Source: Reyranellaceae bacterium
Lineage (GTDB): Bacteria; Pseudomonadota; Alphaproteobacteria; Reyranellales; JAQSWP01
DNA length: 48,455 nt
Direction: 5' to 3'
NCBI GenBank assembly: GCA_050185515.1
Contig: JBFWZG010000004.1
Location: 1 to 48,455 of the forward strand
Shown here: positions 1 to 48,455 of the stretch, in pieces
How the letters are laid out: each line of letters opens with the position of its first letter
Numbering within the stretch: position 1 is the stretch's first letter
Notes under the pieces: generated by a model
The model's database searches: none
What the model was told of the DNA's origin: nothing
The model's input: only the letters and a program-made list of their open reading frames with translations
Made by a program: the position numbers and the translations under genes

Positions 1-25
1 AAAAAGAAGAAGCGCATGGCGCGGA

Positions 26-1429
26 TCAGTGTCCGGCGGTCGGTTCGTCCGGCAGTTCTATTCCGCTGGCCGCCAGCGCCGACTTGAGCTGGTCGCGCAG
101 CCGCTCCAGCCCGGCTTCGTCCTTGGCCTCGCAACGCGCCACCAGCACCGCCTGGGTGTTCGAAGCCCGCAGCAGCCACCAGCCGTCCGGCGTCTTGACG
201 CGAACGCCATCGACCGTGCTGACGTCGGCGCCCTGCTGCTTCAACCGCGTCTTGACCTCCTCGACGATGGCGAACTTGCGCGTGTCTTCGCAATCGAAGC
301 GGAGCTCGGGCGTGTTGACCACGTCCTCGAGCCCGTCGCGCAGTTCGGCCAGGGTCTTGTCGGAACGGCCGAGCACGCCCAGCAGCCGGATGCCGGCATA
401 GAGCGCATCGTCGAAGCCGTACCAGCCATCGGCATAGAAGATGTGGCCGCTCATCTCGCCGGCCAGCGGCGCCCCCGTCTCCGCCATGCGGCTCTTGATC
501 AGCGAATGGCCGGTCTTCCACATCTCCGGCTTGCCGCCCGCTTTCGCGACCTCGTCGAACAGCACCTGGCTGGCCTTGACGTCGGCAATGATCGGCGCGC
601 CGGGGTACTTCCTGAGAACGTCCCGCGCCATGAACACCAGGAACTGGTCGCCCCACAGGATCCGGCCGCGGCTGTCGACCACGCCGATGCGGTCGCCGTC
701 GCCGTCGAAAGCGATGCCGATGTCGAAGCCGTTGTCGATCACCGCCTTCTGCAGCTGCACCAGGTTGCGGGCGACCGTCGGATCGGGATGGTGTGCGGGA
801 AACGTGCCGTCGACCTTCTCGTTCAGCACGATATGCCTGCCCGGCAGGCGCGCCACGACCTTGGAGATGTTCACGCCGACCGCGCCGTTGCCGATGTCCC
901 ACACCACGTTCGGCGCCCGTTCGCCGTCGTAACCCTGTAGCACGCGGTCGACGTAAGCGTCGAGAATCGGCTGCTGCCGCACGCTGCCCTTGCCGCTTTC
1001 GACGTCGCCTGACGCCGCCAGACGTCCGAGCTTCTGGATGTCCTCGCCGAAGAACGACTTCTTGCCCATCATCATCTTGAAGCCGTTGTAGTCGGACGGG
1101 TTGTGCGATCCCGTCAGCATGACGCCGCCGTCGGCGTCGAGATGATAGACGGCGAAGTACAGCATCGGCGTGGCGCACAGCCCGATATCGACGACATCGA
1201 TCCCCGCCTCGGTCAGTCCTGCGATGAGCGCCGGCCCCAGGATCGGCGAGCTCAGCCGTCCATCGCGGCCGACCGCGACGGTCTTGCCGCCGTTGCGCCT
1301 GACGAGCGAACCGAACGCGCGGCCGACGGCGCGCGCGTCGGCCACCTGCAGCGTCTTCTCGAATATGCCGCGAATGTCGTACTCGCGCAGGATGGTAGGC
1401 TCGAACTTGTGGGAGAAATTCTGCGGCAT
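26..1429 (-). CDS. Phosphomannomutase/phosphoglucomutase (AlgC/PgmG type)
   Basis: 467 aa; REYDIRG N-terminal motif, catalytic TGSHNP, metal loop FDGDGDR, sugar-binding GEMSGH. Confidence 0.95.
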   Translation of the reverse strand: MPQNFSHKFEPTILREYDIRGIFEKTLQVADARAVGRAFGSLVRRNGGKTVAVGRDGRLSSPILGPALIAGLTEAGIDVVDIGLCATPMLYFAVYHLDADGGVMLTGSHNPSDYNGFKMMMGKKSFFGEDIQKLGRLAASGDVESGKGSVRQQPILDAYVDRVLQGYDGERAPNVVWDIGNGAVGVNISKVVARLPGRHIVLNEKVDGTFPAHHPDPTVARNLVQLQKAVIDNGFDIGIAFDGDGDRIGVVDSRGRILWGDQFLVFMARDVLRKYPGAPIIADVKASQVLFDEVAKAGGKPEMWKTGHSLIKSRMAETGAPLAGEMSGHIFYADGWYGFDDALYAGIRLLGVLGRSDKTLAELRDGLEDVVNTPELRFDCEDTRKFAIVEEVKTRLKQQGADVSTVDGVRVKTPDGWWLLRASNTQAVLVARCEAKDEAGLERLRDQLKSALAASGIELPDEPTAGH

Positions 1430-1448
1430 GCCGTGGTCACTCGCTCCT

Positions 1449-2759
1449 TCAGATGCTCGGTCGGCCGATGCTGCGATAGACGAAGCCTGCCGCCTTCATG
1501 TCCGCCGGGTTGTAGACGTTGCGAAGGTCGACGATGACCGGCGTCCGCAGCAGCGACTTGATGCGTTGCGGCGACAGCGCCCGGAACTCGGTCCACTCGG
1601 TGATAACCGTCAGGGCGTCGGCGCCTTCCATCGTCTCGTACGAGCCGCTGCAGTACTCGATCTCCGGCAGCAGCTTGCGGGCTTCGTCCATGCCTTCGGG
1701 ATCGTAGGCGCGGACACGCGCGCCGGATGCGACCAGAGCCGGCAGAATCTCCAGCGCCGGCGAATCGCGCATGTCGTCGGTGTTGGGCTTGAAAGTCAGA
1801 CCCAGCACCGCGATCGTCTTGCCGGCGACCGATCCGCCGCAAGCCTCGATGATCCGGTTGGCCATCTCCTTCTTGCGCGACGCGTTCACCGCCAGCACCG
1901 TCTCGACGATGGTCTGCGGCGCCTCGTGTTCGCGCGCGGTGTGCACCAGTGCCAGGCAATCCTTGGGAAAGCACGACCCCCCGAAGCCGGGGCCGGCATG
2001 CAGGAACTTGCGGCCGATGCGCCCGTCGAGCCCGATGCCGCGCGCCACGTCATGCACGTCCGCCCCTACCTTCTCGCAGAGATTGGCGATTTCGTTGATG
2101 AAGGTGATCTTGGTCGCGAGGAAAGTGTTGCCGGCGTACTTGATGAGCTCGGCCGTCTCCAATCCGGTGAAGACGATCGGCGTTTCGATGAGGAACAGCG
2201 GCCGGTAGATCTGCTGCATCACGGCCCGGGCGCGCTCGGACTCGACTCCGATGACGACCCGGTCAGGCCGCATGAAATCCTCGATCGCCGATCCTTCACG
2301 CAGGAATTCCGGATTGGACACGACGTCGAAATTCAGGTCCGGCCGGCGTCCGCGCACGATCTCGGCGACCTTGCGCCCTGTGCCGACGGGGACAGTCGAT
2401 TTCGTCACGATCACGGCGTCGCGGGTCAGAGCGTCAGCGATTTCCTCGGCCGCCGCGAACACGTATGAGAGATCGGCATGGCCGTCGCCGCGGCGGGTTG
2501 GCGTCCCCACGGCGATAAAGACGGCATCGGCGTCCTTCACCGCGCCCGGCAGATCGGTCGAGAAGTGCAGGCGCCCTTTCTCGACGTTGTCGGCCACCAG
2601 CCGATCGAGACCGGGCTCGAAGATCGGGATCTCGCCGCGTTCGAGCGCCGCGATCTTGCGTGCATCCTTGTCGACGCAAACCACGTCGAAGCCGAACTGC
2701 GAGAAGCACGCTCCCGACACGAGGCCGACATAGCCGGTACCGATCATGGCGATGCGCAT
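1449..2759 (-). CDS. ugd: UDP-glucose 6-dehydrogenase
   Basis: 436 aa; GTGYVG Rossmann motif, SNPEFLREG, catalytic GFGGSCFPKD, FKPNTDDMR. Confidence 0.95.
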   Translation of the reverse strand: MRIAMIGTGYVGLVSGACFSQFGFDVVCVDKDARKIAALERGEIPIFEPGLDRLVADNVEKGRLHFSTDLPGAVKDADAVFIAVGTPTRRGDGHADLSYVFAAAEEIADALTRDAVIVTKSTVPVGTGRKVAEIVRGRRPDLNFDVVSNPEFLREGSAIEDFMRPDRVVIGVESERARAVMQQIYRPLFLIETPIVFTGLETAELIKYAGNTFLATKITFINEIANLCEKVGADVHDVARGIGLDGRIGRKFLHAGPGFGGSCFPKDCLALVHTAREHEAPQTIVETVLAVNASRKKEMANRIIEACGGSVAGKTIAVLGLTFKPNTDDMRDSPALEILPALVASGARVRAYDPEGMDEARKLLPEIEYCSGSYETMEGADALTVITEWTEFRALSPQRIKSLLRTPVIVDLRNVYNPADMKAAGFVYRSIGRPSI

Positions 2760-2790
2760 CGACTGACTCCGGGCTGGATGCCGACTGGTT

Positions 2791-3666
2791 CTATTTCTCG
2801 AGCAGGGTTCGCGCCATCCGGCGCACGTCCGGTCCGATTTCCGGGTGCGTCAGGCCGAGCGCCAGATTGGCCTCGAGGAATCCCAGCCGGTTGCCGCAGT
2901 CGTAACGACGGCCGGTATAGCGCAAGGCATGGAACGGCGCATTGCCGACCATCCTGGCCATGGCGTCGGTGAGCTGGATCTCGTTGCCGGCCCCCCGCTC
3001 CTGCCGGTCGAGATGGCGAAAAACCTCCGGCAGCAACACATAGCGCCCGATGATGGCCAGGGTCGATGGTGCGACTTCTGGCTTCGGCTTCTCCACCATG
3101 CCGGCGACCTCGGCGAGGCGGCCGTCATCCTTGCCGGTGACGACGATGCCATAGCGCCCGGTCTGGTCCTTCGGCACGTCGACTACGGAGATGACGCTTC
3201 CTTTGGTCCTGGCATGCTCCTCGACCAGTTCGGCCGTGCAGCTTGGCGAGGACAATGTCAGTTCGTCGGGCAGCAGCACGGCGAAAGGCTCGTCGCCGAC
3301 CCAGTGTCGCGCGCACCACACCGCGTGACCGAGTCCCAACGGCTGCTGCTGGCGCGTGAAGATGGCATTGCCCGCCGGAATCAGGCTTTCCATGGTCTGT
3401 TTCAGTTCCGCGGTCTTCTTGCGCTCGACCAGCGTCGCCTCAAGCTCGTAGGCGTGATCGAAATGGTCCTCGATGGCGCTCTTGTTGCGACCGGTGACGA
3501 AGACGAACTGCTCGATGCCTGCGGCCAGGCATTCCTCGACGGCGTACTGGATCAGGGGCTTGTCGACGATCGTGAGCATTTCCTTGGGCACCGCCTTGGT
3601 GGCGGGCAAGGTGCGGGTGCCCAGACCCGCGACGGGAAATACGGCCTTTCGGACGGCTCTGCTCAT
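2791..3666 (-). CDS. galU: UTP--glucose-1-phosphate uridylyltransferase
   Basis: 291 aa; KAVFPVAGLGTR..PATKAVPKEML, LGLGHAV, VEKP, GNEIQLTDA. Confidence 0.95.
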   Translation of the reverse strand: MSRAVRKAVFPVAGLGTRTLPATKAVPKEMLTIVDKPLIQYAVEECLAAGIEQFVFVTGRNKSAIEDHFDHAYELEATLVERKKTAELKQTMESLIPAGNAIFTRQQQPLGLGHAVWCARHWVGDEPFAVLLPDELTLSSPSCTAELVEEHARTKGSVISVVDVPKDQTGRYGIVVTGKDDGRLAEVAGMVEKPKPEVAPSTLAIIGRYVLLPEVFRHLDRQERGAGNEIQLTDAMARMVGNAPFHALRYTGRRYDCGNRLGFLEANLALGLTHPEIGPDVRRMARTLLEK

Positions 3667-3798
3667 TCAATATCCTGCGGAAACGCGGATTTTCAAGGTT
3701 CTGCGGCGGATGGCGCAGGCCACCCGCGCGGAGGCGATGTCGGGCTGTAAATGCCATATAAGTCGCTGGCGAACAAGGCAGAGTCGGCCGGCCACACT

Positions 3799-4503
3799 TT
3801 AGTCGCCAAGCAGCAGGTCGCGCGCCTCGTTAATCTTGGCTGCCAGATAGGTCGAGCCGCCCTTGTCGGGATGCAACTGCGCCATCAAACGTCGATGCGC
3901 CGCCTTGATCGCTTCCGCCGAAGCGCCCTCTTCGAGCCCGAGTATCTCGAGAGCCTCGTCGCGAGTCATGGCTCCGCCGCCACGGCCGCCTCGGTGACCG
4001 TCACTGGCGGATCGCCACTCCGCCCCGAGGCGACGGTCGAGATAGGCCTCGAGCAGCCTGGCCGAATCGGGATCGTCGCGACACTCACGATAGAGTTCCA
4101 CGAGCGCCTGCGGATCGAGATCTGAAAGGCGCCTGCCGGAGAACCGCCCCATCATGACCCTGCCGTCGATGCGCTGGCTGTCCATGTCCAGTTCCATGTG
4201 CAGCCAGGCGCTGACTGCTTCGGATTTGCGGCCGGGACGCGCCGCACCGGGGTCGCCGAAACCGCCGGCCGCCGCCTTGCGACGCCTGAACCAGGCCATC
4301 GCCGCCGGCGCGGCCAGCATGCCAAGCATGTAGAGCGAGCCGATTCTGCCGGTGAAGATCAGCAGCAGCGCCACTACAGCGACGATCGTAATGGCCGCCG
4401 TCGAGGCGACGAAGGCGATGCGGGCAGGATCGGCGGAGACGAACCAGCGCATGCCCAGATAGACCAGCGCCGCCGCGATCGCGGCCAGCAGCAGATAGCT
4501 CAT
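3799..4503 (-). CDS. Membrane-anchored J-domain protein (Pam18/Tim14-like C-terminal J domain)
   Basis: Start re-called at ATG 4503 (MSYLLLAA), overlapping the upstream stop (ATGA); hydrophobic N-terminal helices; C-terminal [37 protein letters not shown]. Confidence 0.88.
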
Positions 4504-5207
4504 TTCGTCTTCATCCCGGCCAGCAACAATCGCGCGCTGCCGCCGCTTCTGTCGGCGTAGCTCGACAATGCCTTCCGACCGCCGCTGGCGAACGCGGCGA
4601 CTGCGCCCAGCAGTCGACGCAACTGATCGGGGCTGGAAAGATCGAAAGGACAGCAGGCGCCGCCGCTGAGCTGCGCCATCTGTCGAAACGCCGAGGCCGC
4701 CCGCGCATCGCCGCCCTCGTGAAAAATGAACATCGGCAGGCCGGCGAGACCAAGCTGGCCCGCCAGATGGCACACCTCGTCGACCGGTTCCTCCAGCGCA
4801 TCGCCGACGAAAACCAGCGCATGAATGCGCTCCTGGCTATGCTGCTCGGCGGCATACCGCAACACCCGGGCGATTTGCGTGAACCCGCCCAGGCAGTCGA
4901 CGGCCATCATGGCGCGCTGCAGTTTCTCGGCCTGATCCAGCCACTTGCTGACCTTGAATTCGCCAGCGCCGCGATAGAAGCCGAGCTGGACCTCCAGGCC
5001 GCTCGGCGCGGCGGCGAACATCTCCGACTGCGTTTCCCGGGCCTGCTGCCAGGTCGGCTGGCGGCTCGCCGTGGCGTCCATCGCGAACAGCAGCCGGCCC
5101 CGGCCGCCAGCCGCGTCGACGCGCGACAGGCTTCCGACCTTGCCGAGAAACGTCTCGACCGCGTCGGTACCCGTTTTCTGCAAGGATGGGGTCTTCTTTT
5201 CGCTCAT
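4500..5207 (-). CDS. VWA domain-containing protein
   Basis: Start re-called at ATG 5207 (MSEKKTP); MIDAS-like [27 protein letters not shown]. Confidence 0.85.
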
Positions 5208-5323
5208 TGCCTTGCCGCCCGGTTTGCTGGCACTTAAACCCATATGTTGTATCGCCGGCCCAAAGATAAAGGCTTTCCGGCGCAATAACGAGGCCGCGGG
5301 CCGGACCCGCGCAGGGGAAGGAA

Positions 5324-6583
5324 ATGTCCAACCAGACGCTGGCCAATGGCGCCCGCACCGGCCTGTCCGTGCTGTTCTTCCGGGTATATCTGCCTTTCGC
5401 CTTCGGCTATTTCCTCTCATACCTGTATCGGACGGTAAACGCCGTCATTTCCGAGGACGTCACGCGCGACCTGTCGCTCGACGCCGCCGATCTTGGCCTG
5501 CTGACCAGCGCCTACTTCGTCAGCTTCGCCGCATTTCAACTGCCGCTCGGACTGCTGCTTGATCGGTTCGGACCGCGCCGAGTGCATTCCATCCTCCTGC
5601 TGGTGGCGGCCTCAGGTGCCTTCCTGTTCTCGATCGCAGACTCGCTTTCCCTGCTGTTCCTGGCGCGCGCCATGATCGGCATGGGGGTCGCCGGCGGCCT
5701 GATGGCAGCCTTCAAGGCGATCTCGATCTGGTTTCCGCCCGAGCGCTGGGCGCTGATCAACGGCTTCCATCTGGCGTTTGGCGGCCTCGGCGCCATGTCC
5801 GCCACCGCACCGGTCGAGCTGGCATTGCACTACACCGACTGGCGTGGCGTTTTCGTCGTGCTGGCAGTCGTGACCGTGTGCGTCGCCATGTTCCTCCTCA
5901 CCGCCGTGCCGGAGAAGCCCGAGACCCATGCCCGATCGAGCCTGCAGGAAGCGCTGGCCGGCGTCGCCTCGGTGTTCAAGAGCAAGCTGTTCTGGCGCCT
6001 GGCACCGGCCGCCGTCATGTCGCAGGCTTCGTTCATGTCCATTCAGACGCTGTGGACGGGGCCATGGCTGCGCCACGTCGCCGGCCTGGACAGCGCGGTG
6101 GCCTCGCAATATCTGCTGGCGATCGCCGCCGCCATGACCTGCGGCTTCCTGCTTTCGGGCGTAATTTCCGGCGCGTTGAGCCGGATCGGCGTCAAGCCGT
6201 TCACCACCCTCTGCTACGGCTACCTCATCCTCATGGTGCTGCAGGTGCCGCTGGTCGCCAATTTCATGCCGAACGTTCTGGCAGCCTGGATGCTGTACGG
6301 ATTCTTCGGCGTCACCGGCGTGCTGTGCTTCCCCATCCTCAGCCACATGTTTCCGCTGCATCTCAGCGGCCGGGTGACGACCGGGATGAACATGCTGATG
6401 TTCAGCATGGCGTTCCTGCTGCAGTACGGCATGGGCGAGATCATCGCGCTGTGGAGCCGCGACGCCGCCGGCGCCTATCCGGCGCAGGCCTACTCGGCCG
6501 CGTTCGCCGTCGCCCTCGCCCTCCAGATCGTGACCTATGTCTGGCTTATCCTGCCGCGACGGCAACCGGCGGCGGCAGGTTGA
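5324..6583 (+). CDS. MFS transporter
   Basis: 419 aa, about 12 hydrophobic segments, motif A GLLLDRFGPRR; purine-rich RBS upstream. Confidence 0.92.
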   Translation: MSNQTLANGARTGLSVLFFRVYLPFAFGYFLSYLYRTVNAVISEDVTRDLSLDAADLGLLTSAYFVSFAAFQLPLGLLLDRFGPRRVHSILLLVAASGAFLFSIADSLSLLFLARAMIGMGVAGGLMAAFKAISIWFPPERWALINGFHLAFGGLGAMSATAPVELALHYTDWRGVFVVLAVVTVCVAMFLLTAVPEKPETHARSSLQEALAGVASVFKSKLFWRLAPAAVMSQASFMSIQTLWTGPWLRHVAGLDSAVASQYLLAIAAAMTCGFLLSGVISGALSRIGVKPFTTLCYGYLILMVLQVPLVANFMPNVLAAWMLYGFFGVTGVLCFPILSHMFPLHLSGRVTTGMNMLMFSMAFLLQYGMGEIIALWSRDAAGAYPAQAYSAAFAVALALQIVTYVWLILPRRQPAAAG

Positions 6584-7409
6584 GTTCGGCCAGCAGCGTG
6601 CGCACTTCCTGGCGTGCGGCGACGTGCGACAGCGTCATCGAAACGCCTGAGCCCTTGCGCAGGTCGAGCAGGGTCAGTCCCTTGAGGAAGAGTTCGCGGT
6701 AGATCACGCGCTCGCTGAGTCCCGGCGCGACGCGGAAACCCAGCCGCTGCGCCAGCGCGGCGATCGCCTTTTCCATGTCGCGCTTGTTGCGCGCATCCAG
6801 TGTGGCGAGCCGGTTGCGCATGACGATCCAGTCGACCGGGCGATGGCCCGCCGCCGCCCGCATCTGGCGCTGCTGCCACACGGCCTCGCTGTAGACGCTG
6901 GGACGCAGGATGCGCAGCGTGTCGGGTTCCACCCGCGCCAGCAGGTCGAGGTCGATGAAACTGTCGTTGAGCGGCGTCAGCAGCGTATCGGCCTCGATAT
7001 GCGCCAGCCGCGACAGATGCGTGTGCGAGCCCGGCGTGTCGATGATCAGGAAATCGCAGGCCCCGCCAAGCTCGGCGAAGGCATTGCCGAAGCGCTCGCG
7101 CTCGGCCGCCTCGGAATCGGTCCGCGTCGCCAGTTCGCTCGGCAGCACGACGCGATGCTCCGGCGTCGGCAGGGCGATGCCATTGGTCCTGGCATAGGCG
7201 TGACGGTTCTCGACATAGCGGGTGAAAGTCCCCTGTCGACCGTCGACGTCGATGGTCCCGACCTTCGCGCCGTCGTGCAGCAGGGCCACCGCCAGGTGCA
7301 TCGCCGTCGTCGACTTGCCCGAGCCGCCCTTTTCGTTGCCCAGCACCACGACATGGGCGCGGCCCGGCGTCCTGATCGCCTCGCGCCGCAGCGTGTTGCC
7401 GAGCCTCAT
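6546..7409 (-). CDS. mipZ: Division plane positioning ATPase MipZ (ParA-like)
   Basis: VVVLGNEKGGSGKST deviant Walker A, IIDTPG, TPLNDSFIDLDLL, DWIVMRNRL, ERVIYRELFLKGLTLLD, SHVAARQEVR; start re-called at ATG 7409. Confidence 0.9.
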   Translation of the reverse strand: MRLGNTLRREAIRTPGRAHVVVLGNEKGGSGKSTTAMHLAVALLHDGAKVGTIDVDGRQGTFTRYVENRHAYARTNGIALPTPEHRVVLPSELATRTDSEAAERERFGNAFAELGGACDFLIIDTPGSHTHLSRLAHIEADTLLTPLNDSFIDLDLLARVEPDTLRILRPSVYSEAVWQQRQMRAAAGHRPVDWIVMRNRLATLDARNKRDMEKAIAALAQRLGFRVAPGLSERVIYRELFLKGLTLLDLRKGSGVSMTLSHVAARQEVRTLLAELNLPPPVAVAAG

Positions 7410-7419
7410 CTGCCGCGCC

Positions 7420-9501
7420 TCATTCGCGACGCAGCCAGACCGCGGTATCGTGGAACACCGCGCCGCCATTGGGGTAGCCCGGCTCGGCGCTGGTCAGCAG
7501 GTTGATGCCGACGCCGTTCTCGAAATTGCGGTTGGGCCAGATGCCCTCGACGACGACGACACCGGACTGCTGGCCGTCTTTGGGCAGGGCATGAACGATG
7601 ACCGATCCCTTCTCGTTGCCCAGCCGTATGCGATCGCCGGCAGCGATGCCGAGACGGAGGCAGTCCTGCGGATTGATCAGCGCCGTGGGCCGCTTCTCGC
7701 GCTGCAGCGATCCCGGCGTCTCGGTGAAGGTCGAGTTGAGGAAGGTTCTGGCCGGCGCCGCCACCAGCCGGAACGGCTTTTCCGGCGTCGCCTTGTCGAT
7801 GACGTCGAAGTGATCCGGCAGTTCCGGCATTTCCGCGCCGCGACCGCCATAGCGTTGCCAGTCCGGCTTGAAGCGGAAACGGCCCTGCGAATTGGGAAAA
7901 CCGTTGCGGAAATGCAGCGTGTCGAAGTCGGCAACGAAATCCTGGCCGCCGCGGTCGAAATTCGTCTGCGCGTCCCACATGCCCGACTTGCGCAACGTCT
8001 CGTCCATGATCTCCCAGGCCGTCATCTCGAAGCCGCGGTGACGGGCGCCCAGCCGCTTCGCCAGTTCGCAGATGACGTAATGGTTCTCGCGGCACTCGCC
8101 GGGCGCCTCGACGACCTTGCGCGTCACCTGGAAATAGGTATGGCCGGAGGCGGTGTAGAAGTCGTCGTGCTCCAGGAACATGGTGGCCGGCAGCACGATG
8201 TCGGCGAACGCCGCCGTCTCGGTCATGAACTGCTCGTGCACGCAGGTGAACAGATCCTCGCGCGCCAGCCCGCGATGCACCAGGTCGAGCTCTGGACAGA
8301 CCATGGCCGGGTTGGTGTTCTGCACCAGCAGCGCCGTGACCGGCCCGCCGCCCTTCAGCGCCTCGGCGTCGCCGGTCAGGATCGGGCCCAGCCGCGACTG
8401 GTCGAGCTGGCGCAGCGACTTGTCCTCGACGTCCAGCCCCTCGATCAACGTGCGGTCGAGCGGATAGATGCCGGTGTGGCCATAGAGCGCGCCGCCGCCC
8501 TTGAACTGCCAGGCGCCGGTGACCGACGGCAGGCACGTGACGGCGTGCATGTTGACCGCCCCGTTGCGCGAACGGGAGAAGCCGTGATGGCAGCGGATGA
8601 AGCTCTTCTTCGTGCCGCCGTAGAGCCTGGCGAAGGCGACGATCTGCTCGACGCCCAGCCCGGTGATCGCCGAGGCCCAGGCGGGATCCCGGCTGGCGAC
8701 GTGCGCCGCCAGTTCGTCGGGCGCGTCGGTGTAGCGGCGCATGTAGTCCCAGTCGGCGTAGCCCTCCGCAAACAGCACGTGCATGACGCCGCAGGCCAGC
8801 GCCGCGTCGGTGCCCGGCCGCACCGCCAGATGCATGTCGGCCTGCTCGGCCGTGCCGGTGCGATAGGGATCGACCACCACCAGCTTCGCGCCGCGCTTCT
8901 TCGCCTTCATGGCGTGCGTCATGACGTTGACCTGGGTGTTGACCGGGTTGCCGCCCCAGATCACCACCAGATCGGAATGCTCGTCGACCTCGCGCATGTC
9001 GATGCCGCGCTTGGAGCCGACGCCGGCGTTCCAGCCGGTATCTGACAAGGTCACGCAGATCGTCGAATACCAGCGCGAATAGCGCATGGCGTGGCGCAGC
9101 CGCTGGATGCCGTCGCGCTGCACGAGGCCCATCGTGCCGGCGTAGAAATAGGGCCAGACGGTTTCGCTGCCGTGCTGCGCCGCCTTCTTCTGGAACTGCT
9201 CGGCGACGATGTCGAGCGCGTCGGTCCAGGATATCGGCGCGAACTGCCCCGACCCTTTCGGCCCCGTGCGACGCAGCGGCCGGGTCACTCGATCGGGATG
9301 GTGAATGCGCTGGGCGTAGCGGGCGACCTTCTCGCAGATCACGCCGGCGGTGTAGGTGTTGCGGTGCGAGCCCCGGATGCGGCCGATGGTGCTGGCGTCG
9401 AGCCGCTCGACCTCCAGCGCGCAAGTGCTGGTGCAATCGTGCGGACAGACGGACGGAACGATGTCGCGGACCGCTCCCGGGGCGCTGTCGTCGGGTGCCA
9501 T
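7420..9501 (-). CDS. Molybdopterin-dependent oxidoreductase (DMSO reductase superfamily, cytoplasmic, substrate unknown)
   Basis: 693 aa; N-terminal CPHDCTSTC...C Fe-S motif, PGTDAALA, ADIVLPA, C-terminal molybdopterin dinucleotide-binding domain; no Tat signal seen. Confidence 0.88.
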   Translation of the reverse strand: MAPDDSAPGAVRDIVPSVCPHDCTSTCALEVERLDASTIGRIRGSHRNTYTAGVICEKVARYAQRIHHPDRVTRPLRRTGPKGSGQFAPISWTDALDIVAEQFQKKAAQHGSETVWPYFYAGTMGLVQRDGIQRLRHAMRYSRWYSTICVTLSDTGWNAGVGSKRGIDMREVDEHSDLVVIWGGNPVNTQVNVMTHAMKAKKRGAKLVVVDPYRTGTAEQADMHLAVRPGTDAALACGVMHVLFAEGYADWDYMRRYTDAPDELAAHVASRDPAWASAITGLGVEQIVAFARLYGGTKKSFIRCHHGFSRSRNGAVNMHAVTCLPSVTGAWQFKGGGALYGHTGIYPLDRTLIEGLDVEDKSLRQLDQSRLGPILTGDAEALKGGGPVTALLVQNTNPAMVCPELDLVHRGLAREDLFTCVHEQFMTETAAFADIVLPATMFLEHDDFYTASGHTYFQVTRKVVEAPGECRENHYVICELAKRLGARHRGFEMTAWEIMDETLRKSGMWDAQTNFDRGGQDFVADFDTLHFRNGFPNSQGRFRFKPDWQRYGGRGAEMPELPDHFDVIDKATPEKPFRLVAAPARTFLNSTFTETPGSLQREKRPTALINPQDCLRLGIAAGDRIRLGNEKGSVIVHALPKDGQQSGVVVVEGIWPNRNFENGVGINLLTSAEPGYPNGGAVFHDTAVWLRRE

Positions 9502-9614
9502 GCCGCAAGTCTACCCGCCCGGTCTTCCACTTGCCAGCATGCCCGCGCTATGGTGAACGGAAATTCAGCCGCCGCCGGCGCGGCCAAGGTCAGAATCGGA
9601 GGATGCGTTCGCCC

Positions 9615-11258
9615 ATGATGCCCAGCGGCAACAGCTATGAAGAGGTCTACCGCAAGTTTCGCTGGGAGATCCCCGAGCGCTACAACATCGCCGAACAGGT
9701 CTGCGACCGTCACGATCCCGGCCGCCTCGCCCTGATCTTCGACGATGACCGCGGCAACATCGCCCGCTACACCTTCGGCGACATCAGGCGCGCCAGTTCG
9801 AAGCTCGCCAACGTGCTCAAGGCCCATGGCGTGCGCCAGGGCGACCGCATCGGCGTGCTCATGGCGCAAAGCCCCGAAGTGGCGATCTCGCACGTCGCCG
9901 CCTACCGCATGGGTGCGGTCGGCGTGCCGCTCTTCGCCCTGTTCGGCGCCGACGCCATCGAATTCCGCATGAGCAACGCCGGCGCCAGGGCGTTGATTCT
10001 CGACGCCGTGCATCTGCCCAAGGTCGAGGCGGTGCGCGACAAACTGCCGGAGTTGACCACCATCATCGTCGTCGGCGCCGGCAAGCACGGCGGCTGGTTC
10101 AAGGACTACGCCACGCTGATGGCCGAGGCGTCGGACCACAGCCCGATCGTCGACACCGCCGCCGAGGACCCCGCCTTTCTGATCTACACTTCCGGCACCA
10201 CCGGCCAGCCCAAGGGCGCCCTGCACGTCCACCGGGCGCTGATCGGCCACATCCCGGCCGTGCAGCAATGGCTCGACGGCTATCCCAAGGGCGACGAGCT
10301 CTACTGGACGCCGGCGGACTGGGCGTGGATCGCCGGGCTTTACGACGTGCTGTTTCCCGCCTGGTATCTCGGCAAGCCGGTGCTGGCTCAGCGGGCGCCC
10401 AAGTTCGACGCCGAGAAAGCCTTCGACCTGATCAGCCGCCACAATGTCGGCGTCACCTTCATCCCGCCGACGGCGCTGAAGATGATGCGCCAGGTCAACA
10501 AGCCGCGCCAGCGCTGGAAATACGACGTGCGCGCCGTCGCCACCGGCGGCGAAAGCATGGGCAAGGAGCTGATGGCCTGGGGCCACGAAACTTTCGGCGT
10601 CACCTTGTCGGAGGGCTACGGCCAGACCGAATGCAATCTGATGACGACGAACAGTCCCAGCCTGTACCCTGCCCGCGCCGGCTCGGCCGGTCGGGCGAGC
10701 GTCGGCCGCACCGTCGCCATCGTCGACAACGACGGCAACGTCCTGCCACCCGGCGTCGAGGGCAACATCGCCGGCAAGCGCCCCGACCCGGTGATCATGA
10801 AGGAATACTGGCGCAATCCGGAGGCGACCAGGAAGAAGTTCGCCGGCGACTGGCTTCTGACCGGCGATGTCGGCTCGATGGATCCCGATGGCTACGTCTG
10901 GTTCAAGAGCCGCGACGACGACGTCATCACCTCAGGCGGCTATCGCATCGGACCGGGCGAGATCGAGGAGAGCCTGATCAAGCACCCGGCGGTGGCGCTG
11001 GCGGCGGCGGTCGGCATTCCCGATCCGGTGCGCACCGAAATCGTCAAGGCCTTCATTCAGCTGAAGCCGGACGTGCGTCCCGACGAGGCGCTGAAGAAGG
11101 ACATTCAGGAATTCATCAAGAAGCAGCTCGCCGCGCACGAGTACCCGCGCGAGGTCGAGTTCGTCACCGAGTTCCCGCTGACCACGACCGGCAAGATCAT
11201 GCGCCGCGAGCTCAAGCGCATGGACATCGAGAAGCGCGAACGGCAGAAGGCCGGATGA
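9615..11258 (+). CDS. Acyl-CoA synthetase (AMP-forming, acetate/medium-chain CoA ligase family)
   Basis: IYTSGTTGQPKG, EGYGQTE, TGD, GYRIGPGEIE, PLTTTGKIMR; GGAGG at 9598-9602; start 9615 or 9618. Confidence 0.92.
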   Translation: MMPSGNSYEEVYRKFRWEIPERYNIAEQVCDRHDPGRLALIFDDDRGNIARYTFGDIRRASSKLANVLKAHGVRQGDRIGVLMAQSPEVAISHVAAYRMGAVGVPLFALFGADAIEFRMSNAGARALILDAVHLPKVEAVRDKLPELTTIIVVGAGKHGGWFKDYATLMAEASDHSPIVDTAAEDPAFLIYTSGTTGQPKGALHVHRALIGHIPAVQQWLDGYPKGDELYWTPADWAWIAGLYDVLFPAWYLGKPVLAQRAPKFDAEKAFDLISRHNVGVTFIPPTALKMMRQVNKPRQRWKYDVRAVATGGESMGKELMAWGHETFGVTLSEGYGQTECNLMTTNSPSLYPARAGSAGRASVGRTVAIVDNDGNVLPPGVEGNIAGKRPDPVIMKEYWRNPEATRKKFAGDWLLTGDVGSMDPDGYVWFKSRDDDVITSGGYRIGPGEIEESLIKHPAVALAAAVGIPDPVRTEIVKAFIQLKPDVRPDEALKKDIQEFIKKQLAAHEYPREVEFVTEFPLTTTGKIMRRELKRMDIEKRERQKAG

Positions 11259-11262
11259 CGAT

Positions 11263-12708
11263 CTAGCCTTCGCCGCGATAGATCGCGACGCTGACCAGCC
11301 ATTTCGGCACCCGCCGGCCGGTCAGGAACTGTTTCGTCGGCGCGTCCTCGTCGTCGCCGAACAGGATCTGCTCGGCAAGGCGATGCTCGCGGGCGATGCC
11401 GCTGGTCGCCGCCTCGAAACCCGGACGTTGCGTGAACGTGCCGTCGTCGATCACCACCACCACCGGAGCGCTGCGCCGGGCGCAGTTGTCGGGCAAGGAG
11501 GCGGCGATGACGCAGTATCCGAGTTCGCGCAGTTGCAGCGACAGCGACGGCTCGGAGGATACCACCAGGCTGTCGGCGACCGGCGCATGCTGGCGGATGG
11601 CGGCGAGGATCTCCTGGTCCGGAATGTAGAGATTGCGCTTGAACGGTCGGTCGTTGCCGGTCAGCAGCCATAGCGCCGTCGCGCTGACGATCAGTCCGAA
11701 TACGGTGGTGGCAACGGCATGTCCGCGCCGCCACGGCAGGCAGGACCCGCCGAGCACCACCAGCGCCAGCAGGAACGGCACGGCGAACAGCAGGGAGCGC
11801 GGCTTGGCGAAACCCGCGAGCGCCAAGGCGGCGCACAGAAAGGCGATGAGCAACGAAACGCTCAACAGGTCGCCGGTCGACGGGCGGCGGAAACCCAGCA
11901 GCGCGCCGAACGCCGCCAGCAGGCAGAAAAGGAAAAATGGCAGGGCAATGAGGCTTTGGGTCAGCCCGAGCCCGTAGCCACCGATCACCCCGATCGCCAT
12001 CGTGCCGACCGATTGCAGAAGATTGGAGTCGAACTGTCCGGGCAGGTTCAGGGCCGACAGGCCGAAAGACAGCAGCGCCGGCGCGGACAGCACTCCCATG
12101 GCGAGCAGGAACGGAATGTCCCAGGCGGCGTCGAACTTGCGGGCGCCGAGATAGCGCCAGCCCAGATAGGCCATGGCCGGAATGCCGGCGAGATAGCTGA
12201 TATTGGCGGCCACGCCGAAGGCGATGGCGGCCGCCATGGTCGGCCGGCCGCGATCGAGGGCGCTGACGATGGCCACCGCCACCGGCAGGACGAGCAGCGG
12301 ATACCAGCGCAATACCGCCCCCATGCCATAGAGCAGCGGAGCGCCGAGGAACAGCGCCAGCGCCAGCACACGGGAGGCAGTGGCATCGTCGGGCAGACGT
12401 CGCCAGACCAGGTCGAGCACCAGGGCGAATCCCGCTGCGGCCATCGCCAGCGACAGGCCGCGCTGCAGCCATAGCGGCAGGCCGAGATCGGCCAGGGCGC
12501 GAAACCAGAGAAACGACAGCGGCGGGTGGACGTCCTGTCCGCCGATATGGAACCGCAGCAGGTCGACGTAGCCCCAGCCGTCGATCGCCGCCAGGGTCAG
12601 CGCCTCGTCGTCGAACACGCGCTGCTCGAACCGGCCGCAGGCGTAGGCGATGGCCAGCGCGACCGCGACGAAGCCCAGCAGGCCGATTGCGCCCAGCCCC
12701 TTGTGCAC
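11263..12708 (-). CDS. Polytopic membrane protein, probable GT-C fold glycosyltransferase (PMT/ArnT-like)
   Basis: Start re-called at GTG 12708; first loop FDDE..DVHPPL, RWYPLL, about 10 hydrophobic segments and a soluble C-terminal domain. Confidence 0.6.
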   Translation of the reverse strand: MHKGLGAIGLLGFVAVALAIAYACGRFEQRVFDDEALTLAAIDGWGYVDLLRFHIGGQDVHPPLSFLWFRALADLGLPLWLQRGLSLAMAAAGFALVLDLVWRRLPDDATASRVLALALFLGAPLLYGMGAVLRWYPLLVLPVAVAIVSALDRGRPTMAAAIAFGVAANISYLAGIPAMAYLGWRYLGARKFDAAWDIPFLLAMGVLSAPALLSFGLSALNLPGQFDSNLLQSVGTMAIGVIGGYGLGLTQSLIALPFFLFCLLAAFGALLGFRRPSTGDLLSVSLLIAFLCAALALAGFAKPRSLLFAVPFLLALVVLGGSCLPWRRGHAVATTVFGLIVSATALWLLTGNDRPFKRNLYIPDQEILAAIRQHAPVADSLVVSSEPSLSLQLRELGYCVIAASLPDNCARRSAPVVVVIDDGTFTQRPGFEAATSGIAREHRLAEQILFGDDEDAPTKQFLTGRRVPKWLVSVAIYRGEG

Positions 12709-12776
12709 CCCTGCCCCCGGTGTTTCCCCGGCACAGGATAGGCGGCAGGACGGCGGGACGTAACCCCGCAGATCGA

Positions 12777-13205
12777 TCAGATCAGGCCCAGCCGGCGCAG
12801 TTCGGCGGCCATCTCCGGTGGCGCATCGGCGGAATCGCCGGGGCGGGCATCGGCTGGCGCCCGCGCCGGCTCCAGGTAGCGCCAGCCCTGAAAGGGCTGC
12901 ATGGCGCGCATCGCCGTCGGAACGAGTTCGCGTTCGACGAGGAACACGCAGTATTTGCGGCCCTGTTCGTCGCTCGCCTCGTCGAAACCCACCAGTCTCT
13001 GCCGCGCCCGGATATAGCCCTTGATTACCCAGTAGAGCGATCCGCCCTCCAGCAGCTCCGCCTGGCGCTTGGGCGTCGAACGGGTGAACACGCGATGCGG
13101 CGAGCCGGGCTTCTGCCGCCGCTCCTTGCGGCGCTTCTCCTGAAACCTGGCGATCTCCTCCAGCGAGGAGGCGCCGACGGCAAGCTTGATGAGGTTCAGG
13201 GTCAT
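12777..13205 (-). CDS. DUF1489 family protein
   Basis: MTLNLIKLAVG, TPKRQAELLEGGSLYWVIKG, PFQGWRYL, ELRRLGLI; start at ATG 13205. Confidence 0.85.
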   Translation of the reverse strand: MTLNLIKLAVGASSLEEIARFQEKRRKERRQKPGSPHRVFTRSTPKRQAELLEGGSLYWVIKGYIRARQRLVGFDEASDEQGRKYCVFLVERELVPTAMRAMQPFQGWRYLEPARAPADARPGDSADAPPEMAAELRRLGLI

Positions 13206-13413
13206 GCTTTTGTTTACGACTGCCTGACGCCATTCCGCAACAGGACTGTGGCGGGTTTCCCACAGCAGCCGGCAATTGCAGACCCGACGCATTCCGCACG
13301 TCGGGCCGCCACATATTTTCCGCAAAACGGGGCGCTGAATTGCAGTCACGAAGCAGTGTCCGGCGCGCTAAGATGCGCCCGGCCAACAAGACTGCCGCTC
13401 GGTGGAGACTTCA

Positions 13414-16400
13414 ATGAAGCGCACGACCGTCGTCACCCTGCTGATCGCCGCCGTCATGGCGATCGCAGCCATAGGCTACTTTACTCTGCTGGGGCCGAAT
13501 TCGCCGTTCGACCGCACCGAGCAAAGCGCGTCCGCGCCCCAGACCCCAGGCCCCGCGCCCACAGCGCCGGCCGGCGGCAGCAGCCAGCCCGCCACCGGCG
13601 CGAGCACTGCCGCGACTCCGCCGGCGCCTTCCGCGACGTCCGTCGCGCCGCAAGCGCCGGAATTCGCCTATCGCCGCCTCACCATCGATGGTTCGAAAGA
13701 CCTGATCGAAGCCTGCTTCAGCTTCACCCACGCTCTGAACGACAGCGGCAGCGTGCGCTACGACGACTACGTGAAGATCACGCCGGCGGCCAAGGTCGCC
13801 ATTCGGGTCGCCGGCGACCGTCTCTGCCTCGGCGGTCTGGCTTTCGGTCGGGACTATGACGTCGAGCTTCTCGCCGGACTGCCGGCGGCGGCCGGCGGCA
13901 AGGCTCTGGAACGCGCCGAAAGCGTCAAGGTCGCGATGGGCGAACGGCCCGCCATGGTCGCCTTCAGCGGCTCCGGCCTTATCCTGCCGCGCGAGACCAG
14001 CGTCGGCGTGCCTATCACCACCGTCAATGTCGACACCGTGCGCATCAAGGTGCTGCGCGTTTCCGACCGCATCATGGCGCGTCTGTCCCCGGACGAGTTC
14101 GAGCAGAAGCGCATGCGCCCCTGGCGCGTCCAGGACGTGCTGCAGGATACCGGTTCGCAGGTCTGGGAAGGCACCATGGCAGTCAAGGGCGGCCCCAACG
14201 AGACCGTTGTGACGGCGTTTCCGATCCGCGAGGCGGTCAAGGAATGGAAGCCCGGCGCCTATCTCGTCGTCGCCTGGAACGCCGCCGACGGCAAGATCGA
14301 GGCCACAAACGACTACAGCTCTTTCAACTACAACTACGAGACCGCCTCGCAGTGGGTGATCGATTCCGACATCGGGCTCACTGTCCTGACCGGCACGGAC
14401 GGGCTGCATGTCCTGTCCCGCTCGCTGGCCAGCGCCAAGCCGATGCCCGGCATCACCCTGGCGCTGATCGCCAACAACAACGATGAGCTTGGCAAGGCGA
14501 CCACCGATGCCCAGGGCTATGCCGCCTTTCCGCCCGGCCTGCTGCGCGGCAGCGGCGGCAACGCGCCGGTTGCCGTCATGGCTTACGGCCCGAACGGCAG
14601 CGACTTCAACTATCTCAGCCTCAGCCGCGCCGGTTTCGATCTGTCTGACCGTGGCGTCGAAGGCCGCGCCGCCCCCGGCGCGACCGATGCCTTCGTCTAT
14701 CTCGACCGCGGCATCTATCGCCCGGGCGAGACGGTTCACGTCACGGCGATGCTCCGCGATCGCACCGCCGTTTCCCTTGACGCGCCGCTGACGCTCATCG
14801 TGCGCCGCTCCGATGGCGTCGAGTACCGTCGCACGACGCTCGCCGGCACCGCCGCCGGCACGGTCAGCTTCGGCGTTGACCTCAGCCCCTCGGCGCGCCG
14901 CGGACGGTGGAGCGTCAGCGCCTATGTCGATCCCAAGGCGCAGCCTGTCGGCACCGCCGAATTCAGCGTCGAGGATTTCGTACCGCAGCGGCTCAAGCTC
15001 ACTCTGGCTGCAGATAAGGAAAAGCCGCTGAAGATCGGCGACGAAGTGTCGATCACGGTGGACAGCCGCTTCCTCTACGGCGCGCCGGCCGCCGAACTCG
15101 AAGGCGAAGCGGAGATGCGCATCGTGGCCGATCCGCTGGCCTTTCCGAAGCTGCCGGGATTCCGCTTCGGCCTGACCGGAGAGAAGGTCAAGGAAACCAT
15201 CGTGCCGCTGGCCATCGTCAAGACGGACGCCCAGGGCAAGACTACGGCTACCGGCAGGATCGAGAAGATCGAGCCTCTGACCACGCCTTTGAAGGCAAAT
15301 ATCTCGGTCTCGATCTTCGAGCCGGGCGGCCGCGCCACCCGCGACGAGATCTCGCTGCCGGTGCGGCCGCGCGACAGCTACGTCGGCCTGCGGCCGCGCT
15401 TCGAGGGCTATGTGCAGGAAGGCACGCCGGCCGAGGTCGAAATCGCGCTGGTCGACGCCAGCGGCGGACGGCTGGCGCGGCCCGGCATGAAATGGGAGCT
15501 GGTGCGCGAGCATCGGAACTACCAGTGGTATCGCACTGGCAATGCCTGGCGCTGGGAAGTCTACAGCCGCGACATTCCCGTAACCAGCGGCACGGTCGAC
15601 GTCGAGGCCGACAAACTCGCCGTCGTCAGCCAGACCCAGTCCTGGGGCCGCTACCGGCTGACGGTGACCGATCCGACGACGGGTGCCGCTTCCAGCATCA
15701 CCTACTATTCCGGCTGGGCCTCCTCGCAGGTCGCCGAAACCCCGGACTTCGTCAAGGTCACGTCCGACAAGCAGACCTACGCCAAGGGCGAGACCGCGCG
15801 CGTGCGCATCGAGGCGCCTTTCGCGGGTGAAGCGACGATCGTGATCGCCGGCGATCGCGTTTTCGAGCGCAAGCTCGTTGCCGTCGCCGCCGAGGGCACG
15901 ACGGTGGAAATCCCCGTCTCCGCCGATTGGGGCAGCGGCGCCTACGCTCTGGTCAGCGCCTTCCGGCCGCTGGCGCAGAAGAACGATCGTGCCCCGGTGC
16001 GCGCCATGGGTCTCGTCTGGCTGGGCATCGACGTCAGCGATCGCAAGCTGTCAGTCGACATCGGCACGCCCGAAAAGATCCTGCCGCGGCAGAAGATCGA
16101 GGTGCCGATCAAGGTCGCACAGGCCGGGCCCGAGGCCTTCGTCACTCTGGCTGCGGTCGACGAAGGCATTTTGCAGCTCACCAAGTTCCAGTCGCCCGAT
16201 CCATCGCAGCACTATTTCGGCAAGCGTCGCCTGACGCTTGGCATCCGCGACGACTACGGCCGCCTGCTCGACGGCTCGGCCGACGTCGTCGGCCAGATCC
16301 GCACCGGCGGCGACAGTGCGGCGGGCCGCGGCCTGGAGGTCGTGCCGACGCGGACCGTGGCGCTATACTCGGGCATCGTCAAACTCGACGCCGAGGGCAA

Positions 16401-18378
16401 GGCCAGCATTCCACTCGACATTCCCGACTTCACCGGCGAATTGCGGCTGATGGCGGTCGCGTTCGACCGGGCGCGGGTCGGTCAGGCCAACAAGCCGCTG
16501 ACCGTGCGCGACGCGCTGGTGAGCGACGTCACCCTGCCCCGCTTCCTGGCTCCCGGCGACGAAAGCCGGATCAGCCTGCTGCTGCACAATGTCGAGGCCT
16601 CACCTGGTGCCTACCAGGTATCGCTGACGGCGAGCGGCGCGGTAAGCCTCCCCGCCGTCAACCAGTCGATCGACATGCCAGCGGGCAAGCGCCAGATTCT
16701 CGGCTGGCCTGTGAAGGCAGAGCAGGTCGGGATCGGCAAGTTCGATCTGAAGGTCACCGGGCCCAACGGATTCGAGGTGGCGCGCGACTGGCAGATCCAG
16801 GTCCGCCCGGCGCAGGCGCCCCAGACGGTGGAGCTGGTCTCGGCGGTCAAGCCCGGCGAGAGCTTCACCGTCGACGCCGCCTCGCTCGAGACATTCGTTC
16901 CCGGCAGCGCCACCGTCTCGGTCAGCATGGCCAGCGTGCGCGGCTTCGACGTCGCCGGCCTGCTGACCGCGCTGGACAAGTATCCGTTCGGCTGCCTCGA
17001 GCAGACCACCAGCCGGGCCCTGCCGCTACTTTACTTCGGGGAACTGGCAGCGGTCAGCGGCATCCAGACCGACAAGTCTCTGCCGGCGCGCATCCAGGAG
17101 GCCGCGTCGCGCATTCTCGACATGCAGCGCCCCGATGGCGGTTTCGGCATGTGGGGGCCCGGTCCCTACGCCGCCGATCCCTGGCTGCAGATCTTCGCGC
17201 TGGATTTCCTCATCCAGGCCAAGGCCAAGGACTTCGCCGTGCCGGACGCCGCGATCATGCGCGGTCTGAACTGGGTGCGCAGCACCCTGTCGGAACTGGC
17301 GCCCGAGGCGCGCGCCTACGGCTTCTACGTGCTGGCGCGCGCGGGCCAGGCCGATGTCGGACAGTTGCGCTATTTCCAGGACACGGATCTGCGCAACATC
17401 CGCACCGGGCTGGGTCGCGGCCATCTGGCGGCGGCGCTGGCGCTGACCGGCGAAAAGGCGCGCGCGCTCTCCGCCTTCCAGCAATCGCGCCAGGCGGTCG
17501 GCTCGGTCATTCGCGGCGACTACTACGGCACGGCCCTGCGCGACGCGGCGGGGCTTACGGCCGTGGCAGCCTTGGCCGGCCAGACAGACATGCTGCCGGC
17601 GCTGACCGACAGGCTGCGCCGCTTCGACAAGGCGAGCATCGAGAACACCACGACCCAGGAGAAGGCTTGGATGCTGCTGGCGGCCCACGCCATGACCCAG
17701 AGCACGACGCCGCTGACCCTTGAAGTCAACGGCGATGCCGTGAAGCCCAAGCGCGAGCCGGCCATGTTCTATCCCGACGCCGTCAAGGTCGCCGCCAACC
17801 CGATGGCGATCCGCAACACCACCGACCGCGAGATCTGGGGCACGCTCTCGGTGCGCGGCGTTCCCAAGGCGATGCAGCCGGCCGTCTCGCGCGGCCTGCG
17901 GGTCGACCGGGTGTTCCGCAAGCTTGACGGCTCGGCGGCCGACCTTGCGAAGGTGGTGCAGAACGACCGGCTGATGGTCGTGCTGACCGGCCGCGCGCTC
18001 GACAAGAGCTACCACGAGGTTGCCCTTCTCGACCTGCTGCCGGCCGGCTGGGAGATCGAAGCGGTCATTCCCTACGTGCAGGACGGCGAGCAGGCCTATT
18101 CCTGGCTGCCGAAGATCAGTTTCACCCGCACCCGCGAGGCGCGCGACGATCGCTTCTTCGCCAGCTTCACCTTCGGCAAGCCGACCTATTTCGGCTCCTA
18201 TCGCGGCAACTACTATTACGAGGAAGAGGAAACCGCCGAGTTCGCGCTCGCCTATGTGGTGCGCGCGGTGACGCCCGGTACCTACGTTCTGCCCCCGGCG
18301 CAGATCGAGGACATGTACCGGCCGGGCGTGATCGGCCGCACCAATGGCGGCACGGTCACCGTGCTGCCGCGGCCCTAG
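13414..18378 (+). CDS. yfhM: Bacterial alpha-2-macroglobulin (YfhM-like)
   Basis: About 1654 aa; DRGIYRPGETV, AAVDEGILQLT, thioester motif YPFGCLEQ, EDMYRP; directly upstream of pbpC; GGAGA RBS. Confidence 0.95.
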   Translation: MKRTTVVTLLIAAVMAIAAIGYFTLLGPNSPFDRTEQSASAPQTPGPAPTAPAGGSSQPATGASTAATPPAPSATSVAPQAPEFAYRRLTIDGSKDLIEACFSFTHALNDSGSVRYDDYVKITPAAKVAIRVAGDRLCLGGLAFGRDYDVELLAGLPAAAGGKALERAESVKVAMGERPAMVAFSGSGLILPRETSVGVPITTVNVDTVRIKVLRVSDRIMARLSPDEFEQKRMRPWRVQDVLQDTGSQVWEGTMAVKGGPNETVVTAFPIREAVKEWKPGAYLVVAWNAADGKIEATNDYSSFNYNYETASQWVIDSDIGLTVLTGTDGLHVLSRSLASAKPMPGITLALIANNNDELGKATTDAQGYAAFPPGLLRGSGGNAPVAVMAYGPNGSDFNYLSLSRAGFDLSDRGVEGRAAPGATDAFVYLDRGIYRPGETVHVTAMLRDRTAVSLDAPLTLIVRRSDGVEYRRTTLAGTAAGTVSFGVDLSPSARRGRWSVSAYVDPKAQPVGTAEFSVEDFVPQRLKLTLAADKEKPLKIGDEVSITVDSRFLYGAPAAELEGEAEMRIVADPLAFPKLPGFRFGLTGEKVKETIVPLAIVKTDAQGKTTATGRIEKIEPLTTPLKANISVSIFEPGGRATRDEISLPVRPRDSYVGLRPRFEGYVQEGTPAEVEIALVDASGGRLARPGMKWELVREHRNYQWYRTGNAWRWEVYSRDIPVTSGTVDVEADKLAVVSQTQSWGRYRLTVTDPTTGAASSITYYSGWASSQVAETPDFVKVTSDKQTYAKGETARVRIEAPFAGEATIVIAGDRVFERKLVAVAAEGTTVEIPVSADWGSGAYALVSAFRPLAQKNDRAPVRAMGLVWLGIDVSDRKLSVDIGTPEKILPRQKIEVPIKVAQAGPEAFVTLAAVDEGILQLTKFQSPDPSQHYFGKRRLTLGIRDDYGRLLDGSADVVGQIRTGGDSAAGRGLEVVPTRTVALYSGIVKLDAEGKASIPLDIPDFTGELRLMAVAFDRARVGQANKPLTVRDALVSDVTLPRFLAPGDESRISLLLHNVEASPGAYQVSLTASGAVSLPAVNQSIDMPAGKRQILGWPVKAEQVGIGKFDLKVTGPNGFEVARDWQIQVRPAQAPQTVELVSAVKPGESFTVDAASLETFVPGSATVSVSMASVRGFDVAGLLTALDKYPFGCLEQTTSRALPLLYFGELAAVSGIQTDKSLPARIQEAASRILDMQRPDGGFGMWGPGPYAADPWLQIFALDFLIQAKAKDFAVPDAAIMRGLNWVRSTLSELAPEARAYGFYVLARAGQADVGQLRYFQDTDLRNIRTGLGRGHLAAALALTGEKARALSAFQQSRQAVGSVIRGDYYGTALRDAAGLTAVAALAGQTDMLPALTDRLRRFDKASIENTTTQEKAWMLLAAHAMTQSTTPLTLEVNGDAVKPKREPAMFYPDAVKVAANPMAIRNTTDREIWGTLSVRGVPKAMQPAVSRGLRVDRVFRKLDGSAADLAKVVQNDRLMVVLTGRALDKSYHEVALLDLLPAGWEIEAVIPYVQDGEQAYSWLPKISFTRTREARDDRFFASFTFGKPTYFGSYRGNYYYEEEETAEFALAYVVRAVTPGTYVLPPAQIEDMYRPGVIGRTNGGTVTVLPRP

Positions 18379-18395
18379 GAGAGAGCAAGACCTCG

Positions 18396-20492
18396 ATGCG
18401 CCGCTGGCTTCTCGCAGGCATTGTGCTGGCGGCGTCCGCCCTGGCCGGCGGCGCCGTGCTTGACCGGCTCTATCCGCCCGACCTGTCGCGCTTCCACGAC
18501 AGGTCGACGCTCGTGGTCGATGCCGACGGCAGGATCCTGCGCGCCTTCACCTCGAGCGACGATCGCTGGCGGCTGCTGGCCGGCCCGCAGGACGTCGATC
18601 CGCTGTTCCTCAAGCTGTTGCTGGCCTACGAGGATCGCCGCTTCCGCTGGCATCCTGGTGTCGATCCTCTCTCTGTGCTGCGCGCCATGGGGCAATTCAT
18701 TGCACATGGCGAGATCGTTTCCGGCGCCTCGACCCTGACGATGCAGACGGCCCGCCTGCTCGAGCCGCATTCGCGCGACCTGACCGGCAAGGCGCTGGAA
18801 GCGCTGCGGGCGCTGCAGCTCGAACTGCACTACAGCAAGGACGAAATCCTCACCCTCTACCTCACCCTGGCCCCCTATGGCGGCAATCTCGAGGGCGTGC
18901 GCGCCGCCTCGCTGGCCTATTTCGGCAAGGAGCCGCGAAGCCTCGCACCTGCCGAGGCAGCACTTCTGGTCGCCCTGCCCCAGTCGCCCGAGCGCCGCCG
19001 CCCCGACCTGCACCCCAAAGCCGCCCGCGCCGCGCGCGACTGGGTGGTCGAGGTCGTGGCCGGCCGTGGCGCCCTGAGCGCCGCGCAGCGCCGCGACGCG
19101 CTCGACCGGCCGGTGCCAAATACCCGCGATTCCATGCCTTTTCTGGCGCCGCACCTGAGTTTGGCGCTGGCGAGCGAGGCGCGGGCGGGTAGCACAGTTC
19201 GGACGTTCGTGCAGGGCGGGCTGCAGCGTGGACTGGAGCGTTTAGCCCTTGAATCGGCACGCAATTTCGCCGATGGCGCGGATGTGGCGATGATCGTGGT
19301 CGACAACCGCGACAGGCGCGTCATCGGCTATGTCGGCAGCGCCGATTTCTTTGCAAAATCAGGCCAGAACGACCTGGTCCGGGCCCGCCGATCGCCCGGT
19401 TCGACGCTCAAGCCGTTCGCCTACGCCATGGCCTTCGACGATGGCTTGTTGCACCCCGAATCCCTCATAGACGATGCTCCCTACCGCTTCGGCGACTATG
19501 CGCCGCGCAACTTCGATCGCGACTTCCAGGGCACCATCACCGCCCGTTCCGCGCTGCAGCAATCGCTCAACGTGCCGGCGGTGGCGGTGGTCAACCGCAT
19601 CGGTCCCGAGCGCTTCGCCGCCGGGCTGCAGCAGGCCGGCGCCGAGCTGGCCTATCCCAAGGACGCGACCGGCGCCGGCTCGCTGGCCATCGTGCTGGGC
19701 GGTGCTGGCATTTCGCTGCTCGACCTGACCATGCTCTATGTCGGGCTGGCCGATGGCGGCTCGATGCGCCGGCTGGCGCTGCACGAGAGCGACGGCGCCG
19801 ACAAGGAGCCGCCGCGCCGGCTGGTGGGCGAACGGGCGGCCTGGTATGTCGGCGACATCCTGGTGGGCAGCACGCCGCCCGACAGCTACGCCTCGACTGC
19901 CACCCCCGGCAGCAGCCGGCGCATCGCCTTCAAGACCGGCACCTCGTTCGGGTTCCGCGATGCCTGGGCGGTCGGCTATAGCGGCCGCTACACGGTCGGC
20001 GTCTGGACCGGGCATGCCGATGCGACCCCGCGGCCGGGCCAGTTCGGCCGCAACACAGCCGCCCCGATCATGCTGCGCGGCTTCGACCTGCTGCCGCCCG
20101 AGCCGGCCGCGCCGGCGCGCCGTCCGGGCGACGTACTGAGCGTCACCGGCGCGGGCGATCTGCCGCCCAGCCTGCAGGTCTTCGACCCCAGCGCGCCCCA
20201 GCTCGCCATCGGCAGCACCGCCCGCACGCGCGTGCCGGCGCCGCGCATCGTGTTTCCGCCGCAGGGCGCGCTGATCGAGGTGAGCCGCGCCGATCAGGCG
20301 CTGCAGCCGCTGGTACTGAAGGCCGAAGGCGGCCAGGGACCGCTGCGCTGGGTGGTGAACGACCGGCCAATCCCGGCAACGGCGGCGACGACGCTGTGGC
20401 AGCCCGACGGGGCTGGCTTCACCCGCATCGCCGTGGTCGACGCCAGCGGTCGCAGCAGCGTGGTCGAAGTCCGGGTGCAGATCGCCGAGTGA
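18396..20492 (+). CDS. pbpC: Penicillin-binding protein 1C
   Basis: Transglycosylase EDRRF and GASTLTMQ; transpeptidase STLK, SLN, KTGT; C-terminal beta domain; paired with A2M. Confidence 0.95.
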   Translation: MRRWLLAGIVLAASALAGGAVLDRLYPPDLSRFHDRSTLVVDADGRILRAFTSSDDRWRLLAGPQDVDPLFLKLLLAYEDRRFRWHPGVDPLSVLRAMGQFIAHGEIVSGASTLTMQTARLLEPHSRDLTGKALEALRALQLELHYSKDEILTLYLTLAPYGGNLEGVRAASLAYFGKEPRSLAPAEAALLVALPQSPERRRPDLHPKAARAARDWVVEVVAGRGALSAAQRRDALDRPVPNTRDSMPFLAPHLSLALASEARAGSTVRTFVQGGLQRGLERLALESARNFADGADVAMIVVDNRDRRVIGYVGSADFFAKSGQNDLVRARRSPGSTLKPFAYAMAFDDGLLHPESLIDDAPYRFGDYAPRNFDRDFQGTITARSALQQSLNVPAVAVVNRIGPERFAAGLQQAGAELAYPKDATGAGSLAIVLGGAGISLLDLTMLYVGLADGGSMRRLALHESDGADKEPPRRLVGERAAWYVGDILVGSTPPDSYASTATPGSSRRIAFKTGTSFGFRDAWAVGYSGRYTVGVWTGHADATPRPGQFGRNTAAPIMLRGFDLLPPEPAAPARRPGDVLSVTGAGDLPPSLQVFDPSAPQLAIGSTARTRVPAPRIVFPPQGALIEVSRADQALQPLVLKAEGGQGPLRWVVNDRPIPATAATTLWQPDGAGFTRIAVVDASGRSSVVEVRVQIAE

Positions 20493-20495
20493 AAA

Positions 20496-21404
20496 TCAGG
20501 CGGCCAGTTTCGCCGCCATGGCCTGCGCCACCTTGGAAGCCGGCCGGCGGCCCAGCGCCGCTGTGATGAAGCGGCCGATGCCGGCGATCTTCTCCAGATC
20601 GACGCCGTGCTCGATGCCGAGCCCGTTGAGCATGTAGAGCACGTCCTCGGTGCCGACATTGCCCGAGGCGCCCTTGGCGTAGGGGCAGCCGCCGAGGCCC
20701 GCGACGGCGGTGTCCATCACCGTGATGCCGCGCTCCATGCAGGCAAGGATGTTGGCCAGCGCCTGGCCGTAAGTGTCGTGGAAATGCACCGCGATCTTCT
20801 CGCGCGGCACCACGGCGGCCACGGCGTCGACCATGGCGACGCATTTGCCCGGCGTGCCGACGCCGATCGTGTCGCCGAGCGAGATCTCGTAGCAGCCCAT
20901 CGCCAGCAGCTTCGCCGCCAGATCGGCCACCGCCTGCGGCGCCACGTCGCCCTCGTAGGGGCAGCCGACGACGGTGGAAATGTAGCCGCGCACCCTGATG
21001 CCATGGTGCCGCGCCGCCTCCATCACCGGGGCAAAGCGTTCGAGGCTCTCGGCGATGGAACAGTTGATGTTCTTGCGCGAGAAGCTCTCCGACGCGGCGG
21101 CGAACACGGCGACTTCCTCGCATTTCGCCTCGATGGCGGCGTTCATGCCCTGCTTGTTGGGCACCAGCACGGGGTAGGACACGCCCGGCTTGCGCCGGAT
21201 GCGGGCCATGACTTCGTCGGTGCTGGCCATCTGCGGCACCCATTTCGGCGACACGAAGCTGCCGGCCTCGACGGTGACGTGGCCGGCCTCGGTCAGCCGG
21301 TCGATCAGCTCGACCTTGACCTCGACCGGCACCGGCTTGGCCTCGTTCTGCAGCCCGTCGCGCGGACCGACCTCGACCAGACGCACTCGCTTCGGCAGGG
21401 CCAT
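20496..21404 (-). CDS. hmgL: Hydroxymethylglutaryl-CoA lyase (LiuE/HmgL)
   Basis: EVGPRDGLQNE, HFHDTYGQALAN, GLGGCPYAKGASGN. Confidence 0.95.
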   Translation of the reverse strand: MALPKRVRLVEVGPRDGLQNEAKPVPVEVKVELIDRLTEAGHVTVEAGSFVSPKWVPQMASTDEVMARIRRKPGVSYPVLVPNKQGMNAAIEAKCEEVAVFAAASESFSRKNINCSIAESLERFAPVMEAARHHGIRVRGYISTVVGCPYEGDVAPQAVADLAAKLLAMGCYEISLGDTIGVGTPGKCVAMVDAVAAVVPREKIAVHFHDTYGQALANILACMERGITVMDTAVAGLGGCPYAKGASGNVGTEDVLYMLNGLGIEHGVDLEKIAGIGRFITAALGRRPASKVAQAMAAKLAA

Positions 21405-21414
21405 GGCCGCCTCC

Positions 21415-23433
<2,019 letters not shown>

Positions 23434-23451
23434 CTGCGTTCGACCTCTATC

Positions 23452-24234
23452 TCAAACAGTCCAGCCCGCCTTGCGCTTCTCGAGGAAGGCGCTCATGCCC
23501 TCCTTGGCGTCAGGCGTGGTGCATTGCGCGGCGACTTCGTCGGCGATGCGGGCAGCCACCTTGGTATCCCGGGCGGCGACCGAGAATTCGGTCACCAGCC
23601 GCTTGATCAGCGCCTGGACGCTGGGCGCGCCGAGCTTCAGTTCGCCGGCCAGTTTCGCGATCTCGGCGTCCAGTTCGGCCGCCGGCACGACGCGATCGAC
23701 CAGCCCGAACTCCAGCGCCTGCGCGGCGGGCACGATGCCGCCATGCAGCAACACCTGTCGCGCCTTGCGCGGACCCAAAGCCTGGATCAGTTCGGGAATG
23801 GCGATGCCGGCCAGCAGGCCGTTGCGCACCGAGGTCAGGCCGAAGCGCGCGGTGTCGGCGGCGACGGCGTAGTCGCAGGCCAGCATGATGCCGACGCCAC
23901 CACCGACGCAGGCGCCCTGGACGCGGGCGATCGACGGCTTGGGCAGGTCGTAGACCGCCTGCACCGCATCGGAGAACAGCGTGGCGCCGGCATGCTGCTC
24001 GGCGGCGCTAAGTGACGGCCAGGTCAGCACCCAGTTGAAATCGCCGCCGGCCGAGAAGCTCGGCCCGTCGGCCGCCAGCACGACGATGCGCACCGCCTCG
24101 TCGCCGGCGGCCCGGCGCATGGCGGCGATCAGCGCGTGGCCAGTCGCCTGGTCGAGCGCGTTGTGCGCATCCGGCCGGTTGATCCGGATCGTAGCGACGC
24201 CGGCAGCGACGGAATAGAGGACCGGGTCCGCCAT
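23452..24234 (-). CDS. Enoyl-CoA hydratase/isomerase (crotonase) family protein in the LiuC position
   Basis: Start re-called at ATG 24234 (MADPVLY); INRPDAHNAL, FSAGGD, GGGVG, EGMSAFLEKR; catalytic Glu apparently replaced by Ser. Confidence 0.85.
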   Translation of the reverse strand: MADPVLYSVAAGVATIRINRPDAHNALDQATGHALIAAMRRAAGDEAVRIVVLAADGPSFSAGGDFNWVLTWPSLSAAEQHAGATLFSDAVQAVYDLPKPSIARVQGACVGGGVGIMLACDYAVAADTARFGLTSVRNGLLAGIAIPELIQALGPRKARQVLLHGGIVPAAQALEFGLVDRVVPAAELDAEIAKLAGELKLGAPSVQALIKRLVTEFSVAARDTKVAARIADEVAAQCTTPDAKEGMSAFLEKRKAGWTV

Positions 24235-24236
24235 GG

Positions 24237-25844
24237 TCACATCCGGAACACGCCGAACTTGGTCGGCTCGATCGGACGGTTCATGGCGGCGGAAATCGCC
24301 AGGCCCAGGGTGGTGCGGGTGTCGGCCGGATCGAGAATGCCGTCGTCCCAGACCCGGGCCGAGGCGAAATAGGGATGCGCCTCGTTGTTGATCTGGTCGC
24401 GGATCGGCGCCTTGAACGCCTCCTCGTCTTCGGCCGACCAGGACTGGCCGCGCGCCTCCATGCCGTCGCGCCGCACCGTCGCCAGCACCGACGCCGCCTG
24501 CTCGCCGCCCATCACCGCGATGCGCCCCGAGGGCCACATCCACAGGAAACGCGGGCTGTAGGCGCGGCCGCACATGCCGTAATTGCCGGCGCCGTAGGAG
24601 CCGCCGATGATGACGGTGAATTTCGGCACGTTGACCGTCGCCACCGCCGTCACCAGCTTGGCGCCGTCCTTGGCGATGCCGCCGGCCTCGTATTTCTTGC
24701 CGACCATGAAGCCGGTGATGTTCTGCAGGAACAGCAGCGGAATGCCGCGCTGGCCGCACAGTTCGATGAAGTGCGCGCCTTTCATCGCCGATTCGGAGAA
24801 CAGGATGCCGTTGTTGGCGACGATGCCGACCGGATAGCCCCAGATATGGGCGAAGCCGCAGACCAGGGTGGTGGCATAGAGCTGCTTGAACTCGTCGAAC
24901 TCCGAGCCGTCGACCAGACGGGCGATGACCTCGCGCACGTCGTAGGGAATGCGCGAATCGGTCGGCAGGATGCCGTAGAGATCCTCGGCCGGATAAAGCG
25001 GCTCGCGCGGCTGCTCCAGCGCCACCGAAGGCCGCTTGACGCGGTTCATGTTGGCGACGATGCGGCGGGCCATGCCCAGCGCATGCGAATCGTTCATGGC
25101 GTAGTAGTCGGTGACGCCCGAGGTGCGCGAATGCACGTCGGCGCCGCCCAGCTCCTCGGCGCTGACCGTCTCGCCGATGGCGGCCTTCACCAGCGGCGGG
25201 CCGCCGAGGAAAATCGTGCCCTGCTTGCGCACGATGATCGCCTCGTCGGACATGGCCGGCACGTAGGCGCCGCCGGCGGTGCAGGAGCCCATCACGACGG
25301 CGATCTGGGGAATGCCCTGCGACGACATGTTGGCCTGGTTGTAGAAGATGCGGCCGAAATGGGTGACGTCGGGGAACACGCCGGTCTGGTTGGGCAGGTT
25401 GGCGCCGCCCGAGTCGACGAGATAGAGGCAGGGCAGCCGGTTCTCGATGGCGATCTGCTGGGCGCGCAGATGCTTCGTCACCGTCATCGGGTAGTAGGTG
25501 CCGCCCTTGACCGTGGCGTCGTTGCAGACGATGACGCATTCCTGGCCCGAGACGCGGCCGATGCCGGTGATCACGCCGGCCGAGGGCACCTCGTCGTCGT
25601 ACATGTTCAGGGCGGCGAGCTGCGACAGCTCGAGGAAGGGCGAACCGGGATCGAGCAGGGTGCGCACCCGGTCGCGCGGCAGCAGCTTGCCCCGGGCGAG
25701 ATGCTTCTCGCGCGCCGCAGCGCCGCCGCCCTCGCGTATCTTCGCCACCCGGGCCTTCAGGTCGGCCACCTGTTCGGCCATGGCGGCGGCGTTTGCCTTG
25801 AAGGCGGCGGAGCGCACATCGAGCGCGGATTTCAGGACCGGCAT
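24237..25844 (-). CDS. liuB: 3-methylcrotonyl-CoA carboxylase beta subunit (carboxyltransferase)
   Basis: [46 protein letters not shown]-terminal FGVFRM. Confidence 0.93.
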
Positions 25845-25947
25845 GAACTACCCATTTGCGTTTGCTTGACTTTGCGCCGGCGGGGCCGGCGCGAGGAATG
25901 CGTTTCCCGCCCGCAAATTGCCGGCCGGGGCCACGCCCGGCAAGGGC

Positions 25948-25986
25948 AAAAAAAGCGGCCCGTCTCGCCTGTCGGCGGGACGGGCC
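25948..25986 (-). terminator. Rho-independent terminator downstream of the CBS gene
   Basis: Hairpin ggcccgtctcgcc-tgtc-ggcgggacgggcc (25957-25986) followed on the minus strand by a 7-U run (A7 at 25948-25954). Confidence 0.75.
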
Positions 25987-26014
25987 ACGGCAATTCCGCA
26001 GGTCAGACGGGGTC

Positions 26015-26443
26015 TCAGCCGGCGACGATATAGCGGCGCAGGTCTTCGGCCTCGTGACGCACCTCGTCGATCAGCGCCTTGACCACGTCGCCGATCGAAA
26101 CCACGCCGACCAACCGGCCCCGCTCGACCACGGGCAAATGACGGATGCGCCGCTCGGTCATCACCGCCATGACCGATTCGACCGTGTTGTCGGGCGCGCA
26201 GACCACGACCGACTTGGTCATGATATCGCAGACGCGGTCGGCTAGGACGGCGCCGCCGCGCACCGCCACCCCGCGCGCGATGTCGCGTTCGGAGATGATG
26301 CCAAGCACGCGATCGCCGGCAAGCACCAGAACAGCGCCGATGCCGTGATGGGTCATGGTGCGGGCGGCGTCCTCCACGGTCATGTCCGGGGTGATGCCGA
26401 CGACGTCGATTTCCTTGGCGCTGAGAATTTCCGACACAAGCAT
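26015..26443 (-). CDS. CBS domain-pair protein
   Basis: Start at ATG 26443 with GAGGAGG RBS; GIISERDIAR, MTERRIRHLPV, GVVSIGDVVK. Confidence 0.92.
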   Translation of the reverse strand: MLVSEILSAKEIDVVGITPDMTVEDAARTMTHHGIGAVLVLAGDRVLGIISERDIARGVAVRGGAVLADRVCDIMTKSVVVCAPDNTVESVMAVMTERRIRHLPVVERGRLVGVVSIGDVVKALIDEVRHEAEDLRRYIVAG

Positions 26444-26694
26444 GGGCTTCCTCCTCTTCGCTTCGGAGGGCGGCCGGAACACCGCGTCGCTTTCGCGTCC
26501 AAATCGCCCGGCTCGGGCCGGCGCCTGTTCGAACGCCGGCATCGCTGCCGACGGCGCGGGGCCAGACGGCTCCGCAACAGAAACGAACGCTCAGGCGATA
26601 ACTGTGTTCCTCCCCGCCCCGGCAGGCAAGCCATTCGCCTGTGGAGTATGCCGATGGACCGATGCTGCAGCGCGACATTGGGCGAGGCACCCTG

Positions 26695-26710
26695 TGTGAA
26701 ATGGATCACA
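26695..26710. promoter_or_regulatory. CRP-family binding site (TGTGA-N6-TCACA), box 1
   Basis: TGTGA-AATGGA-TCACA, perfect consensus, in the AT-richer intergenic region between the divergent CBS and beta-barrel genes. Confidence 0.65.
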
Positions 26711-26849
26711 GTCGAGACCGTCCAGTTATCGTATGGATTGATAAATGTCTGGTTCAAATGTAATTTTGACGATCCACGGTCCGTGGCGCGACCGGCGCGC
26801 CGGGCCGACCGCAGCAAAGTGTCCTATCGGGACGGAGGCGGGGACGGAA

Positions 26850-28082
26850 GTGGCCGGTCAGGGGGTACGAGCTTTGTTCAAGTCCAGGAATTCGCTGCGG
26901 GCGGGCGTGCCCGCCAGGCGGGCAGCCGCATGGGCCGGCTTCGGGGCGGCAGTCGCCGCGGCAATCGGTATCGCAGGAACCCATCCGGCAGCGGCGCAGC
27001 AAAGCGTGGACCTGCAGGATCTGTTCCGCCAGGTGCTGGTCAATCCAACCGACACGGGCGCCAACATGCGCTACGCCAAGGAAGCCGAGCGGCGCGGCGA
27101 ACTGCGCAAGGCGTTGTCGGCCTACGAGCGCATCGTGCTCAACGAGCCGAACAATCGCGAGGCGCGCGGCGAGTACGAACGCATCAAGGCGCTGCTCGAG
27201 CCGGCGCAGACCCGCTTCCAGTTCGGCTTCGGCGGCCAGTTCGAAACCAACACCGATCTCGAGGACGGTAACGGCCGCGGCGATTTCGCGGGCATCGTTA
27301 CCTTCCGCGTCGACGACGACCGGCGCCTGTTCGGCTCGACGCTGTGGCGCTCGTCGGCGCAGCTCTATGCCGACGCGCATGTGCGCAGCAGTTCCGCCGA
27401 TTTCGTCTACGGCAGCGCCAGCACCGGTCCGATATTCCTGGTCGGCAACGGCTGGCGCTTCCATCCCTTCGTCACCGCCGAAAGCGGTCTGGCCGACTAC
27501 GACTTCCTGTTCTGGTCGGGCGGCATCGGCGGCACGCTGGAAACGCGCGGCTCGGACCCGCTGCGCAGCGTCACGGCCTCTGTGTCATACGCGGATTTCG
27601 CCTCCGGCGACGGCGACGGGCCGTTCACGCCCGACAACGGACGCGACGCCGTGGTGGCAGGGCTGTCGGTGCGGCTGGGCTGGGACAACGTCTTCGCCAA
27701 GACGGATGCCATCGAGCTGCGGCCGCAGATCGTCTACAACGCCGCCGACGACAGCGAATACACGTTCTGGCAGGGCGGCGCGACGCTGTCCTACGCCGCC
27801 AGCCTGTTCACCTTCGCCGGCGGCGTCGGCAACGTCTTCCTCAGCCCCGAGGTGACGGTGCAGTACCGCAACTACAAAGGCGCCGAACAGGGCCGCAGCA
27901 ACGACCGCAAGGACTTCCGCGTTTCGCCGTCGCTGCGCCTGATCGCCATGTACGACAACTACACGGCCGTGCTCGGCTACGTCTACGACCGCAACTTCTC
28001 GAACTACGACAACGAGAACGGCCTCAACGGCCGCAACTACGAGAACCATCGCGTCGGCCTCAACTTCTTCGTGGATTTCTAA
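26850..28082 (+). CDS. Outer-membrane protein with N-terminal TPR and C-terminal beta-barrel (Slam/DUF560-like architecture)
   Basis: Signal peptide ending AAA-QQ; TPR-like helices (LVNPTD..YAKEAERRGELRKALSAYERIVLNEPNN..AR); amphipathic beta-strands; C-terminal VGLNFFVDF Bam-type motif. Start uncertain (26745, GTG 26850 or TTG 26874). Confidence 0.72.
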   Translation: MAGQGVRALFKSRNSLRAGVPARRAAAWAGFGAAVAAAIGIAGTHPAAAQQSVDLQDLFRQVLVNPTDTGANMRYAKEAERRGELRKALSAYERIVLNEPNNREARGEYERIKALLEPAQTRFQFGFGGQFETNTDLEDGNGRGDFAGIVTFRVDDDRRLFGSTLWRSSAQLYADAHVRSSSADFVYGSASTGPIFLVGNGWRFHPFVTAESGLADYDFLFWSGGIGGTLETRGSDPLRSVTASVSYADFASGDGDGPFTPDNGRDAVVAGLSVRLGWDNVFAKTDAIELRPQIVYNAADDSEYTFWQGGATLSYAASLFTFAGGVGNVFLSPEVTVQYRNYKGAEQGRSNDRKDFRVSPSLRLIAMYDNYTAVLGYVYDRNFSNYDNENGLNGRNYENHRVGLNFFVDF

Positions 28083-28858
28083 TGCGCACCATCATTCTCG
28101 CCACCGTCGCCGCCGCCGCCATCGCGGCCGTCGCGACCATTCCGTCGGCCCGGATCGCGGCCCAGACGGCGGCCCAGACGGCGGCGCCCGATGTCGGCGT
28201 CGCCGCCACCGTGATCAATCGCGTCGAGGGCACCGTCGGGCAGCAGACCGCCGCCAAGAAGACCGGCGACAAGGTGTTCCAGAACGAGTTGATCCGCACC
28301 GGCACGGAGAGCAAGGGCCAGCTGCTGTTCCGCGACGAGACCAGCCTGACGATCGGGCCTGAGTCCGAGGTAAAGCTCGACCAGTTCGTCTACAACCCGC
28401 AGGGCAGTTCGTCGGTGACGCTTAACGCCACCAAGGGCGTGTTCCGATTCATCTCGGGCAGCCTTCCCAGCCAGGCCTACGAGATCAAGACGCCGGCGGC
28501 GACCATCGGCGTGCGCGGCACGATCATCAATATCCTGCTGCTGCTCGACGGCACGGAGGTGTTCCAGAACGGCGAAGGCAGCTTCGTGGCGCAGACGCTG
28601 CGCGGCAACTTCACCGTCAACCGCCCGGGCCAGGTGCTGGTGATCCGCCCCGGCGGCGAACCGCAGATCAACGGCAAGCTGGCGCCCTGGCAGCAGGCGC
28701 TGCTGGCGCCGATCCTCGATCCCGACAAGCGCTCGGCGACGGTGCCCGACTTCTTCCAGGAAGACCGGGTGCGCAAGCTGCGCAACATCCTGCGCGGGCG
28801 GAGCGGCGGCTATTCCGGCTACGACGACTACCAGCCGTGCTACGAGTGCGAATACTAG
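28082..28858 (+). CDS. Exported FecR-domain protein (paralogue 1)
   Basis: ATG overlaps the barrel stop (TAATG); signal peptide; GDKVFQNELIRTG..LLFRDETSLTIGPES..LDQFVYNP..GVFRFISG..TPAATIGVRGT. Confidence 0.82.
   Translation: MRTIILATVAAAAIAAVATIPSARIAAQTAAQTAAPDVGVAATVINRVEGTVGQQTAAKKTGDKVFQNELIRTGTESKGQLLFRDETSLTIGPESEVKLDQFVYNPQGSSSVTLNATKGVFRFISGSLPSQAYEIKTPAATIGVRGTIINILLLLDGTEVFQNGEGSFVAQTLRGNFTVNRPGQVLVIRPGGEPQINGKLAPWQQALLAPILDPDKRSATVPDFFQEDRVRKLRNILRGRSGGYSGYDDYQPCYECEY
28157..28185 (+). repeat. 12-bp in-frame tandem repeat (gcggcccagacg x2.4) encoding AAQT-AAQT
   Basis: Direct inspection; lies at the predicted signal-peptide cleavage region of FecR paralogue 1. Confidence 0.7.
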
Positions 28859-29013
28859 AGCAAATCAGGTCTTGACGGAATCGCTAGCGATTCCGTCAAG
28901 ACCTGTGAATTTGCTCTAGATGTTTGGAATGGAGCGGATTCACAGGATTGGAGGCCTGACCTTCCGGACGGGCGGCTCGCAGGAGCCGCCCGTTTGCGTT
29001 TGTGAAGCCGTTC
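28855..29013. repeat. Composite palindromic intergenic element (REP/MITE-like, CTAG-bounded first arm)
   Basis: Perfect 40-bp palindrome 28866-28905 inside ctagagcaaat/atttgctctag arms (28855-28919); second imperfect pair gagcggattcaca (28932-28944)/tgtgaagccgttc (29001-29013) enclosing an 11-bp GC hairpin. Confidence 0.75.
28968..29001 (+). terminator. Possible rho-independent terminator after FecR paralogue 1
   Basis: acgggcggctc-gcag-gagccgcccgt followed by an interrupted T tract (ttgcgttt). Confidence 0.45.
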
Positions 29014-29016
29014 ACA
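29001..29016. promoter_or_regulatory. CRP-family binding site (TGTGA-N6-TCACA), box 2
   Basis: TGTGA-AGCCGT-TCACA, perfect consensus, ending 76 nt before the ATG of FecR paralogue 2. Confidence 0.6.
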
Positions 29017-29092
29017 GTGGGGCCCGGCGCCACTGGAACGCGGGGCGGCCGCGCCCCACCTACCAAGCGCCCCCTCGTCATGGGAGATCGCC

Positions 29093-29821
29093 ATGTCCAG
29101 GTCGTTCGTCGTCGTCACCGTCCTCGCCGCGGTTCTGGCGCTGGCCGCCCAGCCGGCGCCGGCGCCGGCGCAGCCTGCCGCCAATATCGGCGTCGCCGCC
29201 ACCGTGGTCGACCGCATGGAAGGCAGCGCCGGCGGCCAGCGCGTCATCGGCCAGGGCGACAAGGTCTACAAGGACGAGGTCGTGCAGACCGGCGCGCTGG
29301 GCAAGGGCCAGCTGCTGTTCCTCGACGAGACGACGCTGACCGTGGGGCCCAACTCGCGCGTCACGCTCGACCGCTTCGTCTACGATCCCGCCCGCGGCGC
29401 CGGCACGGTGACCATGACGGCGGTGCGCGGCGTGTTCCGCTTCGTCAGCGGCAGCCTGCCCAGCCAGGCCTACGAGATCAGGACGCCGGCCGGCTCGATC
29501 GGCGTGCGCGGCACGATCTTCGAGCTGATCGTCGACCTCGACGACACGGTGACGGTGCGGCTGCTCGAGGGCGGGACCGTGTTCACGACGCTGTCGCGCC
29601 AGCAGGCGGCGCTTACCCGCCCGGGCCAGGTGCTGACCGTGCGGCCGAACAATGGCGGCCTGTCGATCGCCGCCGGCCTGACCGAGCGGCAGACGGCGCT
29701 GCTGGCGCCGATCGTCGATCTCGGCGTCGGCACGCAGACGCCGGGCCAGGACCGGCAGAAGGAACTGCGCGACCAGCTGCGCGGCGGCAGTGGTGGCGGC
29801 GGCAAGCCGCCACAGGACTAG
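29093..29821 (+). CDS. Exported FecR-domain protein (paralogue 2)
   Basis: 242 aa; GGGAGA RBS; signal peptide; GDKVYKDEVVQTG..LLFLDETTLTVGPNS..LDRFVYDP..TPAGSIGVRGT. Confidence 0.85.
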   Translation: MSRSFVVVTVLAAVLALAAQPAPAPAQPAANIGVAATVVDRMEGSAGGQRVIGQGDKVYKDEVVQTGALGKGQLLFLDETTLTVGPNSRVTLDRFVYDPARGAGTVTMTAVRGVFRFVSGSLPSQAYEIRTPAGSIGVRGTIFELIVDLDDTVTVRLLEGGTVFTTLSRQQAALTRPGQVLTVRPNNGGLSIAAGLTERQTALLAPIVDLGVGTQTPGQDRQKELRDQLRGGSGGGGKPPQD

Positions 29822-29840
29822 CCCGGCGAAGGATCCGCGC

Positions 29841-31217
29841 TCAGCGCGCCGGCTTGTAGGCCTCGGCGGGCAGCCAGAGCACGAGATCGGGGATCAGGAT
29901 CGTGATCGTCAGGCCGATGAGCTGCAGCACCACGAACATGGCGATGCCGCGATAGATGTGGACCGTGGTGATCGAGGCCGGCGCGACGGCCTTCAGATAG
30001 AACAGGGCGAATCCCACCGGCGGCGTCAGGAACGAGGTCTGCAGGCAGACCGCGACCAGGATGGCGAACCACACCGGATCGAAGTCCAGCGTCGGGATGA
30101 CCGGCGCCATCAGCGGCAGGATGATCAGCACGATCTCGACCCAGTCGAGAAAGAAGCCGAGCAAGAAAATCACGCCCAGCAGCACGATCAGGATGCCGTA
30201 GCGGTCGAACGGCAGGCCGGTGATGAGGTCGTGGATGACGTCGTCGCCGCCCAGTCCGCGCAAGACGACCGCAAAGGCAGTGGCGCCGATGAAGGCTGCG
30301 AAGATGAAGGCGGTCGTGCTGCCGGTCGCCGTCAGCACTTCCTTCAGGGTCCGGTAGTTGAGCTTGCGGAAGGCGATGGCGAGCAGGGTCGCGCCCATCG
30401 CCCCGACGCCGGAAGCCTCGGTCGGCGAGGCGATGCCGAAGAAGATCGAGCCGAGGACGGCGAAGATCAGGAACACCGGCGGCACAAGCGCCTTGAGCAG
30501 AAGCAGCCAGAGATTGCCCTGCCCTTCCACCATGGCTACCCGGCGCTCCATCGACATCGGCGGCGCCAGTTCGGGGCGCAGGGCCGAGGTGCCGATGACA
30601 TACACGAGATAGAGCATGCCCAGCAGCAGGCCGGGCGACAGCGCCCCGAGGAACAGGTCGCCGACCGACAGATTGAGCTGATCGCCCATGACGATCAGCA
30701 TGATGCTGGGCGGGATCAGAATGCCGAGCGTACCGGACGCGGCGATGACGCCGACCGAAAGCTCCTTCTGGTACTTTTCCTCCAGCATGGTCGGCAGCGC
30801 CAGCGTGGTCAGCAGCACGACCGAGGCGCCGATAATGCCGGTCGAGGCCGCCAGCACGATGCCGATCAACGTGACGGAGATCGCCAGTCCTCCCGGCACC
30901 CGCGCCAGCACCAGCTGCAGCGCCCGCAGCAGCTTGAGCGCGATGCCGCTGCGATCGAGCATATGCCCCATGAAGACGAACATCGGCAGCGACACGAGGC
31001 CGTAATTGGCCATGACGTTGCCGAAGGTGCGGCTGACGACGTTCCGCATCCAGTTGAAGTTGACGTCGACGAAGATGCCGACCATGTCCGCCAGCGAACC
31101 GAGCAGGGCGAAAAGCACCGCCGTGCCGCCCAGCACGAAGGCGAGCGGATAACCGGTGAACAGCCCGCCGATGAAGAAGGCGAACATGCCGATGACGAAA
31201 ACCAGATTCCAATCCAT
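29841..31217 (-). CDS. dctM: TRAP transporter large permease
   Basis: 458 aa hydrophobic; ASGTLGILIPPS, GIASPTEASGVG, QTSFLTPPVGFALFYLK. Confidence 0.93.
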   Translation of the reverse strand: MDWNLVFVIGMFAFFIGGLFTGYPLAFVLGGTAVLFALLGSLADMVGIFVDVNFNWMRNVVSRTFGNVMANYGLVSLPMFVFMGHMLDRSGIALKLLRALQLVLARVPGGLAISVTLIGIVLAASTGIIGASVVLLTTLALPTMLEEKYQKELSVGVIAASGTLGILIPPSIMLIVMGDQLNLSVGDLFLGALSPGLLLGMLYLVYVIGTSALRPELAPPMSMERRVAMVEGQGNLWLLLLKALVPPVFLIFAVLGSIFFGIASPTEASGVGAMGATLLAIAFRKLNYRTLKEVLTATGSTTAFIFAAFIGATAFAVVLRGLGGDDVIHDLITGLPFDRYGILIVLLGVIFLLGFFLDWVEIVLIILPLMAPVIPTLDFDPVWFAILVAVCLQTSFLTPPVGFALFYLKAVAPASITTVHIYRGIAMFVVLQLIGLTITILIPDLVLWLPAEAYKPAR

Positions 31218-31226
31218 GCTTCCGCC

Positions 31227-31748
31227 TCAGTCCCGCCTGTAGCCGAGCAGGAACAGCGCATTCTGGATGGCCACGGAGACGCCCTGGGCCGTTAGCATCA
31301 GCAGCCCGATCGTCAGGAATCCCTTGATGACGTAGCGGGCCGGCAGACCGCCGGGCATTTCAGAACGCTCGTTGAATTCCACCGACTGAATGAAGTACGG
31401 CACCGAGAACCACAGCACCGAAATGGTGAAGGGCAGCAGCAGGACGAGACAGCCGACCAGTTCGACCCAGGCCTTGCCGCGGGGCGTCAGGTTGGCATGG
31501 AAAATGTCGACGCGAACGTGCTCGTTGCGGCCGTAGGTCCATGCCATGCAGAGCAGGAACCCGATCGAGTAGAGATGCCACTGGATCTCCTCGAACTCGA
31601 TGAAGCCGCGATTGAAGCCGTAACGCGATACCACGTTGACGACAATGACCAGCATCAGGATCGGGTAGATCCAGTTCGAAAAGTCGCCCACCCGGGCATT
31701 GACGGTGTCAATGGCCCGGGCGAAGCGATCCAGTCTGGAAAGCGACAT
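31227..31748 (-). CDS. dctQ: TRAP transporter small permease
   Basis: 173 aa, 4 TM; EEIQWHLY, HVRVDIF; between dctP and dctM. Confidence 0.92.
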   Translation of the reverse strand: MSLSRLDRFARAIDTVNARVGDFSNWIYPILMLVIVVNVVSRYGFNRGFIEFEEIQWHLYSIGFLLCMAWTYGRNEHVRVDIFHANLTPRGKAWVELVGCLVLLLPFTISVLWFSVPYFIQSVEFNERSEMPGGLPARYVIKGFLTIGLLMLTAQGVSVAIQNALFLLGYRRD

Positions 31749-31778
31749 GTCTGCCGCTTCGTCGGATTTACGAGGCCG

Positions 31779-32834
31779 TTAGGGAGTGCCCAGCTTGTTC
31801 CACTCGCGAGCCTTGGCGATATAGGCCTTCATATCCTCCCAGACGCGCTTGAAATCGGCATCCTTGGCGGATTGTTCGGCCATGACCTCGTCGGTGGTCT
31901 TCTGCAGTACGGCCATGACTGCATCCGGGAAGCGGCGGATCTGCACGCCTTCCTTGCGATAGAAGTCCAGCGCCGCCGCCTGCTCGCCGATGCCGCGGGC
32001 GATCTCCCACGCCATGTTGGCCTTGCAGGCACCCTCGAAAATCGCCTTCTGGGCGGGGCTGAGTGCGTCCCACTTGTCCTTTTTCATGAAGAACTCGGCG
32101 GTCGACGCTGGCTGATGCCAGCCCGGGAAGTAGTAGTTCTTGGCGACCTTGTAGAAGCCGAGATTCTTGTCGATCGAGGGCATCGAGAACTCGGTCGCGT
32201 CGATAACGCCCTTCTCGAGGTTGGGGAAAATTTCGCCCGCCGGCACGACGGTGACCGAGGCGCCCAGCTTGGACAGAACCTCGCCGCCCAGGCCGGCATA
32301 GCGGATCTTCAGGCCCTTGAAGTCGTCGGCCGTCTTGATCTCCTTGGCGAACCAGCCGGCCGCTTCCGGACCAATGAAACCGCAAATCATGGCGTGGATG
32401 CCGTGCTTGGCGTAGATCTCAGCGAACAGCTTGTTGCCGTTGCCTTCGAGCACCCACGCCAGGTACTCCTCGGTCGTCGCGCCGAACGGCACCGCCCCGA
32501 ACAGGGTCATCGCCGGGATCTTGCCCATGATGTAGCCCGGCCAGCCGTACGACGCATCAAGCGTGCCGCCCTTGACCGCATCGAACATCTCGAATGTCGG
32601 CACCAGCTTGCCGGCCTCGTAGAAGCGGATCTCGATGCTGCCGCCCGACATCGCCATTACAAGGTCGGAGAAGTGCTTGCTGGCCTCGCCAATCACCGAA
32701 AGGTTGGGGTTGAAAGCGGTCTGCATGGTGATGCGGACCTTCTTGTCCTGCGCCTGGACAGGACCGGCGATCGCGACCGCAAGTGCCGCCGCGGATACGG
32801 CGCCGGCAACGAACTTCATCGTCTTCTTCAGCAT
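31779..32834 (-). CDS. dctP: TRAP substrate-binding protein (TakP-like, keto-acid/monocarboxylate-binding group)
   Basis: Start re-called at ATG 32834 with GGAGG RBS; signal peptide; GWFAKEI, KGLKIRYAGLGG, LEKGVIDATEF, YYFPGWHQP. Confidence 0.9.
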   Translation of the reverse strand: MLKKTMKFVAGAVSAAALAVAIAGPVQAQDKKVRITMQTAFNPNLSVIGEASKHFSDLVMAMSGGSIEIRFYEAGKLVPTFEMFDAVKGGTLDASYGWPGYIMGKIPAMTLFGAVPFGATTEEYLAWVLEGNGNKLFAEIYAKHGIHAMICGFIGPEAAGWFAKEIKTADDFKGLKIRYAGLGGEVLSKLGASVTVVPAGEIFPNLEKGVIDATEFSMPSIDKNLGFYKVAKNYYFPGWHQPASTAEFFMKKDKWDALSPAQKAIFEGACKANMAWEIARGIGEQAAALDFYRKEGVQIRRFPDAVMAVLQKTTDEVMAEQSAKDADFKRVWEDMKAYIAKAREWNKLGTP

Positions 32835-33172
32835 GGTTCCTCCCTCTGGAATTCCGGTTTCCGGAATTTTTATATCGACGCTTGAGCGCCGTTCGTTGCG
32901 CAAACTATTGCATCGGCTCGAAGCACGAACAAGTGTTTGTTTGCACAATCGAATTCGGCGGGTTCTGCCCAATCGAAAGGCAGAATCAATGGAATCGCCC
33001 GCCATGGAGCAAGCTTTTCCCGGCCTCCAATGCCGCGCATCGGCATGGCAGCATGGCCGCCGCGTTCCGGCTGACGATACGCCAAACGGGGGTTCCCGAT
33101 AGAAACAGAGGCGGGCCTGCGCTCGAATGCAGCCGCAGGGACGCAAGAAGTGCTTTCGGCGGCCAAAGGCGG

Positions 33173-34306
33173 TCAGATGGTCGGCAGCGCCCGCGAGATG
33201 ATCAGCCGCTGCACGTCGCTGGTGCCTTCGTAGATCTGGCAAACCCGCACGTCGCGATAGATGCGCTCGACCGGATAGCCCTCGACGTAGCCGTAGCCGC
33301 CGTGGATCTGTATGGCATCGGAACAGACCTGCTCGGCCATCTCCGAGGCGAACACCTTGGCCATGGCCGCTTCCGTCAGGCAGGGGCGGCCGGCCTGTTT
33401 CAGTTCTGCGGCATGCAGCGCCATCTGCCGCGCCACGGCAATCTGGGTCGCCATGTCGGCCAGGCGGAACGCCACCGCCTGATGATTGACGATCTCGGTG
33501 CCGAACGCGCGGCGCTCGCCGGCATAAGCGCGTGCCGCCTCGAAGGCCGCGCGCGCCATGCCGATCGATTGGGCGGCGATACCGATGCGCCCGGTCTCGA
33601 GATTGGCCAGCGCGATGCGATAGCCCTCCCCCTCCCCGCCCAGCATGTACTCGGCCGGCACGCGGCAGTTCTCGAAGACGATCTGGCAGGTGTCGGAGGC
33701 GCGCTGGCCGAGCTTGCGCTCGGTCGAGGCGACGACATAGCCCGGCGTGTCAGTAGGCACGATGAAGCAGGAGATGCCCTTCTTGCCGGCCGAGGCGTCG
33801 GTCACGGCGAAGACCAGCGCGAAGCCGGCGATCCGGCCTGAGGTGATGAACTGCTTGGTGCCATCGAGCACGAAATGGTCGCCGTCGCGCACGGCGCGCG
33901 TTCTCAGAGCCGAGGCGTCGGACCCGGCCTGTGGTTCGGTCAGGCAGAAGGCGCCGATGACCTTGCCCTGAGCCAGCGGCACGAGGAACTTTTTCTTCTG
34001 CTCCGGCGTGCCATAGGCGTTGACGGCGGCTGCCACGGGCGAGTTGTTGACGCTCATCAGGGTCGACATGGCGCCGCAGCCGGCGGCGATCTCTTCCAGC
34101 GCCAGCACGTAGGAGACCATGTCGACGCCGGCGCCGCCCCACTCTGTCGGCACCGTCATGCCCAGCAGGCCAAGCTGGCCCATTTCCGCGACGATGTCCG
34201 GCGGAAAGCCGCCTTCGGACTCGAAGCCGTTGGCCGGCGCCAGTCGATCCTGCGCGAACTGCCGCGCCATGTCGCGGATCATGGTCTGTTCTTCGGTCAG
34301 GATCAT
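33173..34306 (-). CDS. Acyl-CoA dehydrogenase (short/branched-chain)
   Basis: [40 protein letters not shown]. Confidence 0.93.
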
Positions 34307-34310
34307 CGGG

Positions 34311-34991
34311 CTACCAGGGCAGCGTATCGCCGTCGAAATTGCGGAAGGTACCGTTGTCCTTCTTCGCCAGCCCGGCGATCACCTTCATCATCCCCGACAC
34401 GCTCTGCGGCGGCGTGACGGGCGCCGCCTTGCCGCCCATATCCGTCTGCACCCAGCCGGGATGGAACACCACGCAGATCATACCCTTGCCGGCCGTGTCG
34501 CCCGCCAGGCTCTTCCACGCCGAATTTAGGGCCGCCTTGCTCGAGCGATAGGAATAGCGACCGCCTTCGTTGAGCGCGATGCTGCCCAGGCGGCTGCTGA
34601 TGGCGATCAGCTTCTTCTCCGTGCCCGCCTCCATGTTGGGCAGGAACGCCTCAGCCATCTTCAACGGCGCGATGGTGTTGGTGCGCAGCACCTGCAGCCA
34701 GACGTCGCTTGATATCTGACCTAGCGTACTGGCCTCAGGCCTGGAAACGCCGGCATTGTTGATCAGCACGTCGATCGGCACGGTCTTGAGCTGTTGCGCC
34801 AGCTCGGCGATGTTGCCGTCGTCGTCGACATCGAGGGCGAAGACGGATACGTCGCCGGTCACGCCGTTCAGATCCGCGGCCTTGCCGGGCGAGCGGCAGC
34901 AGGCCAGAACCTTCCAGCCGGCGGCGGCGTACTGGCGGGCGAATTCCAGCCCGATGCCACGACTGGCTCCGGTGATCAGAACTGTCGGCAT
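34311..34991 (-). CDS. SDR family oxidoreductase (CsgA/C-factor-like)
   Basis: [33 protein letters not shown]. Confidence 0.9.
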
Positions 34992-34994
34992 GAT

Positions 34995-35378
34995 CTATCC
35001 CTGTCTCTTTCGGGCCGTGACTTCGATCTCAAGCTTGATCCGCGGATCGATCAGCTGGCAGATCAGCGCCGTCGCGGCCGGACGCGCCCTGGCGAAATAC
35101 TGGCCGAACACCGGCGCCAGCGTTTCGAACAGCTCGGCATCGGTCAGATAGTAGGTGGCGCGCACCGCATCGTCGAGACTTGCCCCCGCCTCCTTGAGCG
35201 CCGCCTCGATGTTGCGAAAGCACTGATGCGCCTGCGCCACGGGGTCGTCGTCGATCGCCATGCACGAATAATCGAAACCGGTCGTTCCGGCCACGAAGAT
35301 CCAATCGCCGTCGACGACGGCGCGCGAATAGCCGGCGACCTTCTCGAACGCCGAGCCCGATGAAATCAGCCGGCGCAT
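34995..35378 (-). CDS. RidA/YjgF family protein
   Basis: FEKVAGYSRAVVDG..VAGTTG, RPAAT, KLEIEVTA. Confidence 0.9.
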   Translation of the reverse strand: MRRLISSGSAFEKVAGYSRAVVDGDWIFVAGTTGFDYSCMAIDDDPVAQAHQCFRNIEAALKEAGASLDDAVRATYYLTDAELFETLAPVFGQYFARARPAATALICQLIDPRIKLEIEVTARKRQG

Positions 35379-35381
35379 CGC

Positions 35382-36557
35382 TCAGTTCACGCGTTCGATG
35401 GCGATGGCGGTCGCCTCGCCGCCGCCAATGCACAGCGACGCCACGCCGCGCTTCATGCCGTACTTGTCGAGCGCGTTCATCAGCGTCACCAGGATGCGGG
35501 CGCCGGACGCGCCGATCGGATGGCCCAGTGCGCAGGCGCCGCCATGGACGTTGACCTTGTCGTGCGGCAGGTCAAGCTCGCGCATCGCCGCCATGGTGAC
35601 GACCGCAAAGGCCTCGTTGATCTCCCAAAGATCGACGTCGCTCTTCGTCCAGCCCGTCTTGTCGTAGAGCTTGCGGATGGCGCCGATCGGCGCGGTCGGG
35701 AAGTCGGGCGGCCGTGCGGCATGAGTGGTGTGGCCGTGGATCACCGCCAGCGGCTTCAGGCCGCGCTTTTCGGCTTGCGAACGCCGCATCAGCACCAGGG
35801 CCGCGCCGCCATCGGAGATCGAGCTGGAATTGGCCGGCGTCACGGTGCCGTCGGCGCGAAACGCGGGCTTCAGGGTCGGGATCTTGTCCAGGCGCGCCTT
35901 CAGCGGCTGCTCGTCCTGCGTCACCTGCTCGGACTTCAGCGCAACCGGCACGGTCTCCCTGTCGAACGTTCCGTCCTTGATGGCCTTCTGCGCCCGCGTC
36001 AGGGAGGAAATGGCGAACTCGTCCTGCTGCTGGCGGGTGAACTGGAAGGCCTGGGCGCAGTCCTCGGCGAAGGTGCCCATCAGGCGCCCCTTGTCGTAGG
36101 CGTCCTCCAGGCCGTCCAAAAACATGTGGTCCATCACCCGGCCATGGCCGAGCCGATAGCCGCCGCGCGCCTTTTCCAGCAGATAGGGCGCATTGGTCAT
36201 GCTCTCCATGCCGCCGGCCACCATCACCTCGTTGGTGCCGGCGGCGATCAGGTCATGCGCCAGCATGGCGGCCTTCATACCCGAGCCGCACATCTTGTTG
36301 ATGGTGGTGGCGCCGATGCTGTCTGGAATGCCCGCACCTAGCGACGCCTGGCGGGCCGGCGCCTGGCCCTGGCCGGCGGGCAGCACGCAGCCCATGATCA
36401 CTTCGTCGACCTGATCGGGCGCGACCCCGGCGCGTTCCAGCGCCGCCTTGATGGCGGCGGTGCCCAGTTGCGGGGCGAGCACGTCCTTGAGGCTGCCCTG
36501 GAAGCCACCCATCGGAGTGCGGGCGGCGCCGACGATGACGATCGGATCGCTGGTCAT
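35382..36557 (-). CDS. Acetyl-CoA C-acyltransferase (thiolase)
   Basis: NKMCGSGM, EINEAFA, GHPIGASG, CIGGGEA. Confidence 0.95.
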   Translation of the reverse strand: MTSDPIVIVGAARTPMGGFQGSLKDVLAPQLGTAAIKAALERAGVAPDQVDEVIMGCVLPAGQGQAPARQASLGAGIPDSIGATTINKMCGSGMKAAMLAHDLIAAGTNEVMVAGGMESMTNAPYLLEKARGGYRLGHGRVMDHMFLDGLEDAYDKGRLMGTFAEDCAQAFQFTRQQQDEFAISSLTRAQKAIKDGTFDRETVPVALKSEQVTQDEQPLKARLDKIPTLKPAFRADGTVTPANSSSISDGGAALVLMRRSQAEKRGLKPLAVIHGHTTHAARPPDFPTAPIGAIRKLYDKTGWTKSDVDLWEINEAFAVVTMAAMRELDLPHDKVNVHGGACALGHPIGASGARILVTLMNALDKYGMKRGVASLCIGGGEATAIAIERVN

Positions 36558-36593
36558 TTGCGTTACTCCCGTTGATTCACAGATTTCGTGCGG

Positions 36594-37385
36594 TCAGTCG
36601 CGCCACGACGGGTCGTCCTTGTCGAGCAGACGCAGCAGTGCCGGCCATTCGCGGCCTTCGGTGGTGCCGATATTGGCGGCGCCGCCTTCCCATTGCTGGG
36701 CCGTGTGTTCCCTGATCTCGGCCGGCGGCAGTCGCAGGCGGCCACCAGTCGCCATCATGTCGACCTGCAGCCGGCAGGCCTGTTCGAGATAGTACATCAG
36801 CCGGAACGCCTCCGAGACGCTGCGGCCGCAAACCAGCAGGCCGTGATTGCGCAGGATCAGCACGTTGCGCTTGCCGAGATCGGCAATCAGGCTGCGCTTC
36901 TCGTTCTCGTCGACGGCGAAGCCCTCGTAGTCGTGATAGGCGACGCGCTCGTGGAACTGGAAGCCGCCCTGGGCGATCGGGATCAGCCCCTCCTCGAGCG
37001 CCGAGACCACGACGCCGGCGCGGCTATGCGTATGGATGACGCATTGCACGTCGGGCCGCGCGCCGTGCACGGCGCTGTGGATGACGTAGCCGGCCGGATT
37101 GATCTCGTGCGGCGTGTCCTCGAGGATGTTGCCGGCCAGGTCGATGCGCACCAGGCTCGAGGCGGTGATCTCGGAATAGTAGTAACCGTAGGGATTGATC
37201 AGGTACTGGTGATCGGTGTCCGGAATGCGCGCCGTGATGTGGTTGTAGATCAGGTCGGTCATGCCGAAGCGATGCACCAGCCGATAGCAGGCGGCGAGAT
37301 CGGTGCGCGTCTTCCACTCCGCTTCGGAATAGCGCGCCGCGCCGCTCTTGCCGGCGGCCGCCACGCTCATGCGTGCCTGGCTCAT
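36594..37385 (-). CDS. Class II aldolase/adducin family protein
   Basis: Start re-called at ATG 37385 (GGAGG RBS); NHITARIP, IHSAVH, HTHS, LRNHG. Confidence 0.9.
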   Translation of the reverse strand: MSQARMSVAAAGKSGAARYSEAEWKTRTDLAACYRLVHRFGMTDLIYNHITARIPDTDHQYLINPYGYYYSEITASSLVRIDLAGNILEDTPHEINPAGYVIHSAVHGARPDVQCVIHTHSRAGVVVSALEEGLIPIAQGGFQFHERVAYHDYEGFAVDENEKRSLIADLGKRNVLILRNHGLLVCGRSVSEAFRLMYYLEQACRLQVDMMATGGRLRLPPAEIREHTAQQWEGGAANIGTTEGREWPALLRLLDKDDPSWRD

Positions 37386-37474
37386 TTTGTCCTCCCGCGA
37401 CGTCAGGGCGGCTATGATAGACCCGGTGCCGGCAACGGCAAGCCGTTCCGCCATGCCGCCACCGGAGGACCGCC

Positions 37475-37792
37475 ATGATCCTGGAAATAGCCACGCTAGA
37501 CGTCCGCCCCGGCCAGCGCGAGGCCTTCCAGGCCGCGTTTCGCGAAGCCAGCGGCATCTTCGCCGGCATGCCGGGCTACATTGGCCACCAGTTGCAGGAA
37601 TGCCTCGAGAATCGACACCGTTTCGTGTTGCTCGTGTGGTGGCGGTCTCTGGAAGACCATACGGTGGGCTTCCGCGGCTCGGCCGAGTACCAGCGCTGGA
37701 AGGCGCTGCTGCACCATTTCTACGACCCGTTCCCGACCGTCGAACACTACCAGGTGGTGCTGGCCAACGGCGAGATGCCCCGTTCCGGCTAG
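37475..37792 (+). CDS. Antibiotic biosynthesis monooxygenase (ABM) family protein
   Basis: 105 aa; GGAGG RBS; [41 protein letters not shown]. Confidence 0.88.
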
Positions 37793-38961
37793 GCCGTCTG
37801 CTGGAACAGCTCGCGGCCGATCAGCATGCGGCGGATCTCCGAGGTGCCGGCGCCGATCTCGTAGAGCTTGGCGTCGCGCAGCAGCCGGCCGGTCGGATAG
37901 TCGTTGATGTAGCCGTTGCCGCCCAGCAGCTGAATGGCGTCGAGCGCCACCATGGTCGCCTTCTCGGCCGAATAGAGGATGGCGCCGGCGGCGTCGTAGC
38001 GCGTCGTCTTGCCGGCATCGCAGGCCTTCGCCACCGAATAGACGTAGGCCTTGCAGGCGTTCATCGTGGTGTACATGTCGGCGATCTTGCCTTGGACAAG
38101 CTGGAACTCGCCGATCGGCTGGCCGAACTGCTTGCGCTCGTGGATGTAGGGCAGCACCACGTCCATGCAGGCCTGCATGATGCCCAGCGGTCCGGCGGAG
38201 AGCACGGCGCGCTCGTAGTCGAGGCCGCTCATCAGCACGTTGACGCCCTTGCCGACCTGGCCAAGCACGTTCTCAGCGGGGACTTCGCAATCCTGGAACA
38301 CGAGCTCGCCGGTGTTCGAGCCGCGCATGCCGAGCTTGTCGAGCTTCTGCGCCACGGAGAAGCCCTTGAAGCCCTTCTCGATGATGAAGGCGGTGATGCC
38401 GCGCGGGCCGGCGTTGATGTCTGTCTTGGCGTAGACCACCAGCGTGTCGGCGTCGGGGCCGTTGGTGATCCACATCTTGCTGCCGTTGAGGATGTAGCGG
38501 TCGCCCTTCTTGTCGGCGCGCAGCTTCATGCCGACGACGTCCGATCCCGCTCCCGGCTCGCTCATCGCCAGCGCCCCGACATGGTGGCCGGAGATCAGCT
38601 TGGGCAGGTATTTCTTCTTCTGCTCCTCGCTGGCGTTTCGCCGGATCTGGTTCACGCACAGGTTGGAATGCGCAGCATAGCTCAAGCCCACCGAAGCTGA
38701 ACCGCGGCTGACCTCTTCCAGCGCCACGACATGCTCGAGATAGCCCAGCGCCGCGCCGCCATATTCTTCCTCGACGGTGATGCCGAGAATGCCGAGGTCG
38801 CCCATCTTGCGCCACAGATCGGCGGGGAAATCGTTGTCGCGGTCGATATCGGCGGCGCGCGGGGCGATCTCGTCGGCGGTGAAATTCGCCACCTGTTCGC
38901 GGATCGCCTCGGCGGTTTCGCCCAGGCCGAAATCGAAGGTGTTCATCGTGTTGGGGATCAT
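37789..38961 (-). CDS. ivd: Isovaleryl-CoA dehydrogenase (LiuA)
   Basis: Start re-called at ATG 38961; [45 protein letters not shown]. Confidence 0.93.
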
Positions 38962-38963
38962 CG

Positions 38964-39418
38964 CTATCTCGTCATCTGCAAGGGTTGGGTCGCGGTCATG
39001 GTGGCACTGGCGGCGGGCGCGAGCAACGACGCCAGTCGGGCGGCGATTTCCTCGGGGAAGGGGCGCGCCCTGCGGGTCGCGAGGTCGAGGCAGACGGCAG
39101 TCAGCCTGGCGTCCATCGCCAGCGCATCGTCGCCCAGCCGCGTCAGGCGATGACGCAGCACGGCGGTCCGCGTCGACAGTTCCGCCAGATCGGTGTCCAT
39201 CGCCACCGTGTCGCCCGGCTTCAACTCGCGCTTGAAATCTCGGCCCGGACCGCGGCCATGTTGACGCCATGCCGTCGCGTCCCCTCGCCGTCGAGACCGT
39301 GCTCGGCGAACAGCGAGAAGGCGGCGTCGCCCAGCCACTGCATGTAGAGCCCGGCATTGAGATGCCCGACATGGTCGCAATGCCAGGACTGCACGACCAT
39401 GCGCAAGGTGCGGATCAT
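38964..39418 (-). pseudogene. 4HBT/YbgC-like acyl-CoA thioesterase, frameshifted near 39238
   Basis: N-half ([15 protein letters not shown]) in one frame and C-half ([23 protein letters not shown]) in another; either a real lesion or a sequencing error. Confidence 0.75.
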
Positions 39419-39422
39419 GGCC

Positions 39423-39872
39423 TCACCTGTCGGCCTTGCCGTGCAGGCAGATCAGCGTCTCCAGTCCCTTGAGGACCAGGGTGCGCTTTTCTCCCTCCAC
39501 CGCATGCACTTCGACATCGCACAGGGTCAGCGTGCGGCCGGGCTTCACCACGCGCGCCGAAGCAACCAGCTTTTCCCCGGCGGCCGGCGCCAGCAGGCTC
39601 ATCTTGAATTCCACGGTCAGCACCGAGGCGTCGGCGGGAAACAGCGAGTAGGCGGCATAGCCGCCGGCGGAATCGGCGATCATGGTCGTGATGCCGCCGT
39701 GGAAGAACTTGTGCTGCTGGGTGAGTTCGTCGCGGTACGGCAATTCGATCTCGGCATAGCCCGGCTCGACCCGGACCAGCGACGCGCCGATGAAGCGCAT
39801 GGCGTTCTGGCGCTGGAAACTGTCGCGCACGCGCTCGGCATAGAGCGGATCGCTGGCAACAAGACCGTCCAT
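39423..39872 (-). CDS. PaaI family thioesterase
   Basis: QQHKFFHGG..ADSAGGYAA, VLTVEFK, VVKPGRTL; GGAGG RBS. Confidence 0.9.
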   Translation of the reverse strand: MDGLVASDPLYAERVRDSFQRQNAMRFIGASLVRVEPGYAEIELPYRDELTQQHKFFHGGITTMIADSAGGYAAYSLFPADASVLTVEFKMSLLAPAAGEKLVASARVVKPGRTLTLCDVEVHAVEGEKRTLVLKGLETLICLHGKADR

Positions 39873-39949
39873 CAAACCCTCCCTCGACTGGCGCGTTCAC
39901 GATGAACTCTCGCCTTCATTCGGTAAAATCTATTGTTTTTATGTTTTGA

Positions 39950-39964
39950 ATAGCTTTTAGCTAT
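39950..39964. promoter_or_regulatory. LysR-type recognition box (T-N11-A; ATAG-N7-CTAT)
   Basis: ATAGCTTTTAGCTAT palindrome in the AT-rich divergent promoter, overlapping the lysR start. Confidence 0.65.
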
Positions 39965-40865
39965 GCATATGAACCTCTCGGGACTGCGCTACTTTCTGGC
40001 CCTGGCCGAGATCGGCAGCTTCACGCGGGCTGCCGAGCGGCTGAACGTGACCCAGCCGACCCTTTCAATGGCCATTGCCCGGCTGGAGGCCCAGCTCGGG
40101 GTCCGCCTGTTCGAGCGCGACAGGCGGCGGGCCAGTCTGACCCCGGCCGGGCAGCGTTTCGTCGGCCGCGCCCAGGCGATGATGGGCGAATGGCGCCAGG
40201 CGCAGCGGGATTTCGCCGCCGCCACGCCCTCGCGCCGCCTGCGGCTGGGGCTGATCCCCACCATGCCCCTTGGCATCGGCAGCGACATGGCGCGGCGTCT
40301 GATCGGACTTTACGGGCCGGCCGATCTCGAAATCGCTGAAGGCGGCGCCGCGGCGCTGGCTGGTCGATTGCGGCAAGGCAGCCTCGACGTCGCCCTCACG
40401 CTGGCGGAGGACGCGACCGGCGACCTTCCCAGCCATGCGCTATTGCGCGAGCCGTATCGGCTGGCGATCGCCGCCACGCATGTTCTGGCCACCCGGGAGC
40501 GCTGCGGCGTCGCCGATCTGGCCGAGCTGGCCTTCCTGGTGCGCCAGAGATGCGAAATGGCGGAGACGGCTCGCCGCATTTTCGCCGAGCACGGCGTTCG
40601 CCCGCGCCTGCTGCTGCGCTGCCCCTGCGAGGAAACCGTGGCCGACATGGTGGTCGCCGGGCTGGGCGCGGCCTTCCTGCCCGAATCGCTGGCGCGTCAG
40701 GGGATGGCCTTGCTGGCGATCGACGAGTTGCCGCTGTCGCGTCGGCTGGTGCTGGCGTGGCGCGCCGATCTGCCGTCCGAGGCGATCGAGGCGGCCCGCG
40801 AGGCGGCGCAGGGCCTGCGCTGGCGGTCGGGCGGGCGCGACAGCCGCCTCGGCTTCGCCCATTAG
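39963..40865 (+). CDS. LysR family transcriptional regulator
   Basis: LRYFLALAEIGSFTRAAERLNVTQPTLSMAIARLEAQLGVRLFER HTH; start 39963 or 39969. Confidence 0.93.
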   Translation: MHMNLSGLRYFLALAEIGSFTRAAERLNVTQPTLSMAIARLEAQLGVRLFERDRRRASLTPAGQRFVGRAQAMMGEWRQAQRDFAAATPSRRLRLGLIPTMPLGIGSDMARRLIGLYGPADLEIAEGGAAALAGRLRQGSLDVALTLAEDATGDLPSHALLREPYRLAIAATHVLATRERCGVADLAELAFLVRQRCEMAETARRIFAEHGVRPRLLLRCPCEETVADMVVAGLGAAFLPESLARQGMALLAIDELPLSRRLVLAWRADLPSEAIEAAREAAQGLRWRSGGRDSRLGFAH

Positions 40866-42250
40866 AACAAGAAGAACGCTGCCAGGCCGAGAAAGGCAAA
40901 GAAACCGACGACGTCGGTCACCGTCGTCAGGAAGACGCCGGACGATACGGCTGGATCGACTTTCATCCTGTTGAGGGTGAGCGGAATCACAGTGCCGGAA
41001 AAGCATGCCGCTACCAGGTTGGCAACGACCGCTGCCCCGATAATGGCCCCGATCCGCCATTCTCCGAACCATACCCATGCGACGCTGCCGACCACGGCTG
41101 CGAGGGCGATGCCATTCAGACTGCCGACCACGACTTCCTTGCCGATGAAACGCAATGCATTGCGCGCCGTCAATTCCTGCGTCGCCAAGGCCCGGACCGC
41201 TACGGCGAGGGTCTGGGTGCCGGCATTGCCGCCCATGGAGGCCACGATCGGCGCCAGTATCGCCAGCGCGACGATGACCTTGATTTCGTCCTCGAACAGC
41301 GCGATCACTGTCGACGAAATCAATGCGGTAATCAGGTTGACCCCGAGCCACGGCAAGCGCGCCCGCACGGTCTCCTTGACGTCGGAGTAAATGTCCGCCT
41401 CGCCGGCTCCCGCCAGCCCCATGATGTCCTTTTCGGCTTCCTCGTCGATAACATCGACGACGTCGTCGACGGTAATCATGCCGACCAGCTTGCCCGCGGC
41501 ATCGACCACAGGCGCCGAAATAAGATTCTGATCGCGGAACAGATGCGCGACCTCTTCCTGCGTCGTGTCGACCGGAAGGGTGTAGAGATCACGCTGCATA
41601 ATGTCAGCAACCAGAACCGGCCGCTTGGTGCGAACCAGAGTACCCAAGGCAACGGTCCCGACCGGCCGGTTGTCGTCGTCGACCACGATGACGTCGTAGA
41701 AGTCCTCCGGCAGCTCGTCGGCCGATTCGCGCAGATAGTCGATGACCTCGCCGACGCTCCATTTCTGCGGCACGGCCACCAGCTCGCGCTGCATCATGCG
41801 GCCGGCGGTGTCCTCGTCGTAGGCCAGCGCCTGCTCGATCTCGGCGCGGTCCTCGGCCGGCATGGCGGCGAGAACCTGCTCGCGGTCGGCCTCGTCGAGA
41901 TCGCCGATGATATCGACGGCGTCGTCCGAATCGAGCTCCGCCGCGGCCGCCGCGACGCTCTCATGGCCGAGATGTTCGATGACCGAATCGCGCACCGATT
42001 CGTCGAGCTCGACCAGAACCTCCGGATCGAGATCGGTATTGACGAGATCGAGCAGGCGCTGGCGTTCCTCTTCCGACAGCTGCTCGAGAACCCAGGCCAT
42101 GTCGGGCGGCGACAGGGGACCGACCAGTTCGCGAACCTCGCGAGAACGGCCCTCGCGCATGGCGACGGCAACCGCCTCGACGAGTTCGGGCGTTACGGGC
42201 CGCAGATTGGCCTGGGCTTCGGTCGCGGTATTTTCCGTCGCGTCGCTCAC
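40862..42250 (-). CDS. mgtE: Magnesium transporter MgtE
   Basis: Acidic N domain, CBS pair, RLPWL, SMGGNAGTQ, DPAVSSGVFLTTVTDVVG; GTG start overlaps the maeB stop. Confidence 0.95.
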   Translation of the reverse strand: MSDATENTATEAQANLRPVTPELVEAVAVAMREGRSREVRELVGPLSPPDMAWVLEQLSEEERQRLLDLVNTDLDPEVLVELDESVRDSVIEHLGHESVAAAAAELDSDDAVDIIGDLDEADREQVLAAMPAEDRAEIEQALAYDEDTAGRMMQRELVAVPQKWSVGEVIDYLRESADELPEDFYDVIVVDDDNRPVGTVALGTLVRTKRPVLVADIMQRDLYTLPVDTTQEEVAHLFRDQNLISAPVVDAAGKLVGMITVDDVVDVIDEEAEKDIMGLAGAGEADIYSDVKETVRARLPWLGVNLITALISSTVIALFEDEIKVIVALAILAPIVASMGGNAGTQTLAVAVRALATQELTARNALRFIGKEVVVGSLNGIALAAVVGSVAWVWFGEWRIGAIIGAAVVANLVAACFSGTVIPLTLNRMKVDPAVSSGVFLTTVTDVVGFFAFLGLAAFFLF

Positions 42251-44529
42251 GCGCCGACCGCCTTCGCGGTGCCGGCGTCGACGACTGCAACGGCACTCAT
42301 GTTGACGATACCGCGGGCGGTTACCGAAGGGGTGAGGATGTGGCAGGCGCGCGCAGCGCCGAGGAGGATCGGACCGACGGCGAGCCCGCCACCCGCCTGT
42401 TTCAGCAGGTTGAACGCGATATTCGCCGCGTCGAGAGAGGGCATGACCAGCAGATTGGCCGCGCCGCGCAGGCGCGAGTTGGGAAAAATGCGGTCCCGTA
42501 TCTCGGAGGACAGCGCGGCATCGGCGTGCATTTCGCCGTCGACTTCCAGCGCCGGCGCCCGATCGTTAATCAGCTTGAGGGCTTCCCGCATCCGGATGGC
42601 CGATTCGCTTCGGCTGGTGCCAAAACTGGAATGGGACAGCAGCCCCACCTTCGGCTCGACGCCGAAGCGCCTCAATTCCTCGGCGGCAAGCAGCGTCATC
42701 TCGCAGATGTCGGCCGCACTGGGGTTCTCGTTGACGTAGGTGTCGCACAAAAACACGGTGCCGCCGGGAATGATCAGCAGCGACAGGGCATAGAGGTTGT
42801 TCACGTCGGCTCGTCGGCCAATGATGTCGTCGACCACCTGCAGATGGACGGGAAAGCGTCCCACCGTGCCGCAGATCATGGCATCGGCGTCGCCCTTGTG
42901 AACGGCGAGCGCTGCGATGATGGTCGAGTTGGTGCGGACCAGAGTACGCGCCAGATCGGGCGACACGCCCTTGCGCTCCATCAGCAGGTGATACAGCGCG
43001 ACATACTCGGGATACCGCGGGTCGCTGGCCGGATTGACGATCTCCACGTCGTTGCCCGGCTTCAGGCGAAGGCCTAGCTGCGCGATGCGCCTCTGCACGA
43101 TCTCCGGGCGGCCGATCAGAATTGGACGGGCGATGCCCTCCTCCACCAGCACCTGAGCCGCCCGCAGTACCCGCTCGTCCTCGCCCTCTGCGTAGATGAC
43201 GCGCTTGGGCGCCTTGCGGGCGTTCTCGAAGATCGGCTTCATCGCGAGGCCGGACCGGAATACGAATTCGCTGAGCTGCTGGCGATAGACCGCGAAATCC
43301 CCGATCGGTCGGCTGGCGACGCCGCTATCCATGGCGGCGCGCGCCACCGCCGGCGCCAGCTGGACCAGCAAACGTGGATCAAAGGGACGCGGAATGATGT
43401 AATCGCGGCCGAACGTCGTCGGCCCGCCGCCATACGCCAGGGCGGCCACGTCGGACGATTCGGCCTGCGCCAGCGTCGCCAGCGCGTGCACGCAGGCGAT
43501 CTTCATATCGTCGTTGATCGTTGTGGCCCCGACGTCGAGCGCGCCACGGAATATAAAAGGGAAGCAGAGGACGTTGTTGACCTGGTTGGGATAGTCGGAG
43601 CGACCGGTAGCGATGATGGCGTCCTGCCGTACCGCCAGCACCTCTTCTGGCAGGATCTCCGGCGTCGGATTGGCCAGCGCCAGGACCAACGGATTTGGCG
43701 CCATGCGCGCCACCATGTCCCGCTTCAAAACATTGCCGGCCGACAGGCCAAGAAAAATGTCGGCGTCGGCGATGACATCGCCCAGGGTACGCGCCTGCGT
43801 CGGGCGGGCGTATTGCGCCTTCCACGGGTCCATCTGTTCGGTGCGGCCTTCGTAGACCACGCCGACGATGTCGCTGACCACCACGTTCTCCCGCCGCAGG
43901 CCAAGTTTCACCAGCAGATCGAGGCACGAGAGCGCCGCCGCACCGGCGCCGGAACAGACCAGCCTGGCGTCCTCGATGCGCTTGCCGACGACTTTCAGGC
44001 CGTTCAGGACGGCCGCGCCGACAATGATGGCGGTGCCGTGCTGATCGTCGTGGAACACCGGGATCTTCAGGCGGGCGCGCAGCGCCTTTTCCACGATGAA
44101 GCACTCGGGCGCCTTGATGTCCTCGAGATTGATGCCCCCAAAAGTCGGCTCGAGCGCGGCGATGACCTCGACCAGGCGGTCGGGGTCGTTCTCCGCCAGT
44201 TCGATATCGAAGACGTCGATGCCGGCGAACTTCTTGAAAAGAACGGCCTTGCCTTCCATGACCGGCTTGGCCGCCAGCGGCCCGATGGCGCCCAGCCCCA
44301 GAACCGCCGTGCCGTTGGTCACGACGGCGACGAGATTGGCCCGCGCCGTCAGTTCGGCCGCTTCGCGCGGATTGGCGGCGATGGCGAGGCTGGCGGCGGC
44401 AACGCCCGGCGAATAGGCCAGGGCGAGATCGCGCTGGGTCGCCATCGGCTTGGTGGCGACGACCTCGAGCTTCCCGGGTTTGGGGACACGGTGATAGCGC
44501 AGCGCGCTGTCGGTGAGTTCGTCCGCCAT
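42247..44529 (-). CDS. maeB: NAD(P)-dependent malic enzyme with C-terminal PTA-like domain
   Basis: 760 aa; [57 protein letters not shown]. Confidence 0.95.
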
Positions 44530-44604
44530 GACAGCCTCGCGGTATCCCGGCCAATGGGCCGATTGCGCCGCCCCCTGGCGCAGTGGGCATCAAACGGGAA
44601 ATGT

Positions 44605-44689
44605 TGGTGCGGTCGAGAAGACTCGAACTTCCACGGGTTGCCCCACAGCGACCTCAACGCTGCGCGTCTACCAATTCCGCCACGACCGC
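44605..44689 (-). tRNA. tRNA-Leu (anticodon GAG)
   Basis: Minus strand GCGGTCGTGGCGGAATTGGTAGACGCGCAGCGTTGAGGTCGCTGTGGGGCAACCCGTGGAAGTTCGAGTCTTCTCGACCGCACCA; 85 nt, long variable arm, encoded CCA. Confidence 0.96.
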
Positions 44690-44878
44690 CAAAACGCCAC
44701 CATCGAGCCGCCTCCCACCGGGAGGGCAGAACCGCTGGCGGCGGATTTCCCTTGAGGTGGGGCCGGAGATAGCAAATCGGCGGCACCGGCGCAAGCGCCG
44801 CCGGGGAAAGGCTAAGCCTTTCCGGCAACTTTAATTTTCGCCGCTTGCCGGACCGCCGGAATGGGCCCAAATAGGCGC

Positions 44879-45538
44879 ATGGACAATGCCCTGCCCTCCC
44901 CTGCGGCGACCGCCGGAAGCCTGGAATGGTGCATTTCGGATGCGCCGGTCGACTACGCCCGGGCAGTCGAAGAGATGGAGGCCAGAGTTGCGGCCATCCG
45001 AGCCGGCACGGCAAGAGAAGCAGTCTGGCTGCTCGAGCATCCGGCGCTGTACACGGCCGGCACCAGCGCCCGGCAAAGCGACCTGATCGATCCCGGCCGG
45101 CTGCCCGTGTTCCGCACGGGCCGCGGCGGGCAGTTCACCTATCACGGACCGGGCCAGAGGGTCGGCTACGTCATGCTGGACTTGCGCCGCCGCGGCGCCG
45201 ATATCCGCAGCTATGTGCAGGGGCTCGAGGAATGGCTGATCCGCGCTCTCGCCCGCTTCAACGTCCGCGGCGAGCGGCGCGAGGGCCGCGTCGGGGTCTG
45301 GGTGGTCGATGGCAGCCGCGAGGCCAAGATCGCCGCCTTGGGGGTGCGCGTGCGCCACTGGGTCAGCTTCCACGGCGTGTCTTTGAACGTCGATCCCGAT
45401 CTCGGCCACTATGCCGGCATCGTGCCCTGCGGCATCAGCCAGCATGGCGTCACGTCGCTGGCGCGGCTTGGGATCGTGGTGTCGATGCCGGAGGTCGACA
45501 TGGTGCTGCGCGAGACGTTCGAGGAAGTGTTCGGCTGA
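44879..45538 (+). CDS. lipB: Lipoyl(octanoyl) transferase
   Basis: [46 protein letters not shown]; start at ATG 44879. Confidence 0.95.
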
Positions 45539-45823
45539 TCAGACCGTCGGCTTCTGGATGAAGCCGTCCTCGCCGACGATGCCCTGCGCCGGCTCGACCC
45601 TGACGGAATCGACCCGCGCCGGTCCCGGGCCGCGATGGCAGGACTGGACGAAAAGCTGCACCGCCTCGTCGGGCCCGACGGCCAGCGCCTCGACCGAGCC
45701 GTCACGCCGGTTGCGAACCCAGCCGCGAAGCCCGAGCGCACGGGCCTCGCGCACCGCCCAGTCGCGATAGCCGACGCCCTGCACGCGGCCGGTTATCGAC
45801 AGGCGCAGCGCGACCTCAGCCAT
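45539..45823 (-). CDS. acyP: Acylphosphatase
   Basis: GRVQGVGYR, GWVRNRRDGSVE, GPGPARV. Confidence 0.92.
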   Translation of the reverse strand: MAEVALRLSITGRVQGVGYRDWAVREARALGLRGWVRNRRDGSVEALAVGPDEAVQLFVQSCHRGPGPARVDSVRVEPAQGIVGEDGFIQKPTV

Positions 45824-45832
45824 CGCGTCGGC

Positions 45833-47821
45833 TCAGGCGAATTCGAGAATCTTCTGGTCGACGCGCAGGCTTTCGCCGGGCTTGGCGTGGATGGCGCCGA
45901 TCGTGCCATCGCGCGTGGCCTTCAGCACGTTTTCCATCTTCATCGCCTCGACCACGGCCAGCGCCTCGCCGGCCTTGACTTCCTGCCCCTCGCCCACCGC
46001 CAGCGACACCAGCAGGCCGGGCATCGGCGACAGCAGGAACTTCGAGGTGTCCGGCGGCAGCTTGACGGGCATCAGAGCCGCGAGCTTCGCCTGCTCGGGT
46101 CGCAGCACCAGCACATTGGCCTGACCGGCGCTGTGATAGAGCCGATAGCCGACGCCGGTGCGATCGACCTGGACGCAGATCTCCTGGCCGTTGACGGCGG
46201 CGCGGAACAGCGGATCGCCGAGCTGCCAGAAGCTCTGGATCTCGAACTTCTTCCGCCCGACCTTGATCGCCACCCCGTCCTTGGCCGGCGTGACGGCGGC
46301 CTCGAAGGGCTTGCGGTCGAGCAGCACGGTCCAGTCCTCGCCCAGCAGCTGACGGTGCGGCTGCAGCCGGCCGCTGACCTCTGCGTCGCGCTCGGCATAG
46401 GCGCGGTGGATGAAGGCGGCAACAGCGGCCAGCATCTGCGGATCGGACGGCGGCAGATCGGCCGTGGTGAAACCGTTCTTGTATTCCTCGGCGATGAAGT
46501 TCGTGGTCAGGCGCCCCTCGACGAAACGCGGATGAGCCATCAGGGCCGCGAGGAAGGGGATGTTGTGCGAAACGCCGCGGATGTAGAACTCGTCCAGCGC
46601 GTTGCGCATGGCGTGGATCGCCTCGTTGCGATCCTTACCCCACGTAACGAGCTTGGCGATCATCGGATCGTAGAACATGCTGATCTCGCCGCCCTCGAAC
46701 ACGCCGGTATCGACGCGCACGTGATCGCGATGCGCCGGCGGCTGGCGGTACTGCACCAGCCGACCGGTCGACGGCAGGAAGCTGCGGAACGGGTCCTCGG
46801 CGTAGACACGCGCTTCCATCGACCAGCCGTTGATCTTCACGTCCGACTGCCTGATCTTGAGCTTCTCGCCATAGGCGATGCGGATCATCTGCTCGACAAG
46901 GTCCAGTCCGGTGATCATCTCCGTGACCGGATGCTCGACCTGCAGGCGGGTGTTCATCTCGAGAAAGTAGAAATTGCGGTTCTTGTCGACGATGAACTCG
47001 ACGGTGCCGGCGCTCTTGTACTGCACGGCATTGGCAAGCGCGACGGCCTGCTCGCCCATCGCCTTGCGGGTCTTCTCGTCGAGGAACGGGCTCGGCGCCT
47101 CCTCGATCACCTTCTGGTGTCGGCGCTGGATCGAGCATTCGCGCTCGGCGAGATAGAGCGTGGTGCCCTGCCCGTCGGCCAGCACCTGGATCTCGATATG
47201 CCGCGGCTCCTCAACGTATTTCTCGATGAACACGCGATCGTCGCCGAAACTTGATTTGGCTTCATTGGTGGCTGAGACGAAGCCTTCCTCGGCTTCCTTG
47301 TCGTTCCAGGCGATGCGCATGCCCTTGCCGCCGCCGCCAGCCGAAGCCTTGACCATCACCGGATAGCCGATTTTCTGAGCGATCTTCACCGCTTCCCTGG
47401 CGTTGGGGATCGCCTCCAGATGCCCGGGCACGGTGGAGACGCCGGCCTCCTGCGCCAGTTTCTTGGATTCGATCTTGTCGCCCATCGCGTGGATGGCGTG
47501 CGGCTCGGGACCGATAAAGGCGACGCCCGCTTCCTTCAGCGCCTTGGCGAAGGCCTGGTTCTCCGACAGGAAGCCGTAGCCTGGATGCACCGCCTCGGCG
47601 CCGGTCTTCTTTATTGCCTCGATGATCTTCGGAATCTGCAGATAGGACTGGGCCGAAGGCGCAGGCCCGATCAGCACCGCCTCGTCGGCCTCGCGCACGT
47701 GCAGCGCATCGGCGTCGGCCTCGGAATAGACCGCCACGGTCTTGATGCCCATGCGATTGGCGGTGCGGATGACGCGGCAGGCGATCTCGCCGCGGTTTGC
47801 AATCAGGATTTTCTTGAACAT
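45833..47821 (-). CDS. pccA: Propionyl-CoA carboxylase alpha subunit
   Basis: Start re-called at ATG 47821 (MFKKILIANRGEIA); MGDKIESKK, EISMFYDPMIAKL, EAMKMEN; follows pccB. Confidence 0.9.
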   Translation of the reverse strand: MFKKILIANRGEIACRVIRTANRMGIKTVAVYSEADADALHVREADEAVLIGPAPSAQSYLQIPKIIEAIKKTGAEAVHPGYGFLSENQAFAKALKEAGVAFIGPEPHAIHAMGDKIESKKLAQEAGVSTVPGHLEAIPNAREAVKIAQKIGYPVMVKASAGGGGKGMRIAWNDKEAEEGFVSATNEAKSSFGDDRVFIEKYVEEPRHIEIQVLADGQGTTLYLAERECSIQRRHQKVIEEAPSPFLDEKTRKAMGEQAVALANAVQYKSAGTVEFIVDKNRNFYFLEMNTRLQVEHPVTEMITGLDLVEQMIRIAYGEKLKIRQSDVKINGWSMEARVYAEDPFRSFLPSTGRLVQYRQPPAHRDHVRVDTGVFEGGEISMFYDPMIAKLVTWGKDRNEAIHAMRNALDEFYIRGVSHNIPFLAALMAHPRFVEGRLTTNFIAEEYKNGFTTADLPPSDPQMLAAVAAFIHRAYAERDAEVSGRLQPHRQLLGEDWTVLLDRKPFEAAVTPAKDGVAIKVGRKKFEIQSFWQLGDPLFRAAVNGQEICVQVDRTGVGYRLYHSAGQANVLVLRPEQAKLAALMPVKLPPDTSKFLLSPMPGLLVSLAVGEGQEVKAGEALAVVEAMKMENVLKATRDGTIGAIHAKPGESLRVDQKILEFA

Positions 47822-47831
47822 TGCCGGACCG

Positions 47832-48455
<624 letters not shown>

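Follow-up and report, generated by a model that had tools for sequence, protein, structure and literature searches.

Three consecutive genes of a Reyranellaceae bacterium, encoding an outer-membrane beta-barrel protein and two small exported proteins of the FecR fold (FecR1 and FecR2), are probably part of a cell-surface signalling device and not of an iron or sigma-factor system. The chance that together they constitute an envelope sensing module feeding cyclic-nucleotide signalling is one that we place somewhat short of even. The features of the locus are the following, with coordinates referring to the window, i.e. the whole stretch of 48,455 nucleotides that was analysed:

26874..28082, + strand: gene for an outer-membrane barrel, a putative divergent member of the Slam/DUF560 superfamily; alternative starts ATG 26745 and GTG 26907
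26874..26996, + strand: barrel signal peptide, read by eye, with predicted cleavage after AxA and mature QQ from 26997
27012..27197, + strand: periplasmic arm of four helices, arranged as two TPR-like hairpins (AF2)
27207..28079, + strand: 14-strand beta-barrel, ending in VDF with a C-terminal Phe (AF2, VIA-align, Foldseek)
28082..28858, + strand: FecR1, exported FecR-fold protein of 258 aa (Pfam, AF2, Foldseek)
28866..28905, no strand assigned: perfect 40-nt palindrome with an 18-bp stem, just 3' of the FecR1 stop (terminator-like scan)
29093..29821, + strand: FecR2, exported FecR-fold paralogue of 242 aa with a Gly-rich tail (Pfam, BLASTP)

Gene structure and the FecR proteins

The initial annotation of this region had described a barrel gene joined by TAATG to the first of two FecR genes, with neither sigma factor, TonB receptor nor cyclase nearby, and all these features are present in the sequence. 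In the list of open reading frames the barrel ORF spans 26745..28082 (+) and its product ends in NFFVDF. Since the start codon of its relatives lies just 5' of the signal peptide, and AGGGGG is found 8 nt upstream of TTG 26874, that codon or GTG 26907 was taken as the likeliest start instead of ATG 26745 (the start region was read by eye). Position 26695, where the region had been made to begin, is 50 bp 5' of the first barrel ATG. The barrel stop (TAA 28080-28082) overlaps the start of FecR1 (ATG 28082-28084), and FecR1 would thus be made together with the barrel through translational coupling. The palindrome between FecR1 and FecR2, which may be a terminator or an RNA-stabilising hairpin, belongs to a small dispersed repeat family with 20 half-site matches in the genome at up to 3 mismatches. 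Sugar-nucleotide genes are located at 26-3666, more than 20 kb from the barrel cluster.

Pfam scans of 31 + 9 ORFs revealed no sigma factor, TonB receptor or cyclase on the contig, and of the matches in the whole genome (7 Sigma70_r2, 2 TonB receptor, 21 cyclase and 1 CHASE2) none is on the window contig. With no sigma factor or TonB receptor on the contig, iron signalling of the FecI/FecA type was ruled out.

Both FecR proteins match the Pfam FecR family (E 1.3e-11 for FecR1 and 6.7e-12 for FecR2), and they are 51% identical over 205 residues (BLASTP E 1e-60). In each, the FecR domain directly follows a hydrophobic N-terminus, around 36 residues after the first Met, which leaves no room for a cytoplasmic anti-sigma domain; the signal peptides, read by eye, and the lack of that domain had been correctly anticipated. 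The AF2 model of FecR1 (mean pLDDT 82.9) consists of a beta-sandwich (residues 37-197, nt 28190-28672), a helix (202-212) and a low-confidence C-terminal tail ending in CYECEY, and its best solved matches in Foldseek were the periplasmic domain of BDI_1681 (4m0h, E 2.2e-6) and the C-terminal cell-surface signalling domain of PupR (6ovk, E 4.1e-6). Judged by alignment, FecR2 has the same layout, and the C-terminal 8-strand cargo barrel of the TbpB_B_D kind is absent from the FecR1 model and, by the same alignment, from FecR2. A periplasmic FecR-fold domain is therefore what these proteins have in common with the FecR/PupR anti-sigma regulators, from which they differ in having neither an anti-sigma domain nor a membrane anchor other than the signal peptide; unlike in FecIRA and PupIRB, genes for an ECF sigma factor and a TonB-dependent transducer are absent from the surroundings. 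Orthologues of FecR2 were present in related loci L002-L005, L007 and L008. No fused FecR-barrel form of the family was found: the search for a longer FecR1 returned one unrelated 453-aa protein, and the long barrel-family proteins P0070 and P0064 have no FecR part.

Kinship of the barrel with Slam proteins

For the barrel, 23 close relatives and 539 cluster representatives were collected. The AxA-QQ cleavage site is kept in all 23 aligned relatives, with A40 and A42 invariant and Q43 nearly so. In the AF2 model (mean pLDDT 80.3) four helices within residues 48-109 (48-57, 62-74, 78-91 and 96-109) precede 14 strands (113-402); the match to Pfam TPR_14 (E 0.0036) was under the cut-off. The best folds in VIA-align were two 14-strand proteins, CymA (Z 21.2, 278 aligned, rmsd 4.0) and OmpG (Z 18.9), and Foldseek also retrieved CymA (E 2e-8). 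Both programs returned generic outer-membrane barrels with no Slam among the matches, a ranking that says little, as there was no solved Slam structure to compare with in the PDB copy used; the DUF560 profile itself, when run against the PDB, retrieved TPR proteins only among the best 60 of 84 matches. Polysaccharide export barrels (BcsC, PelB, AlgE) were discarded as candidates, with weak TPR or generic barrel matches only and no adjoining synthase genes.

The Pfam model SlipAM (PF04575) gave no match to the barrel up to E 0.1, and one of the 27 family members scanned with it reached E 0.0073, under the cut-off. There were 0 SlipAM candidates in the window's own genome, versus matches in 37 of 301 genomes of the phylum. 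When a shallow barrel alignment was compared with DUF560, a match of 96.9% was obtained, with 89% for the TPR part alone against the Slam TPR and just 43% for the barrel part alone, and because of this last value the family profile was rebuilt from 70 diverse members. The new profile aligned end to end with DUF560/Slam (hhalign 99.2%, E 1.1e-19, 343 columns), while FadL controls gave 1.6% and 1.0%. These comparisons support the assignment of the barrel to the Slam/DUF560 superfamily (type 11 secretion) as a divergent, distantly related member.

As in Slam, a signal peptide is followed by a TPR arm in the periplasm and by a barrel of 14 strands with Phe as its last residue, and, as with Slam genes, which adjoin those of their cargo (PMC12282271, in part), the barrel is encoded next to an exported protein. 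It departs from Slam in that the Pfam model misses it and the TPR arm is short (two repeats), and its FecR-fold neighbours lack the C-terminal beta-barrel that unites the predicted cargo of type 11 secretion systems (T11SS) (PMC12282271, in part). A Slam-like translocon with FecR-domain cargo had been one of two proposals in the initial annotation; its Slam-like half is supported for the barrel, with 14 strands by AF2 and DUF560 homology by profile, though with no match to SlipAM, and the cargo half is weakened by a FecR1 with no cargo barrel. Each of the two proposals is partly true, and neither is right in the form in which it was put.

The same genome encodes two further Slam-like barrels (99.1% each), each followed by a large FecR protein. 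The FecR head of one of these, on contig C52, is 36% identical to FecR1 (E 7e-21). The last 120 residues or so of the two large proteins align end to end with Pfam TbpB_B_D (E 0.56 and 0.22) and also match FHBP_C (0.052), at values under every threshold, and their language-model likeness to TbpB_B_D/FHBP_C clusters is 0.93-0.94, so that these C-termini look weakly TbpB-like.

Conserved pairing and linkage to CHASE2 cyclases

Of 67 related loci, 59 have an ORF similar to FecR1/2 no more than 600 bp from the barrel, and three of the other eight lie at contig ends or have a split barrel. This co-occurrence, which had been named beforehand as a test, shows that the pairing is more than chance. A CHASE2 cyclase was present within 5 kb of the barrel in 31 of the 67 loci (26 of the 43 whose two flanks each extend for 5 kb or more), and cyclase domains were found in 33 loci and CRP-like genes in 13; the CHASE2 and Guanylate_cyc domains were confirmed with Pfam in example loci. 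However, the window's own clade stands on a long branch, separate from the clades linked to CHASE2, and has CHASE2 adjacent in 0 of 14 rows, so the cyclase link is extrapolated from the sister clade. The expected CHASE2 and CRP neighbours were thus recovered for the family and, as far as CHASE2 is concerned, not for the clade to which the window belongs. Matches to the barrel family were found in 8 of 251 sampled alphaproteobacterial genomes, all of them with CHASE2, versus 114 of the 251 overall; kin among these eight are not independent, and two match over the TPR part only.

In the window's genome, contig C173 carries a CRP-type gene, a third FecR gene (FecR3) and a CHASE2 adenylate/guanylate cyclase gene together. 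FecR1 is 29% identical to FecR3 over 91 residues (E 1e-7), and is closer to the FecR head on C52. Like the small FecR proteins adjacent to CHASE2, FecR1 and FecR2 are exported and have no anti-sigma part; unlike them, they are paired with a barrel and not with a sensor, and their subfamily is distinct from that of FecR3. Pairs of an exported FecR-domain protein and a CHASE2 sensor were also found on plasmids. A tblastn search of 72,556 plasmid records, with pSymB among them, gave no match to the barrel.

Several FecR systems tied to CHASE2 are on record. In Sinorhizobium meliloti, NsrA, annotated as a 1197-aa 'FecR domain-containing protein', is encoded on pSymB directly 5' of cyaK, its stop overlapping the cyaK start, and it is needed for signal perception through CyaK (PMC7529298, PMC13001267, both in part), a role that rests on genetics (PMC7529298, in part). 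Pfam places a FecR domain at residues 66-160 of NsrA and TPR repeats at about 417-531. The profile of the FecR1/2 family matched the NsrA family over the FecR domain (hhalign 95.3%), and that of the barrel family aligned with the TPR region alone (48.7%); similarity between the C-terminal 640 or so residues of NsrA (about 560-1197) and the 14-strand barrel family was not detectable by profile comparison. NsrA and the window module thus have in common a FecR domain, TPR repeats and an outer-membrane part, and NsrA and the barrel family are each linked genetically to an adenylate cyclase with CHASE2 and to a regulator of the CRP type. NsrA, however, is a single polypeptide encoded directly upstream of its CHASE2 cyclase, whereas the window module comprises three genes, with FecR and TPR on separate proteins and no adjacent cyclase. 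The likeness is supported as an analogy, and the other initial proposal, that of a split NsrA-like receptor, survives to that extent: the CHASE2 neighbours of the relatives favour it, and the dissimilar barrels and the clade's own loci do not. Another FecR-domain protein of S. meliloti, SMc02177, is a Clr target (PMC5498481), and in Burkholderia a LysM-FecR protein goes with a CHASE2 kinase (PMC5192318, in part). A cluster of a CHASE2 cyclase, a FecR protein of the outer membrane and a protein with TPR has been reported in Campylobacterota (PMC9239204, in part), and the description of the system as undescribed was therefore only partly right.

A possible sensing role and its alternatives

As we picture it, the barrel, FecR1 and FecR2 would form one envelope module, in which the barrel would sit in the outer membrane with its short two-TPR arm in the periplasm. 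The FecR proteins, small and presumably exported by Sec, have the fold that FecR/PupR regulators use for contact with an outer-membrane partner, and would most likely be the dedicated partners of the barrel, docked on it or partly threaded through it. Together they might relay surface information to a cyclic-nucleotide pathway, the best candidate output here being the unlinked CHASE2 cyclase of C173 with its own FecR and its CRP-type regulator. The barrel-FecR pairing, the CHASE2 linkage, the genome co-occurrence, the C173 locus and the fold of FecR1 point to such a sensing module, as do the NsrA precedent, the Slam homology and the two further barrel and FecR pairs. Besides the lack of CHASE2 near the barrels of the clade, two facts count against it: the only CHASE2 cyclase of the genome already has its own, different FecR, and three close relatives have instead a soluble cyclase downstream that the window lacks. 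NsrA, the sole experimental precedent, serves as an analogy because its barrel has no detectable similarity to that of the window, and with 21 cyclase domains in the genome the choice of output stays wide. A broader proposal, which we regard as rather unlikely, is that a deep branch of Slam/T11SS barrels has turned into signalling hardware whose constant partner is a FecR-fold domain in place of a TbpB-like barrel. By holding or threading the FecR domain, the outer-membrane barrel would let periplasmic sensors, CHASE2 cyclases for example, read surface events, and the module could act at a distance from its cyclase.

The same genes could instead encode a type 11 secretion pair unconnected with cyclic nucleotides, in which a Slam-like translocon would move FecR1 and FecR2 across the outer membrane to act as surface or released binding proteins. 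Homology to DUF560 along the whole barrel, the habit of Slam genes of adjoining their cargo (PMC12282271, in part), the coupling to FecR1 and a clade never linked to CHASE2 all fit this reading, and a cargo with no barrel domain is conceivable, since the barrels of marine cluster 3 T11SS rarely co-occur with a C-terminal barrel domain (PMC12282271, in part). The paralogous barrels preceding large FecR proteins would also fit, except that the TbpB-like ends of the latter are under every threshold. We nonetheless consider a secretion pair unlikely: FecR1 consists of a beta-sandwich, a helix and a disordered tail, with no C-terminal barrel (FecR2 being alike by alignment), the FecR fold is known for making contacts in the periplasm, and CHASE2 cyclases, which sense through a periplasmic domain, are present in half of the related loci. 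A regulated channel seems to us improbable. In this view the barrel, of the 14-strand class, would serve as a pore for solutes, which the FecR-fold proteins would gate or plug from the periplasm, perhaps in connection with the catabolic and TRAP-transport genes nearby; CymA and OmpG are indeed channels, and the module keeps one position, flanked by leucine-catabolism genes and acyl-CoA genes, across the 12 loci of the clade that were set against the window. Nevertheless, a common fold shows no function, those ranks came from a comparison set with no solved Slam, and the synteny is confined to a single clade and may reflect nothing but inheritance; in other clades the pair lies next to CHASE2 cyclases. 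Even less probable is a remnant, i.e. three decaying or idle genes whose former partner was the soluble class III cyclase of the relatives. The gene for that cyclase lies directly 3' of the FecR genes in L003 and L006 and after a TRAP insertion in L002, and its orthologue is absent from the window (its nearest paralogue in the genome has 43% identity). Yet the three ORFs are intact, with GC3 as high as in other genes, their products are still 91-95% identical to their L002 counterparts, and L004, L005, L007 and L008 keep both FecR genes with no cyclase match.

If the sensing module is real, it bears on a widespread sensor domain, CHASE2, found in the 114 sampled genomes mentioned above and whose ligands are unknown according to the Burkholderia paper (PMC5192318, in part): a conserved barrel with a FecR-fold partner suggests a testable route by which outside signals could reach CHASE2 sensors. 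A distant Slam branch would also gain a role with no mention in the T11SS literature searched, where no link to CHASE2 cyclases like that of the barrel family was found either; the main text of PMC12282271 has 0 mentions of FecR, cyclase or TPR, and its supplementary co-occurrence tables might list FecR families. What the window adds is that the barrel-FecR pair persists as a stable unit with no linked cyclase, and that the FecR partners can be small and lack a canonical Slam-cargo domain; under the broader proposal above, FecR1 and FecR2 would represent a novel type of client for Slam, one whose recognition does not need the canonical barrel at the C-terminus. Cultivable relatives exist in Kaistia, Prosthecomicrobium, Amorphus and Rhodobium.

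Gene layout of the module and its surroundings

The window comprises the whole of contig C4 of a metagenome-assembled genome (3.5 Mb in 251 contigs, about 87% complete), whose nearest relatives carry the labels Reyranellaceae, Reyranellales or Rhodospirillaceae. The initial annotation had described a barrel gene, a FecR gene coupled to it through TAATG (FecR1) and a second FecR gene (FecR2), and this arrangement was confirmed by the open reading frames and the overlap of stop and start codons:

26745..28082, plus strand: barrel ORF, C-terminus NFFVDF
28082..28858, plus strand: FecR1; its ATG (28082-28084) shares one base with the barrel stop TAA (28080-28082)
29093..29821, plus strand: FecR2 ORF
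Upstream flank, minus strand: CBS-pair gene and leucine-catabolism genes
Downstream flank, minus strand: TRAP transporter and acyl-CoA genes

The barrel start proposed at 26695 had to be abandoned, as the first possible start codon comes only after this position; judging by the sequence and by where related proteins begin, we would prefer TTG 26874 (preceded by AGGGGG at 8 nt) or GTG 26907. Since the flanking genes are on the opposite strand, the three module genes form an isolated unit. The absence of a sigma factor, a TonB receptor and a cyclase from the window also held: none was found in Pfam scans of 40 ORFs, and none of the 7 Sigma70_r2, 2 TonB receptor, 21 cyclase and 1 CHASE2 matches obtained in whole-genome searches lies on C4.

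The CBS-pair protein gene (26015-26542, minus) is divergent from the barrel gene, and its position is kept in the window and in 11 of the 12 compared loci of the window's clade, the L003 locus beginning too near the barrel; this could be no more than conserved gene order, or the two genes may share a promoter region. Directly 3' of the FecR1 stop there is a 40-nt perfect palindrome (28866-28905), with imperfect arms extending to about 28857-28921. Its 18-nt half-site has 20 genome-wide matches at ≤3 mismatches, many of them paired, and the palindrome therefore belongs to a small dispersed family of REP-like repeats. Elsewhere in the window, 13402-20492 (plus) encode a bacterial alpha-2-macroglobulin (1658 aa) and, after it, a penicillin-binding protein of the PBP1C type; this is a known periplasmic defence gene pair, and the copy here looks ordinary. 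About 1.5 kb (11263-12777) carry long ORFs on both strands and no Pfam match.

A divergent Slam-type barrel and its FecR-fold partners

Against Pfam, the barrel protein gave a sub-threshold TPR match only; the SlipAM model, which matches 37 of 301 genomes of the phylum, did not detect it, nor anything else in the window's genome. A word-indexed search provided 23 relatives, and an exhaustive profile search 539 cluster representatives at E≤0.001 (85 at 1e-30), mostly of 350-420 residues. The strand count called for in the initial annotation was taken from an AlphaFold2 model based on the 23-sequence alignment (mean pLDDT 80.3), in which a disordered signal region is followed by four helices (48-109) forming two TPR-like hairpins and by 14 strands (113-402). 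The closest solved folds were the 14-strand CymA (Z 21.2, 278 aligned, rmsd 4.0) and OmpG (Z 18.9); CymA was also matched by Foldseek (E 2e-8). Among the matches listed for a DUF560 (Slam) profile against the PDB there were TPR proteins only, with no solved Slam structure to compare.

The DUF560 alignment used for profile comparison was built from 20 SlipAM matches. The shallow 23-sequence alignment matched it at 96.9% (barrel alone 43%, TPR part 89%), and an alignment of 70 diverse barrel members at 99.2% (E 1.1e-19), over 343 columns running from the TPR arm through the last Phe. The FadL family, whose barrels likewise have 14 strands, served as control (8 sequences, excluding one unpublished genome) and scored 1.6% and 1.0%. 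From this end-to-end match and the low FadL controls we conclude, at the level of sequence profiles, that the barrel family belongs to the Slam/DUF560 superfamily, as a divergent branch which the Pfam model fails to detect. The Slam-like barrel of the initial annotation thus stands on profile homology to DUF560, but not on a Pfam SlipAM match.

FecR1 and FecR2, which are 51% identical, both match Pfam FecR (E about 1e-11). As had been claimed, they have no cytoplasmic anti-sigma domain: the FecR domain comes directly after a signal-peptide-like segment, read by eye. The FecR1 model (mean pLDDT 82.9) consists of a beta-sandwich (37-197), a helix (202-212) and a low-confidence tail, and at E≤0.001 it matched only 4 PDB chains, all periplasmic domains of anti-sigma regulators, namely those of BDI_1681 (4m0h, 4m0n) and the cell-surface signalling domain of PupR (6ovk). 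FecR1 terminates in a short Cys-x-x-Cys stretch (PC.EC; 28838-28855), as do its closest orthologues (L003, L005), and Cys-rich C-termini are also present in several distant members of the FecR1/2 family alignment.

Genomic neighbourhoods and the link to CHASE2 cyclases

Neighbours were surveyed in one genome per species (68 loci, 67 with a barrel ORF), and the domain calls were borne out by Pfam on examples. The initial annotation had made its proposal depend on barrel and FecR genes occurring together elsewhere, which they do in most loci.

Neighbours of the barrel ORF in the surveyed loci
FecR1/2-like ORF ≤600 bp from the barrel: 59/67
CHASE2 domain ≤5 kb from the barrel: 31/67 (26/43 among loci with ≥5 kb on both sides)
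Cyclase domain ≤5 kb from the barrel: 33/67
CRP-like gene near the barrel: 13/67
DUF3307-like small gene near the barrel: 22/67

Eight loci lack a FecR ORF beside the barrel: in two the contig stops at the barrel, one has a split barrel with a FecR ORF after it, and the other five (Xanthobacteraceae-like) combine barrel, DUF3307 gene and CHASE2 cyclase with no FecR ORF. The small DUF3307 gene, absent from the window, lies between barrel and CHASE2 cyclase (e.g. L021:8183-8572, minus) and may be an additional part of the CHASE2-linked form. Among cultivable relatives, this linked form is present in Kaistia, Prosthecomicrobium pneumaticum, Amorphus coralli and Rhodobium orientis.

In a quick maximum-likelihood tree of 65 barrels (three short or split ones left out), the CHASE2 label required 4 changes vs 21.9 when shuffled. 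A long branch separates the window's clade from the remaining 51 rows, among which 31 are CHASE2-linked. The suggested survey for CHASE2 and CRP genes was thus positive for the family at large, but a CHASE2 neighbour was found in 0 of the 14 rows of the window's clade. In 12 compared loci of this clade the module site is constant, between leucine-catabolism and acyl-CoA genes. In three close relatives (L002, L003, L006) the FecR genes are followed by one for a soluble class III cyclase, which in L003 begins 10 bp past FecR2; the TRAP transporter DctPQM (minus) follows FecR2 in L002 and in the window (29822-33172). The window has lost the soluble class III cyclase entirely, and the best paralogue in its genome is 43% identical.

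At the genome level, the barrel profile matched 8 of 251 sampled alphaproteobacterial genomes (two over the TPR part only) and CHASE2 114 of them, with CHASE2 present in 8/8 barrel-positive genomes, although relatedness inflates any statistic from these counts. The single CHASE2 protein of the window's genome is a cyclase on contig C173, preceded by another FecR protein (FecR3):

1710-2480, minus strand, divergent: CRP-type regulator
about 2644-3333, plus strand: FecR3
3227-5398, plus strand: CHASE2 adenylate/guanylate cyclase

FecR1 and FecR3 share just 29% identity over 91 residues. This cyclase is a candidate for the output of the window's module.

Proposed envelope sensing, the export alternative and the comparison with NsrA

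Our preferred reading of the sequence data, held tentatively and at somewhat less than even chances, is that the module serves envelope sensing, in which a Slam-superfamily barrel and FecR-fold partners would pass surface information towards cyclic-nucleotide signalling. Applying the cyclase link to the window's clade means extrapolating from the sister clade. LysM-FecR proteins have been described adjoining CHASE2 kinases (PMC5192318), and SMc02177 as a FecR protein (PMC5498481). Our literature search found DUF560 and FecR together in no single paper, nor any mention of CHASE2 in the papers found on type 11 secretion (T11SS, the Slam system).

The closest counterpart in composition is NsrA of S. 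meliloti, an outer-membrane protein needed for signal perception through the CHASE2 cyclase CyaK (PMC7529298, PMC13001267). On pSymB, the gene for this 1197-residue 'FecR domain-containing protein' has a stop codon that overlaps the start of cyaK; the protein has FecR at 66-160 and TPR at about 417-531, positions which agree with the barrel portion of 600-1200 given in the legend of S7 (PMC7529298). An NsrA profile (16 homologues) matched the FecR1/2 family at 95.3% across the FecR domain, and the barrel family at 48.7% with the TPR region alone aligning. Of the split NsrA-like receptor formerly proposed, the FecR half was therefore retained and the barrel half was not, making the window's system NsrA-analogous in composition rather than a split copy.

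The main rival, simple export of the FecR proteins by a Slam-type route, would fit the superfamily assignment of the barrel, but we consider it unlikely, at roughly one chance in a few. Predicted cluster 1 T11SS cargo is united by a C-terminal 8-strand barrel domain (PMC12282271), which is absent from the FecR1 model; in the main text of that cargo paper, supplements being outside the count, FecR, cyclase and TPR have 0 mentions. Two paralogous pairs in the same genome also bear on cargo:

C52, minus strand: barrel 4381-6069 (562 residues); FecR protein 1734-4340 (868 aa)
C128, minus strand: barrel 5290-6651 (453 residues); FecR protein 2547-5252 (901 aa)

Both barrels match the barrel profile along their whole length (99.1% each), each has its FecR gene directly after it, and the FecR head of the large C52 protein is 36% identical to FecR1 (E 7e-21). 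In both large FecR proteins, the C-terminal ~120 residues gave an end-to-end alignment to Pfam TbpB_B_D that stayed far short of the threshold (E 0.56 and 0.22; FHBP_C 0.052), and their language-model features resemble those of TbpB_B_D/FHBP_C clusters (0.93-0.94). These C-termini would thus weakly resemble a Slam-cargo domain (TbpB/fHbp-like), which we take as a lead; if true, the barrel family would handle Slam-type cargo, with the FecR head as the constant element. On C52, a gene for a 299-aa cyclase is divergent from the barrel/FecR pair.
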